A stretch of 64,000 nt of DNA, taken from Escherichia coli (GTDB lineage: Bacteria > Pseudomonadota > Gammaproteobacteria > Enterobacterales > Enterobacteriaceae). The translations under genes were made by a program, and so were the position numbers. Below the pieces are notes generated by a model. That model saw only the letters and a program-made list of their open reading frames with translations. It searched no databases and had not been told where the DNA came from. Positions 1-64,000 of this stretch are shown piece by piece (position 1 is the first letter of the stretch; each line of letters begins with the position of its first letter). The stretch lies in assembly GCA_022969815.1 (NCBI GenBank), contig GCA_022969815.1_4535.1; one strand, written 5' to 3'.

Positions 1-10
1 GCCAAAAGCT

Positions 11-973
11 GTGCCTACCCTGCCAACAATGTCTCGTAAAGAGATTGAAGAAGTAGGTGCAGAAGCAGGTTTAACTCTCCGTTCTCTGAACGCTGAAGTG
101 CTGAAGCACCAACGTAGCAATCAAGGTGACGAAATGAGTCAACGCCTTACCGCCTTGATTAAACAAGCCAAACAGCTTGATCCTGCCTCCATTAAGCAGA
201 GTAAAGGTGTAGGTAAACTCATCAAGAAACTGATGGGGATGAAAGAAGATCTCTTCGGCGAGTTTGATAACGTGAACAACCGTATCGAAGAACTCGTTAA
301 GAATCTTCAAATGGATATCCGTAAAGAAGAAGACTCTCTGGTGTACCTGGAGAAGCTGCACCAGGCGATCGGGCAGTACGCCGCAAGTCTGAATCGTGAT
401 ATGGAATTACTCACAGCAGCTTATGAGCAAGAACTGGCTACTTTTGAAGCCACACCAGAAGATGATGTAGAAGCCCGTCAGAGCGTCCGTGACACGCTTG
501 ATCTTCTGGAGATACGTATTGCTGACTTAAAGGCATTACGCTTGCTGTGCGTGCAAATGGGGCCGCGTGTACTGGGTATGCAGAAAGTATCTGCCAGCCT
601 CATGCGTTCTGCTCGTAATATTGTGAACAATGTGATTCCTGCTTACTCTGCCAACTTCTCAATGTATATTGAAAGTCTGCGCCAGAAGAAAGCAGCAGAA
701 ACACAGAACAACGTTCTGGACGAGTTCAACCTGGCAATCAAACTGGGTAGCGATCTTGCCACACAGAATCAGATCGAAGCAGCAGCACTGGCTAACCGCC
801 AAGTGTTGGATATTGAAACCCTGCGTCACGATCAGGAAAACTTGGTTAAGATGTTGGAAGAAACTAACCGCATCAATACGGAAGCCCGTGCTGCCCGTGT
901 TGATTACATCAATGAAGTTCAATCTCTCGAAGATGGGATGGTTGATGCTGTTAAGAAGGGGCTTGGTAAATGA
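11..973 (+). CDS. TelA-like (toxic anion resistance family) all-alpha protein, tentative; may be 5'-partial (frame is open to the window edge; candidate starts GTG 11 or ATG 29)
   Basis: 320-aa ORF with no upstream stop in frame; helical, charged composition; the name rests on the TerD and vWA genes immediately downstream, not on an alignment. Confidence 0.4.
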   Translation: MPTLPTMSRKEIEEVGAEAGLTLRSLNAEVLKHQRSNQGDEMSQRLTALIKQAKQLDPASIKQSKGVGKLIKKLMGMKEDLFGEFDNVNNRIEELVKNLQMDIRKEEDSLVYLEKLHQAIGQYAASLNRDMELLTAAYEQELATFEATPEDDVEARQSVRDTLDLLEIRIADLKALRLLCVQMGPRVLGMQKVSASLMRSARNIVNNVIPAYSANFSMYIESLRQKKAAETQNNVLDEFNLAIKLGSDLATQNQIEAAALANRQVLDIETLRHDQENLVKMLEETNRINTEARAARVDYINEVQSLEDGMVDAVKKGLGK

Positions 974-1164
974 GAATCCGTATCTATATAATTGATGATA
1001 GTTTTGGTGTACGTTATGATGACGAACGTCGATTCGCACCTATGAGCAGCGTACATCCCCCAAGCATTTTAGCAAGTTTACGGAAAGATTATTCTTATGA
1101 AACTTGTAATAGTTTCGGTTTTGAGATTCTTTCAGATATAGAATTTAATGAGGAAGAAGAATGA
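970..1164 (+). CDS. hypothetical protein
   Basis: ATGA start/stop overlap with upstream gene (translational coupling); acidic C-terminus. Confidence 0.5.
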   Translation: MRIRIYIIDDSFGVRYDDERRFAPMSSVHPPSILASLRKDYSYETCNSFGFEILSDIEFNEEEE

Positions 1165-1334
1165 AAATTTTACGAGTGAGCATCGAAACAGCTTGGTGTG
1201 GATGTAGTGAGGTTGTTGATATTGAGATTGAAGAGGATATGTCTCAAGAAGATATCGAAGATCTTGCAAAAGAAACATTCCAGGATTATTGTAACTACGG
1301 GTTCCATATTTTAGAGGAGGGAGAAGATGTTTAA
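1161..1334 (+). CDS. hypothetical small acidic protein (57 aa, below ORF-track cutoff)
   Basis: ATG at 1161 overlapping upstream stop; stop TAA 1332-1334 overlaps next start at 1327; fills an otherwise empty gap. Confidence 0.4.
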   Translation: MKILRVSIETAWCGCSEVVDIEIEEDMSQEDIEDLAKETFQDYCNYGFHILEEGEDV

Positions 1335-1530
1335 CTACGAGAACGACCCTAACATTATCCAGTTAACTCGACAAGAACTGATCACAATCATGGAAGATGC
1401 TTTTATCGATGGGTGGAAGACTCAAAACTATGATTGGAGTGGCCCAGAAGACTTTCTGCGTCTTCATAAAGAGTATGACGAGTCCAGTGAGACGACTATT
1501 GCCATTGACGATCTTAAGGCAGGTGTATAA
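1327..1530 (+). CDS. hypothetical protein
   Basis: GGAGG upstream of ATG; tightly packed operon. Confidence 0.55.
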   Translation: MFNYENDPNIIQLTRQELITIMEDAFIDGWKTQNYDWSGPEDFLRLHKEYDESSETTIAIDDLKAGV

Positions 1531-2099
1531 TGGGTTGCTTTAGTTTTCTGTGTAAGGAGTCGGGCAAAGCTGCCCTCTCCACCTCTTTCGATGGATCTCC
1601 TTGCTATCTCTTTCTACTGAAAGATGGAAAGGTTATCGAAGAGATGCACGGCAATTATGATAGTTATGGGCGTGTCTTCTCCAGTAAGCAGGATGCTCAC
1701 GGGAACAGAGAAAGCTTTAAATGGACTATACCTTGGAGCGACGTTTGTGATCTTATGTTCTCTGTAAACCGTGGAGACGGTATTGCTATGGTTTTAGCAG
1801 AACACTTTACAGGAGAAGCCCCCACAGAACGATCCGAGGATGATCCTAATCAAGGTTGGGGAGACGGAGAAGAAGAGGAAGAAGAGGATTATTTCTACAG
1901 CACCGAAAATAATATTTTCAAACGTGTTGACAACCCTTATCATAAAGTGCATAATGTCCTCACTGAAACAGAAGACGACAAAATGGAAATTGAAGAAGAT
2001 GATCCTCTTGTAACACTGCCTACAAGCGAGTTACAAAAAATCATCAAAGAAGCTTACGATTTGGGCTTCAAAACTGGTAAAGGAGGAGTTAATGTTTGA
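1530..2099 (+). CDS. hypothetical protein with poly-Glu acidic stretch
   Basis: ORF with overlapping start/stop coupling; EEEEEED run. Confidence 0.55.
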   Translation: MGCFSFLCKESGKAALSTSFDGSPCYLFLLKDGKVIEEMHGNYDSYGRVFSSKQDAHGNRESFKWTIPWSDVCDLMFSVNRGDGIAMVLAEHFTGEAPTERSEDDPNQGWGDGEEEEEEDYFYSTENNIFKRVDNPYHKVHNVLTETEDDKMEIEEDDPLVTLPTSELQKIIKEAYDLGFKTGKGGVNV

Positions 2100-2364
2100 T
2101 TTTAAAATAAAAGATTCAAAACCCCAAGACGTAGCGGTTCGCTTCGAAGAGTTGGGGATTGGTGAAACTTTCATGTATTATTCAGCATACGAAGAAAATG
2201 GTTTGGATACATTTGCAAACTTAGTATTTCTTAAAAGCGGCGGCGCGACTGCTGTTTGTTTGAATAGTTCATCAAGAGGGAGTGTTCATACCGTATCCCC
2301 AGATGTGCCGATGGTTGCAGTTCGTTTAGTAGTTACCGATATTACACTTACAGAGGAGAAATAA
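2092..2364 (+). CDS. small protein, paralogue A of duplicated cassette (pairs with 3386..3667)
   Basis: N-terminus MFDFKIKDSKP and internal YSAYEENGLD match MLNFAIKKDSKP and KSAYDEDGLDP in the 3386 ORF. Confidence 0.55.
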   Translation: MFDFKIKDSKPQDVAVRFEELGIGETFMYYSAYEENGLDTFANLVFLKSGGATAVCLNSSSRGSVHTVSPDVPMVAVRLVVTDITLTEEK

Positions 2365-2365
2365 T

Positions 2366-3166
2366 ATGTCCAATAAAATTAGCCTGAAGAAACGCCAAGA
2401 CACCCTGACCATTTCACTGAAGAAAAAGAAAATCGTGAACGAAGATCAAAAGATCGTTCTGCGTGTTGCAAGTGCACTGGATATCTCCGGTAGCATGTCC
2501 AGCCTGTATCGTAACGGTACTGTAAGTGAGTTTGTTGGTAAGTTGCTTCCGTTTGGTATGCTGTTCGATGATAACGCGCAGATCGATATGTGGGCTTTCA
2601 ACAATAGCTCTCGTGAAATCACTCCAGCAACTGCTGATGTGTATGATGATTACGTTGGTAAATGCATTAATGGTCGTGTAACAGTCCAGGGTGGCACAAG
2701 CTATGCACCTGTTATGCAGGATATTTACGATTCCTACTTCGGTAGCACCACTAAATATGAAACTGTAGAAACTCCTGTAACCAAAGAAGTTCCTAAGAAA
2801 GGTTTCTTCAACCGTTTACTGGGTAAAACTGAAACTGTAGAAGCTGTTGTAGAAAAAACTGTAGCCGTTGCTGTGCCTGGTGTAGACGTTACTCCGGCAG
2901 TTGTGTTCTTCCAGACAGATGGTGAGAACGATGATCCGAGCCGTGTACTCTCCGTACTGGAAAAGAACAAGGGTAAACCTATCTACTGGTTCATGGTGGG
3001 TGTTGGTAGTGCTCGTTTCTCTTTCCTGAAAGATTTGGCTGAAGCTTACGACAACGTAGCATTCATTGGTCTGAACGATCTTTCCTTGACAGACGAGCAG
3101 CTTTACGATAAACTCTTGTCTGAAGAGTTCGGTGAGTGGGTCGAAAAGGTTGGTGCTAAGAAATGA
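2366..3166 (+). CDS. vWA-domain protein with TerD-like N-terminal tag (TerY-like)
   Basis: N-terminus MSNKISLKK...ISLKK nearly identical to the TerD ORF at 3683; DxSxS MIDAS-like motif (DISGSMSS) typical of von Willebrand A domains. Confidence 0.6.
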   Translation: MSNKISLKKRQDTLTISLKKKKIVNEDQKIVLRVASALDISGSMSSLYRNGTVSEFVGKLLPFGMLFDDNAQIDMWAFNNSSREITPATADVYDDYVGKCINGRVTVQGGTSYAPVMQDIYDSYFGSTTKYETVETPVTKEVPKKGFFNRLLGKTETVEAVVEKTVAVAVPGVDVTPAVVFFQTDGENDDPSRVLSVLEKNKGKPIYWFMVGVGSARFSFLKDLAEAYDNVAFIGLNDLSLTDEQLYDKLLSEEFGEWVEKVGAKK

Positions 3167-3405
3167 TCGACACGCTGATCTCTCAAACGGTGTTACAAGT
3201 GATGCGCGAGAGAGAAGCTTTCATCATGAAGGGTCTTAAAGATTACTTTGGGACTCTTTCTTTGGAAGAACTCAAGCTACGCGTTGAAATCCATCAGTAT
3301 CCTTTTTATGAAGAATGGATTGACAAAGCAAATAAAGCTGTTATAATGCGTATCAACAAACCAGAAATCACGACAGGAGGACAAGATGTTAAATTTCGCC
3401 ATTAA
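3163..3405 (+). CDS. hypothetical protein
   Basis: ORF overlapping upstream stop. Confidence 0.5.
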   Translation: MIDTLISQTVLQVMREREAFIMKGLKDYFGTLSLEELKLRVEIHQYPFYEEWIDKANKAVIMRINKPEITTGGQDVKFRH

Positions 3406-3667
3406 GAAAGATAGCAAACCAGAGATTCAGACTTGTCGCATTGCAAATCTTACACATCGGGATTTGTTTGTTCTGAAAAGCGCCTACGATGAAGACGGTC
3501 TTGACCCAGAAGCAGTCATCGTTTATATGGTATTGCGGCGAGACGAAGACACCAAGCACCCATATAATGCGGTAGAAATGAATTACAATGCAATGTTGTG
3601 TTCAATACACCATACGGCAGAGTTGGTGCAGGTAGAGTTAACAGTTAACGAAATTAAACTTAAATAA
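3386..3667 (+). CDS. small protein, paralogue B of duplicated cassette
   Basis: Shares N-terminal and internal motifs with 2092..2364; sits immediately upstream of the TerD gene in the same arrangement. Confidence 0.55.
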   Translation: MLNFAIKKDSKPEIQTCRIANLTHRDLFVLKSAYDEDGLDPEAVIVYMVLRRDEDTKHPYNAVEMNYNAMLCSIHHTAELVQVELTVNEIKLK

Positions 3668-3682
3668 TAGAGGAGACATATA

Positions 3683-4285
3683 ATGAGCGATAAAATTTCC
3701 CTGAAAAAAGGTTCCACCGACAAGATTTCCCTGAAGAAAGTTGCTCCGGCACTGAAAGAACTGCGTCTGGAGTTCTCCTGGAAATCAAACTCTAAACTGG
3801 ATCTGGATGTAAGCGCACTGGTATGCCGACACAACGCTTCTGGCAACCCTGAAATGCTGTCTGCACGTCATCTGGTTTGTTATGCTAACAAGTTTGATCC
3901 AGAACGTTCTGTATTCGCGGGTGATGATGTTCGTGACGGTACTGGTCAAATGGAACAGATCGATGTAACCTTGGCTAAGATCTCCGATAAAGCCGAAGAG
4001 ATTGCTTTTGTCCTGACTATTGATGATGAAACGGGTCAGAAACGTCTGGGTCACGCTACTGAAGGTATGCTGAAGATTTTCGATTCCGAACGTAACGTAG
4101 AGATCCTGGACTTCGACTTCCTGGCTCCTGAAGTAGCTGGTAACACGATCTGCCACGTAGCTTCCTTGGTTCGTGAAGACGGCGAATGGAAACTGAAAGC
4201 TTACGGTGTTGGTAAAGCAGGTATGGATATCTGTGATGTGGTTATGGCCTTCGGTGGTCAGAAAGAATGGTATGATTGCCCGTAA
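3683..4285 (+). CDS. TerD-family protein (tellurium-resistance / Ca-binding TerD domain)
   Basis: ISLKK repeats at N-terminus, GDDVRDGTGQ Ca-binding-like motif, GEWKLKAYGVG near C-terminus; matches my recollection of bacterial TerD; RBS AGGAGA upstream. Confidence 0.65.
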   Translation: MSDKISLKKGSTDKISLKKVAPALKELRLEFSWKSNSKLDLDVSALVCRHNASGNPEMLSARHLVCYANKFDPERSVFAGDDVRDGTGQMEQIDVTLAKISDKAEEIAFVLTIDDETGQKRLGHATEGMLKIFDSERNVEILDFDFLAPEVAGNTICHVASLVREDGEWKLKAYGVGKAGMDICDVVMAFGGQKEWYDCP

Positions 4286-4382
4286 GATTTAACTGAAATG
4301 TTGTTGGGGGAGAAATCCCCCATTGCAAAAACGCCTCTCATGTGTTATACTGGTAGTTCATTCACCCAAAAGGAGGCAAAAT

Positions 4383-4904
4383 TTGCTGATAAAAAACTTT
4401 GTAACAGTTGCGTTACTATCCTTAACTGCTTTTACATTTACACCTGTCACGGCAACCGCCGAAGCTGCAAACGTAAAGACTGCTAAAGTAGTTCACAAAT
4501 GTGCAAAGCAAGATACTAAAGAAAATCTCTTAGCTTGTGCAATTTACGCTGAAAGTCGTAATCAGGGTAAACGTGGAATGTATGCTGTAGGTAACGTAGT
4601 ATTGAACAGGAAAGGTGATGATTACTTCCCTGACAATATTAAAGATATTCTCTTCCAACGGGGACAATTCTCTTACAGGAAGAAGTTTAACGTTACTGAA
4701 GCAGAGCGATGGAAAGAAGCTAAAGCTATCGCAAAACGACTTATATACCTGGATACAAACTTCCCTACACTTAGAGAAGCCCAGGACATGACAAAAGGTG
4801 CGACATTTTTTAAGAAAGTAAAAACCCGTGCACACTGGACAAAAGATATGGTCTTAGTGTATCGTTATAAAGAACATCAGTTCTACTCACCGACAAGGAG
4901 CTAA
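4383..4904 (+). CDS. SleB-like cell wall hydrolase with N-terminal signal peptide (endolysin candidate); likely TTG start at 4383
   Basis: AAGGAGG at 4371-4377 followed by TTG 4383; hydrophobic signal VTVALLSLTAFTFTPVTATAEA; CAIYAESRNQ...GMYAVGNVVLNR resembles the SleB/Hydrolase_2 family. The ORF track shows a longer 4323 start. Confidence 0.55.
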   Translation: MLIKNFVTVALLSLTAFTFTPVTATAEAANVKTAKVVHKCAKQDTKENLLACAIYAESRNQGKRGMYAVGNVVLNRKGDDYFPDNIKDILFQRGQFSYRKKFNVTEAERWKEAKAIAKRLIYLDTNFPTLREAQDMTKGATFFKKVKTRAHWTKDMVLVYRYKEHQFYSPTRS

Positions 4905-4905
4905 T

Positions 4906-5190
4906 ATGCGAGAAGATAATACTGTTGTTGTTGCGAGCTATCTCGTTATCGGTTTAACCGAAGAAGATGTGTACTACATTCGTAAAGGTTTGGAAGCTTA
5001 CGCTACCCTCTTCATGGAAGACGAAAGCGATGTTGATAAATATTCCGTGGAGTTGATCAACGACAGTATTTATCCTTGCATAGCTCTTAAAGTAGATGCT
5101 GTTCTGTGGGAGCGTTTTGCAAGAAGTCACGATGCTATTGAATCTTCAATGGTTATGACACAAAACAACATTTTGGGGGTGATTCACTAA
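4906..5190 (+). CDS. hypothetical protein
   Basis: ORF with AGGAG upstream. Confidence 0.5.
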   Translation: MREDNTVVVASYLVIGLTEEDVYYIRKGLEAYATLFMEDESDVDKYSVELINDSIYPCIALKVDAVLWERFARSHDAIESSMVMTQNNILGVIH

Positions 5191-5420
5191 TGGCAGATAT
5201 CATTGAGGTAAACTTCCGTACTCGGAAGAAAGTAGAGAAATATACAATATTGAAAAGTGTTTGCGTTGTTTGTTTCAATAGTGTAATCTACGATTCAAGA
5301 AAGGGCGAAGACGGTAATGAGCCGTATATCGAACTGTCAAAGGGCAACGGTAGTTGCATTTGTAAAGCTTGTGCTGTTCAGATTAAGGGGGTTGTTGATG
5401 AAAACGAATGGGATAAATAA
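5190..5420 (+). CDS. hypothetical zinc-ribbon protein
   Basis: CxxC...CxxC pairs (CVVC, CICKAC). Confidence 0.45.
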   Translation: MADIIEVNFRTRKKVEKYTILKSVCVVCFNSVIYDSRKGEDGNEPYIELSKGNGSCICKACAVQIKGVVDENEWDK

Positions 5421-5592
5421 TACAGGGGAACTTTCTCTTGAGAACGTAACAAACGACAAACTGATTAAAATGCGAGATGTAGCTTTGGATCATCTCCAAG
5501 ACTCCTTCAAGGAATATATGGAAGCACGGGATCGTGTGCTTGAGATTCGTCAAGCAATGGTTAAACGCGGAATGGTAGTGGATTCTAAGTAA
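5398..5592 (+). CDS. hypothetical protein (start chosen at internal ATG preceded by GGGGG)
   Basis: Track ORF 5317..5592 overlaps the previous gene heavily; ATG 5398 reduces the overlap to 23 nt. Confidence 0.35.
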   Translation: MKTNGINNTGELSLENVTNDKLIKMRDVALDHLQDSFKEYMEARDRVLEIRQAMVKRGMVVDSK

Positions 5593-5601
5593 GGGGTTAG
5601 T

Positions 5602-6165
5602 ATGATTTATTATATTACCCCGTATCTGACTGGAGATATCGGCAAAGCAATTAACGATGCTATTGCCGTTCTTCATGAAGATAGTTGGGTGTGTTTACGT
5701 GATACAGATACCATGTTCTTACTGCCAGACCAACCTTCCATGTTGGAAGATTTGGTAGCAACCAACCCACCGTTCGATGTAATCGGTGCATCCTGTAACC
5801 GTTTAGGCAGTAGTTATCAACTCCTCGGCGGAAAGATTGATGATGATCCTGACATTCTGAACCATATTTCTCATGCCAAAGTTGCTCGTGATTACTATGG
5901 TGATGAAATTGAGGAAGTCCCACAAGGCACTCCCTTGGCAGGTTTCTTCCTATTGTTCAGGAAATCATTATGGAAGGAGATCCCTTTTGAAGAACGTAGC
6001 ATCCAGTTCGATATAATCTTCTCAAACACTTTACATGAACGAGGGAAAAGGTTAGGATTGATGCGTGGGATGTATCTCTTCCACATTTACCGTTTAGGTC
6101 AAAAAGATCCTCAACGGGCAATATCACACCTCATGCATTGTCATGATCACCGGAAAACTATTTAG
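5602..6165 (+). CDS. hypothetical protein (possibly glycosylation-associated)
   Basis: ORF directly upstream of the glycosyltransferase block. Confidence 0.5.
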   Translation: MIYYITPYLTGDIGKAINDAIAVLHEDSWVCLRDTDTMFLLPDQPSMLEDLVATNPPFDVIGASCNRLGSSYQLLGGKIDDDPDILNHISHAKVARDYYGDEIEEVPQGTPLAGFFLLFRKSLWKEIPFEERSIQFDIIFSNTLHERGKRLGLMRGMYLFHIYRLGQKDPQRAISHLMHCHDHRKTI

Positions 6166-6173
6166 GGGGAAAG

Positions 6174-6857
6174 ATGGAAAATGTTAAAATTGGGGTTGGC
6201 GTTATCACTGTAGGCGTTCGTCCACTTAAAGATTACATGGTTGCACCTGGTGTAGACTTCAAAGTGTTTCACGATCCCGATCGTAAAGGTGTAGCTTATG
6301 CTCGCAACCAATTGATGAAACAGTTCTACGATGAAGGTTTTGACTACTGGTTTATTTTCGACGATGATTGCTATCCAGTTAAACGTGGTTGGGAAGAATA
6401 CTTCGTTAACCAGGCTGTCGAGAATGGTTGGGACTTCTTCGGTATGCCAGAATACTTCAAAGATACTGTGATCGGTTGTTCTGGAGAAGTAGTCTTCTGG
6501 GAATTGGCTATGTGTCAGTTTGCAATGTATTCTCGTGCAATTGTTGAGACGATGGGTTATTTCCGCCCGTATACGCACGGATATGGTTTTGAAGATGCGG
6601 AATGGACTAACCGTCTGAAAGCTTCAGGTTTGAATAAAGGACTCCAGGGCGTACCTTGCCCGATGCGCATTATGGCGTACATTCACCCCGACGATGTTTT
6701 CGGAGACAACCCTTTACCTTTTGCGAATCTGACGAAAGAAGAGAAAGAAGCAGCAATCGGGATCAACTGGGAAGAATACAAACTATCTTTGGAGGATATC
6801 AATAATGGCAAAACATACATCTCTTTTGAAGAGGCTGAAGGATATGGCGTTAAATAA
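6174..6857 (+). CDS. putative GT-A-like glycosyltransferase
   Basis: DDD (DxD-like) motif in FIFDDDCYP; GGAAAG RBS-like upstream. Confidence 0.4.
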   Translation: MENVKIGVGVITVGVRPLKDYMVAPGVDFKVFHDPDRKGVAYARNQLMKQFYDEGFDYWFIFDDDCYPVKRGWEEYFVNQAVENGWDFFGMPEYFKDTVIGCSGEVVFWELAMCQFAMYSRAIVETMGYFRPYTHGYGFEDAEWTNRLKASGLNKGLQGVPCPMRIMAYIHPDDVFGDNPLPFANLTKEEKEAAIGINWEEYKLSLEDINNGKTYISFEEAEGYGVK

Positions 6858-7791
6858 GAAACCAACCCTACTGTGCGATAACAAATTCAACAGTGGTTGT
6901 GATTATCATCGCATTGTTATGCCATTTTCTCACATAGAGATCAAGCCACGTACTGATGTACTGGTCTTTAACCGCATCTTCTCGAAAGGTTCTGATGAAG
7001 TAGCCAAACTTAAGCGTCAAGGTGTTAAGATTGTTGTAGATTTGGATGATTTCTATCAGTTGAATCCAGAGCACTACCTTGCGCATCTGTACGCGCCAAA
7101 CACCCGCACCATTGTGGAAATGGTTAAATTGGCAGATGCGGTCATCGTGACAACAGAATACCTGGCATATAAAATTCGTCACTTAAACTCTAATGTTGTT
7201 GTGATCCGAAATGCTCTACCGTTCGATGATGACCAGTTCACTCTCTCGAATGATCGTACTTCGGGTACGCCTATTATCTGGGCTGGAGGTGCAAGTCATG
7301 AGCCTGATTTACGTTTGCTTTCAAATACTTTTGATGATAGTCTGTTGTCTATCGCAGGGTATGAAGCGAGCAGCACAGTGACAGGGCAAGAGTGGGTTAA
7401 GATTCGCCGTAGTTTGCCTAATGCGCAGTATAAACCTGCTGTACATTCTTTGGATGAGTATATGTCGGCATACGATGGTCACGCTATGGCGGTAGCCCCG
7501 TTAGTAGATAATGACTTCAACCATTGCAAGAGCAACCTGAAAGTATTAGAAGCTGGTGCTAAAGGCATTCCAATCGTTTGTTCTAAGGTATTACCTTACT
7601 ACAACCCGATCGATGCCCGTGCAGTAACCTTCGCAGATAGCAAGGCAGAGTGGCACTATGAAGTTGTAAAACTACTTCGTAATCCAAACTACCGTGAAGA
7701 TCGTGGACTGTTCTTGGCTGAACATGTTCGTACTCATTACAACTTGAAGGATGCAAACGAATTGCGTCGTCAAGTGATCGAAAGTCTATAG
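6805..7791 (+). CDS. putative GT-B fold glycosyltransferase, tandem paralogue 1
   Basis: C-terminal LEAGAKGIPIVCS resembles the GT-B EX7E region; strong similarity to the next ORF (CDYHRIVMP, PFDDDQFTL, YDGH..APL.DN.FN.CKSNLKVLEAGAKG); true start may be the internal ATG near 6844. Confidence 0.5.
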   Translation: MAKHTSLLKRLKDMALNKKPTLLCDNKFNSGCDYHRIVMPFSHIEIKPRTDVLVFNRIFSKGSDEVAKLKRQGVKIVVDLDDFYQLNPEHYLAHLYAPNTRTIVEMVKLADAVIVTTEYLAYKIRHLNSNVVVIRNALPFDDDQFTLSNDRTSGTPIIWAGGASHEPDLRLLSNTFDDSLLSIAGYEASSTVTGQEWVKIRRSLPNAQYKPAVHSLDEYMSAYDGHAMAVAPLVDNDFNHCKSNLKVLEAGAKGIPIVCSKVLPYYNPIDARAVTFADSKAEWHYEVVKLLRNPNYREDRGLFLAEHVRTHYNLKDANELRRQVIESL

Positions 7792-8742
7792 GTGTCTATG
7801 GGACAAATTATTCTTGACAATCGTGCTGGAAAAGAATATAGTGTCTGCGATTATCACCGAGTAATGCTGCCTTACACAAGGCAGTTCTCGGCTCAACCGT
7901 CACAGAACGTATATGTCTTTAACGGTGTCCCTACAAAAGGGAAACAAGGTTTCATAGCCCTTAAGAGCATGGGTTTTAAGATGGTAATGGATTTGGATGA
8001 CTCCTTAAACATTCCTCAAGGACACATGCTGGAAGACATTTTTGATGCAGGTATTCGAGAAGACTTGCAATGGTTTCTTGAACGTAGCGATCTTGTGACG
8101 ACAACAACACCTGCTCTCCAGGTGGAACTGTCCCAGTACAATCCTAACGTACATATTATTCCAAATGGCTTACCGTTTGATGAGGATCAGTTCACGTTAA
8201 CTCGTGATCGCTATTCCAAATCGCCGATAGTATGGGCTGGAAGTGAAACACATAAACAAGATTTAGCTCTACTGCCGAATTTTGGAAGGGATTTAACAAT
8301 CTGCGGATTCCGTAGAGATAGTGAAGTCTTAAGTAGTAAGCAATGGACTGACATACGTGAAAAAGTGGCTCCAAGCTGCAATTATGAGGCTGTTAGACCA
8401 TATGAGAGCTATATGGAATCTTATGATGGTCATCAAATAATGCTTGCGCCTTTGACCGATAACCTGTTTAATAACGCCAAAAGTAACCTTAAGATTCTGG
8501 AGGCTGGTGCCAAGGGTCTGCCTTTGGTCTGTTCTCCTCGTGAGAATTACTTCACAGAAGAGTTTAAGGATTTACTGTTCTTTGCAGAATCAAGAAGTGA
8601 ATGGGAAGATATTGTTAATTACCTGATCCAAGAACCTGATGTGGGGATCGAGAAGGGATTGGCTTTAGCTAAATATGTTCGTAAGCATTATCACATTGAT
8701 GTGCTGAATGAACGCCGTAGATTATTATTTGAGGAGCTATAA
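7792..8742 (+). CDS. putative GT-B fold glycosyltransferase, tandem paralogue 2 (start GTG 7792 or ATG 7798)
   Basis: Shares motifs with paralogue 1 (CDYHRVMLP, PFDEDQFTL, YDGH..APL.DN.FNNAKSNLKILEAGAKG). Confidence 0.5.
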   Translation: MSMGQIILDNRAGKEYSVCDYHRVMLPYTRQFSAQPSQNVYVFNGVPTKGKQGFIALKSMGFKMVMDLDDSLNIPQGHMLEDIFDAGIREDLQWFLERSDLVTTTTPALQVELSQYNPNVHIIPNGLPFDEDQFTLTRDRYSKSPIVWAGSETHKQDLALLPNFGRDLTICGFRRDSEVLSSKQWTDIREKVAPSCNYEAVRPYESYMESYDGHQIMLAPLTDNLFNNAKSNLKILEAGAKGLPLVCSPRENYFTEEFKDLLFFAESRSEWEDIVNYLIQEPDVGIEKGLALAKYVRKHYHIDVLNERRRLLFEEL

Positions 8743-9020
8743 TGCTGAATACTTTTGATTTTGAGTACACTACGAAAAGTGGTTTTAATGTTGTGGTGGA
8801 AGTTGATTATTACTACGAAGAACCTGATCCACACTCACGGGAAAGTGATTGGGATTACCACGGTGGGTTACTGATCGACGGTATCCGTTTCTATGCGGGT
8901 CTGGAACAGCTTGATGCGGAAGATATTAACGTGACCGTAACAGAAATCGCATACCAATTCAAAAAACATATGGAGGCATTAGAAGCCGCGTACATGATGG
9001 AAACTAACGAATCATTTTAA
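8742..9020 (+). CDS. hypothetical protein
   Basis: ATGA-coupled ORF. Confidence 0.5.
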   Translation: MLNTFDFEYTTKSGFNVVVEVDYYYEEPDPHSRESDWDYHGGLLIDGIRFYAGLEQLDAEDINVTVTEIAYQFKKHMEALEAAYMMETNESF

Positions 9021-9032
9021 CAGGAGAGGATT

Positions 9033-10814
9033 GTGACACACATTATAACGAAATATGGATTTGATGTTGATCTTAGCAGGGAAGGGCACACTGGCTGTCC
9101 ACGCTGCATGAAAAATGGCAAGGATCGCTCTCGTAATAACCTGATGGTTTATGGATTGGATTCTAACGGTGAGCATAAAGGAGCTAAATGCTTTGCGTGT
9201 GAGTACACAATCCCCAGCGTTGAATGGTTAAGAGAGAATGGTGAAGTTTTAGAAGAAGAGGAGGATATTGTGGGTTCGGAATTTAATAAAGAGATTCATC
9301 GTAAGATTGTAGAAGAAACAGGTACTAACCCACGAGGCTACCGTGGGATCAAGGAAGAATATTCTAAATTCTACGGTGTTCGTTACCAGTATAAACAAGA
9401 AGAATCTAATCTTGTTGTGGAACATACTTTGTATCCAACAACTATCGGTAAAGAACTGGTAGGTTTTAAGCGTCGTATCCATCCTAAAGACTTCTCCAAG
9501 CCCATTGGTCAAGTAGGTAAAGATGTAGATTTGTTTGGACAATTTCGTTTCCTTGAGCGTTCCCATACCGTAATCATTACTGGTGGTGAACATGATGCCT
9601 TGGCAGCATATCAAATGTTGGCAGAAGGTCTTGACAGGAAATATGAATTACCAGCAGTAGTTAGTGGCACAACTGGTGAAACCAGTATGTACAAACAGGT
9701 ACAGGCACAGTACCCTTTCTTTGAGAAGTTCAAGAAGATCATCGTCTGCATGGATAATGATAAAGCAGGTAAGGAAGCTTTTGAGAACATTGTAAAAGTG
9801 TTGCCTCGTAATAAAGTTTACCTGATGAAGATGGAACTGAAAGATGCTAATGAATACCTGTTGCAAGATAAAGCAAAAGACTTTGTGAAGGCTTATTGGG
9901 GTGCAAAACTCTATACCCCAGCAGGTGTTTATGCTTCAAACGAACTTTATGAAGCTGCAATGGATTGCTTGGATGCACAAGTGATCACTCTCCCTCCGTT
10001 CATGCGTACTGCTGCGAACATGTTGGGTGGTGGTCTGGTAGAAGAAGAGATCACAGTTATTCTGGCTAAAACGAGTATCGGTAAGACGTTGATGGTGAAT
10101 GAGATCACCAAACACATTATCGTAGCTCATCCAGAACATGTGTTGGGTATTCTGTCCCTGGAAGCAACGTATAAGAAATACTCACGTAACCTTCTTTCTT
10201 CGTTCCTGCATATTCCTTTGCATCGTAAGACTAAGGAAGAAAAGGCTGCGATCCTGGAAGAGAACAAGGAAGCTATTAATAACTTCTACGTTCGTGAAGA
10301 TGGTTCTCCTCGCTTCTTTGTCTGTGATGACCGTGGTGCAGACATTGATTCAATCAAGGAGAAGGTGCTGGAGATGATTATCTACTTTGGCATTACCATC
10401 TTGGTAATTGACCCATACTCGGATCTGTTGTCGGGGATGAGTGTTCAGGAACAAGAAGAATTGGCAACGTGGTTGAAGCGCATCATGAAAGAATATGGCA
10501 TTACGATCATCGTGATCTCTCACGTTAAGAAAGCTGCGAACAATGGTAATGAGCACTTAACCGAAGATGATGCAATGGGTAGTAGTTTCTTGGCAAAAGG
10601 TGCAGGTATTACACTGGCACTGGAACGAGATAAAGCCGCAGAAGACCCTGTTGAGCGCAACACAACTCATTGTTATATCTTGAAAAACCGTGAGTTCTCA
10701 GAAACTGGTCCTGCTGGACAATTCTATTACGATATTAAAACTGCCACACTGCACGACAAAGCACAGTATTTTGCTAATCCTGATAATGCAGGTGGTGCAG
10801 AAGGCGCATATTGA
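9033..10814 (+). CDS. DNA primase-helicase (zinc-ribbon primase N-terminus fused to a DnaB-like helicase)
   Basis: CPRCMKNG...CFAC zinc ribbon, central primase-like region, C-terminal helicase-like region; RBS AGGAGAGGA before GTG start; gene ends at a terminator hairpin. Confidence 0.75.
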   Translation: MTHIITKYGFDVDLSREGHTGCPRCMKNGKDRSRNNLMVYGLDSNGEHKGAKCFACEYTIPSVEWLRENGEVLEEEEDIVGSEFNKEIHRKIVEETGTNPRGYRGIKEEYSKFYGVRYQYKQEESNLVVEHTLYPTTIGKELVGFKRRIHPKDFSKPIGQVGKDVDLFGQFRFLERSHTVIITGGEHDALAAYQMLAEGLDRKYELPAVVSGTTGETSMYKQVQAQYPFFEKFKKIIVCMDNDKAGKEAFENIVKVLPRNKVYLMKMELKDANEYLLQDKAKDFVKAYWGAKLYTPAGVYASNELYEAAMDCLDAQVITLPPFMRTAANMLGGGLVEEEITVILAKTSIGKTLMVNEITKHIIVAHPEHVLGILSLEATYKKYSRNLLSSFLHIPLHRKTKEEKAAILEENKEAINNFYVREDGSPRFFVCDDRGADIDSIKEKVLEMIIYFGITILVIDPYSDLLSGMSVQEQEELATWLKRIMKEYGITIIVISHVKKAANNGNEHLTEDDAMGSSFLAKGAGITLALERDKAAEDPVERNTTHCYILKNREFSETGPAGQFYYDIKTATLHDKAQYFANPDNAGGAEGAY

Positions 10815-10815
10815 T

Positions 10816-10848
10816 TCAGAAGGGGCGCAAGCCCCTCTTGACTTTTGA
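10816..10848 (+). terminator. rho-independent terminator-like hairpin
   Basis: GAAGGGGC-GCAA-GCCCCTCTT stem-loop followed by a T-rich stretch. Confidence 0.5.
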
Positions 10849-10897
10849 TTGAGGAATGTGATACCCTTCAGGTTGAGTTACATAATATGGAGGACTA

Positions 10898-13495
10898 ATG
10901 AGTAAGTTTACATGGGATATTGAAGCAACCGCATTACTGAACAATGACACAATTGATTACCTGGCAAGCCCTTATCGATTGAAAGACACTTTTGGTATGC
11001 ATTGTATTTGTCTGGAAAACCACGAAACAGGAGAGATCATTGCTTTTCACGATGGTCCTAAGTACATTTTCGATGGTCGTCCTTATGAAGAGTCTGACGG
11101 TAAGTACACTTATGTACTGAAGGAGTATGTGGCACAAGAATACACACACTTTCCTCTGGCAGATTTTCCAGATTTTGTCAACCATACAGGCAAGTTCGCA
11201 GATAAGCCTGAATACCTCGTAGAAATGGCTGTAGCCCATAACGGCATCAACTATGACCACTTGGCAGTTAAGCTTTACTACGGGCTGAATTACAGCGTTA
11301 AATACAACACTTGGGGTGATTCAAAAGTTAAGATTATTGATACCTTAATCCTTAGTAAAGTATTGAACCCTGATCGCAAGGTTGATGGTAAACCTGGACA
11401 CAACTTGAATGCCCTTTCTAAAAAAGCTGGCGGGGATGTTAAGATCGATTTCCGTAAAGAGATTCCAGAAGGAGAGCGATTCAAGACGTTCGCCGCAGAT
11501 ATGTTGTACTACTGTATCTACGACAACAAGGCAACTACAGCAGTATATTATTACCTCATGGAAGAATGGGGTGATTATAAGAAGTGGCAAGAGCCGTTCG
11601 ACTTGGAGCAACGTATTGCGGATATCATCACCCGTCAAGAACACCGTGGCTTTAAGTTCAACATGCAACAAGCTGAACAGAACCTGGAATTCTTGGACAA
11701 AGAAATGGAACGTCTACGTTTGTTGGTAGAGCCTATTCTTCCACCTAAACCAGCGACTAAAGGTTATCTGAAAGATTTTATTCCACCGAAACTTCAAATC
11801 AAGAAGAACGGTGAGCCAACAAATCATATCATCAGGTTTGCGGAGAAACATGGCGGTAGCCTTGAAGAACGTGAAGGTGATTGGTGGCTGCTTGTTTTAG
11901 ATAAAGAGTTTAAGTTACCGATCTCAAGTGAAGAACCTATTTGTGAACCTACCATTCCGTCTACACTGAATGATACGACACACATTAAAAACTGGCTTGT
12001 AGGTTTGGGTTGGGTTCCGTCTGAATATAAAGACAAAGACTTGACGCTTAAATCTGGTTCGAAGATCAAGAAAGATCCTGACGACTTAGAGAAAGGTATT
12101 CTGTCTTATGTCAAACAAACTCTGGAAAGCAACTTCTGTAATGATCGTTGCGAACACTTACAAGCTGATGCTGAAACATTAGAGCTTAGAATCCGTGAAC
12201 GTCTGGCTAAAGGGAAAGGTCGTGGTCTTAAAGTGCTGACCAACCCATGCTTCACGAAGGGGCAGGAGAAAGAGATTTGTCCTAATCTTGAAGCACTGGG
12301 CGAGAAGTTCCCGTATGCCACGCAGATTGTGCAGTACCTGACGTACAAACATCGTCGAAACTCTATTTTGGGCGGTGGTGCAGATTGGGAAGACGATGAG
12401 GAAGATCAAGAATACGATAAAGGCTTCTTAGCAGCAGTTCGTGCCGATGGTCGTATATCGACTCCAGCGGCTACGTGTGACGCTGCAACATCTCGTATGA
12501 AGCATCGCTCTGTTGCGAACGTTCCTCGCGTTACATCGTTGTTTGGGTACGAAATGCGTAACTTGTTTGGGGTAGAAACACCGCGTTACTTCCAGATCGG
12601 TTATGACTTTGACTCCTTGGAAGCAAAGATTGAGTCGCATTATTGTTGGCGCTACGAACCGGAGCCTCATGAATATTGTAACGCTCTCTTGTTGGAGAAG
12701 CCTAACGATGTTCATACCATGATGGCAAGACGTATCACAGAAACTATTGGACGTAAGTTTGAACGTAGTCCAGCTAAATCTGTTAAGTACGGGATTACAT
12801 ATGGAGCACAGGCAGACAAGGTTGCTAAGACAATTGGTAGTGATAAGTACACAGGACAACTGGTGTTTGATGCATTCTGGGAAGCGGCTTTCCCGTTAGC
12901 ACAACTGAAAGAGAAGTTGAATGCTTTCTGGGTTAACACTGGCAAGCAGTATGTTCTCGGTATCGATGGACGTAAAGTCCCAACACGATCTGCACATGCA
13001 ATCTTAAACTCACTGTTCCAAAGTGGCGGGGTTATCTGTGCTAAACGTGCAATGGTGATTTATGACGATATGATCGAAGAGGAAGGTTTAGCTGTTGACT
13101 TCTTCGTTGACGACTGGAAGAATAAAGACTTCGTTCAGCAAATGATCGCTTACCACGATGAAGCGCAGCTTGAAGTATCTCGTAACTTGGTGGAATTTAA
13201 ATGGTTCTCCAAAGAATCTTTAGGTTGGGTTAAAGTGGATGACGAGAAAGAGCAGAAGAAAATAGATGCGGAATGTCTTGCAAAAGCTAACGAATGGAAG
13301 CATAATAAAGAGAAAGAGACAGGGCAGATTTGGGCTAACGTTCACGAATCACCTAAAGGTGGTTGGTTTACCGCTTACAGTCGTGCCGGAGAACTTGCTT
13401 CTCTTGCTGTTATCAAAGCTGGGGAATATTACAAACTAAATGTTCAGCTTACTGCTGGATACGATGTTGGTAGTTCCTGGGCGAGCTGTCACTGA
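10898..13495 (+). CDS. DNA polymerase, family A (Pol I-like) with 3'-5' exonuclease domain
   Basis: 865 aa; N-terminal WDIEAT exonuclease motif (DxE); RBS GGAGGA 8 nt upstream. Confidence 0.8.
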   Translation: MSKFTWDIEATALLNNDTIDYLASPYRLKDTFGMHCICLENHETGEIIAFHDGPKYIFDGRPYEESDGKYTYVLKEYVAQEYTHFPLADFPDFVNHTGKFADKPEYLVEMAVAHNGINYDHLAVKLYYGLNYSVKYNTWGDSKVKIIDTLILSKVLNPDRKVDGKPGHNLNALSKKAGGDVKIDFRKEIPEGERFKTFAADMLYYCIYDNKATTAVYYYLMEEWGDYKKWQEPFDLEQRIADIITRQEHRGFKFNMQQAEQNLEFLDKEMERLRLLVEPILPPKPATKGYLKDFIPPKLQIKKNGEPTNHIIRFAEKHGGSLEEREGDWWLLVLDKEFKLPISSEEPICEPTIPSTLNDTTHIKNWLVGLGWVPSEYKDKDLTLKSGSKIKKDPDDLEKGILSYVKQTLESNFCNDRCEHLQADAETLELRIRERLAKGKGRGLKVLTNPCFTKGQEKEICPNLEALGEKFPYATQIVQYLTYKHRRNSILGGGADWEDDEEDQEYDKGFLAAVRADGRISTPAATCDAATSRMKHRSVANVPRVTSLFGYEMRNLFGVETPRYFQIGYDFDSLEAKIESHYCWRYEPEPHEYCNALLLEKPNDVHTMMARRITETIGRKFERSPAKSVKYGITYGAQADKVAKTIGSDKYTGQLVFDAFWEAAFPLAQLKEKLNAFWVNTGKQYVLGIDGRKVPTRSAHAILNSLFQSGGVICAKRAMVIYDDMIEEEGLAVDFFVDDWKNKDFVQQMIAYHDEAQLEVSRNLVEFKWFSKESLGWVKVDDEKEQKKIDAECLAKANEWKHNKEKETGQIWANVHESPKGGWFTAYSRAGELASLAVIKAGEYYKLNVQLTAGYDVGSSWASCH

Positions 13496-13499
13496 TGGT

Positions 13500-13520
13500 A
13501 CGGGGCTTCGGCCCCTTTAT
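13500..13520 (+). terminator. terminator-like hairpin
   Basis: GGGGC-TTCG-GCCCC followed by TTTAT. Confidence 0.45.
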
Positions 13521-13530
13521 AGGAGGATAT

Positions 13531-13725
13531 ATGAGTTACGATTTAGATTACTTTGGTATGCCTTACCTACCCGATGAGTTCGCAGATGAGGCGGAGGATC
13601 GTGAGTGGGATGATGGGGATATCCGTTGTTGGTCTTGTGGTAAAGACATGTCTTATGAACAACACATGCACAACGATGGCTTCTGTCCACACTGTCAGAA
13701 TGAAATCGATTTAGAGGAGGACTAA
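13531..13725 (+). CDS. hypothetical zinc-ribbon protein
   Basis: AGGAGG then ATG 13531 downstream of the hairpin; CWSCG...CPHC motif; the track's longer 13495 start would overlap the hairpin. Confidence 0.45.
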   Translation: MSYDLDYFGMPYLPDEFADEAEDREWDDGDIRCWSCGKDMSYEQHMHNDGFCPHCQNEIDLEED

Positions 13726-13727
13726 TA

Positions 13728-13895
13728 ATGACTTCCGGTATTATGATCTGTTATAAGATCGTTCGTATTGTTGGGGATGAAGTTACTACTCGCCACTTTA
13801 TGATTGAAAATCACGCTGACGAAGTGTATAATGATTGGCTGGAACAAGGCGGATACGACTTCGTATCTAAAGAAACTTTCCACTTGGAAGTATAA
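13728..13895 (+). CDS. hypothetical small protein (55 aa)
   Basis: GAGGAGG RBS 13714-13720, ATG 13728, TAA 13893-13895. Confidence 0.4.
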   Translation: MTSGIMICYKIVRIVGDEVTTRHFMIENHADEVYNDWLEQGGYDFVSKETFHLEV

Positions 13896-13904
13896 GGAGA
13901 AGAA

Positions 13905-14123
13905 ATGCGTAAATTAGTGAGTTTTAATGTTTCAATTCTTGTTGATGAACAACATGAAGATGTTATTAAAGGTCTTGCAAATAAGCTTGCAGGTGGAATG
14001 ACGGAAGCTGAAGTGTGGGAAGAATGTGCTCGACTTTATGAGGAAGGTGTTATTGAGGTCTTGGGGGATGAGATTAATATGGACGATGTTGTAAAAGTAA
14101 CTGTGGAGCGTATCAATGACTAA
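13905..14123 (+). CDS. hypothetical protein
   Basis: AAGGAGA RBS, ORF. Confidence 0.5.
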   Translation: MRKLVSFNVSILVDEQHEDVIKGLANKLAGGMTEAEVWEECARLYEEGVIEVLGDEINMDDVVKVTVERIND

Positions 14124-14712
14124 ATCAAGCCAGATTACCCTTGCCTGTGAGATCCTTACTGTTCTTAAGATTGCTGATCCTCGTTCAATCCTGGCAGGTG
14201 GCGCAGTCCGTGACTGGCGAATGTTAAATGCTGCTGGGCGAGATCTTGACTTCTACACCTCTCTTCCTGCATATAACGGGGAAGCAGAGATTAAAGAATT
14301 TATCACCACATCTTTACGTGGGACAAATATTAAGCTTTTAGGTAACAAAGATTTACCTGAAAACTATTCGTCAATGGTTGGTTTGAAACATGTGTTTGAA
14401 TTTGAACGTGATGGTCAATTATGTAACCTCATGATCATGGAAAGGGGCTACCTACCACAAGTAGCACATAACTTTGATACATCTGTTTGCCAAGCTTCTT
14501 TCGACGGAGACACCTACTGGTATAGTGATAACTTTGAAGTTACACTCGCTACTGGTATTTGTTTCTTGCACAAAGATGCAAAGGAGGATGCCAAACATGT
14601 TCGTAAACTTGCTGATCGCTTCCCAACTATGCGTTTTGTTCGTGAAGTACATGTTCGTCCCGACCCGCAAGCGGATAATTTTGAAGATTTTCAGGACGAC
14701 ATTCCTTGGTAA
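14116..14712 (+). CDS. nucleotidyltransferase, Pol-beta superfamily, CCA-adding/poly(A) polymerase head-like, with SSB-like acidic tail
   Basis: AGGAVRDW...GRDLDF matches the GGxVRD...DxD signature of tRNA nucleotidyltransferase heads; C-terminus ends DFQDDIPW. Confidence 0.5.
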   Translation: MTKSSQITLACEILTVLKIADPRSILAGGAVRDWRMLNAAGRDLDFYTSLPAYNGEAEIKEFITTSLRGTNIKLLGNKDLPENYSSMVGLKHVFEFERDGQLCNLMIMERGYLPQVAHNFDTSVCQASFDGDTYWYSDNFEVTLATGICFLHKDAKEDAKHVRKLADRFPTMRFVREVHVRPDPQADNFEDFQDDIPW

Positions 14713-14757
14713 ATAAAGCTTGACTTTCACTAATCTTTTATGATAGGATGACAATCA

Positions 14758-15153
14758 ATGACTGAACGTTCAAAAATAAGTGTTGAAACTGAATACAGCG
14801 AATACCTGAACAGTTTGATACTTGTTGAAAAAGATGTAATAGGTCTGGATAACTCGTTCTTCTTTCAAATCCTGATAGGTAAGGGTGGACACCGAAAGTT
14901 ATTCTCTCGTGTGGAAGACTCTGACCTATCCGAAACTGAAATAACGGTTAAAGAATTTATTAGCTTGCAGGATAACATCCGAAAAGTTATTGACACAGCC
15001 GGAAACGCTGTTACAATAAAACTCGATATGCATTCTGTGCAATTTGTTCATTTTCCGAATGGAGAAATTGGAGTTGGAATAGGTAAAGGTAAGTACCTTT
15101 TAGAAAAAGAAAACGCAGAGCTTCTTCGTGAGTTCTGTGCAAAAACAATGTGA
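14758..15153 (+). CDS. hypothetical protein
   Basis: ORF. Confidence 0.5.
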   Translation: MTERSKISVETEYSEYLNSLILVEKDVIGLDNSFFFQILIGKGGHRKLFSRVEDSDLSETEITVKEFISLQDNIRKVIDTAGNAVTIKLDMHSVQFVHFPNGEIGVGIGKGKYLLEKENAELLREFCAKTM

Positions 15154-15170
15154 ATATAGAGGAGATAATA

Positions 15171-16079
15171 ATGTCCGTAATTAATACTGAAACTGATCGT
15201 AAAGGCAAAACTGTAACTTATGCAACTGGTGTTGTAGACTACGTTAAACTGGATAAATTTGCAGAGCCTAAAACCTTCCAATGGGATGGTAAGTCGATTG
15301 TTTCTACTCACCGTGCTTCACTCGTTCTGAAAGAAAAGGGTGCCAAGCAGGATGCAAAAGGGACGTGGATTAGCCTGGGTGATATTGAACTGAAAGAAGG
15401 TTACGAAAATCTTCAGGTTAAAGATGGTGATACTTGGATCACTATCGAAAAAGGTGTTGAAGTTAGTATTGATATCGACAAAGTTGATACCAAAGGTGAC
15501 AAAACTTACTACAATACTAAGAAATCTCGTATCACTGTTCTTTCTACTGAAGGCGTTCAAAAGAAAGAAAATAAATCAGGTGGCACTGGCGTTTCAGGTA
15601 ACACTGGAAACAAACAATCCTTCAAAAAACGTGATACCGTAGGTCTTGAGACTGGTCACGCAGTTAACGGAGCTTTGGAACTGATTCGTAATGGTGTGAA
15701 AGGTGAAGCGTTTGATATTGCAGGTGTGGTTCAGTCTGCTACTGTGACTCTGAAAGCTGAAGTGGCTAAAGAGCGTGGCGTAGATATCAGTGATTATGAT
15801 CTGGGGGCTTCTGTTGGTCACGCTGTTCTGAATGCCTGTAAAGATCATTCCGGTAAGTCTGTTTCAGTAGAAGATTTGATTGAAACTGCTCGTGAAGTTC
15901 TGGCACTTTCTGACAAGGTAGCTAATGCCATTCGTGGTGCAGCAGAACAACCTAAGAAAGAAGAAGCCAAGAAAGAGCCTAAGAAGGAAGAACCTAAGCA
16001 GGAGCCTAAGCAAGAACCTGCTCCTCAACAAAATCAAGAAGAACCTCCAATGGACTTCGACGATGATATTCCTTTTTGA
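15171..16079 (+). CDS. ssb: single-stranded DNA-binding protein (SSB-like) with canonical acidic C-terminal tail
   Basis: C-terminus ...PPMDFDDDIPF matches the bacterial SSB tail; GAGGAG RBS then ATG 15171; low-complexity linker before the tail. Confidence 0.6.
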   Translation: MSVINTETDRKGKTVTYATGVVDYVKLDKFAEPKTFQWDGKSIVSTHRASLVLKEKGAKQDAKGTWISLGDIELKEGYENLQVKDGDTWITIEKGVEVSIDIDKVDTKGDKTYYNTKKSRITVLSTEGVQKKENKSGGTGVSGNTGNKQSFKKRDTVGLETGHAVNGALELIRNGVKGEAFDIAGVVQSATVTLKAEVAKERGVDISDYDLGASVGHAVLNACKDHSGKSVSVEDLIETAREVLALSDKVANAIRGAAEQPKKEEAKKEPKKEEPKQEPKQEPAPQQNQEEPPMDFDDDIPF

Positions 16080-16108
16080 TCTTATTGATTTATAAAGAGT
16101 TTTTATAA

Positions 16109-16142
16109 AAGAAAAGGGAACCTTTGCGGGTTCCCTTTTTTA
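16109..16142. terminator. bidirectional rho-independent terminator between convergent genes
   Basis: AAAAGGGAACC-TTTGCG-GGTTCCCTTTTTTATT, with A-run and T-run flanking a perfect stem. Confidence 0.7.
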
Positions 16143-18818
16143 TTAGTCGTAATATTTCAAACCTGTAATGAACTTCGATCCCCAATCCGCACTTGCGGCG
16201 GTGAACGTCAACATCCAAGTAGTAGCTGTACCAGTGAAGACCTCTCGTTGCACAGTCCCATCCGTGTGGTAAATGTCCACCCCAGTGTGTCCGTTCTTAG
16301 GAATAGTGAAGGTAGCAGCACTGGAACTGTCTCGTGCATAAGAACAAACAAATGGTGTCCCCGCCCAAACTGGATTTGTCATATCACCCATCTCAAGCTG
16401 TGGAACCCAAGCAATAAGACCTGCCGTACCATCTCCTGCGAAAGTGTCTGATCCACTTGCATTCAAAGCTATAATCTCATAGGTTATAGATGCTTGTTTG
16501 GCAACTGTCACTTTGTGTAGAATTACACGATACCAACCATTCCCCATATCGATTATGTTTGCATCTGCACCTGTAAATGTTCCAGCTACAAGATCATAAG
16601 TCCCTTCGTTAATCTCGTCTCCTGAAGTCAATTTGAGTTTCACTTTAGTGATCCCGTCTGGCTTCAAGAATACAGATGCCGCCCATTGTTTACCTGCTGT
16701 GATATCCGAAGCCGTGTTCACTGCTGATAAAATATGTTGTCCTGAAGTTGTAGAAGGTGTTAACTTGTAAGTGTTAGCGGTAGTTCCAACCGGAGAGTTG
16801 ATTGTTGATGCTGCTACTGTCAAGTTAGTCTTCAGCCACGGGGAGGCGGTTGTCAAGTTATTGTTGATAAAGATATGTGTACGACTGTTTGCTACAACAC
16901 GTCTACCCTGTGGAGTTGTACCAACATATTCTAAAGGTGCTACGGGAGCAGAACTCTCTGTAGGTACAAGGATATCTCCAGAAGTCCTCGCATAACGGTT
17001 ACTCCTGTTTACGCTTACACCTGCCGGAATAGTTTCTTGCGTCAAATCATAGTCCATCACAATCACCACAGCATTTACCGCTAAATAAGAACTATCTTCC
17101 GCAGTTACCACGCCTTGATAGGTTGCTCTACAACCGATACGACAATCCCCATCAGTAACCGCTGTAATAACGCCTGTAACGGGGTCAACTGTTGCTACCG
17201 TAGGGTCGTTAGAGAAATACTCAACAACCATGCCAGGGAGGTTCTCCGCCCCTGCTGGAGTTATTTCTGCCACCAATGTCTGCGTTGTTCCTTCATCCAT
17301 AGCTGAAAGGCTCGGAGTATACACCCCCAGTACAGAAGCATATCCCCCAGAACTGTCGGATAAGGTTGTTCCTGCTGCGTTTAATGCTGTCATCCCTGCA
17401 TCAAAACCACCTTCAGCAACAAACGTCATCAAACCAGAGGAAGATATCGTCATATAAGCTGGGGCAGATGTTGTGTAAGCTTCGTTGAAGATCTTACCTC
17501 CTGAAGGACTTACTGAATAGGTTAACTGTTTGCTCCCACCAACAATACAAATACCTAAAGAATCTGTAGTTAAACTGGTAGCCAAATCTGATCCTAAGAT
17601 CGAATCTTGTGAAATAGGTGCGAACTTGTTAGAATTCAACGTCCCATTAAACAGAGGGTTGGTCTTACCGTCAACAGTAACACCAGAGTAAAACAGATTA
17701 CCATCGTAGACAAAGAAAGTAGCATGGTAGCCTAACTGGTTAGTCACATCCAGATTCTGACTGTGGACACTTGTTAGTTTGCTCATGTCCCAATTCGGAA
17801 CACCTTCGGGTTTAAGAGGCTTCTCAACAACCAAAGGATCTGCTGCCAGAGATGCGTAACCAACACCTAAGTTTCCTGTGTAGTTTTTACCTACAGCCCA
17901 CAAACTGTTATTAATACTTAAGAAGAAAGCGTGGCGACTCATTGGGAAACTCCATGCAGAGAAACCGCCGGAGAAGTTGCTTACTTTCGTATAAGTTGTC
18001 GCAGTGTTAGAACGTGCATACAAATAATTCGTTGTTCCAGTACCGCCAGAGGTATCTCCAATTACCAATGTCTGGGAAACCGTGTTAACGTAATCTTTCA
18101 CAAAAACTGTTTCGGTAGAAGATATAGTCGCAGTAACGAAAGCTGTTGTTGTACTGTTGTTACCTGCCATACCTTTGCTTGCACCGCAAACACGTAATGC
18201 ACCGACATTGTTAAGGTAAGAACACTGGTTGTATCCTGCATCAAATGCTAAAGCAACAGAAGTTATTTGACGTGGATTTGGGATTTGGTTAGTATTACTT
18301 GCACCAAGGCTTCCTACTGTGTTTTGTCCCGAACCATAAAGGACTCCATTGTTCATGAGCCACAAGGTGTTATTATAACCCCCTTTGACCTCTTTCAGGT
18401 TGGCTAAGGTTATGATTGAGGTAATAGATGATGGGAAGCTGGTCCACGTAGTCATGCAAACATCAGCGCCGCCAGCGGCTGTAGATCCAACAAGACCTGC
18501 TAACAATCCTGCATACTGCCAACCACCACTTTGAAGCTTGATAACGAAGCAACGATCTGCTGGAAATATATCTGCTGCTGTTGTTGATGCTAAATGGAAG
18601 GTAGAGTATTTTGCTGTACGTGTGCCGTCAGCAATCTCTCCGAACACATTATCCCCTTGAGTGAATAAACGCCCATCGTTCAAGAGGAGAGCTAAACTGC
18701 TTTTAGAATTGCCAGAAGCATCTGGGTAATCTAAAGTTATTACTTTCTTGATTATTCCTGCTGGAAGTGGAACTACACCTGTGCTGGTCATAATCATCAT
18801 TACTGGAATTGGAAACAT
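16143..18818 (-). CDS. tail fibre / receptor-binding protein with Ig-like (Big_2-like) segment
   Basis: 891 aa, Thr/Ser/Gly-rich beta composition; segment TVDPVTGVITAVTDGDCRIGCRATYQGVVTAEDSSYLAVNAV resembles bacterial Ig-like domains. Confidence 0.55.
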   Translation of the reverse strand: MFPIPVMMIMTSTGVVPLPAGIIKKVITLDYPDASGNSKSSLALLLNDGRLFTQGDNVFGEIADGTRTAKYSTFHLASTTAADIFPADRCFVIKLQSGGWQYAGLLAGLVGSTAAGGADVCMTTWTSFPSSITSIITLANLKEVKGGYNNTLWLMNNGVLYGSGQNTVGSLGASNTNQIPNPRQITSVALAFDAGYNQCSYLNNVGALRVCGASKGMAGNNSTTTAFVTATISSTETVFVKDYVNTVSQTLVIGDTSGGTGTTNYLYARSNTATTYTKVSNFSGGFSAWSFPMSRHAFFLSINNSLWAVGKNYTGNLGVGYASLAADPLVVEKPLKPEGVPNWDMSKLTSVHSQNLDVTNQLGYHATFFVYDGNLFYSGVTVDGKTNPLFNGTLNSNKFAPISQDSILGSDLATSLTTDSLGICIVGGSKQLTYSVSPSGGKIFNEAYTTSAPAYMTISSSGLMTFVAEGGFDAGMTALNAAGTTLSDSSGGYASVLGVYTPSLSAMDEGTTQTLVAEITPAGAENLPGMVVEYFSNDPTVATVDPVTGVITAVTDGDCRIGCRATYQGVVTAEDSSYLAVNAVVIVMDYDLTQETIPAGVSVNRSNRYARTSGDILVPTESSAPVAPLEYVGTTPQGRRVVANSRTHIFINNNLTTASPWLKTNLTVAASTINSPVGTTANTYKLTPSTTSGQHILSAVNTASDITAGKQWAASVFLKPDGITKVKLKLTSGDEINEGTYDLVAGTFTGADANIIDMGNGWYRVILHKVTVAKQASITYEIIALNASGSDTFAGDGTAGLIAWVPQLEMGDMTNPVWAGTPFVCSYARDSSSAATFTIPKNGHTGVDIYHTDGTVQREVFTGTATTWMLTFTAASADWGSKFITGLKYYD

Positions 18819-18835
18819 TTTTATCCTCCATAAAA

Positions 18836-18859
18836 GAAAAGCCCCTTGCGGGGCTTCTA
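18836..18859 (-). terminator. terminator hairpin (minus strand)
   Basis: minus-strand AGCCCCGCAAGGGGCT followed by TTTTCTTTT. Confidence 0.55.
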
Positions 18860-20905
18860 TTATCGTGTTACAACAACCATGTCCACGATATTACCCACAC
18901 CTGGATACGTCAACTGTAGAATTGTCACAGCACTTGCTGCTGTTGCTACATCCGTATCGTTCAGTGCTCCGTAAGACGCATCCAGCGTCACGGTGTGTCC
19001 CGTTGTATCTTGCAGAAGGTAAATCATTGCAGAGAAAGCTTTCGGTTTTGTAGCCCCTGTAACTCCAGGCCATGCTCCGATCGTCAATGCGTCTGTAACG
19101 TTGACCACGTACATATTGGTGGCTCCAGAAGGAGTCCAAGAAGTACCTGAACTTGCTACCGTAGTAGTTTCCAGTTCCAGATAACCCGCTGTTACCTTCG
19201 TAGGCGTGATTGCTTCTGTAGGATCTCCCGCAGAGATTTCAATCCAATCACCATCAGAACGCCCGTAGGTTAAACCATCTTCAGGAGCTTCAGGAATGCT
19301 TGGAAGTGTACCAACTTGCGTCCAAACAGTAGCAGCGGTTTTCTTAAAGACAGCCCCTGTTGCAGTGTTGAAAGCGTAGTCGTTAATAACACCTTCGGCA
19401 TTGGTTGGGTTGGTTGCAGCTACAAACCATTGCGCTCCATCCTTACCATCTGTTCCATCAGTCCCTGGTGTACCGTTAGTTCCGTCTGTTCCGTTAGTAC
19501 CTGCTGGACCTGGATCACCCTTATCTCCCTTGTCACCTTTGTCCCCTTTTATACTACCCATGTCAACAAAAGAGGCGGTGTTCGTATCTTTGTCATAAGT
19601 GTAGATATAGAGGTTGCTGGTGTCTTCTGTCAGATAAGCATCGCCGTAGCTGTTGTACGTTGGCAGCGCAGAACCGTTTGGTACATGACCTTTGGCAGTG
19701 ATAGATGTTCCACCAAGGCTTCCTACGTTCATCCAGTCTGTAGCGCCTTCTACCCAAACATACAAGTTGTTGTTGATAATATATGCATCACCAACTTCCC
19801 CTGTTGCTGGGAGTTCAGATTCATTAGAGAGAACGTCTAAGATTTCCAAGCCAGAACCTGTTGCACCAACTGGACCTTGTGGGCCTACTTCACCCTGATC
19901 GCCTTGTTGACCCTGAATCCCTTGGTCGCCTTTCTCCCCTTTGATCGCTGCGATAAAATCTACTTCTGTCCCTGTGTTACCGATATCTAACCAAGATTGG
20001 TAAGCTGACTTCCCTTCGTCACCGTCTGTCCCATCAAGACCATCAACACCTGCTTCACCTTGCGGACCTTGTGGGCCTACAATGTTACCCATGTTAACCC
20101 AGTCTTCACCATTAGAGACATAAAGATATCCGCCAATAGAGTAAGCTTGGCTTACGTTATTTGGGTTAGCTGCTGGTAGGTTAGCAGTAGAGTCAAGATC
20201 CCCACGGTAATCAAAACCGTTCGCATTAAGACCTGCCGCCCCTTGTGGACCTTGAGGACCAACATCTCCTCGATCTCCTTTCAGGGATTCCAGGTAGTCG
20301 TAAATTGTACCAGTATTACCTATTGACAACCATACTTGGTACGCTGACTTCCCTTCTGGACCCAGAGAAGAAATCATTTTCCAAGTTGCGCCGTCCCAAG
20401 CGTAAATTGCGTCCCCGACAATCCAACCATCTCCTAAAGCATTACCTGTTGTAGGTAATTGGTTGATGTTGTTCAAAGATCCTTTGATATTTAATTGTGC
20501 GCCAGTGTCACCTTTAAGAGACGCTAACCACTGTTGTTCTGTGCCTACGAAACCATTATCCAGAGCAATCTGGTAGGCTGATTTCCCAGCTTCAGGGATT
20601 TGAGAAGAGATGTTATTGATCTCTTGCTGCATTATTGCAAAACGGGCATTAATTACTGCGATATCATCAGCAGTGCCTACGCTCTCCCATCCAGTGGAGT
20701 TAATGCCGCCTGTGCTTGCCGGAGTAGAGTTCTCAGGAACAACTTTCGGAAAAGCACCTTTCCATTTATAATAGTTACCGTCATCATCTAAAAGCAGAAC
20801 TTCACGGGCATTACGTAAAGTAAATCCCGCTGCAAAGCTTCGACGTTTACGGTACGTAGCTTCGACCATATCTGCAATCGAGCTATTCGGTCTTGTTAAA
20901 AGCAT
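18860..20905 (-). CDS. tail fibre protein with collagen-like Gly-X-Y repeats
   Basis: Several G-X-Y runs (GPQGPQGEAGVDGLDGTDGDEG, GDQGIQGQQGDQGEVGPQGPVGATG, GDKGDKGDKGDPGPAGTNGTDGTNGTPGTDGTDGKDG) interspersed with repeated GKSAYQxWL..GNTGT...LKG modules. Confidence 0.65.
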   Translation of the reverse strand: MLLTRPNSSIADMVEATYRKRRSFAAGFTLRNAREVLLLDDDGNYYKWKGAFPKVVPENSTPASTGGINSTGWESVGTADDIAVINARFAIMQQEINNISSQIPEAGKSAYQIALDNGFVGTEQQWLASLKGDTGAQLNIKGSLNNINQLPTTGNALGDGWIVGDAIYAWDGATWKMISSLGPEGKSAYQVWLSIGNTGTIYDYLESLKGDRGDVGPQGPQGAAGLNANGFDYRGDLDSTANLPAANPNNVSQAYSIGGYLYVSNGEDWVNMGNIVGPQGPQGEAGVDGLDGTDGDEGKSAYQSWLDIGNTGTEVDFIAAIKGEKGDQGIQGQQGDQGEVGPQGPVGATGSGLEILDVLSNESELPATGEVGDAYIINNNLYVWVEGATDWMNVGSLGGTSITAKGHVPNGSALPTYNSYGDAYLTEDTSNLYIYTYDKDTNTASFVDMGSIKGDKGDKGDKGDPGPAGTNGTDGTNGTPGTDGTDGKDGAQWFVAATNPTNAEGVINDYAFNTATGAVFKKTAATVWTQVGTLPSIPEAPEDGLTYGRSDGDWIEISAGDPTEAITPTKVTAGYLELETTTVASSGTSWTPSGATNMYVVNVTDALTIGAWPGVTGATKPKAFSAMIYLLQDTTGHTVTLDASYGALNDTDVATAASAVTILQLTYPGVGNIVDMVVVTR

Positions 20906-20944
20906 TTATTTACTCCTGATTAATCATTCGTTTATCGTTGGGAG

Positions 20945-20970
20945 TTAAAAGGGGGACAAGCCCCCTTTCA
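20945..20970 (-). terminator. terminator hairpin (minus strand)
   Basis: minus-strand AAGGGGGCTTGTCCCCCTTTT. Confidence 0.55.
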
Positions 20971-20971
20971 C

Positions 20972-23900
20972 TTATGTCGTCGGAGTATCAATCACCGGAG
21001 TAGGACGAATTACCGCAGTGTTACCAACCGCAACGTTGCTTGCGCTATTAGGAATAGTTGTGATACGTACTCCTGCTGCTGTCGCTGTTTGGATAGGATC
21101 TGCAATATCCACCTTCACTGGGTTGGTCCAAGTATCGTTATCCTGATAAGGGGCACGAGTGATTACTGTGTCCAAATCAGATCCGCCTGGACCCGCACCT
21201 GGGATACGGATACGTGTACCTGCTGACAGTGGGTAATGATATAACCAAGAAGCATTTGTCGCTGTACCGTTAGGTGTCAGGTTCTGCACAATCGATTTAT
21301 CACCAACATTTGTCGCTCGGATACCGAAGGCTGGAATGTCTGGGATGTACGCACCACTTGTAGTTACAAGGAAGAACGTGTTATCTGCTTTAACGATAAT
21401 ATCTCCTTTATCGAACTCTTTCCCTGTTGGGAAGTGCATCCCGTCAATGTTACGACCTGGGATTGCTTCGATGTAGTAAGATTTACCAGTAGAGCCTACC
21501 AGAGCACCAATACCACCTGCGATGTTCGTATACATATTCGCTTCAACGTTACAGTTGATACGATGTATATCCGAGTAACGGCAACGGCTCCATTGAGGAC
21601 GACCAGTTACCATTGTGTTTCCATTTGGATAGCAGTTTACGTTCACCATCTCCAGTACGGACTTCTCTCTACGGAAGAAACCATCGTAGAAAGTACCTGG
21701 ACCAGATTCAGGCTGACCCACACACTCGAAAGAGTTACAAGTGATGTTAGCCATTGACAACCAAGAAGCGATACCAAACAATTGCAGAGCGTTACAACGG
21801 ATGTTATCGAAGCTAACGCGGTTCTCAAAGCCTGGACCCGCTGATACACCTGCGAAGACACGTCCTGTAGCTGTATGTACGTTACGTACCGAGTAATTGA
21901 AGCAAGGGTTTGATGGGCGACCCTGTGCAGGAACAACAGGTTTACCATCCTCGCCTAAAACTGCGTTCGTACCCCATTCCAGATAGATCATACGGATTGC
22001 ACTTGGCAACGTACTGTCGTCTGTAATAGGCTCACCATAAACACCATCGATCGTGAAATCTTTACAGCCGTACATTACAACAGCGCCTGTTGCAAGCCCT
22101 GTACCAACAGAAACTGTCTGGTCAGGATCACCGTGGATGTTCTGGATAGAAATGTTACGACCAACTTCTACGTGAACAATCTGGCGGCAACGTTTCGCAA
22201 ATACGTTACGGATTGTAATATTCTTACAATACTGCGTATCTGGAATGTCATAACCGTATGGGCCTTTACCTGCTACACCGATACCGATACCCCAGTTGGA
22301 AAGAGGAATTGGTGCGTTCGTTCCGTCGATGTGAGACAAGTAGATGTTCTCAATAACACAACCTTCATCGTAGTGCTTGTTGATTACGTTCAGTTCGATT
22401 GCATCGCCCTGCATATCCATAAACGTCAAGTTACGGAAGACACCGCGACTAACTGGTTCACCAGTACCTTGTTGAAGGATACCGTAAAGTCCGTTTTTAA
22501 ACGTACAGTTGTCAATCTCAAAAGTACCTGGAATTGGGTTGCCCTGGAATACCAAGCTACCAACCTGTCCTGGACGAGGTGCACCATCCCACAAGCAGTC
22601 ATAGATACGCACATCGCCACCCCAGTACATTACACGGGAGTTGCGGAAAGTTGTACCTTCCACTTTACAGTTTTGTAGACGGTAGTCACGTTGTCCACGG
22701 AAGACACCACCAAGGAGGGTGATCCCAGTAATATCAAAAGAACTTGTAGTGAAGGTCATATCACAACCATAAGCATTCAGGATCTTGCTCTTGGTTGCTG
22801 CTGTTGCCACGAGAGCCGCTTGGAAAGCTGCTTCTGGAGTAGCGTACACTGCACTGTTTGCAAACTCGGACAGGTAAACAACATCAAACAGATCATCAAA
22901 CTTACCACCATGTGGAGTTAACAGACCTTCTGTGTTTGTCAGTACCCAAGCATTTGGACCTACGCCACCAGAGGAGGCAAGGGTGTCACTCGCAGAGAGA
23001 GTTTTTGGCAAAGTGCCAGCCCAACGGTAACGACCTGCACCCATACCAATAGTCTGGTGTTTAAGGGTCAGGGTAATTTCATTACCGAAACTGGTAGGCA
23101 GATGTACATATTGCTGACGTTCAACTGCTAATGCTGCCAAGTCAACAGTACCAGAAGAGTGGGTAAGAACACCAGTATCTGATAAGCTAACAAATGTCCC
23201 AGTTAAACCAGGTGGCAGGGTGTAAGCTATTTGGTTAGTGGCATCATACAGGGCTTTCAGACCTACTAAAGCTTGTCCTGATTTTGCGTAAGCCACTTCA
23301 TAATTCAGGAAACCATATTTACGAGCAATTGTCTGAAGAGGAACAGCGTTCATATCTTCGGTCAATGTTTCAGTAGTTGTTTCCAGGTTAGAAATTCGGT
23401 TTTCGAGGTTAGGATCGTTTTCTGCGCTTGCTACAATCTTGCCGATGTAAGCAAACAACTGATTAGGTAATCCAGTTGCAGGATCATGTCCAAGTGGTTC
23501 GGACAAGATGATCTGACTGTTCTCAATACGGAATGCATCACCCACGATCTGGATAACGCCGTTGATAGTCACAATAGCACTATCGAACACATAAGGAGGA
23601 CTGATTACTTTTTCATAACCTGTTGCAGAGGTATACAGCCAAGGAATAACTTCACTTGGCAGTTGTTCAGTCTGCATTCCCCACAGCACCCAGTTATTGT
23701 CCCCGACTGGAGTCCCTTGCATTGGGATAGGGTTCACCAGTGTTGCTGCTGGAGCGTAGTAGTATCCACTCAAGATTCCGTTCTGATAGAAACGGAGTTG
23801 GTTGAATACTGTTTCATTGGTCCCTTGCGCCCAGGCAATAGGACTTTTGAAGTAAAAGTTATCAACCAAAGCCTTACGTAAAGTCGGAATCAATCCTGAT

Positions 23901-24022
23901 TCCGTATCAATACTTTCTGTTGCGCTTCCGTTGATGATATCATGTATCTGGTTAGAAGAAAAGATTACCAGATCTACGCCCTGTTCCAAGGACGTAGCGG
24001 GATATGTTGGGAATAGTGTCAT
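20972..24022 (-). CDS. tailspike-like protein, probable right-handed beta-helix (depolymerase candidate)
   Basis: 1016 aa; long Asn/Gly/Val-rich repetitive central region typical of pectate-lyase-like beta-helices. Confidence 0.5.
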   Translation of the reverse strand: MTLFPTYPATSLEQGVDLVIFSSNQIHDIINGSATESIDTESGLIPTLRKALVDNFYFKSPIAWAQGTNETVFNQLRFYQNGILSGYYYAPAATLVNPIPMQGTPVGDNNWVLWGMQTEQLPSEVIPWLYTSATGYEKVISPPYVFDSAIVTINGVIQIVGDAFRIENSQIILSEPLGHDPATGLPNQLFAYIGKIVASAENDPNLENRISNLETTTETLTEDMNAVPLQTIARKYGFLNYEVAYAKSGQALVGLKALYDATNQIAYTLPPGLTGTFVSLSDTGVLTHSSGTVDLAALAVERQQYVHLPTSFGNEITLTLKHQTIGMGAGRYRWAGTLPKTLSASDTLASSGGVGPNAWVLTNTEGLLTPHGGKFDDLFDVVYLSEFANSAVYATPEAAFQAALVATAATKSKILNAYGCDMTFTTSSFDITGITLLGGVFRGQRDYRLQNCKVEGTTFRNSRVMYWGGDVRIYDCLWDGAPRPGQVGSLVFQGNPIPGTFEIDNCTFKNGLYGILQQGTGEPVSRGVFRNLTFMDMQGDAIELNVINKHYDEGCVIENIYLSHIDGTNAPIPLSNWGIGIGVAGKGPYGYDIPDTQYCKNITIRNVFAKRCRQIVHVEVGRNISIQNIHGDPDQTVSVGTGLATGAVVMYGCKDFTIDGVYGEPITDDSTLPSAIRMIYLEWGTNAVLGEDGKPVVPAQGRPSNPCFNYSVRNVHTATGRVFAGVSAGPGFENRVSFDNIRCNALQLFGIASWLSMANITCNSFECVGQPESGPGTFYDGFFRREKSVLEMVNVNCYPNGNTMVTGRPQWSRCRYSDIHRINCNVEANMYTNIAGGIGALVGSTGKSYYIEAIPGRNIDGMHFPTGKEFDKGDIIVKADNTFFLVTTSGAYIPDIPAFGIRATNVGDKSIVQNLTPNGTATNASWLYHYPLSAGTRIRIPGAGPGGSDLDTVITRAPYQDNDTWTNPVKVDIADPIQTATAAGVRITTIPNSASNVAVGNTAVIRPTPVIDTPTT

Positions 24023-24028
24023 TTATAA

Positions 24029-24364
24029 TTAACCCTTACTCTGTGTACGTTTAGTAATATCCTCTAACATCATCTGGATCGTTGCATTCTTGAGGTCCAT
24101 GATTTTTTCAATCTTCTGCTCAAGAGTCGTATTGTTCGCCAGTAATGTAGAGTTAATCTGATTCAGCATTTGAGTAAGTTCAGCTTTCGTTGCGTAAGTG
24201 GATTCGACGAAAACAAGTTTCTTTTCCAACTCACGGGCCTTGTCTTCGACCTTCTCCAAATCAACACCAAACTTATCTATTTTTTGTTTAAACAGAAACC
24301 AGATTAAACCGATTAGAGGGATGATTGCATCCTTAGCAAGACCCCAGACTTCTTGAAATTCCAT
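24029..24364 (-). CDS. hypothetical membrane-anchored coiled-coil protein
   Basis: N-terminal hydrophobic segment IIPLIGLIWFLF then coiled-coil-like sequence. Confidence 0.45.
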   Translation of the reverse strand: MEFQEVWGLAKDAIIPLIGLIWFLFKQKIDKFGVDLEKVEDKARELEKKLVFVESTYATKAELTQMLNQINSTLLANNTTLEQKIEKIMDLKNATIQMMLEDITKRTQSKG

Positions 24365-24375
24365 ATTTGCATCCC

Positions 24376-24921
24376 TTATTTTGTTGGTAGGGTAGGCCAG
24401 TTAACCTCGTAAGGATATCCCTCTTGAAGAGGCACACGGTTCAATTCCACAACATAAACTTGGAGTTGCTTCAGTTCCGCAAGTTCTTCGGGTGTCGCTA
24501 TCTCAAGATCTTTTGCATATTGCAAAGGCGTGATAAGGGCAACGGCTGCTTCTTGCTTATTCTTTATTTCAGCAGAAACCTTGACAATCATTTGTTCACG
24601 ACTGTACTCTTTATCTTTCAGTGTAAGAGTTTCTAAGTCTAAAACCTTGTCACGGATATCTTCGAAACTTGTAATCTCAAAATCAACTTGTGCAAGAGAC
24701 ATGTTTTCGGGACACAACAGAGTAGGATCTGTGTTCCAAAAAACTATACGGTTCTGATCGTCAAACACAACTTTCATTTTGTCGTTTTTTAACAGACCAT
24801 CGCGTAATTCATACCAATCAAAACCCTGGTCGCAAAGTAGGAACAAAATGTTCTCTACTTCTACGAGTTCTCTTAGGGCGGGATCTTCTGGGATATACTT
24901 CTTAAAATTAGTGTAGAGCAT
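24376..24921 (-). CDS. hypothetical protein (possible tail fibre assembly factor)
   Basis: ORF between fibre genes. Confidence 0.4.
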   Translation of the reverse strand: MLYTNFKKYIPEDPALRELVEVENILFLLCDQGFDWYELRDGLLKNDKMKVVFDDQNRIVFWNTDPTLLCPENMSLAQVDFEITSFEDIRDKVLDLETLTLKDKEYSREQMIVKVSAEIKNKQEAAVALITPLQYAKDLEIATPEELAELKQLQVYVVELNRVPLQEGYPYEVNWPTLPTK

Positions 24922-25983
24922 TTAGCCTCCAATATCGTACCAGTTTCCGTTCACGTTTCGCTGGAGACGTTTGAAGTAAACACCACCAATGTTATCCGCA
25001 GAACTACGGCCTGTTTCCTGGACAATAATACCAGAAAGAACATAGCCGGAAGAACAAACATATGTCCAAGACACTTCGTTACCTGGTGGGTAATATACGC
25101 CTTGGCTGGTATAACGTATGTCACGAACAAAAGTACCATTCGCATAGTTATAGTTGTTACTGATCTGGTTTTGCAAGTTATTGTTCACGTTGTCAATACG
25201 TGAGTTCAAGTTGTTGTTAACGTTGTTCAGGTTGTTTTGAACAGAGTTAATATTCGTTTGCAAGGTGTTCTGTAAAGAGCTTAAACGTGAGTTCAAGTAA
25301 TCTAAACGAACCAGAGCATTACCGTTCCCAGTATCTTGTCCACTATTAGATCGTGGATTATCAATCAGGACATAACCACCATCATACAAACGTACTGCAC
25401 AGGATACGTTACCATTGGTAGGGTTCCTGCGATACATGTAAAGGTGTCCTCCGTTATTGTATTCGGAAGAGATTTCACCGTTGGTTTGACCTGCGAAGTT
25501 TTTAAAGAATATAGTAGCAGGATCTGAAGTAGATGTACCATTTACATAAATATCTCCACCATAGATAGCACCGCCGCCGTCACGTTTAACTAACACGTTA
25601 GGGGTTACTGTAGTGCTTGTTGCATCTGTGATGTTTGAAGATAAGTGGTTGTGGCTGTTATCTACAACTTGGATAGAAAGCGTTACTGCTGCATTTCCGT
25701 TCCAGGTTACTTCACCTGTTGCATCCCCTGCCATTGTTATTTTAGTACCAACCAGAGGAAGATATGTATTTGGTAATGTTGGAAGAAACTCGTCAACCAG
25801 ATAACGAATCCATAGCCCGTTATTGTTGAGTACCCAGTTCATTTCTTCACAAGTCATGATCTGACCATAATCCATACCCACGGTACGAATAATTTCTTTA
25901 GGTCGAATCTTGTTTAAGTTTTGTGTTCCTGGGAGGGTAACTGTTTCTACAGCCCAATCAGGATAGTATATTGGCTTCGCCAT
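24922..25983 (-). CDS. tail fibre protein (short) with Asn-rich coiled-coil repeats
   Basis: NNLNNVNNNLNSRIDNVNNNLQNQ heptad-like repeats. Confidence 0.5.
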   Translation of the reverse strand: MAKPIYYPDWAVETVTLPGTQNLNKIRPKEIIRTVGMDYGQIMTCEEMNWVLNNNGLWIRYLVDEFLPTLPNTYLPLVGTKITMAGDATGEVTWNGNAAVTLSIQVVDNSHNHLSSNITDATSTTVTPNVLVKRDGGGAIYGGDIYVNGTSTSDPATIFFKNFAGQTNGEISSEYNNGGHLYMYRRNPTNGNVSCAVRLYDGGYVLIDNPRSNSGQDTGNGNALVRLDYLNSRLSSLQNTLQTNINSVQNNLNNVNNNLNSRIDNVNNNLQNQISNNYNYANGTFVRDIRYTSQGVYYPPGNEVSWTYVCSSGYVLSGIIVQETGRSSADNIGGVYFKRLQRNVNGNWYDIGG

Positions 25984-25992
25984 TGGAACTCC

Positions 25993-26622
25993 TTAATCGA
26001 TTTGTTTCAGAAGCATACACATGCGTCCAGTTTCATCTCCTGTAGATTCCAAGTACAAGGAACCCAAACCACCAATACCATGAGGATCTTTGGTAGCGTA
26101 ATAAGAGGTGAATCCAAAAGCTGATCCGGCTTTAGCTCCCAGTCGATAGTTGCTTATAATTGGGAACACACTTAAAAGTTGCTCAAGAGCTTGATCAGAC
26201 TGAAGACACAAGTTATAAAAGAACACATCAAAGGATTTATTCAATCCCACATATGTGTTAATTGTATCTCGTTTTGTACCTGTGAAACGGGCGAAGATAT
26301 CAATAATGTCCCCACGAGTCCCCGAAGAGGCAACACGATAAGCCCTGATTTTTAAAATTGTGCGGTACTCTTCATCATCAGAACCATTTCGTTCAATACC
26401 CATCTCTTCACCAAGGAGATCAAGATAATCTCCCGTGGCTGTAGATATTAAACGGTGTTTAGCAAGATAGATCATTGCCTGATCTATCTTTTGCTTTTCA
26501 CTTGATACGATGTAGAGGAGCTTGACAATGTTAGGGGAAGATTTAAAATCTTCAATCAACAGATCTTTAACGTCTTCATTGATATTCTCCCAAGTCGTTA
26601 CATGGTCAACACTCACTGCCAT
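25993..26622 (-). CDS. baseplate-associated protein
   Basis: Position immediately downstream of the baseplate J-like gene. Confidence 0.4.
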   Translation of the reverse strand: MAVSVDHVTTWENINEDVKDLLIEDFKSSPNIVKLLYIVSSEKQKIDQAMIYLAKHRLISTATGDYLDLLGEEMGIERNGSDDEEYRTILKIRAYRVASSGTRGDIIDIFARFTGTKRDTINTYVGLNKSFDVFFYNLCLQSDQALEQLLSVFPIISNYRLGAKAGSAFGFTSYYATKDPHGIGGLGSLYLESTGDETGRMCMLLKQID

Positions 26623-26624
26623 TT

Positions 26625-28112
26625 TTAGACTCCATACTCGTAGGAAATGTTATCAAGGTCGAAAGACGGGACAATATTGTAGGCAGGAATAATGTTCCCT
26701 TCTGTATATTTACTGTCGTCTTCATTATTAAGTTTAACATAAACACGGAGAGAAGTCAAGCGCCCAAAGGCAAGTGCTGCATAAATAACACCTTTAATCT
26801 GGTCGTTTGTCACAGAAGAACCCAATTCGAAATAGGCTTGCAGGTTATCCAATGCTTTAACAATGTTTTCTTTCTCTGTTCCACTTAACGTTGTACCGTT
26901 GATTGTCTGGTATACAAGTTTCAAAGAGTACGTTGCAGTAGCACCAGGAGAGAAGCGGATAATCTCTTGTCCACCGTCTTCCGTCATGACAGTAATGTTA
27001 GTTGTGCCATACGTCAAGGTATTGATTGGTTTAGTGTCGTAAATCACTTTAGCAACTTCTTCGGCACTCCCACCATACACGATTGTCTGGAAACTCATTG
27101 CAGGTGCATGTTCCTGATCGTGGATTGTCGGGTTGTCGTAAATCTTAACCTTAGTTACGCCATCAGTTTGCAACAAGGCTTTAACGATAGCTGCGCGTGT
27201 ACCTGCGTTTGCTTCATCAAGGTTATCGTTGAAACGTGAGCGGAACTCTGCGTCTGTCTCTACATCTCGTCCTGAAGAGAAAGCATAGAAGTTACCAGAA
27301 TCAAGGTAGCCTGTGAAGGTTGAAGAGATTCCAGAAATGGATTCCACACCTACCGGATTGTACCCTGCTTCCGCCCCTACCACTGGAATTTCACTCCACT
27401 TCATCCCAACAGGGACAGAAGCGTAGAATTTTATTGGTGTTACCAAACCAACAGGTTCTGCATCTCCCGCTGCTGCGAAGCCAACGTAAACGTTACTTGC
27501 GTCTGCGTGGATTAAACCTTGATCCGTAGTGGAGAGGTTGTCTCGAATAAAGTTTGCAAGATCTGTAATGAATGTCGAAGAAGCTGGAGAGAGTACTCGA
27601 CTGTTCAGACCACCATCATTTGCACTTTGTGCGTAGAAAGTTATGTTAGCCATACCTGTAGCTGTTGCATTCGCACGCGAGATTTGATATGCTGCGATCT
27701 TAGCATTCAACATAGTAGGTGCACTGACATAATAGTTCATGTCGTTGTCTGCATTAAAATACGTATCTGTACCAAGTTCAAAAGTCCAAGGGGCTTTGTT
27801 GTTGCTTTTCACATAAGCAAAACCTGAACCAGGTGCAGCGGCTGAACGGTAGAAACCACGTTTGGAGAAGATCTCATCAAGGTAGATACCTTCGGCACCA
27901 TCCAGTGTCTGGGTATTATAAACCCCTTGCATCCCTTCCCATAATGTGTAGTCGGTATAAGCAATAATACGGAACAACTGCCCGAAAACAGTATCCTCCG
28001 AAGTCGCTGCATCAGCACCAAAGGTGTTCTTAAGTGCAGTCATGTAGTTGTTAAGTACATCGTCGAATGTCGGGATTACAAATCCCGCATCGGTTAAACC
28101 ATATTCATCCAT
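26625..28112 (-). CDS. baseplate J-like protein (gp47/gpJ family), tentative
   Basis: Size, N-terminal composition and position in the baseplate block. Confidence 0.5.
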   Translation of the reverse strand: MDEYGLTDAGFVIPTFDDVLNNYMTALKNTFGADAATSEDTVFGQLFRIIAYTDYTLWEGMQGVYNTQTLDGAEGIYLDEIFSKRGFYRSAAAPGSGFAYVKSNNKAPWTFELGTDTYFNADNDMNYYVSAPTMLNAKIAAYQISRANATATGMANITFYAQSANDGGLNSRVLSPASSTFITDLANFIRDNLSTTDQGLIHADASNVYVGFAAAGDAEPVGLVTPIKFYASVPVGMKWSEIPVVGAEAGYNPVGVESISGISSTFTGYLDSGNFYAFSSGRDVETDAEFRSRFNDNLDEANAGTRAAIVKALLQTDGVTKVKIYDNPTIHDQEHAPAMSFQTIVYGGSAEEVAKVIYDTKPINTLTYGTTNITVMTEDGGQEIIRFSPGATATYSLKLVYQTINGTTLSGTEKENIVKALDNLQAYFELGSSVTNDQIKGVIYAALAFGRLTSLRVYVKLNNEDDSKYTEGNIIPAYNIVPSFDLDNISYEYGV

Positions 28113-28369
28113 TACTCATCCTCTTTGTTGTGTTCAGGGTTAGAAGACCTACCCCAACGCAGGTCTATTAGATTTTTCATTAATCGTGAGGGAGTGATCA
28201 TAAAAACAAAAGCCCAGCCCATCCATTCAGGAATTTCTTTTTCTATTCCTAAAAAGATGAACATGCCTGTCATTGTCATCATACCTACGGCGTTCCATAC
28301 TTTAGTGGAACTTACCCCGTTCCCAGGGTAAGTGCAGAACATGCCACGTAAAAATTTTTTAATGCTCAT
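28112..28369 (-). CDS. small membrane protein
   Basis: Hydrophobic segments (GMMTMTGMFIFLGI, MGWAFVFMI). Confidence 0.4.
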   Translation of the reverse strand: MSIKKFLRGMFCTYPGNGVSSTKVWNAVGMMTMTGMFIFLGIEKEIPEWMGWAFVFMITPSRLMKNLIDLRWGRSSNPEHNKEDE

Positions 28370-28370
28370 A

Positions 28371-31202
28371 TTATGGCCTCAAGTCAATACCGATGTTTGG
28401 TAAGCTGGATTGTGCATTGCTTCGACGATACAAAGCGTACAGACCAAAGCCACGGAGGATTTCTCCAGAGTGGAAACCAAACGCCGGAGCGTTATCATTT
28501 GCAGCATCAGGGTTAGAACTCCAAGAACCGTTCATTACATGGTTGGGACCAGCAACAACATAATTCTCTTGCAGGAGGTCAAAGCAACGATCCGCTACGA
28601 TGGAAATATTAGGGATCTGGTTTTCCAGATTAGCCAACCCGATATAACAGCAACCCGCCAGGAACAATGCAGACATGTGGGATGTAAAGTCCCATGTAGG
28701 AGCCGAGACTGTGCCATCAGGCATGAAGATTGTAGGAGTACGCCCTTCGTTGTTGTCTTGGAACCACTTCAGATAGTTCACCCAGTTCTTAGTCACTGTC
28801 ATGAGTTTGGCTGGAATAGGTTCACCACGAGCTTGCAGTTCATGCAAACAACGAGCACCACAATAAAATGCACGAGCTTCATATCCATCCCAAGCTTTTT
28901 CATTCCAGTGTTTCATTGTAAACTGGTTCTTTTCCCCGTACTTCAATGCATCCCAACGATCCCATACAAAGGCTTGAGCCATTGGTCCAGGCATAACAGG
29001 ATCAAATGTTTCATAGAACCACATTTGAGAGTCATAAAGGAAGTTGATACTTTCTGTTAATCGTGTATACTCAATATTCTCACCAGCAAAGCAATACAAT
29101 ACTGGGTACTGGTATCCAGGGTAGGGCAGTCCACGCCAACCATCAAAGAGCGCCGTATTAGGATCGCTAATGTTGGAGAATGGAATAATACCTGGTGTGT
29201 AATGGAGGCTATTCAGTTTGTAGTCAACAATTACGCAGTCGCCAAGTTTCGCGCTGTATGGATTTTGTGCTTGCAAAGAGATGCGGAAATACATTGTGTA
29301 ATCATCACCATTTGCAGAAGAATACCGAGTAGGTACTTCATTCACACAATACCAATCAAACTGTGCGTTAACACCATTAACAGGATCAGTGTCCAATCCG
29401 ATGTTGATTTGGTCGAGAGCACTAATGTCGATAGTCGCAGGTTTAGGATCTGTTTCTGGGTGATTCGGTTGCCAAGAGCTTAACTGGAAACTTGCCGCAG
29501 TTATTGTCTTAGTTACCCAAGTCCCACCAGTTTTCTCCAACATAGCCCACCATCTCCATCCGTCTTTATCCGTCAATGTGATATTGAAATCATCATTGTA
29601 AGTACGGTAAGATAAAGATTGGAGTGGTGCTACTTCTTCATCCAGTAACCAGAAACCAATAGAGATTCCACCGTCAGTATCCATAACCGCAGTGCAAATC
29701 TGATCGCTAATGTTTGAAGGTAAAATATTCGTTGTATACTGGAAGTTTACCACAGTATTGTCACCCCAGTCAATAACATTTCGCGGATCAGCAACAATAT
29801 ACTGTCCACCACCTGGAGGTGTTGAACGAATGAAGCTGGATAGCGGAATATCCATCGACTGGATAGAGGTTGTCGCTGTTGGGATACCACAACGATAATC
29901 TACCAGGTCATCATTCGTTTTTGTCTTACTCAAAGACAATTCTGGACGGAAGATAACAGGGACACCCGCATCATCCACACCTGCAAACTCTACACGCAAT
30001 TTGGAATTATTATCCACACGGAACCAAATAGCTTGTTGCTCCATTGTCGTCTGTGCAGCCACTTTCTGACGAATGGTAATGTACCCTTGAGCATCACGAC
30101 CAAAATCAGCCGTAGATCCTGATGGATAGTAATAGTCATAACTAATACCATCTGTGAACGGAATACTTGCCAATGTGGATTTACGGAAGAACTTGTCGAA
30201 ACGGTCAATATCAGAGTAATCAATACAAACCATCAAAGAAGACTTCCATGCCAGACGATACTTTTCTTCTCCGGTGATCTTGTACATCATGTAACAAGCA
30301 TCGCACCACCAAGTTTCAGCATCGGAAGCATTATCTGCAAACGAAATATCAATCGGAACGTTTACTGGGCGGTTATGCCACATTTCGTTACGTCCGATCA
30401 GATAACCACCTTTGTCTACAGGATTACATGTTGCATAGTTGAACTTGTAGTTGCCAGTGACTGTCTTGTTTTTCAGTTGAACCGTACCGTACTCGGAAAG
30501 AGAGTGTCCAGTAGAAAGAATGTTTCCGTCCCAGTCTACTTTACGTCCCAGACGATCGATAATCCAATCTACATCCCACTGACTACCCTTAACGTCCCAA
30601 TCTGTTGATCCGTCTGCCTTGGTGCCATATACTGTAGCGTTTACAGAGTTCCATCCCAGATTACCGTCGAAAGCAAACCAAGCTTTATCCAAGTATTCTC
30701 CCCAATGTGGAGCACCTTTAGGAATCACTGTGCGTCCGTTGGTCCAAGTCATCACGCTTCCTTTAAAGCCGCCGTGAGTTGGATACCCATCGTCTGTCAG
30801 AGGATAGTGAGCCAAACGAGGCTCCTTTCCGTTGATGATCCAGTTAGGACGATATTTTGCCGGAGGATTAGGGATTGGCTGACCACCAAAGAAGTGGTCA
30901 ATGTAAGCTTGCCAGTAAGTTTTAGCCAAGTCAAGATACTTAACATCGCCAGTACCCAAATAAGCATAAGCACACCCCAGAACTAAAACAGATTGACCTT
31001 CTGTGGTCGCATCTCCGTTGGGCTGTCCTTCCTGTCCAGTCCAGTTGATGAAGTGTCGGTTGTTTGCAAGAACATGCTCTGGGTTGATAAGGTAATGCTG
31101 TACCGTTGGGTCGATTGTCAAACCTGTGCTTCTTTCCATGAACTGGACATGACCATCAATCAGTTGGAAAGCATTATCAATATTGTGCTTAATTTGAGAC
31201 AT
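28371..31202 (-). CDS. large baseplate/tail-associated protein, possible C-terminal glycosidase-like domain
   Basis: 943 aa; Trp/Tyr/Asp-rich, consistent with a carbohydrate-active fold; position in baseplate block. Confidence 0.45.
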   Translation of the reverse strand: MSQIKHNIDNAFQLIDGHVQFMERSTGLTIDPTVQHYLINPEHVLANNRHFINWTGQEGQPNGDATTEGQSVLVLGCAYAYLGTGDVKYLDLAKTYWQAYIDHFFGGQPIPNPPAKYRPNWIINGKEPRLAHYPLTDDGYPTHGGFKGSVMTWTNGRTVIPKGAPHWGEYLDKAWFAFDGNLGWNSVNATVYGTKADGSTDWDVKGSQWDVDWIIDRLGRKVDWDGNILSTGHSLSEYGTVQLKNKTVTGNYKFNYATCNPVDKGGYLIGRNEMWHNRPVNVPIDISFADNASDAETWWCDACYMMYKITGEEKYRLAWKSSLMVCIDYSDIDRFDKFFRKSTLASIPFTDGISYDYYYPSGSTADFGRDAQGYITIRQKVAAQTTMEQQAIWFRVDNNSKLRVEFAGVDDAGVPVIFRPELSLSKTKTNDDLVDYRCGIPTATTSIQSMDIPLSSFIRSTPPGGGQYIVADPRNVIDWGDNTVVNFQYTTNILPSNISDQICTAVMDTDGGISIGFWLLDEEVAPLQSLSYRTYNDDFNITLTDKDGWRWWAMLEKTGGTWVTKTITAASFQLSSWQPNHPETDPKPATIDISALDQINIGLDTDPVNGVNAQFDWYCVNEVPTRYSSANGDDYTMYFRISLQAQNPYSAKLGDCVIVDYKLNSLHYTPGIIPFSNISDPNTALFDGWRGLPYPGYQYPVLYCFAGENIEYTRLTESINFLYDSQMWFYETFDPVMPGPMAQAFVWDRWDALKYGEKNQFTMKHWNEKAWDGYEARAFYCGARCLHELQARGEPIPAKLMTVTKNWVNYLKWFQDNNEGRTPTIFMPDGTVSAPTWDFTSHMSALFLAGCCYIGLANLENQIPNISIVADRCFDLLQENYVVAGPNHVMNGSWSSNPDAANDNAPAFGFHSGEILRGFGLYALYRRSNAQSSLPNIGIDLRP

Positions 31203-31675
31203 TAGATCACTCCCGCCATTACCATACTTCCAATCCAGGAAGCACCGTTGTCTAAACTGATAAATTCAAAAGTATCGATCGCACCTTGACGATAACTCAA
31301 AACAGGTGCACGCCCAAAACTCCACTTAACCGATGCTGGCCATACCACTTTATTCGCCCCACTACCCTGACGCAAAGCCAAACTAAAGTTTAAAACTGTC
31401 GCTGTGGTAACAGGAATGTTTGTAAAGCTGATCGTACAAGAAGCGGAAGAGAGAGTCGCATAAAAATACTCTGCCGAACCCACATCTAAAGCCAATGTAC
31501 TGGTGGCAGTGCCACGGGTACTTAAACGATTACGAGTAACCCCAGCACCATTCAAAAGAACGCGCAGGGACGTTTTCTTAGTTATCCCTGCCTGATCCGT
31601 TACAAAGAAATCTGTATCTGAGACAGACGTGGTTTGAACCAAATCTGTAACTTTGATAGTTGTTAAATCTGCCAT
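31202..31675 (-). CDS. hypothetical baseplate/tail protein
   Basis: ORF in baseplate block. Confidence 0.45.
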   Translation of the reverse strand: MADLTTIKVTDLVQTTSVSDTDFFVTDQAGITKKTSLRVLLNGAGVTRNRLSTRGTATSTLALDVGSAEYFYATLSSASCTISFTNIPVTTATVLNFSLALRQGSGANKVVWPASVKWSFGRAPVLSYRQGAIDTFEFISLDNGASWIGSMVMAGVI

Positions 31676-31676
31676 T

Positions 31677-32297
31677 TTATACTCCTGTCATAGCCGTAAG
31701 GCCGAAGTTATTACTTGTTGAAAGAACTGAACCAGAATCGCTAACCATCATGCGTTCAACAGCAGTTTCCGTCGCCCATTCATTCCACCAAGTAGAATAT
31801 GTATTTTCAGGCAGACCAACAAAGTTAATGAAGCGGTACAGACGGTTAGAAGATTCAACAATGGTATATGCTTCACAAGTGATTGCTGCATTGTCATCGC
31901 CAGCTTCTGGGTAAATAAATTCTTCAGAAGGTTGGGTGTTGAAACTTGTTGTTACTGTGTCTGCGCCTACTGTGACAACAACATCCATATTATAATAGCG
32001 TTGGTCACGATCGTAATAAGATTTGTAAGAATTGATTGTGTCTATATAAATGTTCTTGGCAATCTCTGCCAGGAAGATTCGGTCCACAATATCTTTCTTT
32101 CGTGCTACACCGATAATCTCTTGCAGGTAAGGAACACCGAACGAGGTGTTAAGGAACCATTCTCCACGATATGTTTTGAGGGTGATCCCTAATGTCTGCG
32201 CTGCAATCTCGGTACGAGTGGTTGTCAAAACAAGATCCCCATCATCCATGATGAGGTCGTTGTCTGATCCCAATTTTAAATCATATGGGATACCCAT
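31677..32297 (-). CDS. baseplate wedge-like protein, tentative
   Basis: Position and size. Confidence 0.4.
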   Translation of the reverse strand: MGIPYDLKLGSDNDLIMDDGDLVLTTTRTEIAAQTLGITLKTYRGEWFLNTSFGVPYLQEIIGVARKKDIVDRIFLAEIAKNIYIDTINSYKSYYDRDQRYYNMDVVVTVGADTVTTSFNTQPSEEFIYPEAGDDNAAITCEAYTIVESSNRLYRFINFVGLPENTYSTWWNEWATETAVERMMVSDSGSVLSTSNNFGLTAMTGV

Positions 32298-32299
32298 TA

Positions 32300-33034
32300 T
32301 TATGCTCCTGAAGGTTTCAAGGATTCCGCACTTGAGCTTCCGCTCTGAATGTTGCGAACCGTATGGGTGTGGGTATGGAAGCCAATACCATTACCGTCTG
32401 TCATCAATCCATTCTGATCAATCTGTAGTCCGTTAATGTTTGCAGACGTGCCTTTGAAAGTCATGACACCACCTGTCAAATCCAGGGTGCCGGAACCGTC
32501 TGTCATTGTTATTCCAGAAGGAGTAATATCAATCTTCATTCCTTGGCTATTCCATATAGATATAGTGCCAGAAGGATCGAAAGATGCATACGTGTTTTTG
32601 TTATTTGAAATAACTACCTTCTCGGAATCTACTGCTTCTGTTGAATCGGTGCCTGTGGAAATCTTAGGAATAAAGCAAATCGGATATAAACCGCAAGGCT
32701 GCATCAATGTAGTCGTTGTGGCTGCTTCTCCAGAAGTTTGCATTGCATTCGAAGGATCTCGTTCAGAGAAAATAACAACACCAATATCACCGGATTTAAT
32801 AGGGAAGGAGATACGCCCTGTACCTCCTCCGTTAACCATAAAAGGAACATCGTGGAAGGTTGGATAGTCGATAGAATCTTCTTCTGATCGCGTATTCTTC
32901 ACAATGGATTCCAATGTCAGTGTTTTTGCACCGTAGTTAACACCTGTAACTCGCACTGGTAATGAGGTATGCACCTCTGCCAGTTGTTCTGTCATCATGC
33001 CACGCATTGCTGTGACAAAGTTCAAAGCATCCAT
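32300..33034 (-). CDS. baseplate spike (gpV-like) protein, tentative
   Basis: Position; Gly-rich beta composition. Confidence 0.4.
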   Translation of the reverse strand: MDALNFVTAMRGMMTEQLAEVHTSLPVRVTGVNYGAKTLTLESIVKNTRSEEDSIDYPTFHDVPFMVNGGGTGRISFPIKSGDIGVVIFSERDPSNAMQTSGEAATTTTLMQPCGLYPICFIPKISTGTDSTEAVDSEKVVISNNKNTYASFDPSGTISIWNSQGMKIDITPSGITMTDGSGTLDLTGGVMTFKGTSANINGLQIDQNGLMTDGNGIGFHTHTHTVRNIQSGSSSAESLKPSGA

Positions 33035-34047
33035 TATTTACCTTCCTTCGTCATAATTGCAGATACAGATACACACTCAACTTCTGTCACCCACTCGCTA
33101 CCTTCCTTGTCCCCGTGATGCGATACAGATACCACTTTAAATGGACCATCATAATCGCGGCTCTTGAGCCAAATGGTTTTTTCAGGTAAGATTGCACCAT
33201 TCATCTGGCATTTGAACTTCACACCGTCTGTAGGTTTCTTGGCTTTCTTAGAAGCTTTAGTCACCTTCTTGGCAGGTTTGATATCGTTGTGGAATGGTTC
33301 TGGGCTTCCTATCAACCCTGTTTCAGGACTGATGTAGGCGCTTCTTGCGTTGGACATTTGAGAACGAGGTGTAACATAAACAGACCCATCTTGAATGGAC
33401 ACGTTATGATCAATACTCTTACAAATGTGTTCCAGGTAGTGTGAAGTATTTCCACACATCGCTGTCGCAGAAGAAAGGGTCTGATCATTATCAATATGAA
33501 TGTTACCTTCTGTTGTCCCAAGATCCTTAACAAGATCTGCAACAACACGTTTTACTTTCGTTCCTTTAGGGTAGCTACGACTGGTACGGGCTTCAGAGAT
33601 GTTGATACCCCCGTCCAGACAATGGAGAACAGTTTTACGATCGACGCTATCAAACGTATCACTTACCCACTGAATTGTACCCTTGAAAATCATAACCAAT
33701 TCTTGCCCTTCGTATCCAACTGCTAAAGCTACTGCCAGGTTGTTACGAATGCCTCGGTTGATGTAGTTTACTGTGTCATCCGACAGGTTGTAAATAGTAA
33801 TCTCCGCCTGGTTAGGATCTTTGTTATTATCTTTCTTGATATTGAAAGTAATTTGATGATGTTCAAGTAGATACAAATTAGAAGAAGATTTTGTAGTGCT
33901 TCCCAATTTAGTATCCAAATCTACTGTTGATTTAAAGGATGAGTTGCTTGTCCTTTTCTGCACGGTATTCGTTGCCGTACCAATCAACAGTTTATATGCC
34001 CTGTTCAGATTGGGAACAGGGGCTTTTGTATATTCTCTTTCTGCCAT
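33034..34047 (-). CDS. baseplate hub / tail protein, tentative
   Basis: ORF in tail block with ATGA-type coupling to the downstream gene. Confidence 0.4.
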   Translation of the reverse strand: MAEREYTKAPVPNLNRAYKLLIGTATNTVQKRTSNSSFKSTVDLDTKLGSTTKSSSNLYLLEHHQITFNIKKDNNKDPNQAEITIYNLSDDTVNYINRGIRNNLAVALAVGYEGQELVMIFKGTIQWVSDTFDSVDRKTVLHCLDGGINISEARTSRSYPKGTKVKRVVADLVKDLGTTEGNIHIDNDQTLSSATAMCGNTSHYLEHICKSIDHNVSIQDGSVYVTPRSQMSNARSAYISPETGLIGSPEPFHNDIKPAKKVTKASKKAKKPTDGVKFKCQMNGAILPEKTIWLKSRDYDGPFKVVSVSHHGDKEGSEWVTEVECVSVSAIMTKEGK

Positions 34048-34065
34048 ACAATCTCCCCTTAACTA

Positions 34066-34479
34066 TTAAGCTTGGTTCGATAGATTATCTATGTAAACCA
34101 AAACAAAACGTTTTTCAATTCCTGTTGTTGTGTAACCAGGACGACCATTAATCTTCACCGTGTCAATCATATAAAGCTGTCCGTCTGGAACGCCTTCAAG
34201 ATATTTGTACGGTTTCAACAGATCGAGTCCGTTGGTTATCTTAAACGTTACACTTGGTTCATCTCCTGACAAACCTATAAGACACTGCCAGGCTTCATCA
34301 CGAGTATTCCAGCGTAAACGTATGTCATAATCCACACCATCCAATGTTACGGTGTAGGTTTGGTCTGGATACTCTTCAGTTTTTAAATACCAGGCGAAGT
34401 AATCAGAACGGTCTTCCAAGAAGACAGCCTTGTATCCAGAGTTTGTTGTGCTTCGTGTTGCTTTAGAGTAAGTTGCCAC
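34066..34479 (-). CDS. hypothetical tail protein
   Basis: ORF. Confidence 0.45.
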   Translation of the reverse strand: MATYSKATRSTTNSGYKAVFLEDRSDYFAWYLKTEEYPDQTYTVTLDGVDYDIRLRWNTRDEAWQCLIGLSGDEPSVTFKITNGLDLLKPYKYLEGVPDGQLYMIDTVKINGRPGYTTTGIEKRFVLVYIDNLSNQA

Positions 34480-34481
34480 GA

Positions 34482-35216
34482 TTAACCTCCGTTATTCGAC
34501 GGTGTGTTGGTATCCCTTGCAGCATCCCTGTTGATCGGGTTGTCAACTTTAGCTCCGCCAGTTGGCGCTTTGCTCTTAACTTCACCACCAGTAGATTTGT
34601 TCGGAGCGGTCTTCACAGCTATCGCGTTAGTTGTTGCAGTGCTCACCAGACGAATCTGTTCCAGTTCCAGATTAAATTGCATAGCAAACTCTGAACGATA
34701 TTCGTAAGTGTAACCTTTCAGGATCACGTTCTCGAAAGTACGGTGTTCTGTCAATAGAACTATCGGTTGACGAGCATCAAAAATCTGATCCAAATACTCA
34801 ATTGCTTGAGAGATACGTGTTCCATTAACACCTGCACTGTAAAGCTGATCACGCATCAAACGTACAGGCGTTTCTGTAATAACACCTGTCAATTTAAAAG
34901 TGTTGTTGTTTATTTTGACGTTATCACTCACTGTACTACCTGATTCAACAGGGAAGCTTGTGATATCGGCTGAACGAGTTACTCCAACTTCCGGTGCGGA
35001 GTCGAAAGTAATCGCCATAAAGTTTTGTATGTATTGATCACTTGAGCTATTGTAAACACTGGCTAAGATACAAAAACCGTTATCACCTTTCACCGTGGAG
35101 GCGGAGTTATTCGTATTTTGTGTTGAGTTCACCTCTTGCTCGGATTTGTAGACGGCTCTTACCGACTGTTGTGGAGTCATTGCTGCCATGATAACCTCAT
35201 AGTAATGGTAATGCAA
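34482..35216 (-). CDS. hypothetical tail protein
   Basis: ORF. Confidence 0.45.
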   Translation of the reverse strand: MHYHYYEVIMAAMTPQQSVRAVYKSEQEVNSTQNTNNSASTVKGDNGFCILASVYNSSSDQYIQNFMAITFDSAPEVGVTRSADITSFPVESGSTVSDNVKINNNTFKLTGVITETPVRLMRDQLYSAGVNGTRISQAIEYLDQIFDARQPIVLLTEHRTFENVILKGYTYEYRSEFAMQFNLELEQIRLVSTATTNAIAVKTAPNKSTGGEVKSKAPTGGAKVDNPINRDAARDTNTPSNNGG

Positions 35217-35291
35217 AGAGGAAGATGCAAGATCTTCCCATATTGATTATAATACCACAAATGTCGCCGTTATGTCAATGTAAAAATAATC

Positions 35292-35321
35292 CTTGACTAC
35301 CGTGATCCGCCTTGCTACACT
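35292..35321 (+). promoter_or_regulatory. sigma70-like promoter for the plus-strand cassette gene
   Basis: TTGACT (35293-35298), 17-nt spacer, TACACT (35316-35321), upstream of RBS AAGGAGG and ATG 35347. Confidence 0.4.
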
Positions 35322-35346
35322 GTATTTATTAACTAAGGAGGAAATT

Positions 35347-36360
35347 ATGGGCGTGATTAAAGGTTGGGACATTCAGAAGAAAGAATGTGAAGAAGTGGCA
35401 AGACCAGGTATTACTGTTCTTGGATTTGTTGAACCGTGGAATGGTGCACATACTAAACTGATGCTGAAATGTGAGAAGCATGGAGAATGGAATACAACCT
35501 CCATCAACAACTTCAAAAAGAATGGTTCTGGTTGTAATGGTTGTCGAGCAGATATATGTGGTGCGAGAGCAGAAGGGAATAGTTTTGCAAGTAAAAATGC
35601 TATCTCAGATGAGCAACACATTAAGGATTTCTTGGCTACCGGATTGTTTGCAGAGGGGACGACTTTCGTAAACACAGGGGTGAAAACAAAAGCTAAGAAC
35701 GATTGTTTCTGGAAAGTAACTTGTCCTGTTTGTGCGGTAGACGAATACTCCAAAGCAGGATTAGGAGATGGATCTTTTGAAGCCAGAACTTCGCATATGA
35801 AACGGGGTCAAATCCCTTGTCGTTGCTCTCCTCGGCATATCTACTCTAAAGATCAGTGGATGTTTAGATTTCAGTTAATGTGTGAAGAAAAAGGTTATAC
35901 TTTTGTCAAGGCCATTTATGAAGGGGAAGCATACTCTCACGGAGATGTTGAATACACCTGTCCAGAACACGGCTCGCAACGCATGACTGTGAAGAACCTC
36001 ATGTCAGGTAAAGGTTGTCCAGAGTGTGCCAATAAAACGCAACAGTTCTGTTATATTAATGAAGTGTACGATGAAGATAATAATCTCTGTGCTCTTAAAT
36101 TTGGAATTGCCAATGATGCTGAACGTAGGATCAAAGGTCAGAATTCGAAGAATGCTTTCATAATGAAACAGAAAGTTGTCTACTTCTTTGATGATATCAA
36201 GTCGTGCCGAGCAGCGGAGAGGGAGTGTTTGAAGCTGTTGGAGTGCGGTGTTGTGAATAAATTTCAGTTGAAGGATGGACACACAGAAACAACACACCTT
36301 TCAAACTACACCAAGATTGTCGATATCTTTGAAGAATTTGGAGGGATGTTACAGAAATGA
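35347..36360 (+). CDS. zinc-ribbon repeat protein, possible free-standing homing endonuclease-like gene
   Basis: Opposite strand to the surrounding tail genes; own promoter-like and terminator elements; repeated HG.W...G.GC..C modules; weak GIY-YIG-like spacing (YINEVY ... LKFGIA ... RRIKGQN) near the C-terminus; about 0.8 kb from the intron. Confidence 0.4.
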   Translation: MGVIKGWDIQKKECEEVARPGITVLGFVEPWNGAHTKLMLKCEKHGEWNTTSINNFKKNGSGCNGCRADICGARAEGNSFASKNAISDEQHIKDFLATGLFAEGTTFVNTGVKTKAKNDCFWKVTCPVCAVDEYSKAGLGDGSFEARTSHMKRGQIPCRCSPRHIYSKDQWMFRFQLMCEEKGYTFVKAIYEGEAYSHGDVEYTCPEHGSQRMTVKNLMSGKGCPECANKTQQFCYINEVYDEDNNLCALKFGIANDAERRIKGQNSKNAFIMKQKVVYFFDDIKSCRAAERECLKLLECGVVNKFQLKDGHTETTHLSNYTKIVDIFEEFGGMLQK

Positions 36361-36386
36361 AAAAAGGGGCCGAAGCCCCTTTCTTT
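36361..36386. terminator. bidirectional terminator
   Basis: AAAAAGGGGC-CGAAG-CCCCTTTCTTTT. Confidence 0.65.
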
Positions 36387-37156
36387 TAGTTGCTGTTTGA
36401 CTGTCCACTTAACGTCTGCAAAGTCAGGCTCTGCATGAACGATTCAGAAGAAGCTTTAGCATTGAAATCAATGTAATCGGAAAGACGAGAAACATCACTT
36501 TGTAATGTCAAGGCAACTTCCGGTGTCAACGTAATGTTGAAGGTCGGGTTTGTCTGGTACTGCATAGCTTTAGATTGGAAATTCTGTGCGTCTTGACGAA
36601 TAGATTCTCCGGTAAACGTATAATTGTTTGCCGCAGATCCTGATCCATCTTTCTCAAAATATCCCACAACCTTATCCCAAATAGAAACACCTTCATCATT
36701 TTTGGAAGTGAGTCCATCTGAAACCGCCGCAAAAGGGTTAAAGGTTCTGTTCGCCATATCCCACACACTGGCATCTTTTCCTGTAGCTGCATAAATGAAA
36801 CCGAAGTTCTCGCGCATGAAGCTATCCAACCCTGTAAAGATGTTCAGGAACATGGTTGCAGTTTTGGCTGTGTTGACAGTTAACTTACCCATCTCTTCAC
36901 CCAAATCTTTCGCTACCTTATCCAACATTTTTACGTTGTCCAACCAGGACTCGTCTTTAGGTATTGCGTTCATAAATCCTTCCAGGAAATAGTTCTGCAT
37001 ACCTTGCCCGACCAAGCCTACCGTGGCAGTCAAGCGTGTGTACTCTTTAGAAGCTTCCATTTGCTCATTGGTCAACGCAGCACCAGTACGTTGAAGCATA
37101 CGGAGGGTTTCTTGGAAGCCTTCTCCGTTCTTGCTAAACATACGTTGGTAATGCAT
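36386..37156 (-). CDS. tail tape measure protein, C-terminal segment (3' exon; the ORF continues upstream of this ATG in frame to 37189)
   Basis: In-frame open reading continues 33 nt upstream of ATG 37156 into the intron 3' end; position after tube and chaperone genes. Confidence 0.5.
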   Translation of the reverse strand: MHYQRMFSKNGEGFQETLRMLQRTGAALTNEQMEASKEYTRLTATVGLVGQGMQNYFLEGFMNAIPKDESWLDNVKMLDKVAKDLGEEMGKLTVNTAKTATMFLNIFTGLDSFMRENFGFIYAATGKDASVWDMANRTFNPFAAVSDGLTSKNDEGVSIWDKVVGYFEKDGSGSAANNYTFTGESIRQDAQNFQSKAMQYQTNPTFNITLTPEVALTLQSDVSRLSDYIDFNAKASSESFMQSLTLQTLSGQSNSN

Positions 37157-37523
37157 GAGGTCGTCACCAAGGTTCTCAAGGCTTTGATTTTAAAGGAGTT
37201 TTTGTTAGTAACTCCCCCAGTTCTAACTTCGAACTGCTGCAACTTTCATTGCAGGAAAGACTATATCTTCATCTACGTGAGATGCTTCGCACTTCGCCCC
37301 ACTTGGGGCTACTCTACTCGCTTCCGTATCACTACGTGCTTTCGATAGTCGTTGAACTTTACTCTCGGTGAGAGTCTTAGCTGCTGATTACCCATTGTAC
37401 CATCTTGACAATTTTCAAGCATTCACGCCTGGCGTTGCCGCCTACGTTGTAGCTTGTCAAGCTTTAGGGAGTTCCAGCAATTCACGAAGTTTTCATTACC
37501 TTATCGCTAAGGTACGGCCCCTG
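37157..37523 (-). ncRNA. group I self-splicing intron (compact, no ORF) interrupting the tape measure gene; boundaries approximate
   Basis: On the minus strand the four conserved core elements occur in order: P AATTGCTGGAA (plus 37472-37482), Q AATCAGCAG (37381-37389), R GTTCAACGACTAT (37345-37357), S AAGATATAGTC (37259-37269), with P/Q and R/S pairings; region has no ORF. Confidence 0.75.
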
Positions 37524-38690
37524 TTAAGAAAGGCGACCAATCTGTGCCGAGTTCATGCCACGACGCTCACCTTCATTCACAGTTGCCTGTATGAAAGCTA
37601 ATGGATCGTTCTGCATGTGTTTAATTTGTGAAGGGTTCCAACCGAACATGTTCATGATATCGTTGATACCGTTATCACCCCCACGCCATTTTCCTTTTTT
37701 CTCATCCCATTCAGCAGCCATCATCGAGTTACCCAAACGTTCACGAACGTCTTTAAGGTTATCGATTGACTTAATAATGTTTGCCGAGTCAACACCGTTC
37801 TGTTCACCCCAAGCAGTCATTGTCATAATGGCGTTAGCGTTTGCCTGAACGTTCTCTGCACCACGACCTATGAACTTGATACGATCGTTAGCAGTTTGTA
37901 ACGTATTACCTACAACAGAACCACCTGCAAACAGTCCTGCACCAATCATGGATGAAACCATCATGCGAGGATTAAGGCCCAAAGCGCCATCTCTCATTTG
38001 CGAGTATTGACGATCTTTATCTCGGCGTTGCTGTGCCAGTTCACGTTTATGGTTACGCTCAATATCACGTAGCTCTTTATCACGCATACGCTGACGTTGT
38101 TTGGCTTCTGCTTCCAATTCACGACGAACTCGACGACGACCACGTACTTCATCTTCGATATCTTTTACTTTCTCTCGGTGAGATCGACGAAGATTATCAA
38201 GCTGGTGGGCCAGTGTCTGGTTCATACGTTGAAGAGTGATATCTCCACGTTTGTACGATTCTACAGAAGCATCCATGATTTGTTTGGCTTGGCGTTGCGC
38301 ATCTAAGGAAGCTTTGGTATACTGCATACCACGCTTTTCAAAGTTCTCCATACGGAGATTGCCTAAATCATTACGACGAGCCTGTAGCTCGGCAGCGCGT
38401 TCTTCTGGAGTTTTCTTTCCTGGTTTAGCTGGACGACCAGGACCGGAGGTAGTTCCACCACCTTTTGGAGTAGGAGGGGGAGCAGGGCGAGCAGGGAAAG
38501 TCTGCGCTTTACGCATTTCTCTTTCGATCTCTTTCATCTGCTGCCTAAACTTACTCATGTTTAAGGTGGGCTGTATTCTTTCAGCGAACTTTTTAACACT
38601 CTCTACAGAATCTTTGGCTTCTTTGAGACTGTTCTTGTCCACCTTAAATGTGACTACGTTACTGATTTTAGCCGCGTTTATATCTAACAA
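37524..38690 (-). CDS. tail tape measure protein, N-terminal segment (5' exon; the annotated TAA stop is probably inside the intron)
   Basis: 388-aa charged coiled-coil protein rich in R/K/E/Q; located after tail tube and chaperone genes; too short alone for a tape measure. Confidence 0.55.
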   Translation of the reverse strand: MLDINAAKISNVVTFKVDKNSLKEAKDSVESVKKFAERIQPTLNMSKFRQQMKEIEREMRKAQTFPARPAPPPTPKGGGTTSGPGRPAKPGKKTPEERAAELQARRNDLGNLRMENFEKRGMQYTKASLDAQRQAKQIMDASVESYKRGDITLQRMNQTLAHQLDNLRRSHREKVKDIEDEVRGRRRVRRELEAEAKQRQRMRDKELRDIERNHKRELAQQRRDKDRQYSQMRDGALGLNPRMMVSSMIGAGLFAGGSVVGNTLQTANDRIKFIGRGAENVQANANAIMTMTAWGEQNGVDSANIIKSIDNLKDVRERLGNSMMAAEWDEKKGKWRGGDNGINDIMNMFGWNPSQIKHMQNDPLAFIQATVNEGERRGMNSAQIGRLS

Positions 38691-38705
38691 AGTATTTTCC
38701 TCATG

Positions 38706-38954
38706 TTAGTGGATCATTTTCTTAAACATGTCTTGCATTTGAGTAGCGTTCTCTTGTTGCTTTCTCTTTATTGAAGTGTCTTTGGTGTACAGAGCTTCAA
38801 TATATTCCTCATAAGTGAGGTACTCGTACATCCCCAATAGATAATCCACCCCGTATTGATCCAGGGTGGAGCGTGTTTCCGAGGTATTCTTCACGACCTT
38901 GCAGAGAATGATCTCATACCACTTCAACGTAAGGGTCTTCTCTGCTGTTTCCAT
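38706..38954 (-). CDS. tail assembly chaperone-like protein
   Basis: Position between tube and tape measure. Confidence 0.4.
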   Translation of the reverse strand: METAEKTLTLKWYEIILCKVVKNTSETRSTLDQYGVDYLLGMYEYLTYEEYIEALYTKDTSIKRKQQENATQMQDMFKKMIH

Positions 38955-38974
38955 CGCATGACGAATGGCTGGGC

Positions 38975-39457
38975 TTAGTTCGTTGCCAGATCCTGAACTG
39001 CTTGGAACTGGGTCAACAGTTTTCCGAAACCTCGTTTGAAAAAAGGGCCGTAGTTCACCTCAAGAACTTTTGCTGTCAAGTCGAGGACAAGTTCTGGGTG
39101 AGCAAAGAAGAGTTCGTCGAAGTTATCAGATACGTTGTGACCTGCTTCGGTATATACTTCATCTAAGATCTTACGGAGGAACACAGTAAGGTTCTTCTCT
39201 TCAAGACCAGAGAACAATTGAATAAGTGCCATTGCAATACGAGATTCCAGATCTTCTTCAGCCGACATAAGGGCAGTATTGTACATGGTCATAGGTACAG
39301 CTAAAACGCTACCGAGTTCTGGGATACGCTCGAAGACCTTTGAAGGACTCCATTTCAGAATACGGAAGGTTACAAAACGGGTTTCATCTAAGTAGATTTT
39401 TACGATTTCTTCTGGACGTGCATATTGTTTGATAGTATCATCTTGTTGTTCGGACAT
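38975..39457 (-). CDS. tail assembly chaperone-like protein
   Basis: Position between tube and tape measure. Confidence 0.45.
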   Translation of the reverse strand: MSEQQDDTIKQYARPEEIVKIYLDETRFVTFRILKWSPSKVFERIPELGSVLAVPMTMYNTALMSAEEDLESRIAMALIQLFSGLEEKNLTVFLRKILDEVYTEAGHNVSDNFDELFFAHPELVLDLTAKVLEVNYGPFFKRGFGKLLTQFQAVQDLATN

Positions 39458-39480
39458 AGTTTCCTCTCTTTTTAGTTAAA

Positions 39481-39505
39481 TAAAAAGGGCATTTCTGCCC
39501 TTTCG
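39481..39505 (-). terminator. terminator hairpin after the tube gene (minus strand)
   Basis: minus-strand AAGGGCAGAAATGCCCTTTTTATTT. Confidence 0.55.
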
Positions 39506-39508
39506 TTA

Positions 39509-39988
39509 TTATTGAATGGTCAGTGCGGAGATAGAGTTAAGAACACTCATACCTACACCAACTTCATTACGTAACAGGCTTGCATCTTTCAGACCGATAA
39601 CCCATTGGTTCTCTGTAATCATTTCGCCCATAGTGTCTTCAGGTTGAGATTGAATCCAACCAATGGTGCTAATGTAGTAACCACGAGGATCTTCCAGGTA
39701 AACACTGAATGCTACTTGACGAGTAGAATACATTGTTTGAGCATAAGTTGCCAAAACTTCGTTTGCCGGAGATGTACGTTGCAGAGAAATAGTCATGGTG
39801 CCGAGACGGTTGCGGCTAAGAGCCAGAGAAACATCGCCATCAGTACCAGCATATGGGTTAATAATATCGTTGGCTTTTGCAATTACAATTTTAGTGTCGG
39901 TTGCAAAACCCCACGGCTCCCATCCACCCAGGGACAGAACGATTTGGGAAGGATCATAGGCCATTACGCCAGTAAGCATTTTATCCAA
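39509..39988 (-). CDS. tail tube protein
   Basis: 159 aa, immediately downstream of the sheath gene. Confidence 0.55.
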   Translation of the reverse strand: MDKMLTGVMAYDPSQIVLSLGGWEPWGFATDTKIVIAKANDIINPYAGTDGDVSLALSRNRLGTMTISLQRTSPANEVLATYAQTMYSTRQVAFSVYLEDPRGYYISTIGWIQSQPEDTMGEMITENQWVIGLKDASLLRNEVGVGMSVLNSISALTIQ

Positions 39989-40034
39989 TTTGGATCTCCT
40001 TTAGGGATAAGGCGAGGTTGCCCCCGCCAAATTA

Positions 40035-41408
40035 TTAGTTTGCAGTACGGTTGGTCAGGACGTGAACCTGAACCTTAACGTAATGGAAGAATCCTGCGTA
40101 AACGTATTCAATCTTCATGCCGTCAACCAGACGCTGATTAATCTGCGAATCAGTCATGTCAGCACGAGAAGGAAGGTAAACGATAGGCTTCAGGTCAACA
40201 CGCAGTCCAGTTTCTTCTGAAACAACCACTTCGTTAGAAATAGAGCCATTCAGAATACCAACTTGGATCGGGTTAGCCAGAACCGCTTGTTTAATCAGAG
40301 CCAGACCATTGGAAGTAGCACGAACACCACCACCCAACATTGACTGCTGTTTGAACAGAGTGAACAGAGATTCTTCGGTACGAGCTTTGAACCACAGAGC
40401 GTGAACTACGTAGTCAGCAAAGAAACCGTTAACCATCAGACCATCGCGGTAGAACAGAGTTGCGTGTTCTTTACGGTAGATGTTACCATTCTGTTGAACA
40501 ATGTTATTTTCCGCAGTCTGACCGAGTTTCTCGATTTCAACTCCAACCAGAGTTTTACCATGCAGAGTCGTAGTACCAGGCTGTGCAGAGCAGATAGAAC
40601 CAACAACAGCAGCTTCTGGGAATACAGAGTCTGCGTCGCTCATCCACAGAGCAAAACAGGTATTGACATAGCCAAGGTCATTTAAACGCTCAAGAACGTT
40701 GTCTTCGGCTTTAGTAGTGATACCAACGTCTGAACTGGAGAAGAAGTATACTTTGTCATTCTCTTCTACCCAAGCAGCTACGTCAAGAATATCTTCAACA
40801 GCATGGGAGTCAGACAGAACCCAGAACCAGCTACTATCAATATCGTGCAGAGCGGAGATATCTTCGGTAATACCGTTAGCGTAGACGGTTTCTTTAGCGA
40901 AGCCGCTTGCATCCAGAGAAGCGTATTTGCCTACAACTGGAGAAACAGTGATCACAGCGCCATCGTTAGCAACGGTAAACAGACCACCGTAAACTACGTC
41001 TGCATTGATCATTTCTGTCAGACCAACAACGATTTCTTGTGCTGTTGCAGTGTCGTCAGCAATGAATTTGAAATCTTTCTTGTTCTTGCCTTCTTTGATA
41101 GTGATAACATATGTTGCACTATCTTCAACTGCTGGGGTCAGGGTAAAGTTTGTTACTTCACGCTTACCAACAATCACTTGACTTGGTGCGAATAATCCGT
41201 TAAACAGTTTAACTGCCATGATATAGGCTGGATCATTAACACCGTAACCCGCTTCCAGAAGTGCGTCAGAAGAGGTGTAATATTCAATCGCGTTACCAGT
41301 GACAGTCTGACCAGTAAGGATCAGGGGAATGTCAAACTGGGTTTCACGGATTGATGTAGCTCCGTACAGTAAAGTTACGGTTGCTACCTTTTCACGAAAA
41401 GTTGCCAT
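40035..41408 (-). CDS. contractile tail sheath protein
   Basis: 457 aa; composition and size typical of sheath proteins; followed by the tube gene. Confidence 0.65.
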   Translation of the reverse strand: MATFREKVATVTLLYGATSIRETQFDIPLILTGQTVTGNAIEYYTSSDALLEAGYGVNDPAYIMAVKLFNGLFAPSQVIVGKREVTNFTLTPAVEDSATYVITIKEGKNKKDFKFIADDTATAQEIVVGLTEMINADVVYGGLFTVANDGAVITVSPVVGKYASLDASGFAKETVYANGITEDISALHDIDSSWFWVLSDSHAVEDILDVAAWVEENDKVYFFSSSDVGITTKAEDNVLERLNDLGYVNTCFALWMSDADSVFPEAAVVGSICSAQPGTTTLHGKTLVGVEIEKLGQTAENNIVQQNGNIYRKEHATLFYRDGLMVNGFFADYVVHALWFKARTEESLFTLFKQQSMLGGGVRATSNGLALIKQAVLANPIQVGILNGSISNEVVVSEETGLRVDLKPIVYLPSRADMTDSQINQRLVDGMKIEYVYAGFFHYVKVQVHVLTNRTAN

Positions 41409-41441
41409 TTATGCTCCTGTTAGAAACTTATTCCAATGAAT

Positions 41442-42080
41442 TTATTCGTTGGGGTTGTTAAATAATGATCCATCATCAGTTACTGGTGAGTATTCGCCAT
41501 TAACCTCATGAACTACGTAAATTCTATCCAGAGTTAAATCCAGAGGTGTGGGATCATTGTAGCTATCTCTGAATGATCGAATATGCATGTTGACAGCCTC
41601 TATAGGGGTTGTCATAATATCCTCAATACTCATACGAGTGTTGAAGGTCATAATCATACGCGCTCTAACTTCAGTCTTATCTCCATCCAGAACTGTGTTT
41701 GCCTGTGTGATATTTGTTGCTGACAGGAAACCCATCCCTTTGGAATAGAGATGCTTGTATTTTAATTCCTCTGCACCACGTAGAGCAGCCAGAACATAGC
41801 TCAACAGAGTAGTGGGTCTTCCACGGAAAGCCATGAGTTCAATCTCATAGGTATTGTCCATCTCGTAGGAAAACATATCCTGCTCTATTTTGCCTCGGTA
41901 AGACCACCCGCCAGAATCACTGGAGGTGATAATACGTAGTGCCAGGTATGGATTGGTTGGTTGGACGAACGGTTTGTCCATCACGTAAATTGGCAATCCA
42001 GTTAATTCTTGAAGGAAACTACCTATGTTAAGATAGATAGCATTCTCATACGCTTCGATTTGTTCGTAGATATTAGCCAA
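41442..42080 (-). CDS. neck / tail completion protein
   Basis: Position between head and tail blocks. Confidence 0.4.
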   Translation of the reverse strand: MANIYEQIEAYENAIYLNIGSFLQELTGLPIYVMDKPFVQPTNPYLALRIITSSDSGGWSYRGKIEQDMFSYEMDNTYEIELMAFRGRPTTLLSYVLAALRGAEELKYKHLYSKGMGFLSATNITQANTVLDGDKTEVRARMIMTFNTRMSIEDIMTTPIEAVNMHIRSFRDSYNDPTPLDLTLDRIYVVHEVNGEYSPVTDDGSLFNNPNE

Positions 42081-42522
42081 AGTTTCCTCCCTCTTGATCG
42101 TAATCCCACGTATTGTTTTGATCGTCTAATATGGCGACACAATGATGATGGGTTAGGAAAGTAGTTCGAGTCCAATCTTTAAGGGAGTACACAGAATACC
42201 ACTGACCATCAATCAAGATTTGGTCGGATAGTTGAGAGGTTCCTTGTTGGATGCCTCGCATTTCTGTTTTAGTCCAGAAACTATATTGCGCCTTTGATCT
42301 GTACCCTTCGGGCAGTGCTTTTAGAGTTTTTCCAGAGATTGGTTGCAGACTTGCAGCCGCTATCTCAAACTCTTCATATTCTACGGTACTACCCATATTG
42401 GCGATAACAGAACCTACAGCTTCTTTGTAGACACGTCTACGCCCTTGATATGAGGTAAGATCAAGGAGAGTGAATTGATCAAGTAACACCTGTATCTCCT
42501 TTTTAGTATACATCAAAAACAA
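42073..42522 (-). CDS. neck / tail terminator-like protein
   Basis: Position. Confidence 0.4.
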   Translation of the reverse strand: MFLMYTKKEIQVLLDQFTLLDLTSYQGRRRVYKEAVGSVIANMGSTVEYEEFEIAAASLQPISGKTLKALPEGYRSKAQYSFWTKTEMRGIQQGTSQLSDQILIDGQWYSVYSLKDWTRTTFLTHHHCVAILDDQNNTWDYDQEGGNFG

Positions 42523-42534
42523 AATTTATGCAAG

Positions 42535-43023
42535 TTATTTTTTAGACTTGCCTTTTGTGATCTTCGAGTCTATCTCGTTAATCATGTGCCCTGTGTCAAT
42601 CAAAGTATGCGTAGAGTAATTCCCTTTATCACGACGAATCTTAATTGTCACCGGAGAAAGTGCTCTATATCGTTGGGAAGCTATTGCTCTTGCTATTCCT
42701 TCACGAGAAGCTTTCGCTATCGGCTCAAAAACTCCGAGTCCTTTATTTCGCATAAGGTATTGAACAAAAACATTCGGTAATAGCTTGGCTATCTCTTTAC
42801 TGGAAATCACAGCACCGTCAGTCATAAACGGACGGGCTGGAATATTATTTGTTTCGTTACCATATTGCTGGATAGCAGCTATCGCTGGAATAGTGAGATC
42901 TGATTCAGGGTGTCTCTTGTTTTCAAGGAAACCAGCTTCAATTTCCACATTCTCTAATACCATCATCTTTTTAATGATTGTATCCCAGTCTGTGTCTGTA
43001 CCTGGTAAGATCTCACTTTTCAT
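42535..43023 (-). CDS. head-tail joining protein
   Basis: Position. Confidence 0.4.
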   Translation of the reverse strand: MKSEILPGTDTDWDTIIKKMMVLENVEIEAGFLENKRHPESDLTIPAIAAIQQYGNETNNIPARPFMTDGAVISSKEIAKLLPNVFVQYLMRNKGLGVFEPIAKASREGIARAIASQRYRALSPVTIKIRRDKGNYSTHTLIDTGHMINEIDSKITKGKSKK

Positions 43024-43571
43024 TATTTGTCCCTACGATAATATGATACAGGTCCGTAGTTTCGCAGATAGTTTACGTTACGTGTTTTACGATCTACACT
43101 GGCAACATTACCTAAACCATTCACAGAGTTAGGATCGCTGTTGACACGATCGATTTCACGAGCATCTACACCGCCAATCAGAACACGACTTGTTGCACCA
43201 CGTCCAGCGGTACACCCTGGAATAACCATTAAGCCGTTCAGGTAGTTGTTGTAGATATCTTCCCAAGGAGATTTGTATTCTACTTGACCGTTACTAAATT
43301 TAACTTCTACTTCCACTTCGCCCATCTTTTCACGGCGGGACATTGCACCACCACTTTGACTGTTGTTATTTAAAACATCAGTGTTCCACAGGTATTCAAG
43401 AACAGAAATTAAACTGTTCCATAGAACAGCACACTTATTAGAGTCGGCGTTACCAATAATATCGATCCATGTCTGGATAATCTGAATCAACACTGCGTCT
43501 GGCAAAGTTTCTTGAGACGGATTATAAACAAGGATTCGAACCATTGGTGCCAATTCAGTAGCAATCAGCAT
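43023..43571 (-). CDS. head completion / adaptor protein
   Basis: Position. Confidence 0.4.
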   Translation of the reverse strand: MLIATELAPMVRILVYNPSQETLPDAVLIQIIQTWIDIIGNADSNKCAVLWNSLISVLEYLWNTDVLNNNSQSGGAMSRREKMGEVEVEVKFSNGQVEYKSPWEDIYNNYLNGLMVIPGCTAGRGATSRVLIGGVDAREIDRVNSDPNSVNGLGNVASVDRKTRNVNYLRNYGPVSYYRRDK

Positions 43572-43580
43572 AACTTCTCC

Positions 43581-43925
43581 TTACTTTTTACGGAGTGATC
43601 GTTTCTTGGCTGGTGAATCTACTGCTTCAACTTTCAGAACTTCCTGTTCGACTTCGATCTCTTTGTAATCTTCGAAGCTGACAAGGAAATAGCCCATGTG
43701 CTCTTCGCTACTAAACGGATGAACCAACAGACCAGTTTCTTCACGCAGACGTTGTAAGAAATGAATAAAATTACCACCTAAAGCAACACGACCATCTTTC
43801 AGATAGAAAGACATTGGAGGCGCTTGAGTGAGAGTCTTCTCTGCATCCAGATTGCTCACGAGCTTAGAGAAGTCCTGAATCATTTCGTGGTAGCTGAAGT
43901 AACGTTTTAATTGTGGGTTTGACAT
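43581..43925 (-). CDS. head-tail connector protein
   Basis: Position. Confidence 0.4.
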   Translation of the reverse strand: MSNPQLKRYFSYHEMIQDFSKLVSNLDAEKTLTQAPPMSFYLKDGRVALGGNFIHFLQRLREETGLLVHPFSSEEHMGYFLVSFEDYKEIEVEQEVLKVEAVDSPAKKRSLRKK

Positions 43926-43958
43926 AACAATCTCCTCGGTATATAGTGTTCATATAAC

Positions 43959-43995
43959 AAAAAAGGCTCGCCCATCACGGACGAGCCTCTTTTAG
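43959..43995 (-). terminator. terminator hairpin after the major capsid gene (minus strand)
   Basis: minus-strand AGGCTCG-TCCGTGATGG-CGAGCCT followed by TTTTTTGTT. Confidence 0.6.
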
Positions 43996-44007
43996 AACAG
44001 AGTTCTA

Positions 44008-45006
44008 TTAAGCAGTGGTCAGACGAACAATCAGTTCTGGGCGAACGTTAACTGCCAGAAGAGAGAATTCAGACTGAAGACTTACAGTACGGTGCTCACT
44101 GATCATGAACGTGTACAGTTCACGAGCAACAGTGTTAGCCAGTTCTGGAGTATCCGCAGGAGCGTAGTGCGCCTGGAACATATCCGCGATACCCATAGGC
44201 AGAACATATGCTTCACCAGCAGGGATGTTACCGTGAATATCTTCGATGTAGGTTACGCCGTTCCATTCGAACACCTGAACGTCCATGTTACCGTTCAGAC
44301 GGTCACGCAGGAGGTTAGGAGTGCCCTGGAAGTACTGGTAAGCCTGACGAACGAACGGAGAGTTAACCAGAGAAGCGAAGAACTCACGAGAGCACAGAGC
44401 AACGATACGAGTAGCGGTAGAACCGTCTTGTTTTTCGTCGATGATGTATGCACGAGCTTCTTGCTCAACGGTAGCCGCTGGAGAAACAGTGGTAGAAGCG
44501 AAATCTACAGGAACTGATTTCTGGGTAGCGCCCCACTCGGTGTACCAGTTGTACGCAGAGTTAGCAGCGCCGCCGCCAGTGTATGCACGACCCATTACTG
44601 CTTCAGCAAAGATCTTCTCTTTGGTTTTTGCAGCATCGCGCAGAATCTGCGTCATATAACGGTTAACTACTTCTGCTTCAGTACGCAGAGAGTCGTTGAT
44701 ACCAGCCATAGCGAAGCTACGGAAAGACTGGATATCTTGAGCTTTGATGTTCTTATCCAGTGGGAAGAATGGGATACGGAACACTTTGACTTCTGGAGTA
44801 TCCATAGTCAGGAAGTTACGCTCACCACCACGTTCACGGGCAGGAATCAGACCATCTTGAGTTTTTTGTTTGCCGATTTCAACAACGGTAGTTGCATGGT
44901 ACTGTACATCAAACAGACCCAGGCTGGCAATCAGTGTATCAGGAGTATCCTGAAGTTCGATCATTGGGCTGAAATCAACAACCTGATCTAAAATTACTGC
45001 TGGCAT
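44008..45006 (-). CDS. major capsid protein, lambda gpE-like
   Basis: 332 aa; size and sequence character consistent with the lambda E capsid family; preceded by a decoration-protein-sized ORF and followed by a strong terminator. Confidence 0.6.
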   Translation of the reverse strand: MPAVILDQVVDFSPMIELQDTPDTLIASLGLFDVQYHATTVVEIGKQKTQDGLIPARERGGERNFLTMDTPEVKVFRIPFFPLDKNIKAQDIQSFRSFAMAGINDSLRTEAEVVNRYMTQILRDAAKTKEKIFAEAVMGRAYTGGGAANSAYNWYTEWGATQKSVPVDFASTTVSPAATVEQEARAYIIDEKQDGSTATRIVALCSREFFASLVNSPFVRQAYQYFQGTPNLLRDRLNGNMDVQVFEWNGVTYIEDIHGNIPAGEAYVLPMGIADMFQAHYAPADTPELANTVARELYTFMISEHRTVSLQSEFSLLAVNVRPELIVRLTTA

Positions 45007-45028
45007 TATATTAATCTCCTATCAAAAA

Positions 45029-45421
45029 TTAAGAAGTGAAAACGACTTTTTCAGTCAGTTTCAGATCACGAGTTTCCAGTGCTGCTACGCCAGCGTCGTC
45101 AATCAGATTACCGTTGCTATAGAATACAGCAAAGCGGTTCAGAGTCAGGTCGCGTACACCAACAACGGCGGTGAAAGTGTCACCAACTGCAACATCATCG
45201 ATACCGAACAGAGCATCAGTCCACAGCAGAACTTTAGCAGCATCAGCGGCAGCGGCAGCTTCGGTGTTGTCAGCTTTCAGTACGGAACCAATTTTCATGG
45301 TTGCGGTTTTAACCAGGTTTACTTCGCGTACACAGTGTCCGAGGTCAGAGCTAAAAACTCCACCCAGAACCAGGTGTCCGAATTCCTGGCGAGAGTTAGA
45401 TAAAGTAATTCCTTTAGCCAT
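45029..45421 (-). CDS. head decoration protein (gpD-like), tentative
   Basis: 130 aa, directly upstream of the capsid gene. Confidence 0.45.
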   Translation of the reverse strand: MAKGITLSNSRQEFGHLVLGGVFSSDLGHCVREVNLVKTATMKIGSVLKADNTEAAAAADAAKVLLWTDALFGIDDVAVGDTFTAVVGVRDLTLNRFAVFYSNGNLIDDAGVAALETRDLKLTEKVVFTS

Positions 45422-45440
45422 TTAATTTAATCTCCTAAGA

Positions 45441-46559
45441 TTATTGTTTCTGGGCTTTTTTGAGTTCGGCAGCTTTCTGACGAATCAGTTCAGATGCAGA
45501 TTTGGCAACAACTTCCACATTGGCAACATCAGCGCCTTGTTCTTTACCAAACTCTTTCTTAACTGCTTCAACTTCTGCACGGGCTTTTTCGAATGCGTTA
45601 ACAACAGTTTCAGCGATCTCTTTATTATCGATCAGGTATTTAACCAGTGCTTCAACTTTTTCTTCTTCTACGAAAGCGTAAGACTTAACAACAGTGGTGT
45701 ACTCTTCTTCGATACGAGCCAGTTCAGCTTTACGAAGTTCTTCTGCTGCGAGTTCTGCTTTAGCGATCTTTTCCTGTGCTGCCAGTTCTGCTTGTTCACG
45801 GGCTTCTGTCGCTGCTTTTTCTACAGCTTCAGCAATCTGTGCTTTCATCAGGTCTTGGAATTCGGCAGATTTCAGGAATTCTTCTTTGTTAATATTTTCC
45901 AAAGGTAATTCTCCTTTATTGATTCCAGTTGTGTTTGCAGATTTGTCACCTGCGGGGTTAGCCTCTGCATCCACAGAGTTCTTATTGGTTTGAGCATTAT
46001 GTGCTTTCACCAGATAATCTTTAACTTGATCGTGTTTCAGAGCACCTTTAATAAGATCGCCAAGAGCATCTTCGATCAGGTCTTCAAAGAAATCGACGGA
46101 AACCATAACGTCACCATCAACAACTTGATAATCGGTAGTACGTACAACAGGTTTAGCAACTTCTTCGAGTTCAACAACTAAACCGTTCAAAGTAAAGTTT
46201 ACGGCAAACATACCGTGATCAGAACAGAAGATTGCAACGTTAGCATCAAAGTCTACATCTGCCAGCCAAACCCAGTCCCAACATGTGGAGAACTTTTCGT
46301 TTACAGCGTTGGCGATGCGGTCCATTACTTGCTGAATGTAACCTTTACGTAATTCAGTAACGTCTTCACCCATTTTAGCCAGAGCTTCGATTTTCTCGAA
46401 GGTCACTTCAGGAGAGCCGTCAGATTTAAAAAGCAGTGGGGTATTGTAACCAGACGCTGCACCACCTTGAAAATCGAAAGTGTATGCGATATGTGCGCCC
46501 AGAGTTTCTTCCGTAGCTTTACCCGAAAAGTCTACGTTAGTAAGATATGTATTTGCCAC
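45441..46559 (-). CDS. scaffolding protein, possibly fused to a prohead protease
   Basis: C-terminal half is an A/E/K-rich coiled coil (AEAVEKAATEAREQAELAAQEKIAKAELAAEELRKAEL); position between portal and capsid. Confidence 0.5.
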   Translation of the reverse strand: MANTYLTNVDFSGKATEETLGAHIAYTFDFQGGAASGYNTPLLFKSDGSPEVTFEKIEALAKMGEDVTELRKGYIQQVMDRIANAVNEKFSTCWDWVWLADVDFDANVAIFCSDHGMFAVNFTLNGLVVELEEVAKPVVRTTDYQVVDGDVMVSVDFFEDLIEDALGDLIKGALKHDQVKDYLVKAHNAQTNKNSVDAEANPAGDKSANTTGINKGELPLENINKEEFLKSAEFQDLMKAQIAEAVEKAATEAREQAELAAQEKIAKAELAAEELRKAELARIEEEYTTVVKSYAFVEEEKVEALVKYLIDNKEIAETVVNAFEKARAEVEAVKKEFGKEQGADVANVEVVAKSASELIRQKAAELKKAQKQ

Positions 46560-46561
46560 AA

Positions 46562-47041
46562 TTAGTCCTTCTTGACTTTCACGCCCATCGCACCTATACT
46601 CAAACCTTTAAGAACGCCGTCCTTACGAGCTTGATATAGTTCAGGGTCGTTGAATTGGATTTTAACGAGGGGAGTTCCTTCCACAACGAGTTCGTCACCA
46701 ATGTAACAATCAACTTCGTTCACCCAAGCTTTAACTGGGGCAAATTTGTCTGTGTTCTTCATGTGACCAAGATTACCACTTACGTTAGTAATATTCTCAT
46801 TGAAGTTGTCTACCATCTTCCTGATTTCCATATCAGACATACGCTCACCGTGGAGGTCGTCTTTTTCAGGTGGACAATACAATACCTCAATAACCTGCAT
46901 TTGCTCTTCGTCAAACTTATTATGTTTGATTACTGTTTGAGGTTGTTGAGGGGGTGTAGAATCTTGTTGGGATGGGGTTGATTCTTTCATACCGCTGAAC
47001 GATTTGAAGAGTTCCCAGAGTGTATCTTTATTAAGTTCCAT
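46562..47041 (-). CDS. hypothetical head morphogenesis protein
   Basis: Position after the portal gene. Confidence 0.4.
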   Translation of the reverse strand: MELNKDTLWELFKSFSGMKESTPSQQDSTPPQQPQTVIKHNKFDEEQMQVIEVLYCPPEKDDLHGERMSDMEIRKMVDNFNENITNVSGNLGHMKNTDKFAPVKAWVNEVDCYIGDELVVEGTPLVKIQFNDPELYQARKDGVLKGLSIGAMGVKVKKD

Positions 47042-47132
47042 ATGAACCTCTTAAAAACAAATATCCCATAAATCTTAGTCTACAGGATATTCGTCATTTT
47101 GTCAATACCTAAAATCAAAAAAGTTTAATTTT

Positions 47133-48698
47133 TTAATTCGATAAGTTTGCTGCTGATGGATCAAGAGCCGAAACGCTGGTGGATGTACCTGTACCTGCGG
47201 TCGCCATACCGTCTCCAGAACGTGAAGTTTTATCTGGCATGAATGTCTCCATATATTCTACGAATTTATCCTTGTCAGAAACAATGTCGTCTGGTATACG
47301 ATAATCAAAGCCTAACTTCTCTAAGAACTCATTGATAATTTCCGCTGTAAGTGGAATAGCTCCTGCTGCAACAATCTGTTGGATCGCTTTAGCGTTTACT
47401 TCGATATCAGGATCACCCATTTCACCACTAACAAACTTCGGCATATCTTCATCAGAAAGGAAGATATTGTTTAAGCGAAGTGCTTGTGGAATGAGTTGAG
47501 AGTTAATAGCTTCAACAACAATATCTACATCGCGTTCAATGAAGTGTGAGAGCAGGGTCTGTTTATTATCGGACAATGCAAAACTGCCAGCGTCCCCGTC
47601 ACCCATTATCAATACACCCGCACCAAAACGGTTGTAAATATCCAGTTTACGTTGTTTGATCAGTTCTTGCGTATCAAACTGTTTACCAGCCCCTTCTACG
47701 CCCTGGAACACCAGATCGTACTGACGCATAACAGTTCCTTCATAAACGTCTGAAGGTAATACCATGTATGCTTGTTCACCAGAGTGCAGGTTGGCAATAT
47801 TTGCCTGGAGAACTCGTAAGGACTGTGCTTCATCTCCAGCAGGATCAAGAGATGCGCGGTTAAGAATATCGCTCGGTACTTTCAGAACAGGCATACCGCC
47901 CAAATCTTTAGAAACCCCGATAACTTCGAATTCTTGAATTAAAGATTTTTCACGCCAACTACGATAAACAGCCAACAGAGGTGACACACCCAAAGGATTG
48001 TTTTCTGTGATATTGCTACCCACAAAAATAACCTTGTTCATAGGGATTTGACGTACACCCAGTTGCAACTTACTGTTACCTGGAGCCAACATGGTATTAG
48101 TGATGTTCTGGTTTACCGAAATAACGGTGCGACCATCATCAGAATAGGTGAAAGGGTTTGCCATATCCAAAGTATCTTGCGGTCGGAAAGCAAGTTTAGT
48201 GAGGCGGTAATAGCCATAGTATGGACTCTTCGGATCTTCGTCAAGTTCAAACACCTTTTCAGCAAATGCAAAACCGAACTGTTTGTAAGTAAGAAGAGAT
48301 CTCACATACTGACGTAATGGTGCTTGCATGTTGCGTAACATATATTCAATAAACTTTGCAGCTTTTCTTGACTTGGCAGAGTTTACGTTGTATTTTATTT
48401 TAAAGTCGAAAAATGCTCTGTCTACGAAAATGTATGTTGCGTCAAGAGCGGTAGCAACATCTGGGTCTTCACCCATTTCCTTATAAGTACGGATGTTTTC
48501 AGGAAAGCGTGTTTCATACGGTTGCATGAAGTTAGTGAATGCTTTGATTGAGTTCAACCCAATCGTCCCGATTTCAGGAGAGAGAAGTAAACTCTTTTCT
48601 TTCTCTGCCTGTTTTGACGGAGAGAGAGCAGCTTTGTTCACTGCACTTTGTTTCCAGTAATCCGACTTCTTAGTGTACTGTCTTTTTTCTGTTGACAC
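47133..48698 (-). CDS. portal protein
   Basis: 521 aa, directly downstream of the large terminase. Confidence 0.65.
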   Translation of the reverse strand: MSTEKRQYTKKSDYWKQSAVNKAALSPSKQAEKEKSLLLSPEIGTIGLNSIKAFTNFMQPYETRFPENIRTYKEMGEDPDVATALDATYIFVDRAFFDFKIKYNVNSAKSRKAAKFIEYMLRNMQAPLRQYVRSLLTYKQFGFAFAEKVFELDEDPKSPYYGYYRLTKLAFRPQDTLDMANPFTYSDDGRTVISVNQNITNTMLAPGNSKLQLGVRQIPMNKVIFVGSNITENNPLGVSPLLAVYRSWREKSLIQEFEVIGVSKDLGGMPVLKVPSDILNRASLDPAGDEAQSLRVLQANIANLHSGEQAYMVLPSDVYEGTVMRQYDLVFQGVEGAGKQFDTQELIKQRKLDIYNRFGAGVLIMGDGDAGSFALSDNKQTLLSHFIERDVDIVVEAINSQLIPQALRLNNIFLSDEDMPKFVSGEMGDPDIEVNAKAIQQIVAAGAIPLTAEIINEFLEKLGFDYRIPDDIVSDKDKFVEYMETFMPDKTSRSGDGMATAGTGTSTSVSALDPSAANLSN

Positions 48699-48769
48699 TT
48701 TCTTCCTCCGGCACTGTGCTTAAAGATCAATAGGGCAAGGGTTAAATAAATTAACCCGCCCATAAAGTC

Positions 48770-48798
48770 ATTGTACACTTTAAAGTAACTTTTGTCAA
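48770..48798 (-). promoter_or_regulatory. sigma70-like promoter upstream of the portal gene (minus strand)
   Basis: minus-strand TTGACA (plus 48793-48798), 17-nt spacer, TACAAT (plus 48770-48775). Confidence 0.55.
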
Positions 48799-48801
48799 CA
48801 A

Positions 48802-50880
48802 TTATCTTCGACGAGGGGCACTTACCGTAGTGAAATGCCTTGAGTTCATGTTACTGTACCCAGTAGGTGCATTTGTTGTTGCAGGTATCGCTACAGCCTT
48901 GTGTGCCGTCTCTTTCGCCAGAGTGTTGAAGCAAGATGCTGCGGCATCTGGAAGGTCATCTTTAAGCATTGCTGTAGATCGTTCACCGTTAAAAGATTCC
49001 AATTCTTTATAAAAGTGATTCAAAGTTTCAATGTTAGGAAATGAATCTTCCACGATATAAACAAAGCCGTTCTGACAGGCACTACTGAATGGCATGAAAC
49101 GTTGGAGTTTCTTTTTGTTACCTGGCATTGCGTCCGGTTTAACAACGAAGCCTTCAACAATAAGTTTTTTAGCCGATTCCGTGTATTCGATGAGTCCAGC
49201 ACCAGACGGGTCTTTTGGAAGAACGATCTGAACATCTGGTCCATCAATCTTAGCTTGTTGGAGGATCAGGTTATCCCTGTCACCAGGTAAGCGTCGGAAT
49301 CTTCCGAAAACTTTACTCTTCTCGTCTATAGCATCGTAATCATAATCCCCGAAGATATAAATGTTCCCGTTTAGGTCTTTACCCATCTTAACAGATGCCG
49401 TATAGTCGGGATAACGATAACGTTCACTTGGAACGGATACAGCTTTATCCCATGCACGCATATACTTCATGTTGTTAGGAACATCTTTGTATTCTATCTT
49501 GTGAAGCCATTCACGTTGGAAGAATGATTCCTCTTGAATACGGGCAAACCAACAACCGTCCAGAAGCTGTGCTCGCTTGATCGCTGTCTGCGATTTAAGA
49601 GAAGCCAGGTATTTCGGGTTAAGGCGAATCAGTTCAGGGTTATCAAAGATCGTACCACCGATAAACACAAACGTTTGAGGCTCGATCGTAACAACCTCAC
49701 CAGTGTTTGGGTTCTCCATGAAACAGTTTTCAGGATACTTCTCTTTAAGTTCCTCTGCTGTGTCGGCAAATACAGGCTCATCATTTACAATAATGAAGTA
49801 GGTTTGTTTACCACACATATCTTCACGAGGATAACCACCTTCGTCAAGATAAGGTAACACCCAGTTCAGTACCCAGCTATCCGCATCGGGGTTACAGGTA
49901 CAGAGCATGAAAGATGTTTCTGACTCGGAACGCATACGACCGAGAAGATAAAGCATCTCATACTGGGTGAAATGGGTGAGTTCGTCAAAACCAACCATAC
50001 TGTACTGTGTACCCTGATGGTTAGTCTCGGCTGTAACGTTATCATTTTCCAGATGGTCAAACTTCAAAGTACCGCCGTTAGTGGCCTCGAAGATAATGTC
50101 CATCGTACTTTCTTTTACGTGCGGTTGTAAAGGCAGGTACAGACGTTTAGCTTCTGTAAACAAACCACCTGGCTTACGGTGTGCAGTGGTGTTCTTACGG
50201 AATAAGATACCACCGAACAAAGGATCTTTATAGGCAAACTTAAGAGCTTTTAGCAGTAGCAGACGAGACTTGCCGCTATTGCCAGTAACGAAGCAGTGAT
50301 TGCCCCGTCTAAGGACAATATAGCTACTTGGAGTTTCAAAGCAATATTTTTTATCATCGGATGTAATAACCTCGTGTATTTTTAAATAAGTGTTTTGTTT
50401 GCCTGGGATGTTAAACGGAACGCGCTTACCAAAAGGATCTTCAATGTATCCTTTCAGTGGTGCTCCTGCTTGTTGCAGAGCAATAAGATCTCCCACAGCA
50501 ATCTCAAAATGTTTTTTGGATTTCTTTTTCTTGTAAAAGACGAAACGATGTTCCATACTCAATTCTTGGAACACTCCTGCACCGTTAGTGATTCGGTACA
50601 AGTTATCATCTTTCATATCATATTCTACGAAGTAAGGCGTGACCAATTCTAAGCGTTTTCTCTTAGGATTATACTGATAGATATCTTCTCCGCTGTATTG
50701 GCTTATTTGTTTCCAGCCGTCGCGGGTAAGATACTCTGTTTCAGCAGATACACAACCTGCGGCACCACCATAAATCATAACTTCCGGCATTAGATCCATT
50801 GCCAGCGTCTGTTTACCTGGTTGAGCTTTTACTTCGATATCAGCGCCAGCTAAACTGCCAGCCGCTTTTTTCTTAGCCAC
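48802..50880 (-). CDS. terminase large subunit, containing an in-frame mini-intein in the Walker A motif
   Basis: 692-aa precursor; ...MIYGGAAG / C...159 aa.../ SGKSRLLLLKA, so excision would give GGAAGSGKS; C-terminal nuclease-like region. Confidence 0.7.
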   Translation of the reverse strand: MAKKKAAGSLAGADIEVKAQPGKQTLAMDLMPEVMIYGGAAGCVSAETEYLTRDGWKQISQYSGEDIYQYNPKRKRLELVTPYFVEYDMKDDNLYRITNGAGVFQELSMEHRFVFYKKKKSKKHFEIAVGDLIALQQAGAPLKGYIEDPFGKRVPFNIPGKQNTYLKIHEVITSDDKKYCFETPSSYIVLRRGNHCFVTGNSGKSRLLLLKALKFAYKDPLFGGILFRKNTTAHRKPGGLFTEAKRLYLPLQPHVKESTMDIIFEATNGGTLKFDHLENDNVTAETNHQGTQYSMVGFDELTHFTQYEMLYLLGRMRSESETSFMLCTCNPDADSWVLNWVLPYLDEGGYPREDMCGKQTYFIIVNDEPVFADTAEELKEKYPENCFMENPNTGEVVTIEPQTFVFIGGTIFDNPELIRLNPKYLASLKSQTAIKRAQLLDGCWFARIQEESFFQREWLHKIEYKDVPNNMKYMRAWDKAVSVPSERYRYPDYTASVKMGKDLNGNIYIFGDYDYDAIDEKSKVFGRFRRLPGDRDNLILQQAKIDGPDVQIVLPKDPSGAGLIEYTESAKKLIVEGFVVKPDAMPGNKKKLQRFMPFSSACQNGFVYIVEDSFPNIETLNHFYKELESFNGERSTAMLKDDLPDAAASCFNTLAKETAHKAVAIPATTNAPTGYSNMNSRHFTTVSAPRRR
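50278..50754 (-). other. mini-intein (Hint domain, no endonuclease domain) within the terminase; about 159 aa, boundaries inferred
   Basis: Starts with Cys (CVSAETEYLTRDGW), ends ...NHCFVTGN followed by Ser; excision restores a canonical P-loop. Confidence 0.5.
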
Positions 50881-50889
50881 TTCTCCTCC

Positions 50890-51231
50890 TTACTTACTGA
50901 TAATCCCTTTCTCTTGCAGAGCCTTAATGTAGTTTTGTAAACCGATCACTTTGTTTCGGTCTTGACTCCAGAGAACATTATTTGTGGTCCCGTTATCAAC
51001 TACTTCAGAACGAGAAACACCTTTAGCAATTTGTTGATCTGTGTACGGTACAGGTTCACTTACACCTTCCATTAAAGAAGAGTCTGGTCCTCTGACTTCC
51101 TGCACTGCTACAGCTTTACATTCGTCAATTAGAATCGGGGAGGCTTTTGTTGAGGATGTGCAACCCGTCATCATTAGGGCCGAAGCAAGACATAGACCCA
51201 GTAGTAGTTTTTGCATAATTTGTTTTCTCAT
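50890..51231 (-). CDS. outer-membrane lipoprotein, o-spanin candidate (Rz1-like)
   Basis: Signal peptide with lipobox-like LMMTGC; start lies inside the upstream gene in a different frame. Confidence 0.4.
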   Translation of the reverse strand: MRKQIMQKLLLGLCLASALMMTGCTSSTKASPILIDECKAVAVQEVRGPDSSLMEGVSEPVPYTDQQIAKGVSRSEVVDNGTTNNVLWSQDRNKVIGLQNYIKALQEKGIISK

Positions 51232-51532
51232 CGTTTACCTTCTTCTCCTTGTTTGCTAAATCTTTTTTCAATTTAGCATTCTTTTCGGAGAGGGAAGCTA
51301 TTTGGTTGTTAAGTGCCAGACGTTCATCATCGGCTTTCTTTTGAAGAACATCGAAGTCTTGTTTAGCTTTTGCTTGTTGTTGCTGATAGATAGTTACTTG
51401 ATGTTGTTCTCCTGCTGCGTAACCATTATCATACAGAGCCTTTCCGCCGAAGTACAAACCAGCTAAAAGTGCAACTAACAGAAGAATAACGTAAAACCAC
51501 TTACTCTTCAGAATCATTGTTATCAGTGTCAT
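51125..51532 (-). CDS. i-spanin candidate (Rz-like): N-terminal transmembrane segment plus coiled coil
   Basis: FYVILLLVALLAGLYFGG transmembrane segment then coiled coil; 107-nt overlap with the lipoprotein ORF. Confidence 0.45.
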   Translation of the reverse strand: MTLITMILKSKWFYVILLLVALLAGLYFGGKALYDNGYAAGEQHQVTIYQQQQAKAKQDFDVLQKKADDERLALNNQIASLSEKNAKLKKDLANKEKKVNDEKTNYAKTTTGSMSCFGPNDDGLHILNKSLPDSN

Positions 51533-51564
51533 CTTTAAATCTCACTTTAGGTAAGGATGGAGAG

Positions 51565-51738
51565 TTATTCACTACCTTCTTCACTTCCATCGGTTTGGCT
51601 TCCGCAAGAATCTCTTCCCACGTCTTCTCGATCATCATCTAATTCGTCCTCAAGATCCCATTGACGGGAGTAATCATTTTTCCTGTCACGATGGACAGAA
51701 GCTTTGTTAAAATCATTCTTAACTACAAAGTTGCGCAT
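51565..51738 (-). CDS. hypothetical small acidic protein (57 aa, below ORF-track cutoff)
   Basis: Strong RBS (minus-strand GAGGAGG) 7 nt before ATG at plus 51738; fills a gap. Confidence 0.4.
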   Translation of the reverse strand: MRNFVVKNDFNKASVHRDRKNDYSRQWDLEDELDDDREDVGRDSCGSQTDGSEEGSE

Positions 51739-51799
51739 ATTTTATCCTCCTCAATATTGATCTTATCACAAAACATATACACAATGCAAGCCCTAAAAA

Positions 51800-51836
51800 G
51801 AAAAAAGCCCCTAACCTTTCGGAAAGGGGTTGTTAA
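51800..51836 (-). terminator. terminator-like hairpin
   Basis: minus-strand CCCCTTTCCGAAAGGTTAGGGGCTTTTTTCTTTTT. Confidence 0.5.
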
Positions 51837-51879
51837 AATAACAAGGAGGAGAGGGCAAAGTGCCCCAAGAGAGGAGAGG

Positions 51880-52170
51880 TTAAATTACAATTTTCTTAGG
51901 CTGTTCTTCCACAACGGTAGGAGTTTCTTCCTCCATTGCTTCATAATGTTCTTCCAACCAGTCTTCTACTTGCTCTTTAATGGCTTTCGCTGCTTGGAAT
52001 CGGAGAGGTTTTGCTGCTTCGTTATCATACACAAGTTCAACGATGTATTTCATTGCTGCGAGATAGTTCTCGGCAAACAATTCCTTCACTGTTGCTTGTG
52101 CTGCATCCATAGCATAAATTTGTTGCATTTCTGCTGTAGGTCGTCCACGACCACGTTTGAGTTTAGGCAT
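51880..52170 (-). CDS. small DNA-binding protein with AT-hook-like N-terminus (small terminase candidate, speculative)
   Basis: N-terminal KRGRGRPT; 96 aa; upstream of the terminase region. Confidence 0.35.
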   Translation of the reverse strand: MPKLKRGRGRPTAEMQQIYAMDAAQATVKELFAENYLAAMKYIVELVYDNEAAKPLRFQAAKAIKEQVEDWLEEHYEAMEEETPTVVEEQPKKIVI

Positions 52171-52228
52171 ATACAGTCCTCCTACATTTTATCCTATCAT
52201 ATAAAAAGGATGGTGTCAAGGTTTATAA

Positions 52229-53065
52229 TTAAGACAGTACAGAAGTAGGGGCTTCTAACCAAGTAAGGGAGATAACCACCCTGTTTGCATTTCCAGATGT
52301 GTTTATCAGTTCCATCCTAAAAGATCCACCTGCTGGTATTATCCTGTAACCAGAAGATACTGAACTAACTCCTGTTGCCCTGTTGTTCGGATTTGCACCA
52401 GAGGCTGGGATAAATGCAGGTATGAAGTACACAGTACCCACCGTAGGGTTTCCAGTTAAGGATCGAAATTGCGCAGCGGAGTTTGTTCCATATTTTAAGT
52501 TAACGTTCCTGTTAGCGTAAGAAGTACCGACTACACCTCCCGTAGAACCTGTGATAATTTTAGCTTCAAAACCTGTATAGAAAGGAGCAAAACTCCAATC
52601 TATAAAAGCACATTCTTTATCTGTAGGAGCCATAAACTCAAACCACTGTGTCACTCCTGATGGTAAACTAACATCTACCGTAAGTTGAAAAAGTCTACCT
52701 TCTATACTTGCAGCTTCTACTTGTGTCAATGTTTGTGTGAGGACTCTTGGATCTGACAAACCTGCAATTTTACGCATCGCGGCTTTTATATCAGTGTTTT
52801 CTGCCCTACGTATCGAAATCTTACCTGGTGCTGTACCCTCTGCTATTACAGAAGCAACGCCCCAGTTAGGCTGGATGAAAAAATCTTCATTAGGTTGTAA
52901 TAAGATGCAGTTTTTAACTTCAGACAGTGTTTCATTGTTTAAAGCTAAACGTATACCGACAGAGGATACGTTCTCTATGACATGTGCATATTTAGGATCT
53001 ACTTGAACTATGTCGAAAATGTTAGTCCATGCATTCGTCCCTATACCAGGTGCAATTATTTTCAT
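52229..53065 (-). CDS. hypothetical protein (start moved to the internal ATG with RBS)
   Basis: Minus-strand GGAG 8 nt before ATG at plus 53065; the track's 53125 start would overlap the terminator hairpin at 53075-53106. Confidence 0.5.
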   Translation of the reverse strand: MKIIAPGIGTNAWTNIFDIVQVDPKYAHVIENVSSVGIRLALNNETLSEVKNCILLQPNEDFFIQPNWGVASVIAEGTAPGKISIRRAENTDIKAAMRKIAGLSDPRVLTQTLTQVEAASIEGRLFQLTVDVSLPSGVTQWFEFMAPTDKECAFIDWSFAPFYTGFEAKIITGSTGGVVGTSYANRNVNLKYGTNSAAQFRSLTGNPTVGTVYFIPAFIPASGANPNNRATGVSSVSSGYRIIPAGGSFRMELINTSGNANRVVISLTWLEAPTSVLS

Positions 53066-53074
53066 TGGTATCTC

Positions 53075-53106
53075 CAAAATAAAAAGCCTCCACGAGGGAG
53101 GCTTGG
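53075..53106 (-). terminator. terminator hairpin (minus strand)
   Basis: minus-strand AGCCTCCCTCGTGGAGGCT followed by TTTTATTTT. Confidence 0.55.
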
Positions 53107-53185
53107 AATATGTTAGGGCTAACATGTGTCCCTAATGCTATTTTAACATTTTGGTATAAAAATGTCTTTAGGATAATTCTTAGAA

Positions 53186-53455
53186 TTAAGGTCGGTTAAT
53201 TACCTTAACAGTTTGTCCTTTGTCGTTCATCAGATAGGCTGATTCAGTTTTGTGAACAAAGATAACACGTTCACCTGCGATAACAGAGGCTACCACGCCA
53301 TCTGGTCGATCATAACCTTCCCAATGATACTGAATAATTACGTCATCCTCTAAGCAGTAAAAGAATTCTTCTTCATTTACATTGAAAGGGACGGTATTGT
53401 AAATCTTTACTTCATCTTCTTTAGAAAATTTACGGATTGTTTTTAACGTATACAT
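53186..53455 (-). CDS. hypothetical protein (start moved so as not to overlap tRNA genes)
   Basis: Track ORF 53186..53683 runs through two tRNA genes; internal ATG at plus 53455 has an AGGA RBS. Confidence 0.45.
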   Translation of the reverse strand: MYTLKTIRKFSKEDEVKIYNTVPFNVNEEEFFYCLEDDVIIQYHWEGYDRPDGVVASVIAGERVIFVHKTESAYLMNDKGQTVKVINRP

Positions 53456-53575
53456 GATTTGTCCTATTAAGTATTTAGTGTTTAGTGGGTTGTGCGTTTT
53501 AGGAGTCGCACCCCTCCCTCTTAGAAGGAACCAGGCAAGGTCTTCAAAGATACCGCTGGCGCGATATTTGGAGGC

Positions 53576-53654
53576 GGGAATCGGATTCGAACCGATGATC
53601 TCCAGCATATGAAACTGGCGAGGACGACCAAACTCCTCTATCCCGCTATTAGGT
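53576..53654 (-). tRNA. tRNA-Met (anticodon CAU), CCA encoded; A1/C72 mismatch suggests initiator or Ile2 identity
   Basis: Hand-folded cloverleaf: D-stem GAGG/CCTC, anticodon stem CCAGT/GCTGG, loop TTCATAT, T-arm ATCGG-TTCGAAT-CCGAT. Confidence 0.7.
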
Positions 53655-53660
53655 GTCCCG

Positions 53661-53729
53661 TGCTGGATTCGAACCAGCATCACAATAGTTGTGGATCTCT
53701 TATCCTGTAAGTCTAACGGGAAACTGGTT
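53661..53729 (-). tRNA. tRNA-like element, non-canonical (possible pseudo-tRNA)
   Basis: Intact T-arm (GCTGG-TTCGAAT-CCAGC) and 6/7 acceptor pairing, but I could not fold a canonical D-arm or a 5-7-5 anticodon arm; no encoded CCA. Confidence 0.35.
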
Positions 53730-53731
53730 GT

Positions 53732-53805
53732 TTCGACAAGAATCGAACTTGTATCTCACGATTATCAGTCGTGGGTTCTACCATTGAACTACGAAACATT
53801 TAATT
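53732..53805 (-). tRNA. tRNA-Ile (anticodon GAU), CCA encoded
   Basis: Acceptor TGTTTCG/CGAAACA, D-arm GTTC-AATGGTA-GAAC, anticodon arm CACGA-CTGATAA-TCGTG, T-loop TTCGATT. Confidence 0.75.
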
Positions 53806-53821
53806 GGTAGGAATTGCAGGA

Positions 53822-54163
53822 TTACCAAGTAACATCATGCCCTGAATGGAAAGCGCAATGACAGTTCTTACAGAGTAAGACGCAATTCTCTATCTCTTTG
53901 TCTATTCTTGCAAGTGACCAGCCACGCATAGATCCGTAGTTCTTATCTTTTATTGCTGGGTCAAGATGGTGAATATCCAAAGATTCTTCATACTGATTAA
54001 ATCCGCAAGCGGCGCACTTACCTCCTAACTTATCACGAGCATATTTTTTCTTATGTTGTCCAAGTTCTGTCGTATACTTATTATGACAGGCTCCACAAAT
54101 AGATTTCTTATGTCCGTAGAATTTCGTAGGATCTTCTTCGCCACAATGACTGCATTTACACAT
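53822..54163 (-). CDS. HNH homing endonuclease inserted in the tRNA cluster
   Basis: Cys-rich with HHLDP ... N ... LLCKNCH (HNH-type motif); sits between tRNA genes. Confidence 0.65.
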   Translation of the reverse strand: MCKCSHCGEEDPTKFYGHKKSICGACHNKYTTELGQHKKKYARDKLGGKCAACGFNQYEESLDIHHLDPAIKDKNYGSMRGWSLARIDKEIENCVLLCKNCHCAFHSGHDVTW

Positions 54164-54184
54164 ACAAAAAATCTCTTTACAAAT

Positions 54185-54260
54185 TGGTCAGCCTAAGAAG
54201 ACTTGAACTTCTAACCTCACCGCCCCAAACGGCGCACTCTTCCAATTGAGCTATAGGCTG
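54185..54260 (-). tRNA. tRNA-Pro (anticodon UGG), CCA encoded
   Basis: Acceptor CAGCCTA/TAGGCTG, anticodon arm CGCCG-TTTGGGG-CGGTG, T-loop TTCAAGT. Confidence 0.75.
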
Positions 54261-54460
54261 TTAATAAAAAATCTCACGTCTTATACAAGCTAACCTTTTG
54301 CCTGATGCATGAAATTTAAATACATTCTAAAGGTACACCGTAAAAGATTGTCGGGGCGATACTTCAAAAACATACCGATCCGTAGATCGATAATCAGACA
54401 AACTTCGACGGCTCCTCGTTTTTAACTTCACACTTAAGGTAGTGACTCACCTTTGTTATA

Positions 54461-54536
54461 TGGCTGGTCTGTCTGGATTTGAACCAAACCTACGACAGTC
54501 AAAGTGTCGTGTGCTACCGGACTACAATACAAACCA
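54461..54536 (-). tRNA. tRNA-Gln (anticodon UUG), CCA encoded
   Basis: Acceptor TGGTTTG/CAGACCA, anticodon arm CGACA-CTTTGAC-TGTCG, T-loop TTCAAAT; D-stem looks to be 3 bp. Confidence 0.65.
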
Positions 54537-54626
54537 TTTAATGAAGGGCAACCAGAAGAGGTGTGAGAGAAGGAGAAAACCATGAGTAAAAGAGAAAGTT
54601 TTCTGGCAACCCTTTATTAAATAATT

Positions 54627-54700
54627 TGGAGCGTTCTACGAGTTTCGAACTCGTGCCGCCGACTTGGAAGGACGGAATGCTACCGCTACACCAAGAACGC
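54627..54700 (-). tRNA. tRNA-Gly (anticodon UCC), CCA encoded
   Basis: Acceptor GCGTTCT/AGAACGC, anticodon loop CTTCCAA, T-loop TTCGAAA; one U-U mismatch in the anticodon stem. Confidence 0.65.
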
Positions 54701-55268
54701 CCTACATCTTTACTATACTACATTTTACTATCAGTTGTCAATAGTTTTATTGGGCGGGACAGTGACGAGTATCCCATTGGGTGACTAACCCTACGTTCGG
54801 TTGTGATTAATCTCCTGGGTGTCGCTTGCAACACTGGAAAACTCTCACGTCGATGGGAGAATCCGCTTCTTCTTTACCCCATCCAACCCTACTCCGGTCA
54901 AGTTTCAGGTGACTCTTTTTGTGATCAACACAATACTAAGAACACTGTCTTTCGAGCAGACCTTGTGCACAGGATACGACGATCAATCACAGTGCTCTTA
55001 ATGTTGTGCCACAATAATAAGAACATTCAAACGATGACCACTTTTAGTGGAGAGATTTACAAAATGCTCTTAATGTTGTGTTGTGAATACTAACCTCGGA
55101 ACTCATTACCGCGCTTTGGCTCGACCTTATTACAGGTTAGTGAATGTCTTTCGTCCGATTACATTCAATAAATTTGCTTTCTTCACAACGATAAGAACAC
55201 TTAACAGAAGATAGGTCTGATTGCCTCGGATGATTTCTCAGTAGCCTAAATGTTCTTACCTGTTATGT

Positions 55269-55344
55269 TGGTGCTCCAAGTAGGACTCGAACCTACGACC
55301 TCATGCTTACAAGGCAAGTGCTCTACCAACTGAGCTATTGAAGC
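55269..55344 (-). tRNA. tRNA-Thr (anticodon UGU), CCA encoded
   Basis: D-arm GCTC-AGTTGGTA-GAGC, anticodon loop CTTGTAA, T-arm GTAGG-TTCGAGT-CCTAC. Confidence 0.7.
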
Positions 55345-55696
55345 GTATTGCGCCCCTTCAGCCATGCTTGATGTTGACCAGAACACAGTTAAACTGTGGG
55401 AGGAGGAACACCGCAGGGGGCTTCAGTTGGACGACTTACAGGGAGCGACCCTGTTTCTTTTCTGGGACTCGGCAGGATTCGATACCTGCAATTCCAGAAG
55501 CCTCTTGGCAACTGAGGGTTTACCTTAACCCTACAAGTCCATAATTCTTAAATACTTTGGAGCCTTACTGATAAACCGTTAGTTTGTAACATAGCGTATT
55601 TCCATTCTGGGGCACCGCCTGTGAATGTAATTCCAATACAAACTTTCTCAAGATCAAACCAATTATCAAATAACATTACAACCTCCAGTTTGAATT

Positions 55697-55780
55697 TGGT
55701 GTGAGATGATGGATTCGAACCACCGCGCCTTTCAGAAGGGATTTACAGTCCCCCGCAATCGACCACTCTGCCAATCTCAC
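55697..55780 (-). tRNA. tRNA-Tyr (anticodon GUA), long variable arm, CCA encoded
   Basis: Acceptor GTGAGAT/ATCTCAC, anticodon arm GGGGA-CTGTAAA-TCCCT, 12-nt variable arm, T-loop TTCGAAT. Confidence 0.7.
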
Positions 55781-55904
55781 AAAATTGTTTTTAAAGTAGC
55801 CAGTATTCGCGGTACTGACTATGCGGTATCGGAGATGGTGAGAGCCATCTGCCGAAAGTTTACTCTGTTAAAGTAAGAAACAACAAGCTACATTAAAAAC
55901 AACT

Positions 55905-55990
55905 TGGCGGTAGATGTAGGACTCGAACCTACACGCCGTTTCCGACTACAGTTTAGCAAACTGTTGTGGCTACCATTTCACCAATCTACC
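55905..55990 (-). tRNA. tRNA-Ser (anticodon GCU), long variable arm, CCA encoded
   Basis: Acceptor GGTAGAT/ATCTACC, anticodon arm ACAGT-TTGCTAA-ACTGT, 15-nt variable arm, T-loop TTCGAGT. Confidence 0.7.
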
Positions 55991-55996
55991 TAAATT

Positions 55997-56086
55997 TGGA
56001 GGAAGGTAATGGAGTCGAACCATCACCGTATCTCTACAATGGGCCAGGGTTCAAATCTGGTTGCGTACCACTACGCCCTACCTTCC
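55997..56086 (-). tRNA. tRNA-Ser (anticodon UGA), long variable arm, CCA encoded
   Basis: Acceptor GGAAGGT/ACCTTCC, anticodon loop TTTGAAC with A31-C39 mismatch, long variable arm, T-loop TTCGACT. Confidence 0.6.
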
Positions 56087-56321
56087 ATACATTTAATCTA
56101 ACATAAAACGATGTTGATTGTCAACACCTTTTAAAACATTTTATTATGAATGGTGACTCCACCAACCCCCGTTCTCCACGAACGGTACTCTTCGAGCAAT
56201 CTACCCTTGCAATCAAACGTTGTACACCGTTAGCTTACTCATGCATATTTGCCTCATTCTCTGCCAACCATGATCAGTGGTAGGGTTCAAATCACTTGAG
56301 CTAATTCATACTAAAATGTTC

Positions 56322-56396
56322 TGGTGTCTTTACAAGGAATCGAACCTTGACTAAGAGTTTAGAAGACTCCTGTGCTATCCATTACACCATAAAGAC
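56322..56396 (-). tRNA. tRNA-Arg (anticodon UCU), CCA encoded
   Basis: Acceptor GTCTTTA/TAAAGAC, anticodon arm GGAGT-CTTCTAA-ACTCT, T-loop TTCGATT. Confidence 0.75.
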
Positions 56397-56398
56397 GT

Positions 56399-56473
56399 TG
56401 GTGGCCCTGACTGGTTTCGATCCAGTTGCCTATCGGTTATGAGCCGACTGCTCTCCCATTGAGCTACAGGGCC
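56399..56473 (-). tRNA. tRNA-Met or Ile2 (anticodon CAU), CCA encoded; unusual A at T-loop position 54
   Basis: Acceptor GGCCCTG/CAGGGCC, D-arm GCTC-AATGGGA-GAGC, anticodon arm GTCGG-CTCATAA-CCGAT, T-loop ATCGAAA. Confidence 0.65.
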
Positions 56474-56684
56474 GTAAATGTGGTAACAGAGACGTTGAAA
56501 GTAGTAGGAAGTAGCTACCATTCCTCGGACGTAAGCCCAACATTCAGCGTAAATGTTCTTGAGCCGAAGCTTTTCCATATGTTCTTTGGTAGCTAACCTC
56601 CGAACAAGTAGCCTCTAACATCTCCCCGATGCAAATCCGTCTTAACAACAGTCAACGACCCTGTTACCACACTTGATAAAGCGT

Positions 56685-56713
56685 ATCTTAACAAAATAAG
56701 ACACGCTTGTCAA
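56685..56713 (-). promoter_or_regulatory. sigma70-like promoter reading into the tRNA cluster (minus strand)
   Basis: minus-strand TTGACA (plus 56708-56713), 17-nt spacer, TAAGAT (plus 56685-56690), AT-rich UP-like region upstream. Confidence 0.45.
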
Positions 56714-56730
56714 TACTTATTTCAAATATT

Positions 56731-56979
56731 TTAGGCGTAATCTTGAACCTCTTCAGAGTCACGTTTTTCAAGTAGTGCTATAACAAGTGCTTCAGCATTT
56801 TGCCAAGAGTTCTCCAGGTCCATTTGACGCATAAGAGCCAGGAAATCGATAACTTTAACGTCCTCGTTGATGACGATCCTAACACCGTCTTCACTCTCGG
56901 TAACATACTTCTCTGGGTTGAACATGAAGATTGCTCCACCTTCACCGTCAGTCAACACATGTTTTTCTACTAAAGACAT
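56731..56979 (-). CDS. hypothetical protein
   Basis: ORF with minus-strand AGGAGG-type RBS. Confidence 0.45.
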   Translation of the reverse strand: MSLVEKHVLTDGEGGAIFMFNPEKYVTESEDGVRIVINEDVKVIDFLALMRQMDLENSWQNAEALVIALLEKRDSEEVQDYA

Positions 56980-56990
56980 ATTGATTCCTC

Positions 56991-57251
56991 CTAATCGATT
57001 GTTTGTTCGTCCTCCATTACATTAGAAATGAGAACGTCTGTTATACCTTGATGCTGATAGACCCTTTCGGGGCTGTCGTCAAATGCCAAGCCTGTACATA
57101 TCGAACAGAGATCTGACTCTTGAATAATTCCATTTTTATCACGTCTGGAATGGTTAGTCAAGTGTCTGTTACAAGCCCGACAACGAAAATAAAAATTGTT
57201 TTGCATAAATCCTTCGAACCCCAAAATGGGGAGTAATCGGCATCTCCTCAC
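56991..57251 (-). CDS. hypothetical zinc-ribbon protein
   Basis: CRACN ... CSIC motif; true start may be an internal Met. Confidence 0.4.
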   Translation of the reverse strand: MRRCRLLPILGFEGFMQNNFYFRCRACNRHLTNHSRRDKNGIIQESDLCSICTGLAFDDSPERVYQHQGITDVLISNVMEDEQTID

Positions 57252-57280
57252 TTTTAGTGTAGCACGAAGGTTATGTTAAG

Positions 57281-57472
57281 TCAACTGGGAATAATCTTAT
57301 CGCGTTTTGTTTCGTAACCTGTCCACTCAAGATCTCCCCAACCCTCATCACCATCCATCAAGTTATCTTCATCATCGTAAGATGAAATGTTGTAAATTGA
57401 CTTCGGATTACAAGACATACAATCTTTGATTGGGATGTGGTGCCACTTGCACGGATTCTCGCTGGTACTCAT
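57281..57472 (-). CDS. hypothetical small protein
   Basis: ORF with minus-strand GAGGAG RBS. Confidence 0.4.
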   Translation of the reverse strand: MSTSENPCKWHHIPIKDCMSCNPKSIYNISSYDDEDNLMDGDEGWGDLEWTGYETKRDKIIPS

Positions 57473-57789
57473 GTTAATCTCCTCTGTTATCGTGTTCTTG
57501 GGATGAACTCTAACATATGTAAGATCTAAAAGTCAACTAATTCTTTTAACTACTAACTAATAATAATTATTTTCTTTTTTGTTAGTTAGTTTGTTGATCA
57601 GTATAGAGCAGATCTGTTACTATCTAACTGTCTTTAAGATCTTTAAAACCTAAGTCTTTTAGATCGAGCATATACTTAACCAATAAAAACAAGACCTTAA
57701 CTCGCTGCGCTCGTTAATAGGTTTTTAGGGTATCACATTTCGATAATCAAAGTCAAGACAATTTTCAAATTATTTTCATTGTGCAAAGC

Positions 57790-57817
57790 TTGTGTTCTTT
57801 GGTGTATGTGTTATAGT
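57790..57817 (+). promoter_or_regulatory. sigma70-like promoter with extended -10 for the rightward early genes
   Basis: TTGTGT (57790-57795), 16-nt spacer, TGnTATAGT extended -10 (57809-57817), then RBS GAGAGGAG and ATG 57848. Confidence 0.45.
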
Positions 57818-57847
57818 GAATAAACTTAAACAAGAGAGGAGATATAA

Positions 57848-58060
57848 ATGAGTATTGCTAAGACAGCCAAACAACGTATGAAAGAAGGTATCAACCTAAC
57901 ACCACGACCTAAGCCTGGAGGTCACTATGTAACACATGCAAAAACTTACTGGGTTGATCAGATAGTCGGTAGTCGTGAAGTGGACAGTCCAAAAGAGTTC
58001 GACCGCCTGTGTTATGGGTACAGCGATATGGAAGACTTCATAGATCGCATTGTGGATTGA
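57848..58060 (+). CDS. hypothetical early protein
   Basis: RBS GAGGAG, ORF. Confidence 0.5.
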   Translation: MSIAKTAKQRMKEGINLTPRPKPGGHYVTHAKTYWVDQIVGSREVDSPKEFDRLCYGYSDMEDFIDRIVD

Positions 58061-58132
58061 TTAAGGTGCGAGGTAAGGTGATTTATCATCTTCATTTAAA
58101 TAGTACGTTAGAGACGCATTTAGGAGGGTAGG

Positions 58133-58459
58133 ATGAGGTTTACAAGACAAGAGGTGGTTGTACTGGACGAGGTAATGACAATGATCGTCTTTTACTATGA
58201 AGATATCTTCTGTGCAGCGTATCATTTAAACGACATTCAAATTGAATGGCAGCAGATAGCATTCCTGTTGGACAAGAGTAATCATCTGGATGGATTTGAG
58301 TATTTGGAATGGGATGGTGCAAGACAAATCAAAATTGTTGGATTAAATCATGATCAGCTTGTTGACATTGATTGCAAGCTGTGTCATTATCAGTTCTCAA
58401 ACAAAGTTAAACTCGAAAGACAATTGGAGGTAGTTAAAGATGATAGCACTAATCAGTGA
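58133..58459 (+). CDS. hypothetical early protein
   Basis: RBS GGAGGG, ORF. Confidence 0.5.
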   Translation: MRFTRQEVVVLDEVMTMIVFYYEDIFCAAYHLNDIQIEWQQIAFLLDKSNHLDGFEYLEWDGARQIKIVGLNHDQLVDIDCKLCHYQFSNKVKLERQLEVVKDDSTNQ

Positions 58460-58552
58460 TCACCCATACCTGGCAACATTTGTTCTGATTTTTGCCCTTG
58501 CTGTAATTCACGATGTTCTGATAAGTTATTTTGACAACAAAGGAGGTAAGAA

Positions 58553-58747
58553 ATGAAAGATGTTATTCAAATGATTTTCCGTGTCACCCTTGATGATAAT
58601 CATGTTGTTAAAGGCACCCAGAACTACACAGAAGCGAAAGAACATTTCCTGGAATGGATTGAGACGTTGAAGACACAAAACGTGTCCTACAGTCGCGTTA
58701 CGCTCTCTGGCGACCATATGCCGATCATGGAGTATACAAAGAAATGA
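58553..58747 (+). CDS. hypothetical early protein
   Basis: RBS AGGAGG, ORF. Confidence 0.5.
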   Translation: MKDVIQMIFRVTLDDNHVVKGTQNYTEAKEHFLEWIETLKTQNVSYSRVTLSGDHMPIMEYTKK

Positions 58748-58983
58748 GTAAATATCCAATTACAGGTGTGACCTACTCGTGCGTAGGTAAAGGTGGTTTG
58801 TATTCGGTTGTGGAATTTCCAAAACCTGCTGGAGTATCTAAAGTCTTCGATCCAATCGTTATCTATGAAGACTTACGTACTGGACAACACTACTGGCGTT
58901 TCCAGGGTGATTTTTTAGATCGTATGGAGGTAGTTAATGGCGACAACACCGAAGAAGTCATCAAAAACAAAAACCGCTACTAA
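58744..58983 (+). CDS. hypothetical early protein
   Basis: ATGA-coupled ORF. Confidence 0.5.
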   Translation: MSKYPITGVTYSCVGKGGLYSVVEFPKPAGVSKVFDPIVIYEDLRTGQHYWRFQGDFLDRMEVVNGDNTEEVIKNKNRY

Positions 58984-59293
58984 GAAACCCAAGAAGAACG
59001 AAGTTCTGAAGGTTGCTAAATCAGTCCCTAAGAAAGATAAATTTGATACGGAGGCATTCGTCTTTGACACAGCTATCGAGAAAATTGAAGAAGCGTTGCA
59101 GCGTCTTGAGGAGCAGGAGGCAGACCCAATGGCTGAACCACTCACCCAAGATCAACTCTACTGGTGGGGAGTATGGACCTTGCAAATGCCAGACGCAAAA
59201 AGACGAGGAATGACTTCAGTTCCTACTTGTGCAAAAGAGGCTGCTGTGTTAGGCTTGTACGAGAAATCCAAGAAAGGGGGTAAAAAGAAATGA
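58937..59293 (+). CDS. hypothetical lysine-rich basic protein
   Basis: K-rich N- and C-termini; overlaps the previous ORF by 47 nt. Confidence 0.4.
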   Translation: MATTPKKSSKTKTATKKPKKNEVLKVAKSVPKKDKFDTEAFVFDTAIEKIEEALQRLEEQEADPMAEPLTQDQLYWWGVWTLQMPDAKRRGMTSVPTCAKEAAVLGLYEKSKKGGKKK

Positions 59294-59571
59294 CCAAGAC
59301 TTTCCTGAAGTGTGTAAAAGCAAAAGAGAACGAATGGTACTCTGGACTCTTTACTGTAGGCAAGAAGTACGAGATCCTCAACGGGACAGGTAAGAAGTTT
59401 TCTCTTGTTGTAAACGACGAAGGTGCGGAGCAAATGGTATTTGCTGAAAGCTCTGTCTACGGTATCTTTGAAGTAGTGCAAGAAGGTTCTCCATTAGTCC
59501 TGGAGTATCTCGGCACTAATCAACCATACACTGCCCTGGATGTTATCAACAACAAGAAGGATGCAAAATGA
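59290..59571 (+). CDS. hypothetical protein
   Basis: ATGA-coupled ORF. Confidence 0.5.
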   Translation: MTKTFLKCVKAKENEWYSGLFTVGKKYEILNGTGKKFSLVVNDEGAEQMVFAESSVYGIFEVVQEGSPLVLEYLGTNQPYTALDVINNKKDAK

Positions 59572-59750
59572 TTCTGCTTTATTCCGGTAAGGCAAAATAC
59601 ATGCAAGGTGTTAAGCGTGTAGAGGTTACTAAGACGGTTACAATTGGAAAGTCTTTCGTGGTATACTGCTTCCTTGTTAACGGAACAGAGTATGCTGTTG
59701 CAAAGACTTTGGTTGATAATGGTAAAACTTGGAAAGTGGAGGCACTATGA
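59568..59750 (+). CDS. hypothetical protein
   Basis: ATGA-coupled ORF. Confidence 0.45.
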   Translation: MILLYSGKAKYMQGVKRVEVTKTVTIGKSFVVYCFLVNGTEYAVAKTLVDNGKTWKVEAL

Positions 59751-59944
59751 TCAGTGTGGCTGGATGGGTTGTACTGGCAACCCTCAATGGGAATGTCACC
59801 GTGGAGACTAAAACAATCTTCAAAGCACCAGAAGATTGTTATAACTCTCTGGTGGCATGGCCTCGTGATGAGGATGATAAGGCAGAGTATCAGTGTTTTT
59901 ACATTGAAGCTCAACCTGTTGAATTTGAGGTTAAAGTGAAATGA
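59729..59944 (+). CDS. hypothetical protein
   Basis: ORF; alternative overlapping frame 59754..59939 not preferred. Confidence 0.4.
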   Translation: MESGGTMISVAGWVVLATLNGNVTVETKTIFKAPEDCYNSLVAWPRDEDDKAEYQCFYIEAQPVEFEVKVK

Positions 59945-60426
59945 AAATAAAAATTACTAAAGCAGAGGTAGATAATCCACAATTCTTTTCTTTGAATAAA
60001 AGCTACGATATTAAAAACGGAGACGAGTTTGATGTTGTAGATATTGTAACAGAGGCTGATGGTGTAGACATTGGATATATGATTGTTCCGCCTTGTGGTG
60101 GTAGTCCTATTATCGTATTGCGTGACGAAGCTGTAGAGGTATGTTCCGATGAACCTCCATATGACAGCCCATACATGACAGAGTGGGTTGTTGCTGTGGA
60201 TGTTGGAGGTATGGTTTCTGTACTGAAAGCTCCTAATCTCCACCCTGGCTTCACAGAGAACGGTAAGACAGCTTTGGATTACGGGTTGCCGGAAGATGTT
60301 GACAATACACCGCCAGGTATGTATCGTTGGATCTGCTCTTTCCACGAAGAGAAGGATTGGGAATCAGGTCTTGTGGATGATTGGCATTTCGAAGTGGAGA
60401 GTTCCTTTTTAATCATGCCAGCTTAG
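59941..60426 (+). CDS. hypothetical protein
   Basis: ATGA-coupled ORF. Confidence 0.5.
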   Translation: MKIKITKAEVDNPQFFSLNKSYDIKNGDEFDVVDIVTEADGVDIGYMIVPPCGGSPIIVLRDEAVEVCSDEPPYDSPYMTEWVVAVDVGGMVSVLKAPNLHPGFTENGKTALDYGLPEDVDNTPPGMYRWICSFHEEKDWESGLVDDWHFEVESSFLIMPA

Positions 60427-60436
60427 AGGAGGTTAT

Positions 60437-60793
60437 ATGGGTGCTATTATTTGGCTTGACGATTTACGTGATCCGAAAGATTACGGTTGTCCAGATGCAA
60501 TCTGGTTTAAAACATCACAGGAACTTCTTGCCTCTCGTTACATGAATGAGGTGCAGAAGGGTTATCGTTCTGTAGACGAGTGGCATTTTGACAATGATTT
60601 AGGAGAAGACTCTGATCAAGAGGGGTACGATGTTTTCTTGCGCTTGGAAGAACTTCTGTTTTTCGGTAAGCCTTGTTTTGGCAATCCTCTTATTTTTGTA
60701 CATACTTCTAACCCAGCAGCGGCAGAGAAGTTTATGCTTGCAGAGGAATCTATGTTGAGGTATGGTATTGAAATGATTCGTGTGAACTATTAA
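60437..60793 (+). CDS. hypothetical protein
   Basis: RBS GAGGAGG, ORF. Confidence 0.5.
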   Translation: MGAIIWLDDLRDPKDYGCPDAIWFKTSQELLASRYMNEVQKGYRSVDEWHFDNDLGEDSDQEGYDVFLRLEELLFFGKPCFGNPLIFVHTSNPAAAEKFMLAEESMLRYGIEMIRVNY

Positions 60794-60948
60794 GGAGGTG
60801 TTATGCTTTATGTTATTTGGGTAGATGAAGGGGATGGGTTTTATGTATACAAACACACTAACCACTGGCCCGATGTAGAAAAAGCACTTGCAACTTTTGA
60901 AGATTGCTTTTACGATATACATACAGACGAAGAGTAAGGAGAAACCTA

Positions 60949-61305
60949 ATGAGCAGTCTTGATCATAACATTTGTCACCAACCTCTCACCTGGATTGGTG
61001 AGGGTCATTATGCGCAACGTGTTATCGTCTGTGCTGCGAATAAGTATATTCTGAATAATGGTGAAGAGTTAATTATCCCTTGCGTTCGACATGCAAATCC
61101 TGTACTATATGCACAGTTAAGCGTGTTGAAAGAAGCAGGTGCGATCAGCAAAACTTTGTGCACGCCAGATAATCAAGGCTTTATCGATCAGTATTACAAT
61201 TGGTGGAGTCGTGAGGATGCTTACATCATCGCGGAAAATGCTGACCAGATTGACCATGAGCGTAATGGTCACGACCATGAACTATTTAGCGAGGGATTAT
61301 ACTAA
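60949..61305 (+). CDS. hypothetical protein (start at ATG 60949 after RBS TAAGGAG)
   Basis: Same frame as track ORF 60904..61305 but with a proper RBS. Confidence 0.45.
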   Translation: MSSLDHNICHQPLTWIGEGHYAQRVIVCAANKYILNNGEELIIPCVRHANPVLYAQLSVLKEAGAISKTLCTPDNQGFIDQYYNWWSREDAYIIAENADQIDHERNGHDHELFSEGLY

Positions 61306-61850
61306 TGTTTATTACAAGCGATTTGCATTTTATGCACAAACGTATTCGAGAGTTTGCTCCTGAATATCGTCCGTGGGAAGATATGGACCACATGACAGAA
61401 GCTCTGATTGAAGCATGGAACAAATGTGCTACTACTCCTGGTGTTAAGATGTGGCATTTGGGCGACTTCTGTTTCGGGACTGAAGAAGATACCCGTAAGA
61501 TTGCTTCCCGTCTCCAAGGAGATATCACTTATCTTGTTGGGAACCATGATTACAGCAAGCACCGAGAAGTGCTTGCAGAGTATGGCGAAGTGGTGTATTA
61601 TGACGAAGTGAAATACCAGAAGCTGTTCTTCGTCTTAAGTCATTACCCTATTGCCTCCTGGAACAAACAGGGTCGCGGTAGCATAATGCTCCACGGACAT
61701 TCTCACGGATCTTTCCCTGATGAAGCCTACGGTAAGATGCTTGACGTTGGTTGGGATGCACATGGCAAGATCCTGCACTTTGATGAAGTTATTGAAATGA
61801 TGGAAAAACGAGAAGTCATCACTGTAGACCATCATAAAATTATCCGATAG
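61305..61850 (+). CDS. calcineurin-like metallophosphoesterase
   Basis: Spacing of metal-binding motifs typical of the metallophosphatase fold: D..H near the N-terminus, GDF, GNHD, then GHSH. Confidence 0.55.
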   Translation: MFITSDLHFMHKRIREFAPEYRPWEDMDHMTEALIEAWNKCATTPGVKMWHLGDFCFGTEEDTRKIASRLQGDITYLVGNHDYSKHREVLAEYGEVVYYDEVKYQKLFFVLSHYPIASWNKQGRGSIMLHGHSHGSFPDEAYGKMLDVGWDAHGKILHFDEVIEMMEKREVITVDHHKIIR

Positions 61851-61858
61851 GAGGAACA

Positions 61859-62185
61859 ATGCAAATTTATACAGATGATCGTAAGTACGAAACGATTCTT
61901 GACGAAGATACTGGACGAATCACAATCTTGCGCCACGGGGAAGAGTGGCGAGATGAAACTGGGGATAATTATATCTTATCTCTGATTCATCTTGTTGAAC
62001 AGATGCGTGACGACTACACCGAACTTCATTACGAAAATGAATTGAATAAGGTGAAGTTTGAAAACGAGATTGAAGAGAAAAACTTTGAAATCCTACAGCT
62101 TAAAGAAGAAAATCTTCGTCTTGAAGAAGAGATTGATGCTCTCCAGGAAGAGATTTACGAACTCAACAACGAACTGAATGCTTAA
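61859..62185 (+). CDS. hypothetical coiled-coil protein
   Basis: C-terminal leucine-zipper-like heptads (LQLKEENLRLEEEIDALQEEIYELNNEL). Confidence 0.45.
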   Translation: MQIYTDDRKYETILDEDTGRITILRHGEEWRDETGDNYILSLIHLVEQMRDDYTELHYENELNKVKFENEIEEKNFEILQLKEENLRLEEEIDALQEEIYELNNELNA

Positions 62186-62194
62186 GGAGGAAAA

Positions 62195-62347
62195 ATGGCA
62201 ACAATCTATATTTTGTTTGCTCTTTGGAGTCATGGTAGTAATGATTATACACAAGAATTCGGATCGCAAGGGGCTTGTGAGATGGCTTTAGCAGAAGGCA
62301 TCCGTAAGAATGTATTTGATCGTGGATTCTGCACACCTAAAGGTTAA
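62195..62347 (+). CDS. hypothetical small protein (50 aa, below ORF-track cutoff)
   Basis: Strong RBS AAGGAGG then ATG 62195; TAA 62345-62347. Confidence 0.4.
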   Translation: MATIYILFALWSHGSNDYTQEFGSQGACEMALAEGIRKNVFDRGFCTPKG

Positions 62348-62356
62348 GGAGAAAAC

Positions 62357-62548
62357 ATGAAGAAAGATATCGTTGTTGTTGGTTGGCTGACTTGCCCTTG
62401 TGGTAGTAATGACATAACTGTAAACACAGAGGGTGATAAAAATTATTTATTCTACGGTGATAAAATCACTTGCAATACCTGTGGACGTGTTGGTATTATA
62501 GAAACCGATGATTGTTGTGCTTTTGAATCTTGGGATGAAGAGGAATGA
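62357..62548 (+). CDS. hypothetical zinc-ribbon protein
   Basis: CPCG ... CNTCG motifs; RBS AAGGAGA. Confidence 0.45.
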   Translation: MKKDIVVVGWLTCPCGSNDITVNTEGDKNYLFYGDKITCNTCGRVGIIETDDCCAFESWDEEE

Positions 62549-62772
62549 GTACTGCATTTTATGTACGTAACGAGGATGAAGATTTCCTTGCTTCTTTCGA
62601 CGACGATTGCGATCTTGAAGAAATGTATGAAGACATGTTGGATTATGCCAAAGGTCAACGCTTTACGAGTGTTGATCATATGTTGGCAACTTCAACCATA
62701 ATCTTGGATCAAGATTTAGATGAGATCTGCAATCGATTAAAAATTGCATTATTTACTTGGGACGAAACATAA
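62545..62772 (+). CDS. hypothetical acidic protein
   Basis: ATGA-coupled ORF. Confidence 0.45.
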   Translation: MSTAFYVRNEDEDFLASFDDDCDLEEMYEDMLDYAKGQRFTSVDHMLATSTIILDQDLDEICNRLKIALFTWDET

Positions 62773-62996
62773 TGGCAACAACATTCTATTTTGAAGGTAG
62801 TGAGAAAAAGACTTCCATTACCTTTCAAAGAAACACACCAGCAGAAGATTTCTTATGGATGATAATCGATCATCTGAGAAGCGAAGGTATTCACCATATA
62901 GACGAGTATTTCGCAGAGTCTACAGACTGGCAAAACGTTGTTATGGAAGATGTTATTTTCGAACTACACCATATTATTACGGAGGAAGGAATTTGA
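62757..62996 (+). CDS. hypothetical protein
   Basis: ORF. Confidence 0.45.
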   Translation: MGRNIMATTFYFEGSEKKTSITFQRNTPAEDFLWMIIDHLRSEGIHHIDEYFAESTDWQNVVMEDVIFELHHIITEEGI

Positions 62997-64000
62997 AACA
63001 GACGAATCAAACACTTTACGGTAAAGACTCAAATGGCAAACTGAAGCAATGGACTGTTTTCACAGACGGTGCAACAGTTACTGTAGCTCACGGTAAAGTT
63101 GGTGGAAAGATTACACAAAAATCATACGAAGCGGAAGCTAAAAATACTGGACGTGCAAATGCAACCACTCCAGAAGAACAAGCAGAAGCTGAAGCTTTTG
63201 CCAAGTGGACAAAACAACTGAAAAATGGTTATTATAAAACTATGGAAGAGGCGGAGAACCACGTCCCATCCACACCTATGAAATGCCAGGACTATAAAGA
63301 TTTTGCGCATAAGGTGGTCTTCCCTGGATATGCACAATACAAACTGAATGGCTTACGTTCAATGATCAACATGAAGGGCGAATGTTTGTCTAAAGCTGGA
63401 GAAGTTTACAAACTCCCTCCGCACTGGCAAGGTATTCCAAACTTCATCAGCGAAGTTGTTGGTCATCCTCTGGATGGGGAAGTGTTCGCTGGTCTTGGTG
63501 TTCTTAGTTTGCAACAGATTAATAGTGCATGGAAAAAGCACAATGAGAACACGCCGCTCCTGAACTATTATGTTTATGATGTTCCTGTGGCAGATATGCC
63601 ATTTGAGAAGCGTGTTGAAGTATTGGCGGCTCTTAAGGCTGTAGCTGAAGAGAGTGGTCTGGATGAACTGATCTGTGTAGTACATACAGAGTATATTGAA
63701 AATCAAGAACAGTTGGATGCATTTTATGCTAAAGCTTTGCTTGAAAAAGCTGAAGGTATTGTGTATCGTAATGCTCATGGTGTCTATGAGTTTGATAAAC
63801 GTTCCTATGACGTGATCAAACGAAAACCGCGCCAGACTTTGGAAGTTAAAGTTATTTCTATGCGTTCTGATAAAAATAACGATGGGGTGTTGACAGGTGA
63901 GATGGAGAATGGTAAACTTGTTGAGTTCTTGATGCGAAAAGATGCTCACGAAACTATCAACTACCGTAAAGCAGAAAATGCCGAAACTTTGATTGATCAG
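62993..64000 (+). CDS. ATP-dependent DNA ligase, 3'-partial (runs off the window end); TTG start
   Basis: RBS GGAGGAAGG then TTG 62993; nucleotidyltransferase motifs in order: I KLNGLR, III HPLDGEVFA, IV EGIVYRN, V DVIKRKP; no stop before position 64000. Confidence 0.6.
   Translation, partial: MKQTNQTLYGKDSNGKLKQWTVFTDGATVTVAHGKVGGKITQKSYEAEAKNTGRANATTPEEQAEAEAFAKWTKQLKNGYYKTMEEAENHVPSTPMKCQDYKDFAHKVVFPGYAQYKLNGLRSMINMKGECLSKAGEVYKLPPHWQGIPNFISEVVGHPLDGEVFAGLGVLSLQQINSAWKKHNENTPLLNYYVYDVPVADMPFEKRVEVLAALKAVAEESGLDELICVVHTEYIENQEQLDAFYAKALLEKAEGIVYRNAHGVYEFDKRSYDVIKRKPRQTLEVKVISMRSDKNNDGVLTGEMENGKLVEFLMRKDAHETINYRKAENAETLIDQ

What the first reader, a model, noticed from the sequence alone, without database searches (positions are those of the whole stretch)
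14116..16079. Nucleotidyltransferase carrying an SSB-like C-terminal tail, two genes upstream of a true SSB
ORF 14116..14712 has the GGxVRD...DxD signature of CCA-adding enzyme or poly(A) polymerase head domains but is only 198 aa, and it ends in DFQDDIPW. The SSB at 15171..16079 ends in the canonical DFDDDIPF. The bacterial SSB tail is a protein-recruitment peptide, so the nucleotidyltransferase may use a mimic tail to dock on the same partners, or on SSB-coated DNA or RNA. The enzyme could repair tRNA 3' ends, or it could be a minimal nucleotidyltransferase with another substrate.
Basis: partly seen in the sequence, partly recalled or inferred. Interest (0 to 1): 0.6.

Follow-up and report, generated by a model that had tools for sequence, protein, structure and literature searches.

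The report
Phage nucleotidyltransferase with SSB-tip tail
A small phage enzyme in the DNA-replication gene block, related to the anti-defence protein Gad2, ends in a conserved copy of the peptide that bacterial SSB uses to recruit partners, so it is probably delivered to replication forks and is unlikely to repair tRNA.

Summary

The tip DDIPW is kept in alleles only 35-64% identical, with synonymous codon changes, while the linker varies. DDDIPW also ends many genuine phage SSBs and one primase-helicase, so it is a real SSB-type tip.

The "true SSB" is not verified: 15171..16079 matches SSBs only in its last ~13-25 residues, which include 12 identical to the end of E. coli SSB.

New points:
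- The enzyme belongs to a large family of stand-alone ~170-230-aa phage NTases homologous to the NTase domain of Gad2, the anti-Gabija protein (hhalign 97.9%, E 4.5e-13).
- The family sits beside PolA or primase-helicase genes, not tRNA genes.
- The gene is a swapped, fast-diverging cassette inside a 98-100% identical module.

tRNA CCA repair is unlikely: there are no tRNA-binding domains, and all 11 phage tRNA genes encode CCA. Best reading: an accessory, probably counter-defence, NTase recruited by SSB-tip mimicry. Substrate and partner are unknown.

The parts
14116..14712 (+). Stand-alone class II-type nucleotidyltransferase (198 aa), Gad2-NTase-like, with a C-terminal SSB-tip-like tail
14194..14256 (+). 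Motif A, residues 27-47 AGGAVRDWRMLNAAGRDLDFY (catalytic DxD = D43, D45)
   Evidence: G28 G29 D43 D45 invariant and A27 A30 R32 D33 W34 >=90% conserved in 139 sequences; aligns with the GGAVRD...DxD of CCA-adding enzymes
14473..14490 (+). Residues 120-125 FDTSVC, the family motif F-x-x-S-I-C. It corresponds to FDFTVC of Gad2 and to the DxTIN part of class II motif B. The RR of 'RRD' is absent.
   Evidence: Column conservation; hhalign alignment to Gad2; the weak Gad2-Cca alignment pairs FDFTV with RRDLTIN
14644..14685 (+). Variable linker, probably disordered (residues 177-190)
   Evidence: pLDDT block means fall to 65 (residues 181-190) and 46 (191-198) in the model; sequence and length vary among homologs
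14686..14709 (+). SSB-tip-like terminus DFQDDIPW (residues 191-198); core DDIPW
   Evidence: D194 P197 W198 invariant and D195 I196 >=90% conserved in 11 homologs; kept at 35% overall identity in P0135/L087; synonymous codon variation; DDDIPW ends many true phage SSBs
13960..14725 (.). Mosaic (swapped) segment: the 3' part of the upstream ORF plus the whole NTase gene
   Evidence: DNA identity to L003 is 45-78% here against 98-100% on both sides; the right boundary falls at the NTase stop; protein identities
13905..14123 (+). 72-aa ORF overlapping the NTase start by 8 nt (translational coupling likely); function unknown
   Evidence: ORF; phrog_25475, unknown function; 69% identity to L003 but 96% to L002, so it is not strictly co-inherited with the NTase
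14758..15153 (+). Conserved 131-aa ORF of unknown function between the NTase and the SSB-like gene
   Evidence: phrog_16560; syntenic in L002-L009, L011 and L012, and a 129-aa gene occupies the same position in L087
15171..16079 (+). 302-aa 'SSB-like' protein: body of unknown fold, K/E/P-rich linker and a tip identical to that of E. coli SSB
   Evidence: only the tail matches SSBs; annotated SSB in some relatives
16053..16076 (+). Tip DFDDDIPF; the last 12 residues, EPPMDFDDDIPF, are identical to the E. coli SSB C-terminus
   Evidence: hhalign 92% identity over 13 residues; E. coli SSB sequence
9033..13495 (+). Context: gp4-type primase-helicase (9033..10814) and family-A DNA polymerase (10898..13495) upstream in the same gene block
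   Evidence: Pfam DNA_pol_A; annotation of relatives; neither ends in an acidic aromatic tail
16112..16139 (.). Hairpin with flanking A and T runs between the convergent SSB-like and tail-fibre genes; likely a bidirectional terminator that ends the replication gene block
   Evidence: Terminator-like hit. The overall hit count in the region was not above the shuffle expectation, so this rests on its position.

Best explanation
SHOWN. The window is a phAPEC8-like (Stephanstirmvirinae) coliphage. ORF 14116..14712 encodes a stand-alone nucleotidyltransferase with the class II (CCA-adding/poly(A) polymerase) head fold and an intact DxD centre. It belongs to a large family of ~170-230-aa phage proteins whose closest characterised relative is the N-terminal NTase domain of Gad2, a phage anti-Gabija protein of unknown mechanism. 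The family is typically encoded beside family-A DNA polymerase and gp4-type primase-helicase genes. In this lineage the ~176-residue core is followed by a ~20-residue low-confidence linker ending in DDIPW. The tip is under purifying selection, and DDDIPW also ends many genuine phage SSBs. The gene is the fastest-diverging one in the module and is exchanged as a cassette. INFERRED. The tail works like the SSB C-terminal tip: its terminal aromatic residue, free carboxylate and preceding acidic residues dock into an SSB-tip-binding pocket. The pocket could be on host SSB-interacting proteins, or on the phage replisome protein that also recruits the neighbouring DDDIPF-tailed protein. Docking would concentrate the NTase at ssDNA and replication forks. 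There it would transfer nucleotides to a nucleic-acid 3' end or to another fork-associated substrate. Gad2 homology, rapid turnover and patchy tail distribution suggest an accessory, probably counter-defence, role and argue against both a core replication step and tRNA CCA repair. The substrate and the docking partner are unknown.
For: Identity of the phage: 99% DNA identity to phiWec188/190. Fold and active site. Stand-alone family: 431 representatives at E<=1e-3, mostly 175-230 aa, plus many small phage NTases in BFVD with TM up to 0.79-0.84. Gad2 link: a precomputed 'Gad2 (faint)' Pfam label. hhalign of the family against 8 Gad2-family sequences gives Prob 97.9%, E 4.5e-13 over 117 columns. 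A Gad2 HMM hits 85 of 139 members, including P0007 at 24.3 bits. Control: Gad2 vs E. coli Cca, Prob 0.7%. A preprint reports an NTase directly upstream of a primase/helicase that is annotated Gad2-family and is toxic when overexpressed. Replisome association: 44 of 66 distant loci have PolA or primase-helicase within 6 kb and 15 are immediately adjacent, in about 9 arrangements. tRNA genes lie within 6 kb in only 7 of 39 loci. Tail: invariant or near-invariant DDIPW on a variable linker; retained at 35% identity in the same synteny; synonymous codon changes; low pLDDT. IP[FWY] ends recur in at least 6 separate sub-lineages whose nearest neighbours are untailed. DDDIPW-stop occurs 117 times in IMG/VR; of 76 such ORFs, 24 are canonical OB-fold SSBs and others are gp2.5-like or gp32-like SSBs or a primase-helicase. 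Accessory, arms-race character: NTase 34-35% identity against 69-78% for PolA and primase-helicase, and a 64% allele inside a 98-100% identical module with sharp breakpoints. Precedent for shared tails: the acidic tails of T7 gp2.5 and gp4 dock on T7 DNA polymerase (PMC12339929).
Against: No binding or activity data exist. The window protein alone scores only 6.9 bits against the small Gad2 HMM and lacks Gad2's ~250-residue C-terminal region. Homology to Gad2's NTase domain does not imply anti-Gabija activity, and Gad2's mechanism is itself unknown. I found no documented link between Gabija and SSB tips. Syntenic relatives (phi92-like and rV5-like, L004-L012) keep the NTase but not the IPW tip, so the tip is not essential to the family's function. 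Phage genes of DNA metabolism cluster anyway, so neighbourhood is suggestive, not proof, and the loci are partly redundant. The terminal residue is always W in this clade, while the neighbouring protein always has F. This could mean a different partner from the canonical SSB-tip sites.
Confidence: 0.45

Rival explanations
1. tRNA 3'-end (CCA) adding or repair enzyme, or poly(A) polymerase, serving the phage's tRNA set. This is the database annotation and the first reader's first option.
For: Class II CCA/PAP head fold and motif A. Relatives are annotated 'tRNA nucleotidyl transferase / poly(A) polymerase'. The phage carries 11 tRNA genes. One very distant homolog (L069) lies 3 kb from a tRNA cluster.
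Against: The protein is only 198 aa with a ~176-aa core, and nothing corresponds to the tRNA-binding body and tail of ~400-aa CCA enzymes. Sequence similarity to Cca is limited to 25 columns of motif A, and the 'RRD' of motif B is replaced by NFD. All 11 phage tRNA genes encode CCA. The tRNA cluster is 39 kb away, whereas the gene sits in the replication block. Across the family, tRNA genes are nearby in 7 of 39 loci against replication genes in 44 of 66. The host has its own Cca.
Confidence: 0.08
2. A regular, non-defence accessory of the phage replisome, for example one that processes or tails primer or DNA 3' ends. Its tail would dock on the phage DNA polymerase at the same site as the phage SSB-like protein, in the manner of T7 gp2.5 and gp4 on gp5.
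For: Conserved position next to PolA and primase-helicase in many unrelated phages. SSB-type tips occur on a gp4-like primase-helicase. T7 precedent. The adjacent SSB-like protein has the same kind of tip.
Against: The NTase diverges far faster than PolA, the helicase and the SSB-like protein (34-35% vs 48-85%), and is swapped as a cassette between otherwise 98-100% identical modules. That is unusual for a component that must fit a conserved machine. The tip is missing in syntenic relatives. The window's helicase has no such tail. The closest characterised relative is an anti-defence protein.
Confidence: 0.22
3. The tail does not recruit partners. It would act in cis, as an acidic nucleic-acid mimic folding back on the enzyme's own substrate groove as proposed for SSB, gp2.5 and gp32 tails, or as a decoy that titrates SSB-tip-binding host or defence proteins independently of catalysis.
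For: Acidic C-terminal tails of SSBs are known to fold back on their own DNA-binding surfaces (gp2.5 model in PMC12339929). NTases of this family can be toxic when overexpressed, so autoinhibition would make sense. Syntenic relatives carry other acidic or aromatic ends (...PWDEEF...DSFEKF...SPDVFNF).
Against: The conservation is position-specific for D-D-I-P-W, the residues that define tip-pocket recognition, and not for general acidity. The same terminus is used by true SSBs. The AF2 model does not place the tail on the core; it is low confidence there.
Confidence: 0.15
4. The resemblance of the tail to the SSB tip is a chance or recombination by-product without function.
For: The gene lies in a recombination hot spot whose right boundary is at the tail.
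Against: The tip is retained in alleles of 35-89% identity with synonymous changes. The tail codons differ from those of the neighbouring gene, so it is not a recent copy. My estimate of the chance of DF.DDIP[FWY] at a C-terminus is ~1e-9 per protein. IP[FWY] termini recur in the family.
Confidence: 0.03

Closest known systems
Gad2 (Gabija anti-defence 2; Pfam PF26128), e.g. SPbetaL7 ORF_159 and homologs
   Same: Homologous NTase domain with the same motif series (AGGA...DxDxYF; Q-x-M/I strand; FDx[T/S][V/I]C...[F/W]D). hhalign 97.9%, E 4.5e-13 over 117 columns. Phage-encoded, and some members are toxic when overexpressed. The published Gad2 homolog list includes small 214-228-aa proteins and proteins from the coliphage 4MG and a Klebsiella virus.
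   Different: Canonical Gad2 is ~400 aa, with a ~250-aa C-terminal region that is absent here. SPbeta Gad2 lies in an anti-defence locus, not a replication module. Of the six full-length Gad2 sequences used here, none ends in DDIP[FW]. Anti-Gabija activity has not been tested for this subfamily. The window protein itself is a weak match (6.9 bits).
Class II nucleotidyltransferases: bacterial CCA-adding enzymes and poly(A) polymerase I (Pfam PF01743 head domain; 1miv, 3aql, 3h37, 4wby)
   Different: No tRNA- or RNA-binding body and tail domains; about half the length; below the Pfam threshold; motif B lacks the two arginines; a different C-terminal helix with conserved K164 and F169-P170.
Stand-alone 'CCA-adding enzyme head domain' protein NP_344798.1 (PDB 2la3, 191 aa)
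   Different: Per my recollection of the entry it is a bacterial protein of unknown function. No sequence-level relationship was detected here, and no SSB-type tail is known for it.
E. coli SSB C-terminal tip (SSB-Ct, ...MDFDDDIPF) and the proteins that bind it
   Same: The NTase ends DFQDDIPW: the same D-F at -8/-7, D-D-I-P at -5 to -2, a terminal aromatic residue with a free carboxylate, all on a flexible linker. Tip recognition by about 17 partner proteins is established knowledge (for example PMC10018359, listed).
   Different: The carrier is an enzyme and not an ssDNA-binding protein. The terminal residue is Trp, not Phe, and position -6 is Q, not D. Binding is untested.
T7 gp2.5 (SSB) and gp4 (primase-helicase) acidic C-terminal tails docking on T7 DNA polymerase
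   Same: The principle that several replisome proteins of one phage share an acidic tail with a terminal aromatic residue that docks on one partner. A gp4-like primase-helicase ending DDDIPW was found here.
   Different: T7 tails end ...DF, not ...IP[FW]. In this phage the helicase has no such tail, and the second carrier is an NTase.
MenT/AbiEii-type NTase toxins
   Different: Clearly more distant in structure than class II enzymes; different motifs; not phage replication-module genes.

Membership tests
Class II nucleotidyltransferase head domain (PolyA_pol, PF01743) | Motif A GGxVRD-x(8-10)-DxD with two catalytic aspartates | tested here: met
   AGGAVRDW-x8-DLD; G28 G29 D43 D45 invariant in 139 sequences; aligned to CCA enzymes
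Class II nucleotidyltransferase head domain (PolyA_pol, PF01743) | Score above Pfam's gathering threshold | tested here: not met
   13.1 bits against a cut-off of 23, E 0.13; 20 of 139 family members match at E<=0.01, best 3.9e-5
Class II nucleotidyltransferase head domain (PolyA_pol, PF01743) | Head-domain fold | tested here: met
CCA-adding enzyme (functional tRNA nucleotidyltransferase) | Neck, body and tail domains that bind the tRNA and select nucleotides (motif B RRD, motif D EDxxR) | tested here: not met
   198 aa with a ~176-aa ordered core; no alignment to Cca beyond motif A; NFD in place of RRD
CCA-adding enzyme (functional tRNA nucleotidyltransferase) | CCA addition to tRNA 3' ends | not testable with these tools
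   Needs an in vitro assay. Indirectly, all 11 phage tRNA genes already encode CCA.
Gad2 (PF26128) | Homology to the Gad2 N-terminal NTase domain | tested here: met
   Family-level hhalign Prob 97.9%, E 4.5e-13, 117 columns; 85 of 139 members hit a Gad2 HMM; the window protein alone scores only 6.9 bits; the Pfam copy available gave no PF26128 hit
Gad2 (PF26128) | Full Gad2 architecture (~400 aa with the C-terminal region) | tested here: not met
   The alignment stops at Gad2 position ~146 and the protein ends at 198; no long paralog in phiWec188
Gad2 (PF26128) | Inhibition of Gabija defence | not testable with these tools
   Needs plating assays on Gabija-expressing hosts
SSB C-terminal tip motif (applied to the NTase tail) | C-terminal ...D-D-[IVL]-P-aromatic with a free carboxylate, preceded by acidic residues | tested here: met
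   DFQDDIPW-stop; Trp in place of Phe. DDDIPW is a natural end of 24 canonical OB-fold phage SSBs.
SSB C-terminal tip motif (applied to the NTase tail) | Tip carried on a flexible, poorly conserved linker | tested here: met
   pLDDT block means 65 (residues 181-190) and 46 (191-198); the linker varies in length and sequence
SSB C-terminal tip motif (applied to the NTase tail) | Binding to SSB-tip pockets of partner proteins | not testable with these tools
   No complex prediction or binding assay was available
Bacterial-type SSB (OB fold, PF00436), applied to ORF 15171..16079 | N-terminal OB-fold ssDNA-binding domain | tested here: inconclusive
Bacterial-type SSB (OB fold, PF00436), applied to ORF 15171..16079 | Low-complexity linker plus acidic tip ...DDDIPF | tested here: met
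   EPPMDFDDDIPF identical to E. coli SSB; most of 120 homologs end in ...[IVC]PF, 67 of them exactly DDDIPF

The most novel reading that the evidence does not exclude
A phage counter-defence enzyme uses molecular mimicry of the host SSB C-terminal tip to enter the SSB interaction network at replication forks or DNA ends. There it nucleotidylates a DNA or primer 3' end, or a tip-binding host or defence helicase-nuclease, and so blinds DNA-end or DNA-damage-sensing immunity of the Gabija type. If so, this small replisome-linked subfamily would expose the still unknown mechanism of Gad2.
Probability: 0.2. Interest if true: 0.85.

Novelty: new variant of a known kind. Interest (0 to 1): 0.58.

Why it matters
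The SSB tip is the central recruitment handle of bacterial genome maintenance, and phage SSBs trigger several defence systems. An enzyme that carries the handle itself would be a simple, testable case of a virus plugging a catalytic activity into that network. The family is widespread in phage replication modules and uncharacterised, although routinely annotated as 'tRNA nucleotidyltransferase', which is probably misleading. It is specifically related to Gad2, whose way of defeating Gabija is still unknown. A 198-aa, single-domain relative with a recognisable address label is a much easier object for biochemistry than the 400-aa Gad2. The side result that DDDIPW and DDDIPF tips end at least four different SSB folds, a primase-helicase and several unknown protein families suggests that C-terminal tips could be used to discover phage replisome and anti-host proteins.

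Tried and rejected
- The first AF2 run with 11 close homologs gave pLDDT 45 and was unusable. It was replaced by a 139-sequence alignment.
- Single-sequence PDB search gave only noise (abscisic-acid receptors).
- NCBIfam gave no hit for the NTase or for distant tailed members.
- The Pfam copy available never reported PF26128, so the Gad2 link was tested with sequences from the paper's supplement.
- hhalign of the family against E. coli Cca aligned motif A only, so motifs B-E could not be mapped by sequence.
- For the SSB-like protein, profile searches against the PDB, NCBIfam, Pfam (all 48 members), E. coli SSB and T7 gp2.5 gave nothing beyond the tail.
- The L017 ORF ending DDVPW could not be tied to gp2.5, and the L017/L023 ORFs match only phrog_862, of unknown function.
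- Promoter scan: no more hits than in shuffled sequence.
- Literature: nothing on 'DDIPW', nothing linking phAPEC8 NTases to a function, no documented Gabija-SSB-tip link. The DRT9 paper was irrelevant and PMC2781589 is not held.
- A T7-like 'helicase tail' in this phage was rejected: the primase-helicase ends ...GGAEGAY.
- A recent DNA copy of the SSB-like tail was rejected: the codons differ.
- A fixed o72-NTase gene pair was rejected: o72 is 96% identical in L002 while the NTase is 64%.
- A second, full-length Gad2 paralog in the phage was rejected.
Full report
WHAT THE WINDOW IS. The region is 99% identical in DNA to Escherichia phages phiWec188 and phiWec190. These are ~150-kb myoviruses of the Stephanstirmvirinae (Phapecoctavirus). 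The finding lies at the 3' end of a plus-strand block of replication genes. The order is gp4-type primase-helicase (9033..10814), family-A DNA polymerase (10898..13495), three small ORFs, the candidate (14116..14712), a 131-aa ORF (14758..15153) and the tailed 302-aa protein (15171..16079). Convergent tail-fibre genes follow. In relatives the candidate is already annotated 'putative tRNA nucleotidyl transferase / poly(A) polymerase' or 'nucleotidyltransferase'. The NTase call is therefore not new. The tail observation is.

CHECK OF THE OBSERVATION. Both ORFs and both C-termini are exactly as described. Among 431 ORFs of >=40 aa in the window, only these two real genes have an acidic ...P[FW] end. 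In the phiWec188 genome (1-147,900 of 149,831 bp scanned), they are the only ORFs with an acidic ...IP[FW] end. The two tails match at 6 of the last 8 positions, plus F->W. By my estimate from amino-acid frequencies, DF.DDIP[FWY] at a C-terminus is expected about once in 1e9 proteins. The codons differ from those of the neighbouring gene (GAC GAC against GAT GAT, TTT against TTC), so the tail is not a recent DNA copy.

CLOSEST CHARACTERISED RELATIVE: GAD2. The protein collection carried a precomputed but 'faint' Pfam label, PF26128 'Gad2', on three homologs. Gad2 is a ~400-aa phage protein that inhibits the Gabija defence system. AlphaFold predicts an NTase domain in it, and how it works is unknown (bioRxiv 10.1101/2023.05.01.538930). 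A 2026 review still lists its mechanism as unresolved (PMC12904381). I took eight Gad2-family sequences from the paper's Supplementary Table 10, aligned them and compared profiles. The result was Prob 97.9%, E 4.5e-13 over 117 aligned columns, covering motif A, the Q-x-M strand and FDx[T/S][V/I]C. A Gad2 HMM hits 85 of the 139 family members, including homologs 58-63% identical to the window protein (21-24 bits). The window protein alone gives only 6.9 bits. As a control, Gad2 against E. coli Cca is insignificant (Prob 0.7%), so the relationship is specific and does not reduce to the motif common to all class II enzymes. The phage has no full-length Gad2 paralog. A 2026 preprint describes a Pseudomonas phage NTase directly upstream of the primase/helicase that is toxic when overexpressed and is annotated 'Gad2 family' in some phages. 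That is the same arrangement as seen in this family.

GENOMIC ASSOCIATION. In 80 IMG/VR loci with a family member, the block primase-helicase, PolA, NTase, 131-aa ORF, SSB-like protein recurs in the phAPEC8-, phi92- and rV5-like supergroup (L002-L012). Of 66 more distant loci, 44 have a PolA or gp4-type primase-helicase homolog within 6 kb. Fifteen are immediately adjacent (<=150 nt), in about nine different gene orders. tRNA genes are within 6 kb in only 7 of 39 loci. In the window the tRNA cluster is 39 kb away, and all 11 tRNA genes encode their own CCA. This argues against tRNA maturation or repair and for a role connected with DNA replication. The loci are partly redundant, and phage DNA-metabolism genes cluster in any case.

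THE TAIL. Among 11 close homologs (down to 58% identity), D194, P197 and W198 are invariant and D195 and I196 nearly so. The preceding ~15 residues vary in sequence and length. P0135 is only 35% identical but lies in the same synteny, and it ends ...NFPDDIPW. Across alleles the Asp codons change synonymously while DDIPW is kept. Other members end ...NDIPW...DDGIPF...NNIPF...KPIPF and ...ESIPY. Each of these has untailed nearest neighbours, so the tip was gained or lost several times. Is a terminal Trp a legitimate SSB tip? An exact DNA search for DDDIPW-stop in IMG/VR gave 117 stretches, against my rough chance estimate of 5-10. Of 76 ORFs ending this way, 24 are canonical OB-fold SSBs, for example a 160-aa protein ending EPPMDFDDDIPW that matches E. 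coli SSB end to end. Others are mini-SSBs, gp2.5-like and gp32-like SSBs, a 587-aa gp4-type primase-helicase, and several unknown families. So DDIPW is a natural phage version of the SSB tip, and non-SSB replisome enzymes sometimes carry it. The known precedent is T7, where the acidic tails of gp2.5 and gp4 dock on the DNA polymerase (PMC12339929). I found no report of an NTase with such a tip.

EVOLUTIONARY BEHAVIOUR. The NTase is by far the most divergent gene of the module: 34-35% identity where PolA and primase-helicase keep 69-78% and the SSB-like protein 48-85%. Against contig L003 the flanking proteins are 98-100% identical, but the NTase is 64%. DNA identity falls from 98-100% to 45-78% between ~13,960 and ~14,725, with the right breakpoint at the NTase stop codon. 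The gene is therefore an exchangeable cassette in a fixed slot. That is typical of host-interaction or anti-defence genes and unusual for a core replisome part. Both alleles nevertheless keep DDIPW.

THE NEIGHBOURING 'SSB'. Most of its 120 homologs end in ...[IVC]PF, 67 of them exactly DDDIPF. The last 12 residues are identical to those of E. coli SSB. Every sequence method matched SSBs only through the last ~13-25 residues. The main PHROG for the body (phrog_4477) is 'unknown function', and there is no similarity to T7 gp2.5. No canonical SSB was found elsewhere in phiWec188 with a simple phmmer search. It may well be the phage's SSB with a novel body, but 'true SSB' is an assumption.

MOST LIKELY MECHANISM. 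Shown: an intact class II-type NTase head, Gad2-like, replisome-linked and fast-evolving, with a selected SSB-type tip on a flexible linker. Inferred: the tip docks the enzyme into an SSB-tip-binding pocket, on host SSB-interacting proteins or on the phage protein that also recruits the DDDIPF-tailed neighbour. Docking would bring nucleotidyl transfer to ssDNA, forks or DNA ends, and the role would be accessory and probably counter-defence. Substrate and partner are unknown. I give this composite 0.45. Rivals: an ordinary replisome accessory factor docking on PolA (0.22); a tail acting in cis or as a pure decoy (0.15); tRNA CCA repair (0.08); a chance tail (0.03). The consistent W (NTase) against F (SSB-like) difference is unexplained and may indicate different partner preferences. 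Syntenic relatives without the tip show that it modulates the family's function and is not required for it.

NOVELTY AND VERDICT. The gene and its NTase annotation are known. New here are four points: the selected SSB-tip mimic on an enzyme, the specific homology to Gad2's NTase domain, the family-wide link to PolA and primase-helicase genes, and the cassette behaviour. I rate it a new variant of a known kind, with interest 0.58. It is a clean, cheap experimental entry into SSB-network hijacking and the unknown Gad2 mechanism, but no function has been demonstrated.

Noticed in passing
L004:7053-8000 (phi92-like contig); also proteins P0073 and P0109: In phi92-like phages the SSB-like protein has the tip inside the protein: ...QDFDDDIPF is followed by a 15-16-residue extension (APIGLQYGRNFLHCF; ASLGLQYASHAIHAIF; APICLMYPNHAIYAL). 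This would block the free carboxylate of the tip. The NTase of the same phages has no IPW tip (it ends ...NEEFKI).
   Followed up: partly
L005:7053-7865 and downstream: The SSB-like gene of this contig is interrupted. The linker and the DFDDDIPF... tail continue in the +1 frame, which indicates a frameshift, a sequencing error or programmed slippage.
   Followed up: partly
L090-L169 (IMG/VR loci with DDDIPW-stop): DDDIPW ends at least four SSB folds (canonical OB, an 80-aa mini-SSB, gp2.5-like, gp32-like), a 587-aa gp4-type primase-helicase (L146), and families of unknown function. The unknown families are phrog_862 (236-241 aa), phrog_3284 (with a Gly-rich linker), phrog_23155, and 158-166-aa proteins ending KKYHEPFDDDIPW. 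C-terminal tips could serve as a search handle for phage replisome or anti-host proteins.
   Followed up: partly
L017:727-1416 and L023:3134-3805: phrog_862 proteins (223-229 aa, unknown function) lie shortly downstream of PolA, ~2-3 kb upstream of the NTase homolog, and end ...DGDDVPW or ...DKDIPW. They may be an unrecognised SSB family.
   Followed up: partly
L078:3062-3904 and L078:6199-6750; L032:3740-4216 (-): In one phage a primase-helicase-like ORF (...ERADDRVPF) and a gp2.5-like SSB (...EDLDEDVPF) share the same kind of tail. In another, a DnaD-like or replication-initiation protein ends ...DDEEGLPF.
   Followed up: no
window 53569..56473 (-): Cluster of 11 tRNA genes (Met x2, Ile, Pro, Gln, Gly, Thr, Tyr, Ser x2, Arg), all with a genomically encoded 3' CCA.
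   Followed up: yes
window 13495..13725 (+): 76-aa ORF with two CxxC pairs (zinc-ribbon-like; weak Pfam hits) and a strongly acidic end (...NEIDLEED), directly after the DNA polymerase gene. Its start overlaps the polymerase stop.
   Followed up: no
A4 sequences (Gad2 homologs): Some Gad2-family proteins end in hydrophobic or aromatic C-termini preceded by Pro (...ETLKPIF...KAVPIF...APYPWF). I did not examine whether these are docking peptides.
   Followed up: no
phiWec188 82336..83421 (outside the window): The phage NrdB ends ...DDMEFDF, the classical R2 C-terminal peptide that docks on R1. This is another example of a C-terminal docking tail in the same genome.
   Followed up: no
window 14116..14712 compared: Typical phAPEC8-group phages carry an NTase allele only ~64% identical to the window's, while over 13400-16200 as a whole they are ~78% identical in DNA. 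The same holds against phiWec179/181/186, which are 91.7% identical over that stretch. The window allele is shared at 99% only with phiWec188/190, and at 85-89% with three metagenomic protein clusters.
   Followed up: partly

Follow-up and report, generated by a model that had tools for sequence, protein, structure and literature searches.

Six consecutive minus-strand genes occupy a 10 kb region of the 64,000-nt stretch of DNA analysed here (the window). In the direction of transcription they encode proteins of 353, 181, 111, 1016, 681 and 891 aa (Table 1), and all of them, the two small ones included, were found where the first-pass annotation had placed them. The window belongs to a Stephanstirmvirinae E. 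coli myovirus of the phi92/phAPEC8 kind and the proposed genus "Wecvirus". Nucleotide identity to phiWec179/181/186 is 97.2 % across the entire 10 kb, the phiWec179 counterparts of all six proteins are 97–100 % identical, and phAPEC8-like phages reach about 78 % full-length nucleotide identity to the region. The gene order matches phAPEC8 gp086-091 and phi92 gp147-151 gene for gene.

Table 1. Coordinates of genes, predicted domains and hairpins (positions in the window; residues of the respective protein)
Feature	Position	Strand	Remarks
Further fibre candidates: 943 aa (TfpL, gp141 orthologue), 157 aa (gp140 orthologue)	28371..31675	minus	
Baseplate wedge genes (209 aa DUF2612, 495 aa Baseplate_J)	25993..28112	minus	Pfam matches; outside the 10 kb region
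353 aa ORF	24922-25983	minus	
Residues 1-276, conserved N-terminal wedge-attachment part and shaft			
Residues about 226-275, Asn-rich coiled segment			
Residues 285-353, exchangeable tip			
181 aa ORF	24376-24921	minus	
111 aa ORF	24029-24364	minus	
1016 aa ORF (tailspike)	20972-24022	minus	
Residues 1-120, baseplate anchor domain	23663..24022	minus	Homology to phiTE fibre base
Residues 124-226, probable T4 gp10-like (XD-type) branching domain	23345..23653	minus	
Residues 229-381, TD1-TD2 tandem	22880..23338	minus	PDB matches, PF18668
Residues 410-1000, right-handed beta-helix catalytic domain, colanidase/WcaM type	21023..22795	minus	
Terminator-like hairpin and U-tract after tailspike gene	20952..20965	minus	-14.5 kcal/mol, z -3.0
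681 aa ORF	18860-20905	minus	
Residues 11-89, TSP1/gp66-type N-terminal adaptor (TD2-like)	20639..20875	minus	
Residues 210-492, four collagen Gly-X-Y runs	19430..20278	minus	
Residues 535-558, foldon-like trimerisation motif	19232..19303	minus	SIPEAPEDGLTYGRSDGDWIEI
Residues 556-681, distal domain	18860..19240	minus	
Terminator-like hairpin and U-tract after 681 aa gene	18837..18858	minus	-14.9 kcal/mol; GGGGCTTTTCTTTTATGGAGGATAAAAATG
891 aa ORF	16143-18818	minus	
Residues 20-390, seven-bladed RCC1-like beta-propeller	17649..18761	minus	
Residues 413-587, tandem Ig-like (Big_2) domains	17058..17582	minus	
Residues 590-891, exchangeable C-terminal beta-sandwich cassette, 'GTA head spike fiber' type	16143..17051	minus	
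Strong hairpin, A-run and T-run flanks, after 891 aa gene	16112..16139	minus	-16 kcal/mol, z -4.4

The 353 aa protein was assigned by homology as the short tail fibre orthologous to phi92 gp147 (fibre III), with 75 % identity at residues 1-276 and differing tips; it also matches phrog_4465 (tail fiber) with E 1e-99. Fitting of gp147 into the phi92 cryo-EM map assigned it to the fibre III density, beneath the wedge protein gp145 to which it is attached, and the same position, established for this orthologue, is predicted here. The Asn repeat noted earlier is real: Asn makes up 14 % of the protein and 18 of the 40 residues at 241-280. The tip has homology to P2-like gpH, Mu-like fibre tips and the phiTE short tail fibre's C-terminus, and the BASEL study describes the short fibre as a homologue of Mu GpS/GpU targeting the LPS core.

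Both small proteins had been proposed as assembly factors. For the 181 aa protein this holds, its matches identifying it as a Caudo_TAP tail-fibre assembly chaperone of the lambda gpK / Mu GpU / P2 gpG type serving the adjacent short fibre (PF02413, 41.3 bits, cut-off 22.1; phrog_136, E 8e-35). Its identity to phi92 gp148 is only 24 %, against 75 % for the fibre shafts, meaning that chaperone and fibre tip vary in concert. For the 111 aa protein (phrog_15210, E 3e-66; 80 % identity to phi92 gp149) a role in assembly found no support. It has a hydrophobic helix at its N-terminus and also a coiled coil; relatives carry the label 'lipoprotein', but the protein contains zero Cys residues.

The 1016 aa protein is, judging from its matches, a colanidase-type tailspike, orthologous to phAPEC8 gp088 (85 % identity) and related in mosaic fashion to phi92 gp150 (73 % identity at residues 1-199, 33 % at 451-1001). 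It matches phrog_6117 ('colanic acid degradation') with E 2e-266. The beta-helix suggested at first reading was recovered as a match of residues 423-999 to PDB 6E0V (E 3e-80) and in the AF2 model, which is all-beta at residues 410-990. The best Foldseek match was again 6E0V, the phi92 colanidase tailspike gp150 (E 2.8e-36, target TM-score 0.65), followed by CBA120, HK620 and Sf6 tailspikes and PL6 lyases. The catalytic domain also matches WcaM (E 7e-27) and is carried by the podophages J8-65 and GAP227. Colanic acid is the presumed substrate, although identity to gp150 is only 33 % in this part.

The tailspike shows a three-part mosaic distribution over phage families. Residues 11-114 match residues 14-120 of the phiTE long tail fibre (PDB 9cuy_g, E 2e-18), the N-terminus of which has been modelled in situ on the baseplate, where it binds both wedge 2A and the sheath initiator. 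Family members whose catalytic domains are unrelated still share 50-76 % identity in the first ~200 residues, a part that contains the anchor; one conserved anchor is thus coupled to many catalytic domains across the family. The following stretch, residues 124-226, is probably a gp10-like XD-type branching domain. Residues 265-477 of Kuttervirus TSP4 align to tailspike residues 126-360 (E 4e-28, an alignment which also spans TD1-TD2), placing the stretch immediately upstream of TD1, the position of XD3. Separate PDB matches of this stretch are weak (E 0.001-0.04) but concordant, namely a podophage tail adaptor (7y22_e, E 0.0012), CBA120 TSP2 residues 18-70 and K1 depolymerase. The Pfam search gave no match to residues 124-226, and the AF2 monomer could not model residues 1-225, with low confidence at 124-226. 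The TD1-TD2 tandem is of the kind seen in CBA120 TSP1/TSP3 and G7C gp63.1 (PDB 4oj5, 4qnl, 6nw9 and 5w6h, E 1e-25 to 2e-29; PF18668 at residues 299-361) and is 49 % identical to the N-terminus of Kuttervirus TSP1. In phi92 gp150 no match to residues 229-381 was found, and the tandem is absent there.

The 681 aa protein was recognised by similarity as a collagen-like fibre orthologous to phi92 gp151 and phAPEC8 gp087 (full-length identity 58.5 % and 80 %), with a match to phrog_15437 (tail fiber) at E 0. The collagen repeats reported for it comprise runs of 6 (residues 210-227), 8 (277-300), 10 (323-352) and 13 (454-492) triplets, 37 in total. In 5000 residue shuffles the runs reached at most 9 (mean 3), against the 13 observed, and Pfam Collagen matched with E 2e-14 (53.4 bits, cut-off 27.2). 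Globular modules interleave with the first three runs. Three 'GKSAYQ...W..SLKG' modules have their starts at residues 107, 185 and 298, and the one at 107 lies upstream of the collagen region; phrog_3904 has the same modules (E 1e-85), and a protein of this family was found by MS in W70 virions. The N-terminal adaptor matches PF18668 (E 5e-20, 71.8 bits, cut-off 25), shares 48 % identity with residues 102-166 of Kuttervirus TSP3 and resembles K1F and Kayfunavirus spike N-termini. The foldon-like motif matched T4 fibritin and foldon fusion proteins in phmmer (E 0.003-0.008), is also backed by direct sequence comparison and is conserved in phAPEC8 gp087. The distal domain, likely a ligand-binding tip, is 44-50 % identical to C-termini of rV5-type lateral tail fibres (CarlMeissner, Av-05) and matches positions 751-868 of phrog_4549, a member of which is abundant in W70 virions. 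The whole protein is likely a receptor-binding tail protein.

Regarding the 891 aa protein, the Ig-like domain proposed earlier was found (Pfam Big_2 at residues 506-561, 40.6 bits, cut-off 22.8), and AF2 predicts two such domains in tandem at residues 410-582 (pLDDT about 88). The label of a fibre did not survive: a propeller, two Ig-like domains and a lectin-like cassette form a modular architecture that is not fibre-shaped. For the propeller, Pfam RCC1 and RCC1_2 matches exceed their cut-offs, AF2 pLDDT is about 90 and Foldseek returned UVR8, RCC1 and HERC2 (target TM-scores 0.65-0.71). It also matches phrog_4219 (E 3e-33), whose RCC1-type members are virion proteins in phage W70. The cassette matches the curated NCBIfam model NF048003 (GTA head spike fiber, 74 bits, cut-off 36) and Rcc01080 (PDB 6tb9, E 5e-14); in RcGTA, the GTA head-spike-fibre domain was shown experimentally to bind capsule. 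Identity breaks at about residue 590, the cassette being 12-32 % identical to phiWec190 and 92-100 % to phAPEC8, relatives carry alternative cassettes such as DUF285, and there is evidence of inter-genus transfer. The full protein matches phrog_11922 (tail protein, E 0) and is 84.5 % identical to its orthologue phAPEC8 gp086, whereas phi92 keeps only an Ig-part relic (gp152, 202 aa; 62 % identity, limited to residues 413-587). We consider it a candidate three-module accessory adhesin. Analysis of sequence and model gave no recognisable virion anchor, and the protein could sit on the head, neck or tail.

Each of the 1016, 681 and 891 aa genes is followed by a G+C-rich hairpin with a U-tract, placed exactly in the gap (three hairpins, -14.5 to -16 kcal/mol, z-scores -2.6 to -4.4). 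The large genes had been described as separated by terminators and small genes; the terminators stand, while the small genes are confined to the interval from the 353 aa to the 1016 aa gene. From the tailspike-gene hairpin it is only about 43 nt to the start codon of the following gene, which has an AGGAG ribosome-binding site upstream of it. The hairpin of the 681 aa gene runs straight into the 891 aa gene's Shine-Dalgarno sequence, and since a promoter has no room there, we infer that the 891 aa gene must be expressed by read-through. The last hairpin is predicted to terminate transcription in both directions, ending the late operon where it meets the convergent gene on the plus strand, and phAPEC8 has an annotated terminator at the same place. 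Judging from their spacing, these hairpins may be leaky terminators through which expression drops stepwise from the spike through the fibre to the accessory protein. The region is best explained, with high probability, as the promoter-distal half of a late tail/adsorption operon.

The adsorption module reaches past 25983, to about 31675. The 209 aa and 495 aa proteins share 86 % and 81 % identity with phi92 gp146 and gp145, described as baseplate wedge proteins, and are the putative dock for the fibres. The 943 aa and 157 aa proteins are 74 % and 80 % identical to phi92 gp141 and gp140; comparison with phi92 proteins recovered no equivalents of gp142 and the gp143 endosialidase in the window.

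A receptor-binding virion role agrees with homologues of the 353 and 1016 aa proteins that were experimentally placed or assayed. Structure prediction, proposed in the first-pass annotation, returned the beta-helix and the propeller with two Ig-like domains, and comparison of distal domains with relatives showed a 353 aa tip differing from gp147, an exchanged 891 aa cassette and an rV5-like 681 aa tip. The locus as a whole is most convincingly read as four different surface-glycan-directed virion proteins, most likely acting in sequence on one cell envelope. The spike would be a homotrimeric enzyme fixed at the baseplate periphery via its conserved anchor; by analogy with phi92 gp150, it would cut colanic-acid-type exopolysaccharide and let the particle reach the outer membrane. 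The 681 aa fibre, trimerised by its collagen runs and foldon-like motif, probably hangs from the spike or a neighbouring fibre by its adaptor, which by analogy with CBA120 and G7C would dock on the gp10-like branching domain, and its distal domain would contact a further glycan. The 891 aa protein, as a low-affinity accessory adhesin, would present its exchangeable carbohydrate-binding cassette and tune host range among close relatives. The short fibre, folded by its chaperone and pointing downward from the wedge protein gp145, would be the terminal receptor-binding protein for the LPS outer core, as genetics in relatives suggest, and its movement would trigger baseplate rearrangement.

Several observations count against parts of this model. 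In Ackermannviridae it is TD1, not TD2, that docks on XD3, AlphaFold3 models of gp150 and gp151 fit the phi92 fibre II density poorly, and no more than three fibre types are visible in the 2026 map of phi92. Multi-receptor adsorption, as originally suggested, is plausible and is the accepted view for the phi92/phAPEC8-type family. For its multi-host counterpart there is no support, since host range is narrow in the closest isolates: of the strains tested, only about 13 % are infected by the near-identical phiWec179 group, which needs one LPS outer-core sugar (waaT; the mutant is not infected) plus flhD, and the BASEL study calls phages of the phi92/phAPEC8 kind "effectively monovalent" on K-12. 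The data agree better with sequential, layered use on one host.

The host-attachment set of short fibre, tailspike, collagen-like fibre and lectin-tipped accessory protein is already well described. Being 97 % identical to a published phi92/phAPEC8-type isolate, the module is real but ordinary. A "multivalent adsorption apparatus" has been in print for the phi92/phAPEC8 group since 2012, and the names TfpM1 (891 aa), TfpM2 (681 aa) and TfpS1 (353 aa) were assigned in 2025.

The block consists of six minus-strand ORFs, found at exactly the positions at which the first-pass annotation had placed them, and each feature described there could be confirmed. Over 10 kb it shows 97.2 % nucleotide identity to the Escherichia phages phiWec179, phiWec181 and phiWec186 (~3 % divergence of the window from phiWec179), and the phiWec179 counterparts of all six proteins are 97–100 % identical. 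These phages were the basis for the proposed genus "Wecvirus" of the Stephanstirmvirinae, described in 2025 (Arch Virol 2025, PMC12695924); the names TfpL (943 aa), TfpM1 (891 aa), TfpM2 (681 aa) and TfpS1 (353 aa) come from the same paper. Genomes of phAPEC8 and other Phapecoctavirus members show ~78 % nucleotide identity across the full 10 kb. By BLASTP the genes match phAPEC8 gp086–094 and phi92 gp144–151 gene for gene and in order, the 353 aa protein pairing with phi92 gp147, the 181 aa protein with gp148, the 111 aa protein with gp149, the 1016 aa protein with gp150 and the 681 aa protein with gp151, and the wedge genes upstream of the block are the counterparts of gp145 and gp146. The arrangement is the Stephanstirmvirinae module order of wedge genes, short fibre, chaperone, small protein, spike and collagen-like fibre. 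The family's several co-expressed fibres and spikes have been referred to in the literature since 2012 as a "multivalent adsorption apparatus" or a "nanosized Swiss army knife". The feature is real and was rightly described, and it is already known; the finding is a rediscovery of a family hallmark and has little weight as a discovery, as the apparatus has been known since 2012 and its proteins were named in 2025.

Genes of the fibre and spike block, with their positions in the window
Feature	Position	Strand	Type
891 aa protein, TfpM1	16143-18818	minus	ORF
681 aa collagen-like protein, TfpM2	18860-20905	minus	ORF
1016 aa tailspike	20972-24022	minus	ORF
111 aa protein	24029-24364	minus	ORF
181 aa Caudo_TAP protein	24376-24921	minus	ORF
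353 aa short fibre, TfpS1	24922-25983	minus	ORF

The short fibre TfpS1 is 75 % identical to phi92 gp147 over residues 1–276 and has a different tip. In the 2026 phi92 cryo-EM study gp147 is fibre III, fitted under gp145 (PMC13450770), and it is by orthology with gp147 only that we place the 353 aa fibre, putatively, on the baseplate wedge. The Asn repeats ascribed to this protein were found as an Asn-rich segment with 18 Asn within 40 residues. Its tip (residues 285–353; window 24922–25129) has homologues in P2-like gpH, in fibre tips of the Mu-like type and, in phiTE, in the C-terminus of the short tail fibre (PDB 9cuy_c); over residues 285–351 its identity is 50–52 % to H proteins of Peduovirus and 48 % to a fibre from a Mu-like prophage. 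The earlier suggestion of small putative assembly factors between the fibre genes holds for the 181 aa protein, which is encoded directly downstream (the genes abut at 24921/24922) and matches PF02413 (Caudo_TAP) with 41.3 bits against a cut-off of 22.1. This chaperone is only 24 % identical to phi92 gp148, a divergence that appears to be the usual co-variation of tip and chaperone. In BASEL, the short fibre/chaperone pair was described as homologues of Mu GpS/GpU that recognise the LPS core, and the phiWec179 group is unable to infect waaT or waaG mutants. The waaT/waaG dependence is consistent with putative LPS-core binding by the 353 aa fibre.

The phiWec179 group also needs flhD, and homology to the short tail fibre of the flagellotropic phiTE made the 353 aa tip a candidate for the cause. 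We judged this unlikely because phiWec190, whose short-fibre tip is 98–100 % identical to that of the window, does not need flhD; the idea is further weakened by the related tips that P2-like and Mu-like tail fibres carry. Regarding the small 111 aa protein, PHROGs and the entries of its RefSeq relatives (phi92 gp149, phAPEC8 gp089) label it as a lipoprotein. It has no cysteine and therefore cannot be lipidated, so this identity was ruled out. The protein has a hydrophobic helix at the N-terminus followed by a coiled coil, and it is 80–87 % conserved across genera.

The 1016 aa spike is a predicted mosaic of four parts: an anchor, a stretch in the putative position of an XD domain, a TD1-TD2 tandem and a beta-helix. 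Within the anchor (residues 1–120), residues 11–114 are homologous to residues 14–120 of the phiTE long tail fibre (LTF; PDB 9cuy_g, E 2e-18), the part of the LTF that binds wedge 2A and the sheath initiator (PDB 9CUY/9MJN). This homology is the best available evidence that the spike would sit on the baseplate. The first ~200 residues, anchor included, are 50–76 % identical among family members with different catalytic domains, and Pectate_lyase_3, Beta_helix, SGNH hydrolase and Peptidase_S74 domains are all joined to this shared N-terminus. Residues 126–360 could be aligned to residues 265–477 of Kuttervirus TSP4 (E 4e-28), which would put residues 126–226 in the position of a gp10-like XD3 domain. 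Separate hits of this stretch to the branching domains of podophages were weak (E 0.001–0.04) and concordant, and Pfam searches with fragments 100–240 and 1–200 returned no match for it. As the AlphaFold2 monomer could not build residues 1–225 (pLDDT ~30), the XD assignment stays sequence-based. The TD1-TD2 tandem (residues 229–381) matches CBA120 TSP1, TSP3 and TSP4 and G7C gp63.1 with E values of 1e-25 to 2e-29 and shows 49 % identity to the N-terminus of Kuttervirus TSP1; sequence comparison did not find it in phi92 gp150.

Within the beta-helix (residues 410–1000), residues 423–999 match the crystal structure of the gp150 colanidase (6E0V; E 3e-80, 33 % identity). The AlphaFold2 model of the spike, built with 17 homologues, is all-beta across residues 410–990, and a Foldseek search with this model returned 6E0V first (E 2.8e-36, target TM-score 0.65), followed by the tailspikes of CBA120, HK620, Sf6 and Det7 and by PL6 lyases. 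The beta-helix that had been predicted for this protein, and whose failure would have spoken against a tailspike, was thus upheld by the match to 6E0V, the all-beta model and Foldseek. Further relatives of the domain are WcaM, from the gene cluster for colanic acid (E 7e-27), and podophage colanidases. Activity on colanic acid has been reported for phi92 gp150, and by homology to gp150 and WcaM we consider the spike a putative colanidase.

The collagen-like fibre TfpM2 starts with a TSP1/gp66-type domain (first 90 residues; PF18668, 71.8 bits against a cut-off of 25), which shows 48 % identity to TD2 of Kuttervirus TSP3. After it come three globular "GKSAYQ" modules, and beyond the second of them the collagen runs start. 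There are four Gly-X-Y runs, of 6, 8, 10 and 13 triplets, greater than those in any of 5000 shuffles; together with a match to Pfam Collagen (PF01391, 53.4 bits against a cut-off of 27.2) they bear out the collagen repeats reported for this protein. About 45 residues past the last and longest run, at residues 535–558 (19232–19303), lies the foldon-like motif SIPEAPEDGLTYGRSDGDWIEI, which resembles the T4 fibritin foldon and may be regarded as a candidate trimerisation element next to the collagen segment. The motif is kept in phAPEC8 gp087, and an exact IPEAP match was not found in phi92 gp151. The distal domain (residues 556–681) is common to rV5-type lateral tail fibres; a Pfam search with the C-terminal 118 residues gave nothing useful. 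Relatives of the modules (phrog_3904 and phrog_4549) were identified in W70 virions by MS.

In Ackermannviridae, XD3 of one spike receives TD1 of another, and by analogy the spike may be the docking site of the 681 aa fibre. The parallel is imperfect, because the fibre's N-terminal domain aligns to TD2 and not to TD1: the TD1 domain that a partner in a branched complex would need was not found at the N-terminus of the 681 aa protein, where PF18668 does match. The authors of the phi92 study could not fit gp150 and gp151 into fibre II and likened gp151 to a head spike protein (PMC13450770). Certreviruses have collagen-domain fibres, and the collagen-like fibre was also considered as the flhD determinant; this candidate was rejected, as the two Wecvirus species have fibres of 95 % identity.

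The 891 aa protein TfpM1 is, according to its predicted structure, not a fibre. Of the Ig-like-domain fibre proposed in the first-pass annotation the Ig-like part stands, since a Big_2 domain was matched, and the fibre shape does not, since AlphaFold2 (33 homologues, mean pLDDT 76) gives three modules. The first (residues 20–390) is modelled as a seven-bladed RCC1-like propeller (pLDDT ~90), with Foldseek target TM-scores of 0.65–0.71 to UVR8, RCC1 and HERC2 and with Pfam matches to RCC1_2 (23.9 bits, cut-off 22) and RCC1 (22.8 bits, cut-off 21.7). The second is a pair of Ig-like domains (residues 410–582) and the third a C-terminal beta-sandwich, in which residues 643–814 pass the NCBIfam model NF048003 "GTA head spike fiber" with 74 bits against a cut-off of 36. 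The exchangeable C-terminal part, here called the cassette (residues 590–891), also matches Rcc01080 of the RcGTA capsid (PDB 6tb9, E 5e-14), which has been shown to bind capsular polysaccharide.

Comparison of 42 homologues of the 891 aa protein puts a sharp breakpoint close to residue 590. Some of them are 96–100 % identical before it and only ~20 % after it, others have just the Ig and C-terminal modules in common, and some of ~570 aa are wholly without the cassette; alternative cassettes with DUF285 also occur. Between the window and phiWec190 the cassette is the sole strongly divergent part of the block, with 12–32 % identity against at least 95 % elsewhere. Compared with phAPEC8, the cassette is 92–100 % identical and the N-terminal two-thirds 62–90 %, which indicates a recent transfer of the cassette between genera. 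The phi92 counterpart is gp152, an Ig-only relic of 202 aa. Judging from both sequence and model, the 891 aa protein behaves as a host-facing, putative glycan-binding protein, and its cassette could be a swappable candidate for host-range engineering.

The claim of four different receptor-binding proteins is right for two of them, likely for a third and possible for the fourth. What fits best is a layered mechanism on one host, in which the depolymerase spike would clear exopolysaccharide, accessory adhesins would hold the particle to the cell, and the short fibre would bind the LPS core and trigger contraction. With little confidence, we also propose a concrete assignment of the proteins: the spike and the collagen-like fibre might form a branched unit of the CBA120/G7C style, with the spike anchored on the wedge and the sheath initiator in the manner of the phiTE LTF and the fibre on the spike's putative gp10-like domain, and this unit might be the phi92-type 'fibre II'. 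The 891 aa protein would be a further virion adhesin, with a GTA-type cassette that would set the flhD-dependent host range of one 'Wecvirus' species apart from the yhaH-dependent host range of the other.

The first-pass annotation instead suggested multi-receptor or multi-host adsorption; taken as a true multi-host arsenal, each of the four proteins would bind its own primary receptor and give access to its own set of hosts. We find this improbable, and for the window's phage the multi-host claim was not sustained. Phages of the phi92 and phAPEC8 type do have unusually broad host ranges, which the literature credits to their several fibres and spikes, but the nearest isolates, with 97–100 % identical proteins, infect only ~13 % of the tested strains, and missing from the window is the endosialidase branch, through which phi92 reaches capsulated hosts. 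The spike and the 891 aa protein do have distal domains that are swapped as cassettes; colanic acid and the LPS core, however, are conserved and not host-variable. Moreover, single envelope mutations, in waaT or flhD, block the nearest isolates, where independent entry routes would behave otherwise, and all Vequintavirinae-like phages tested in BASEL shared the same K-12 dependencies and were judged effectively monovalent there.

It is likewise rather unlikely that the 891 aa protein, perhaps along with the 681 aa protein, decorates the head or neck as a fibre of the kind seen in T4 Hoc, the RcGTA head spike fibre and Pa223 gp52, binding surface glycans weakly and merely raising the encounter rate. 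The cassette passes the "GTA head spike fiber" model and matches Rcc01080, but in RcGTA the lectin domain is anchored to the spike base by its own N-terminal peptide, whereas here the domain is C-terminal. Big_2 Ig-like domains are typical of decoration proteins (Fraser 2006) and the 891 aa protein is without a recognisable anchor domain; on the other hand, Pseudomonas phages fuse RCC1-like propellers to T7-type tail-fibre N-termini. The 891 aa gene is the last of the operon, after two terminators, yet both genes lie within the tail module and not in the head module. As for the 681 aa protein, its PF18668 adaptor is otherwise found on tailspikes docked to tailspikes, and sharing its C-terminal domain with rV5-type lateral tail fibres also speaks against decoration. 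Very improbable is a non-structural 891 aa protein, either a "DNA condensation" factor of the RCC1-like type or an effector, intracellular or secreted, whose gene closes the tail operon by chance: RCC1-propeller proteins of phages are often annotated as DNA condensation proteins, but RCC1-type proteins of phrog_4219, the same PHROG, are components of purified W70 virions, and two Ig-like domains with an exchangeable lectin-like cassette and a sharp breakpoint are hallmarks of surface-exposed, host-facing proteins.

The genes had also been described as separated by terminators, and indeed a stable hairpin/U-tract element sits exactly in the gap behind each of the 1016, 681 and 891 aa genes. The region contains 14 terminator-like sites against 10.9 expected from shuffles, which is not above expectation, so the support for these terminators rests on their exact placement after the stop codons and on their stability. 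The hairpin after the spike gene is followed by ~43 nt to the next start codon. At 18819–18858 the hairpin after the 681 aa gene has a U-tract that runs directly into the ribosome-binding site (GGAGG) and start codon (ATG) of the 891 aa gene. Since neither gap fits a promoter, the 681 and 891 aa genes would be expressed by read-through, which suggests a stepwise fall in expression. A promoter scan returned 25 sigma-70-like sites against 28.5 in shuffles and, with fewer sites than in the shuffled sequences, says nothing on late promoters. Between the 891 aa gene and the convergent plus-strand gene of a 309 aa protein (15150–16079), the hairpin at 16112–16139 has an A-run upstream and a T-run downstream and looks like a bidirectional terminator closing the operon against the convergent gene. 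A sign change of the GC skew near 16 kb coincides with this hairpin.

Several observations concern neighbouring genes and database labels. At 28112–31675 the window has one large gene, encoding the 943 aa TfpL (the orthologue of phi92 gp141), whereas the corresponding part of phi92 and phAPEC8 contains three genes: gp141, gp142 and gp143, an endosialidase-type spike. Searches with TfpL gave no Pfam, NCBIfam or PDB sequence match and no relative among solved structures. The ORF at 34482–35216 corresponds to the published 'TfpS2 (235 aa) short tail fiber protein 2' of the Wecvirus paper and is 72 % identical to phi92 gp135. We doubt the label because gp135 is the tail tube initiator in the phi92 cryo-EM study (PMC13450770); the 'tail fiber' name, inherited from PHROG/Pharokka, is probably wrong. 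'Pseudomonas phage PsgM04F' (OR584014.1), reported from coffee leaves with Pseudomonas coronafaciens as the host, shows 96.5 % identity over 14.4 kb to window 20900–35300, and two further hits, named as Acinetobacter phage ABPW7 and as Campylobacter phage A150, likewise have genomes of the Stephanstirmvirinae coliphage type. The host labels of all three look doubtful.

New in this analysis are the domain anatomy of TfpM1 with its breakpoint at ~residue 590, the in-situ-supported anchor of the spike and the candidate spike–fibre docking pair. They offer testable assignments for the field's unresolved question of which gene encodes which fibre (BASEL 2021; phi92 cryo-EM 2026).

Compared with known systems, the set of phiWec179, phiWec181 and phiWec186 (TfpL, TfpM1, TfpM2 and TfpS1-3) has the same genes with 97–100 % protein identity. 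The Wecvirus paper (PMC12695924) does not have the 1016 aa spike in its list of tail fibres and gives TfpM1 without domain analysis. With phi92 gp140–gp151 (Schwarzer 2012; PMC13450770) the window shares the order gp145-146-147-148-149-150-151, at identities of 81–86 % for the wedge proteins, 75 % for the fibre III shaft, 80 % for gp149 and 58 % for gp151. In contrast to phi92, it is without gp142 and the gp143 endosialidase, its spike has the extra TD1-TD2 and a catalytic domain only 33 % identical to that of gp150, the tip of the short fibre and the chaperone are of a different type, and a full 891 aa propeller-Ig-lectin protein is present where phi92 has the 202 aa Ig protein gp152 and gp153. 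The phAPEC8 proteins gp086–gp091 are full-length, colinear orthologues with 76–88 % identity, although phAPEC8 belongs to another genus, Phapecoctavirus, at ~78 % nucleotide identity.

Like CBA120 TSP1-4 and G7C gp63.1/gp66, the spike has TD1-TD2 and a candidate gp10-like domain in the XD3 position, and the 681 aa protein carries a PF18668 adaptor. Unlike in CBA120, the anchor of the spike is of the phiTE/rV5 type and not of the CBA120 TSP4 type; and the candidate partner, as proposed by analogy, would be a collagen-like fibre with a TD2-like domain and not, as in CBA120 and G7C, a beta-helix spike with TD1. With phiTE (Certrevirus, 9CUY/9MJN) the window shares the spike anchor, similar to LTF 14–120, and the tip of the 353 aa fibre, similar to the C-terminus of the STF, whereas the phiTE LTF extends into a long beta-helical fibre and not into a colanidase, and phiTE itself is flagellotropic and LPS-independent. 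The lectin-like beta-sandwich domain of the 891 aa protein is homologous to that of RcGTA Rcc01080 (6TB9, NF048003), but here a tail operon encodes it as the C-terminal module, behind the propeller and the Ig pair, and the 891 aa protein has nothing equivalent to the N-terminal peptide (residues 2–10) by which Rcc01080 is anchored to the capsid spike base. Finally, as in Mu GpS/GpU and P2 gpH/gpG, the fibre gene adjoins a Caudo_TAP gene, the tips are homologous, and tip and chaperone co-vary, while the 353 aa fibre has a shaft and an N-terminal part for attachment that are specific to the Stephanstirmvirinae and Vequintavirinae.

What the first reader, a model, noticed from the sequence alone, without database searches (positions are those of the whole stretch)
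35292..36386. Autonomous plus-strand gene cassette inside the minus-strand tail module, next to the intron
A single plus-strand gene (35347..36360) sits between baseplate genes and the intron-containing tape measure gene, with its own promoter-like element (TTGACT-17-TACACT), a strong RBS and a bidirectional terminator. The protein has repeated zinc-ribbon-like modules (HG.W...G.GC..C, at least three copies) and a weakly GIY-YIG-like C-terminal stretch. This architecture resembles a free-standing homing endonuclease placed beside an intron, which could promote mobility of the intron or exclude related phages.
Basis: inference. Interest (0 to 1): 0.55.

Follow-up and report, generated by a model that had tools for sequence, protein, structure and literature searches.

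The report
Free-standing homing endonuclease gene beside tape-measure intron
This is an intact, selfish-type "homing endonuclease" gene (three zinc-finger DNA-binding modules plus a GIY-YIG-like nuclease) wedged into the tail genes of a large E. coli phage; it belongs to an already described family, and its link to the neighbouring intron is possible but not required.

Summary
Window 35347..36360 (+) is an intact 337-aa gene with its own sigma-70-like promoter and a strong RBS. It uses a hairpin terminator that belongs to the phage backbone. It lies between a Dit-like baseplate gene and a tape measure gene (TMP) split by a 349-nt group I intron.

The protein has three CapR-type zinc-finger modules and a C-terminal T5orf172 (GIY-YIG superfamily) nuclease domain. 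This is the architecture of the T5orf172 homing endonuclease genes (HEGs) described by Barth et al. 2023.

- **Variable presence:** the gene is present or absent among Phapecoctavirus-like coliphages whose flanks are 95-100% identical.
- **Traces of loss:** close HEG-less relatives keep remnants of its ends.
- **Long residence:** orthologues occupy the same spacer down to 50% aa identity. The seven examined as DNA are intact, and dN/dS was 0.05-0.25 wherever dS was not saturated.

The link to the intron is not obligate. Four HEG+ lineages lack the intron, and the intron insertion site is identical in intronless HEG+ and HEG- phages, which argues against strict collaborative homing. However, all four intron+ lineages whose spacer is visible carry the HEG, so mobE-like trans-mobilisation remains plausible.

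Verdict: new member of a known kind, modest interest.

The parts
35290..36341 (+). Cassette as defined by the indel against HEG-less close relatives (phiWec188/190, PsgM04F, L010). It contains the promoter, the RBS and nearly the whole CDS.
   Evidence: blastn and junction inspection. In phiWec188 the 1052 bp are replaced by about 15 nt.
35293..35321 (+). Sigma-70-like promoter: TTGACT, 17 nt, TACACT, with a TG extended -10 element.
   Evidence: The hexamers and the 17-nt spacing are conserved while the spacer sequence varies across seven orthologous loci.
35335..35341 (+). Ribosome-binding site AAGGAGG, 5 nt upstream of the ATG.
   Evidence: The leader is nearly invariant across the seven HEG+ loci (L008/L009 carry a 3-nt insertion in the RBS region).
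35347..36360 (+). CDS of the homing endonuclease-like protein, 337 aa plus stop.
   Evidence: PHROG 681 'endonuclease', E 1.7e-55. Orthologues intact; dN/dS 0.05-0.25 in every comparison where dS was not saturated.
35386..35544 (+). CapR-type zinc-finger module 1 (aa 14-66). Proposed ligands C42, H45, C63, C66.
   Evidence: Pfam CapR 43.5 bits. C42, C63 and C66 are invariant in 31 homologues.
35623..35829 (+). CapR-type zinc-finger module 2 (aa 93-161), motif CxxC...CxC. Proposed ligands C126, C129, C158, C160. This is the most diverged segment against phiWec179.
   Evidence: Pfam CapR 48.4 bits. Conservation. Nucleotide identity 69% in 35700-35799 against 96-99% in the flanks; dS 1.16 against 0.12.
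35854..36030 (+). CapR/DUF723/DUF4379-type zinc-finger module 3 (aa 170-228). Proposed ligands C205, H208, C224, C227.
   Evidence: Pfam CapR 28.8, DUF723 21.5 and DUF4379 22.1 bits. All four ligand positions are invariant.
36046..36321 (+). T5orf172 (GIY-YIG superfamily) nuclease domain (aa 234-325). Invariant residues: Y236, K251, G253, I254, R261, Q265, E291, D310, G311, T313, E314, T315.
36363..36382 (.). G+C-rich hairpin terminator shared by the convergent HEG and TMP genes. It belongs to the backbone and is present in HEG-less relatives.
35249..35278 (-). Backbone promoter-like site (TTGACA, 18 nt, TATTAT, 11 of 12 matches) for the Dit-like gene. It diverges from the HEG promoter; the two -35 boxes are 14 nt apart.
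   Evidence: It lies in the 35000-35299 block that is 97-100% identical in all close relatives.
34482..35216 (-). Left neighbour: Dit-like (distal tail / baseplate) gene.
   Evidence: PF21821 Dit_like on the orthologues.
36386..37181 (-). Right neighbour: TMP exon 2, the 3' part of the gene. The segment 36416-36931 is a hypervariable allele block.
37182..37530 (-). ORF-less group I intron in the TMP gene, 349 nt. The boundaries come from intronless relatives combined with the rule that the intron ends in G.
   Evidence: Rfam RF00028, 84.6 bits. blastn gap against L001-L005. Splicing in silico restores a 651-aa TMP nearly identical to that of phiWec188. Junctions.
37531..38690 (-). TMP exon 1, the 5' part of the gene.

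Best explanation
The cassette is a free-standing homing endonuclease gene of the T5orf172 / CapR-zinc-finger family, resident in the Dit|TMP intergenic spacer of a Phapecoctavirus-like coliphage.

Inferred mechanism:
1. Host RNA polymerase transcribes the gene from its own promoter.
2. The three bead-on-a-string zinc-finger modules together read a long DNA site.
3. The C-terminal GIY-YIG-fold domain (Arg261, Glu291 and the DGxTET motif) nicks or cuts DNA nearby.
4. In a mixed infection the target is the homologous region of a co-infecting relative that lacks the gene.
5. Recombinational repair from the HEG+ genome copies the cassette and a variable length of flanking DNA into the recipient.

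Shown here: the domain architecture, the fold, conservation of the catalytic-type residues, purifying selection, the presence/absence polymorphism and long residence at this one site. Inferred, not shown: nuclease activity, the target site, and actual homing.

The neighbouring ORF-less intron is not needed for this. At most it is dragged along by co-conversion.
For: **Architecture**
- Three CapR modules each score above the Pfam cut-off.
- The C-terminal domain matches T5orf172.
- PHROG 681 'endonuclease', E 1.7e-55.
- tblastn finds 337 phage records and 477 places, including ICP1 genes annotated 'putative homing endonuclease' (29% identity, E 2e-17).

**Fold**
- The C-terminal model has pLDDT 96 and pTM 0.88.
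- Further down the list are I-TevI, PD-T4-3, EF2693, UvrC and Eco29kI.

**Conservation**
- Y236, K251, G253, R261, E291, D310, G311, T313, E314 and T315 are invariant in 31 homologues. So are 10 of the 12 proposed zinc ligands; C129 is nearly invariant and H45 is not conserved across the wider family.
- dN/dS is 0.05-0.25 in every domain comparison where dS was not saturated. All seven orthologous CDS are intact.

**Mobility signatures**
- The cassette is absent from phiWec188/190, PsgM04F and L010. Their flanks are 95-100% identical to HEG+ genomes.
- It is also absent from ESCO13, and megablast detects only a 261-bp left-flank match in the other ~64 mainstream records.
- It sits at the same spacer in phiWec179/181/186, L005, L006, L007, L008, L009, L017 and L019, at 50-90% aa identity.
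- Paralogues of about 35-45% identity occupy another site in many Stephanstirmvirinae.
- The gene adjoins an essential gene and a sharp boundary of sequence exchange. Barth et al. 2023 (PMC10448857) describe the same pattern for this family.

**Precedent for activity**
- The T5orf172 protein Odn cuts DNA in vitro, and an E180A change abolishes cutting (PMC8263062).
Against: - No enzymatic or genetic evidence exists. Barth et al. note that homing has not been shown experimentally even for the ICP1 T5orf172 genes.
- The T5orf172 score is marginal: 17.5 bits in the whole protein, 20.7 bits alone.
- The canonical second tyrosine of the 'YIG' motif is replaced by Lys-Phe-Gly.
- Long residence at one site with strong purifying selection is not the classic invade-then-decay HEG life cycle. 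It could instead mean a function that benefits the phage.
- The close HEG-less relatives look like deletion derivatives, not naive targets. The polymorphism seen in that clade therefore documents loss, not gain.
Confidence: 0.8

Rival explanations
1. Trans-homing add-on, not exclusive of the best explanation. The HEG cuts somewhere in or near the 3' half of the TMP gene. Gene-conversion tracts that start at that break sometimes extend the roughly 820 bp to the intron, so the ORF-less intron is mobilised in trans. This is how T4 MobE mobilises the defunct nrdB intron.
For: - The intron has no ORF (349 nt).
- It is polymorphic among near-identical genomes. It is present in the window, L011 and L019/L020. 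It is absent in phiWec179/188, PsgM04F, L005 and L010.
- It sits at the same site in a lineage whose exons are only 67-72% identical (L009). There the intron itself is 85% identical.
- All four intron+ lineages with a visible spacer carry the HEG, and no HEG-/intron+ genome was found.
- HEG+/intron- genomes are expected under this model.
- Precedent: Wilson & Edgell 2009 (PMC2790892).
Against: - The sample is small and phylogenetically non-independent. Within the close clade the counts are 4 of 8 HEG+ lineages with the intron against 0 of 3 HEG- lineages.
- No co-conversion tract linking HEG and intron could be seen. The flanks of the intron are equally similar to intron+ and intron- relatives.
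- The hypervariable TMP block lies between HEG and intron and assorts independently of both.
- The higher identity of the intron may only reflect constraint on the ribozyme.
Confidence: 0.35
2. Strict collaborative homing. The endonuclease's recognition site is the intron insertion site of the intronless TMP allele, and the intron protects the HEG+ genome by splitting that site. The models are F-CphI with the psbA intron, and the T3-type DNA polymerase intron.
For: A free-standing HEG lies next to an ORF-less intron in the adjacent essential gene. The intron is never seen without the HEG. The same arrangement is noted for ICP1 terL (PMC10448857).
Against: - Four HEG+ lineages have no intron.
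- phiWec179 (HEG+, intronless) and phiWec188 (HEG-, intronless) are identical from -30 to +14 around the insertion site. Such a nuclease would cleave its own genome.
- HEG orthologues diverge in step with the backbone down to 50% aa identity, so the gene predates the patchy intron.
Confidence: 0.1
3. Domesticated derivative. The protein mainly serves the phage in one of two ways. It may be a DNA-binding regulator, like the satellite repressor CapR or the autorepressing I-TevI, acting for example on the back-to-back HEG and Dit promoters. Or it may be a nuclease directed at satellites or competitors, like Odn.
For: - Long residence at one site, strong purifying selection and an invariant promoter and leader.
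- CapR-type fingers bind a -35 region in the characterised case (PMC8096241).
- The two -35 boxes here are 14 nt apart.
Against: - The nuclease-type residues are invariant, and the nuclease domain is under the same purifying selection as the fingers. This argues against a pure repressor.
- The gene is dispensable: close relatives lack it.
- There is no RepA_N or other satellite-derived targeting domain.
- There is no PADLOC match.
Confidence: 0.1
4. Inactive relic: a decaying HEG with no remaining activity.
For: The close HEG-less relatives arose by deletion, which shows the gene can be lost.
Against: All seven orthologues examined are full length without stops. dN/dS is 0.05-0.25 where dS was not saturated, and the motif residues are invariant.
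Confidence: 0.04

Closest known systems
T5orf172 homing endonuclease genes with CapR/DUF723/DUF4379 zinc-finger arrays (ICP1, T5-like and other phages; Barth, Dunham & Seed 2023, PMC10448857)
   Same: - Same architecture: repeated CapR-type zinc fingers at the N-terminus and T5orf172 at the C-terminus.
- Direct sequence similarity to ICP1 genes.
- Free-standing, variable among close isolates, next to essential genes including TMP, and located at a boundary of sequence exchange.
- An ORF-less intron lies in the adjacent gene, as at ICP1 terL.
   Different: - The host lineage is Stephanstirmvirinae coliphages, which the text of that paper does not mention.
- This is a site-specific orthologous lineage that has stayed in one spacer down to 50% aa identity under purifying selection. 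It is not a set of frameshifted, decaying copies.
- Neither here nor in ICP1 has homing been shown.
CapR, capsid-operon repressor of the Vibrio cholerae satellite PLE (Netter et al. 2021, PMC8096241)
   Same: The zinc-finger DNA-binding domain is homologous. All three modules hit the Pfam CapR model, and module 2 has the CxxC...CxC motif.
   Different: CapR has no nuclease domain and acts as a repressor. This protein keeps a conserved nuclease domain and has three fingers.
Odn (ICP1 gp88), origin-directed T5orf172 nuclease (Barth et al. 2021, PMC8263062)
   Same: The T5orf172 catalytic domain. For Odn, DNA cleavage and its dependence on the conserved Glu were shown experimentally.
   Different: Odn is targeted by a RepA_N domain taken from the satellite and serves as an anti-satellite defence. 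The gene here uses zinc fingers and lies in the tail module.
T4 MobE with the defunct nrdB intron (I-TevIII): trans homing (Wilson & Edgell 2009, PMC2790892)
   Same: A free-standing HEG next to an essential gene whose intron cannot move by itself. This is a plausible model for how the TMP intron here could spread.
   Different: MobE is an HNH enzyme without a promoter of its own. Here the enzyme belongs to the GIY-YIG superfamily and has its own promoter. Dependence of the intron on the HEG is untested.
T4 Seg proteins and I-TevI (canonical GIY-YIG homing endonucleases)
   Different: - Domain order is reversed: the nuclease is C-terminal here.
- The 'YIG' tyrosine is replaced by K-F-G.
- There is no Pfam GIY-YIG (PF01541) or NUMOD match.
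- The DNA-binding modules are CapR zinc fingers.

Membership tests
T5orf172 / CapR-zinc-finger homing endonuclease genes (Barth et al. 2023) | C-terminal T5orf172 domain (Pfam PF10544, GIY-YIG superfamily per Barth et al.) | tested here: met
   20.7 bits against a cut-off of 20 when aa 228-337 are scanned alone, and 17.5 bits in the whole protein. 16 of 17 relatives match, best E 2.8e-5; 8 also match MUG113. The match is marginal but consistent.
T5orf172 / CapR-zinc-finger homing endonuclease genes (Barth et al. 2023) | One or more CapR/DUF723/DUF4379 zinc-finger DNA-binding modules | tested here: met
   Three modules each pass the CapR cut-off of 24.2 bits, at 43.5, 48.4 and 28.8 bits. Module 3 also passes DUF723. 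10 of the 12 proposed Cys/His ligands are invariant in 31 homologues; C129 is nearly invariant and H45 is not conserved across the wider family.
T5orf172 / CapR-zinc-finger homing endonuclease genes (Barth et al. 2023) | GIY-YIG-type fold of the catalytic domain with conserved Arg and Glu | tested here: met
   - The AF2 model (pLDDT 96) has beta-beta-alpha-beta-alpha-alpha order.
- R261 and E291 are invariant.
- The equivalence of E291 with I-TevI E75 and Odn E180 is inferred from its position in the helix after strand 3.
T5orf172 / CapR-zinc-finger homing endonuclease genes (Barth et al. 2023) | Genomic signatures of a HEG: variable presence among close relatives, position next to essential genes, related copies at other sites | tested here: met
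T5orf172 / CapR-zinc-finger homing endonuclease genes (Barth et al. 2023) | Site-specific DNA cleavage and super-Mendelian inheritance (homing) | not testable with these tools
   This needs nuclease assays and phage crosses.
Canonical GIY-YIG homing endonucleases (I-TevI, SegA-G) | Pfam GIY-YIG (PF01541) match with GIY and YIG tyrosines; NUMOD/IENR-type DNA-binding modules; N-terminal nuclease | tested here: not met
   - No PF01541 or NUMOD hit even at E up to 10.
- The first motif is C-Y-I (Y236) and the second is K-F-G.
- The nuclease is C-terminal.
- Only the fold is shared.
HNH homing endonucleases | HNH (beta-beta-alpha-metal) catalytic motif | tested here: not met
   No Pfam HNH hit. The PHROG 559 'HNH endonuclease' match (E 6.7e-12) covers only aa 29-233, which is the shared zinc-finger region.
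Collaborative homing pair (free-standing HEG plus ORF-less intron) | [quoted passage not shown] | tested here: met
   The HEG stop codon is at 36360 and the intron spans 37182-37530, a gap of about 820 bp.
Collaborative homing pair (free-standing HEG plus ORF-less intron) | HEG and intron are inherited together, and the HEG-bearing genome is protected because the intron splits the target | tested here: not met
   Four HEG+ lineages lack the intron. The insertion site is identical from -30 to +14 in HEG+ phiWec179 and HEG- phiWec188.
Collaborative homing pair (free-standing HEG plus ORF-less intron) | The endonuclease cleaves at the intron insertion site of intronless alleles | not testable with these tools
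   This needs cleavage mapping.

The most novel reading that the evidence does not exclude
The HEG is an active, long-term resident 'motor' of this tail-module locus. Its breaks would drive three things: its own spread, the trans-mobilisation of the ORF-less TMP intron, and the shuffling of the deeply diverged TMP C-terminal alleles that abut it. That would make the locus a small 'HEG island' in a coliphage. It would also be the first experimentally tractable E. coli system in which homing by a T5orf172/CapR-finger endonuclease could be demonstrated. A swapped middle finger, as seen between the window and phiWec179, would retarget the enzyme.
Probability: 0.3. Interest if true: 0.5.

Novelty: new member of a known kind. 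Interest (0 to 1): 0.3.

Why it matters
The gene itself is an ordinary member of a family that is already described and widespread in phages.

Its modest value is as a natural experiment. Among the relatives, most sharing 91-100% identity and the rest down to about 70%, three of the four combinations occur: HEG+ intron+, HEG+ intron-, and HEG- intron-. At least three TMP C-terminal alleles occur as well.

Homing has never been shown for T5orf172/CapR-finger endonucleases. Simple crosses with these E. coli phages could show it. They could also reveal whether such an enzyme carries a neighbouring ORF-less intron along, and whether it sets recombination boundaries in a structural gene.

For annotation, the 'hypothetical protein' at this position in phiWec179/181/186 can be named a putative T5orf172-family homing endonuclease. 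The two TMP fragments should be joined across a group I intron.

Tried and rejected
- **Profile search of PDB sequences** with the family alignment: no hit.
- **NCBIfam and PADLOC:** no hit.
- **tblastn of the protein against the window:** no paralogue within the 64 kb. A blastp self-comparison found no internal repeat at the sequence level, although Pfam detects three CapR modules.
- **hhalign of the C-terminal family alignment against I-TevI:** Only a 13-residue, non-significant alignment resulted (E 0.14), so it serves only as a hint for R261.
- **Search for more intron carriers:**
  - An exact 28-mer from the intron found nothing in IMG/VR.
  - The same 28-mer found one 2.6-kb metagenome contig that stops short of the HEG site.
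  - Megablast of the intron against deposited phages found nothing.
  - The 'distant' search found only conserved intron cores in unrelated phages.
- **TMP-based search of IMG/VR:** a single locus, HEG- and intronless.
- **Search with TMP exon 2:** gave L019/L020, which were useful, and P0047, an unrelated bacterial locus that was discarded.
- **Co-conversion tracts around the intron and between HEG and intron:** sliding identity was uninformative.
- **Diversifying selection on finger 2:** considered and rejected. dN/dS is 0.11 while dS is ten times that of the N-terminal segment, which indicates recombination, not positive selection.
Full report
**1. What is in the sequence**

Window 35347..36360 on the + strand is an uninterrupted ORF of 337 codons. 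It is the only long + strand ORF inside a run of - strand tail genes extending from 26625 to beyond 46000.

- Upstream lie TTGACT (35293-35298), a 17-nt spacer, and TACACT (35316-35321) preceded by TG.
- AAGGAGG sits 5 nt before the ATG.
- Two bases after the stop codon lies the hairpin AAAGGGGCCGAAGCCCCTTT (36363-36382). It scores as a terminator on both strands.
- A single promoter-like match is not above chance: the scan found 3 sites against 4.2 expected in shuffles.
- Comparison with seven orthologous loci supports the promoter. Both hexamers, the 17-nt spacing and nearly the whole leader and RBS are conserved, while the spacer sequence differs.
- The terminator is also present in relatives that lack the gene. 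It is therefore the backbone's TMP terminator, shared by the two convergent genes.

**2. Genomic setting**

The window comes from a Phapecoctavirus-like (Stephanstirmvirinae) coliphage. Its closest deposited relatives are phiWec179/181/186, phiWec188/190 and 'Pseudomonas' phage PsgM04F.

- The left neighbour is a Dit-like baseplate gene. Orthologues carry PF21821.
- The right neighbour is the tape measure gene (TMP). Rfam finds a group I intron in it at 84.6 bits.
- Alignment with intronless relatives, combined with the rule that the intron ends in G, places the intron at 37182..37530, 349 nt.
- Removing the intron in silico restores a 651-aa TMP nearly identical to that of phiWec188.
- The intron is far too small to hold an endonuclease gene.

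**3. The protein**

- Pfam gives CapR homology domain (PF21817, E 4e-28, three stretches), weaker DUF4379 and DUF723 zinc-finger matches, and a sub-threshold T5orf172 match at aa 235-319.
- Scanned separately, each of the three N-terminal segments passes the CapR cut-off, at 43.5, 48.4 and 28.8 bits against 24.2.
- The C-terminal 110 residues alone reach 20.7 bits on T5orf172, whose cut-off is 20.
- 16 of 17 family members match T5orf172.
- PHROGs assigns the protein to phrog_681 'endonuclease' (E 1.7e-55). A match to an 'HNH endonuclease' PHROG covers only the finger region.
- In an alignment of 31 homologues, 10 of the 12 proposed zinc ligands are invariant. C129 is nearly invariant, and H45 is not conserved across the wider family. 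The ligand sets are C42/H45/C63/C66, C126/C129/C158/C160 and C205/H208/C224/C227.
- Also invariant are Y236, K251, G253, I254, R261, Q265, E291 and the D310-G-x-T-E-T315 motif.
- AlphaFold2 models the whole protein at pLDDT 87. The pTM is low (0.49), as expected for beads on a string.
- The C-terminal domain alone is modelled at pLDDT 96 and pTM 0.88, with beta-beta-alpha-beta-alpha-alpha order.
- Foldseek found nothing significant.

One refinement applies: module 2 is of the CxxC...CxC type, not the HG...GC..C type.

**4. What is already known about this architecture**

- CapR is a repressor encoded by the Vibrio cholerae satellite PLE. Its zinc-finger domain is homologous to the DNA-binding domains of putative ICP1 homing endonucleases (PMC8096241).
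- Barth, Dunham & Seed 2023 (PMC10448857) describe T5orf172 genes as a subfamily of GIY-YIG endonuclease genes.
  - 87% carry one or more CapR/DUF723/DUF4379 fingers, often several in tandem.
  - Their presence varies between close isolates.
  - They cluster next to essential genes, including TMP and terminase, and sit at boundaries of genetic exchange.
- The same paper notes a T5orf172 gene beside the ORF-less intron of ICP1 terL and discusses collaborative homing. It states that homing by these genes has not been verified experimentally.
- Nuclease activity of a T5orf172 domain, abolished by E180A, was shown for Odn (PMC8263062).
- The protein here is directly similar to ICP1 'putative homing endonuclease' genes (29% identity, E 2e-17). 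Relatives occur in 337 deposited phage genomes at 477 places.

The gene is therefore a new member of a known kind.

**5. Comparative evidence for mobility and history**

*Absence in close relatives.* Against phiWec188/190, the interval 35290-36341 is replaced by about 15 nt, while the flanks are 95-100% identical. The same holds for PsgM04F and an IMG/VR genome, L010.

*Absence in mainstream genomes.* ESCO13 has only a 126-bp spacer there. In the other ~64 mainstream Phapecoctavirus records, megablast detects only a 261-bp left-flank match.

*Remnants in the close HEG-less genomes.*
- They retain TGTAAAAATA on the left.
- On the right they retain a roughly 20-nt stretch (GGAGGGG.TTA.AGAAATGA) that matches the last seven codons of the HEG.
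- Neither stretch is present at the ESCO13 spacer.
- These genomes therefore look like at least two independent deletion derivatives, not naive targets. This is an inference.

*Orthologues at the same spacer.* They occur in phiWec179/181/186 (90% aa), L019 (91% nt), L005 (83%), L006 (77%), L007 (72%), L008/L009 (66/64%) and L017 (50%).
- Divergence of the HEG tracks divergence of the backbone.
- The seven orthologous coding sequences examined are intact.
- dN/dS is 0.05-0.25 in every domain comparison where dS was not saturated.

*Paralogues.* Copies of about 35-45% identity occupy a different, early-gene site in many Stephanstirmvirinae.

*Mosaic within the gene.* Against phiWec179, nucleotide identity runs 99% at the 5' end, 69% in finger 2, 96% further on and 73% at the 3' end. 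dS is 0.12 in the N-terminal segment and 1.16 in finger 2. This points to recombinational exchange of a recognition module, not positive selection.

**6. A boundary of exchange**

- Immediately left of the cassette, 35000-35299 is 97-100% identical in all close relatives.
- Immediately right, TMP segment 36416-36931 exists as at least three alleles only about 45-55% identical to one another:
  - allele A: window, phiWec188 and L011;
  - allele B: phiWec179, PsgM04F and L005;
  - allele C: L019/L020.
- These alleles assort independently of HEG presence.
- This fits the pattern in the title of Barth et al. It does not show that the HEG causes the exchange.

**7. Relation to the intron**

*Distribution of the intron.*
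- The same intron at the same site is present in L011 (97% identical to window 36615-39245, intron included; the contig ends before the HEG site) and in L019/L020 (intron 95-100% identical to the window's).
- It is also present in the much more distant L009 and L008 (85% identical, against 67-72% for the exons).
- It is absent from phiWec179/181/186, phiWec188/190, PsgM04F, L005, L006, L007, L010 and ESCO13.
- It is absent from all deposited phage genomes at megablast level.

*What the distribution implies.*
- The HEG occurs without the intron in four lineages.
- The intron was never seen without the HEG. This holds in the four lineages where both sites are visible.
- The intron is polymorphic among near-identical genomes yet has no endonuclease of its own.

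*Against strict collaborative homing.* The insertion site is identical from -30 to +14 in HEG+ phiWec179 and HEG- phiWec188. An enzyme aimed at that site would cut its own genome.

*Better fit.* A mobE-like scenario (PMC2790892) fits the data better. There, gene conversion started by the free-standing enzyme sometimes carries the intron along.

*Limits of the evidence.*
- I found no co-conversion tract to support this.
- The association rests on few, related genomes.
- All intron+ alleles share GGTCGCCT at the 5' splice site, where intronless alleles have CGT or CGA. This may reflect P1 pairing or a minimal conversion tract.

**8. Verdict**

- The interpretation as a free-standing homing endonuclease gene is well supported on architecture, fold, conservation and distribution. 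Enzymatic proof is lacking.
- The proposed functional tie to the intron is possible but neither necessary nor demonstrated.
- The finding is a new member of a described family. Its main use is correct annotation and a convenient E. coli phage system for testing T5orf172 homing and intron trans-mobilisation.

Noticed in passing
window 36416-36931 (TMP exon 2, - strand): The C-terminal part of the tape measure protein exists as at least three alleles only about 45-55% identical at the nucleotide level, among genomes otherwise 91-100% identical. Allele A is in the window, phiWec188 and L011. Allele B is in phiWec179, PsgM04F and L005. Allele C is in L019/L020. The block starts right next to the HEG and terminator and assorts independently of HEG and intron.
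   Followed up: partly
L002 6291-6325, L003 6290-6325, L010 5957-6084 (HEG-less relatives); compare window 35279-35289 and 36338-36360: HEG-less close relatives keep TGTAAAAATA and a copy of about 20 nt of the HEG's last seven codons (with Gln changed to stop in phiWec188). ESCO13 has neither. This suggests at least two independent deletions of the HEG, not naive empty sites.
   Followed up: partly
window 35608-35847 (finger 2 of the HEG) against L001: Within an otherwise 96-99% identical gene, the middle zinc-finger module is only about 69-83% identical to that of phiWec179. dS is 1.16 there against 0.12 in the N-terminal segment, and dN/dS is 0.11. This looks like recombinational swapping of a DNA-recognition module between HEG alleles.
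   Followed up: partly
window 37182-37530 (-); L009 7889-8195; L019 4636-5006; L011 623-926: [quoted passage not shown]
- Every intron+ allele has CGC-CT at the 5' splice site, where intronless alleles have CGT or CGA.
- The 3' exon context differs between carriers: CCTTGAGAACCTT against ATTAGAAAATCTG.
   Followed up: partly
window 35249-35321: The backbone promoter-like site for the Dit-like gene (- strand, 11 of 12 matches) and the HEG promoter (+ strand) are back to back, with their -35 boxes 14 nt apart. CapR-type fingers bind a -35 region in the one characterised case, so cross- or auto-regulation is conceivable.
   Followed up: no
records OR584014.1, MG065650.1, MG065645.1, OP562383.1: Genomes labelled Pseudomonas phage PsgM04F, Campylobacter phages B15 and A145, and Acinetobacter phage ABPW7 match this Phapecoctavirus-type locus as coliphages do: PsgM04F at 93-100% in the flanks, the others at about 84% in the left flank or via a ~42% HEG paralogue. 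The host labels may be unreliable.
   Followed up: no
window 53572-56473 (- strand): A cluster of ten tRNA genes, all above the Rfam gathering score.
   Followed up: no
L012-L016 (ESCO8, TSP7_1, PsgM04F 42297-43292, L015, L016): A paralogous lineage of the same HEG family, 35-47% aa identity, occupies other early-gene sites. In four of these five loci (L012-L014, L016) it lies just downstream of an AAA-type ATPase gene and is co-oriented with its neighbours; L015 is a different early-gene context.
   Followed up: partly
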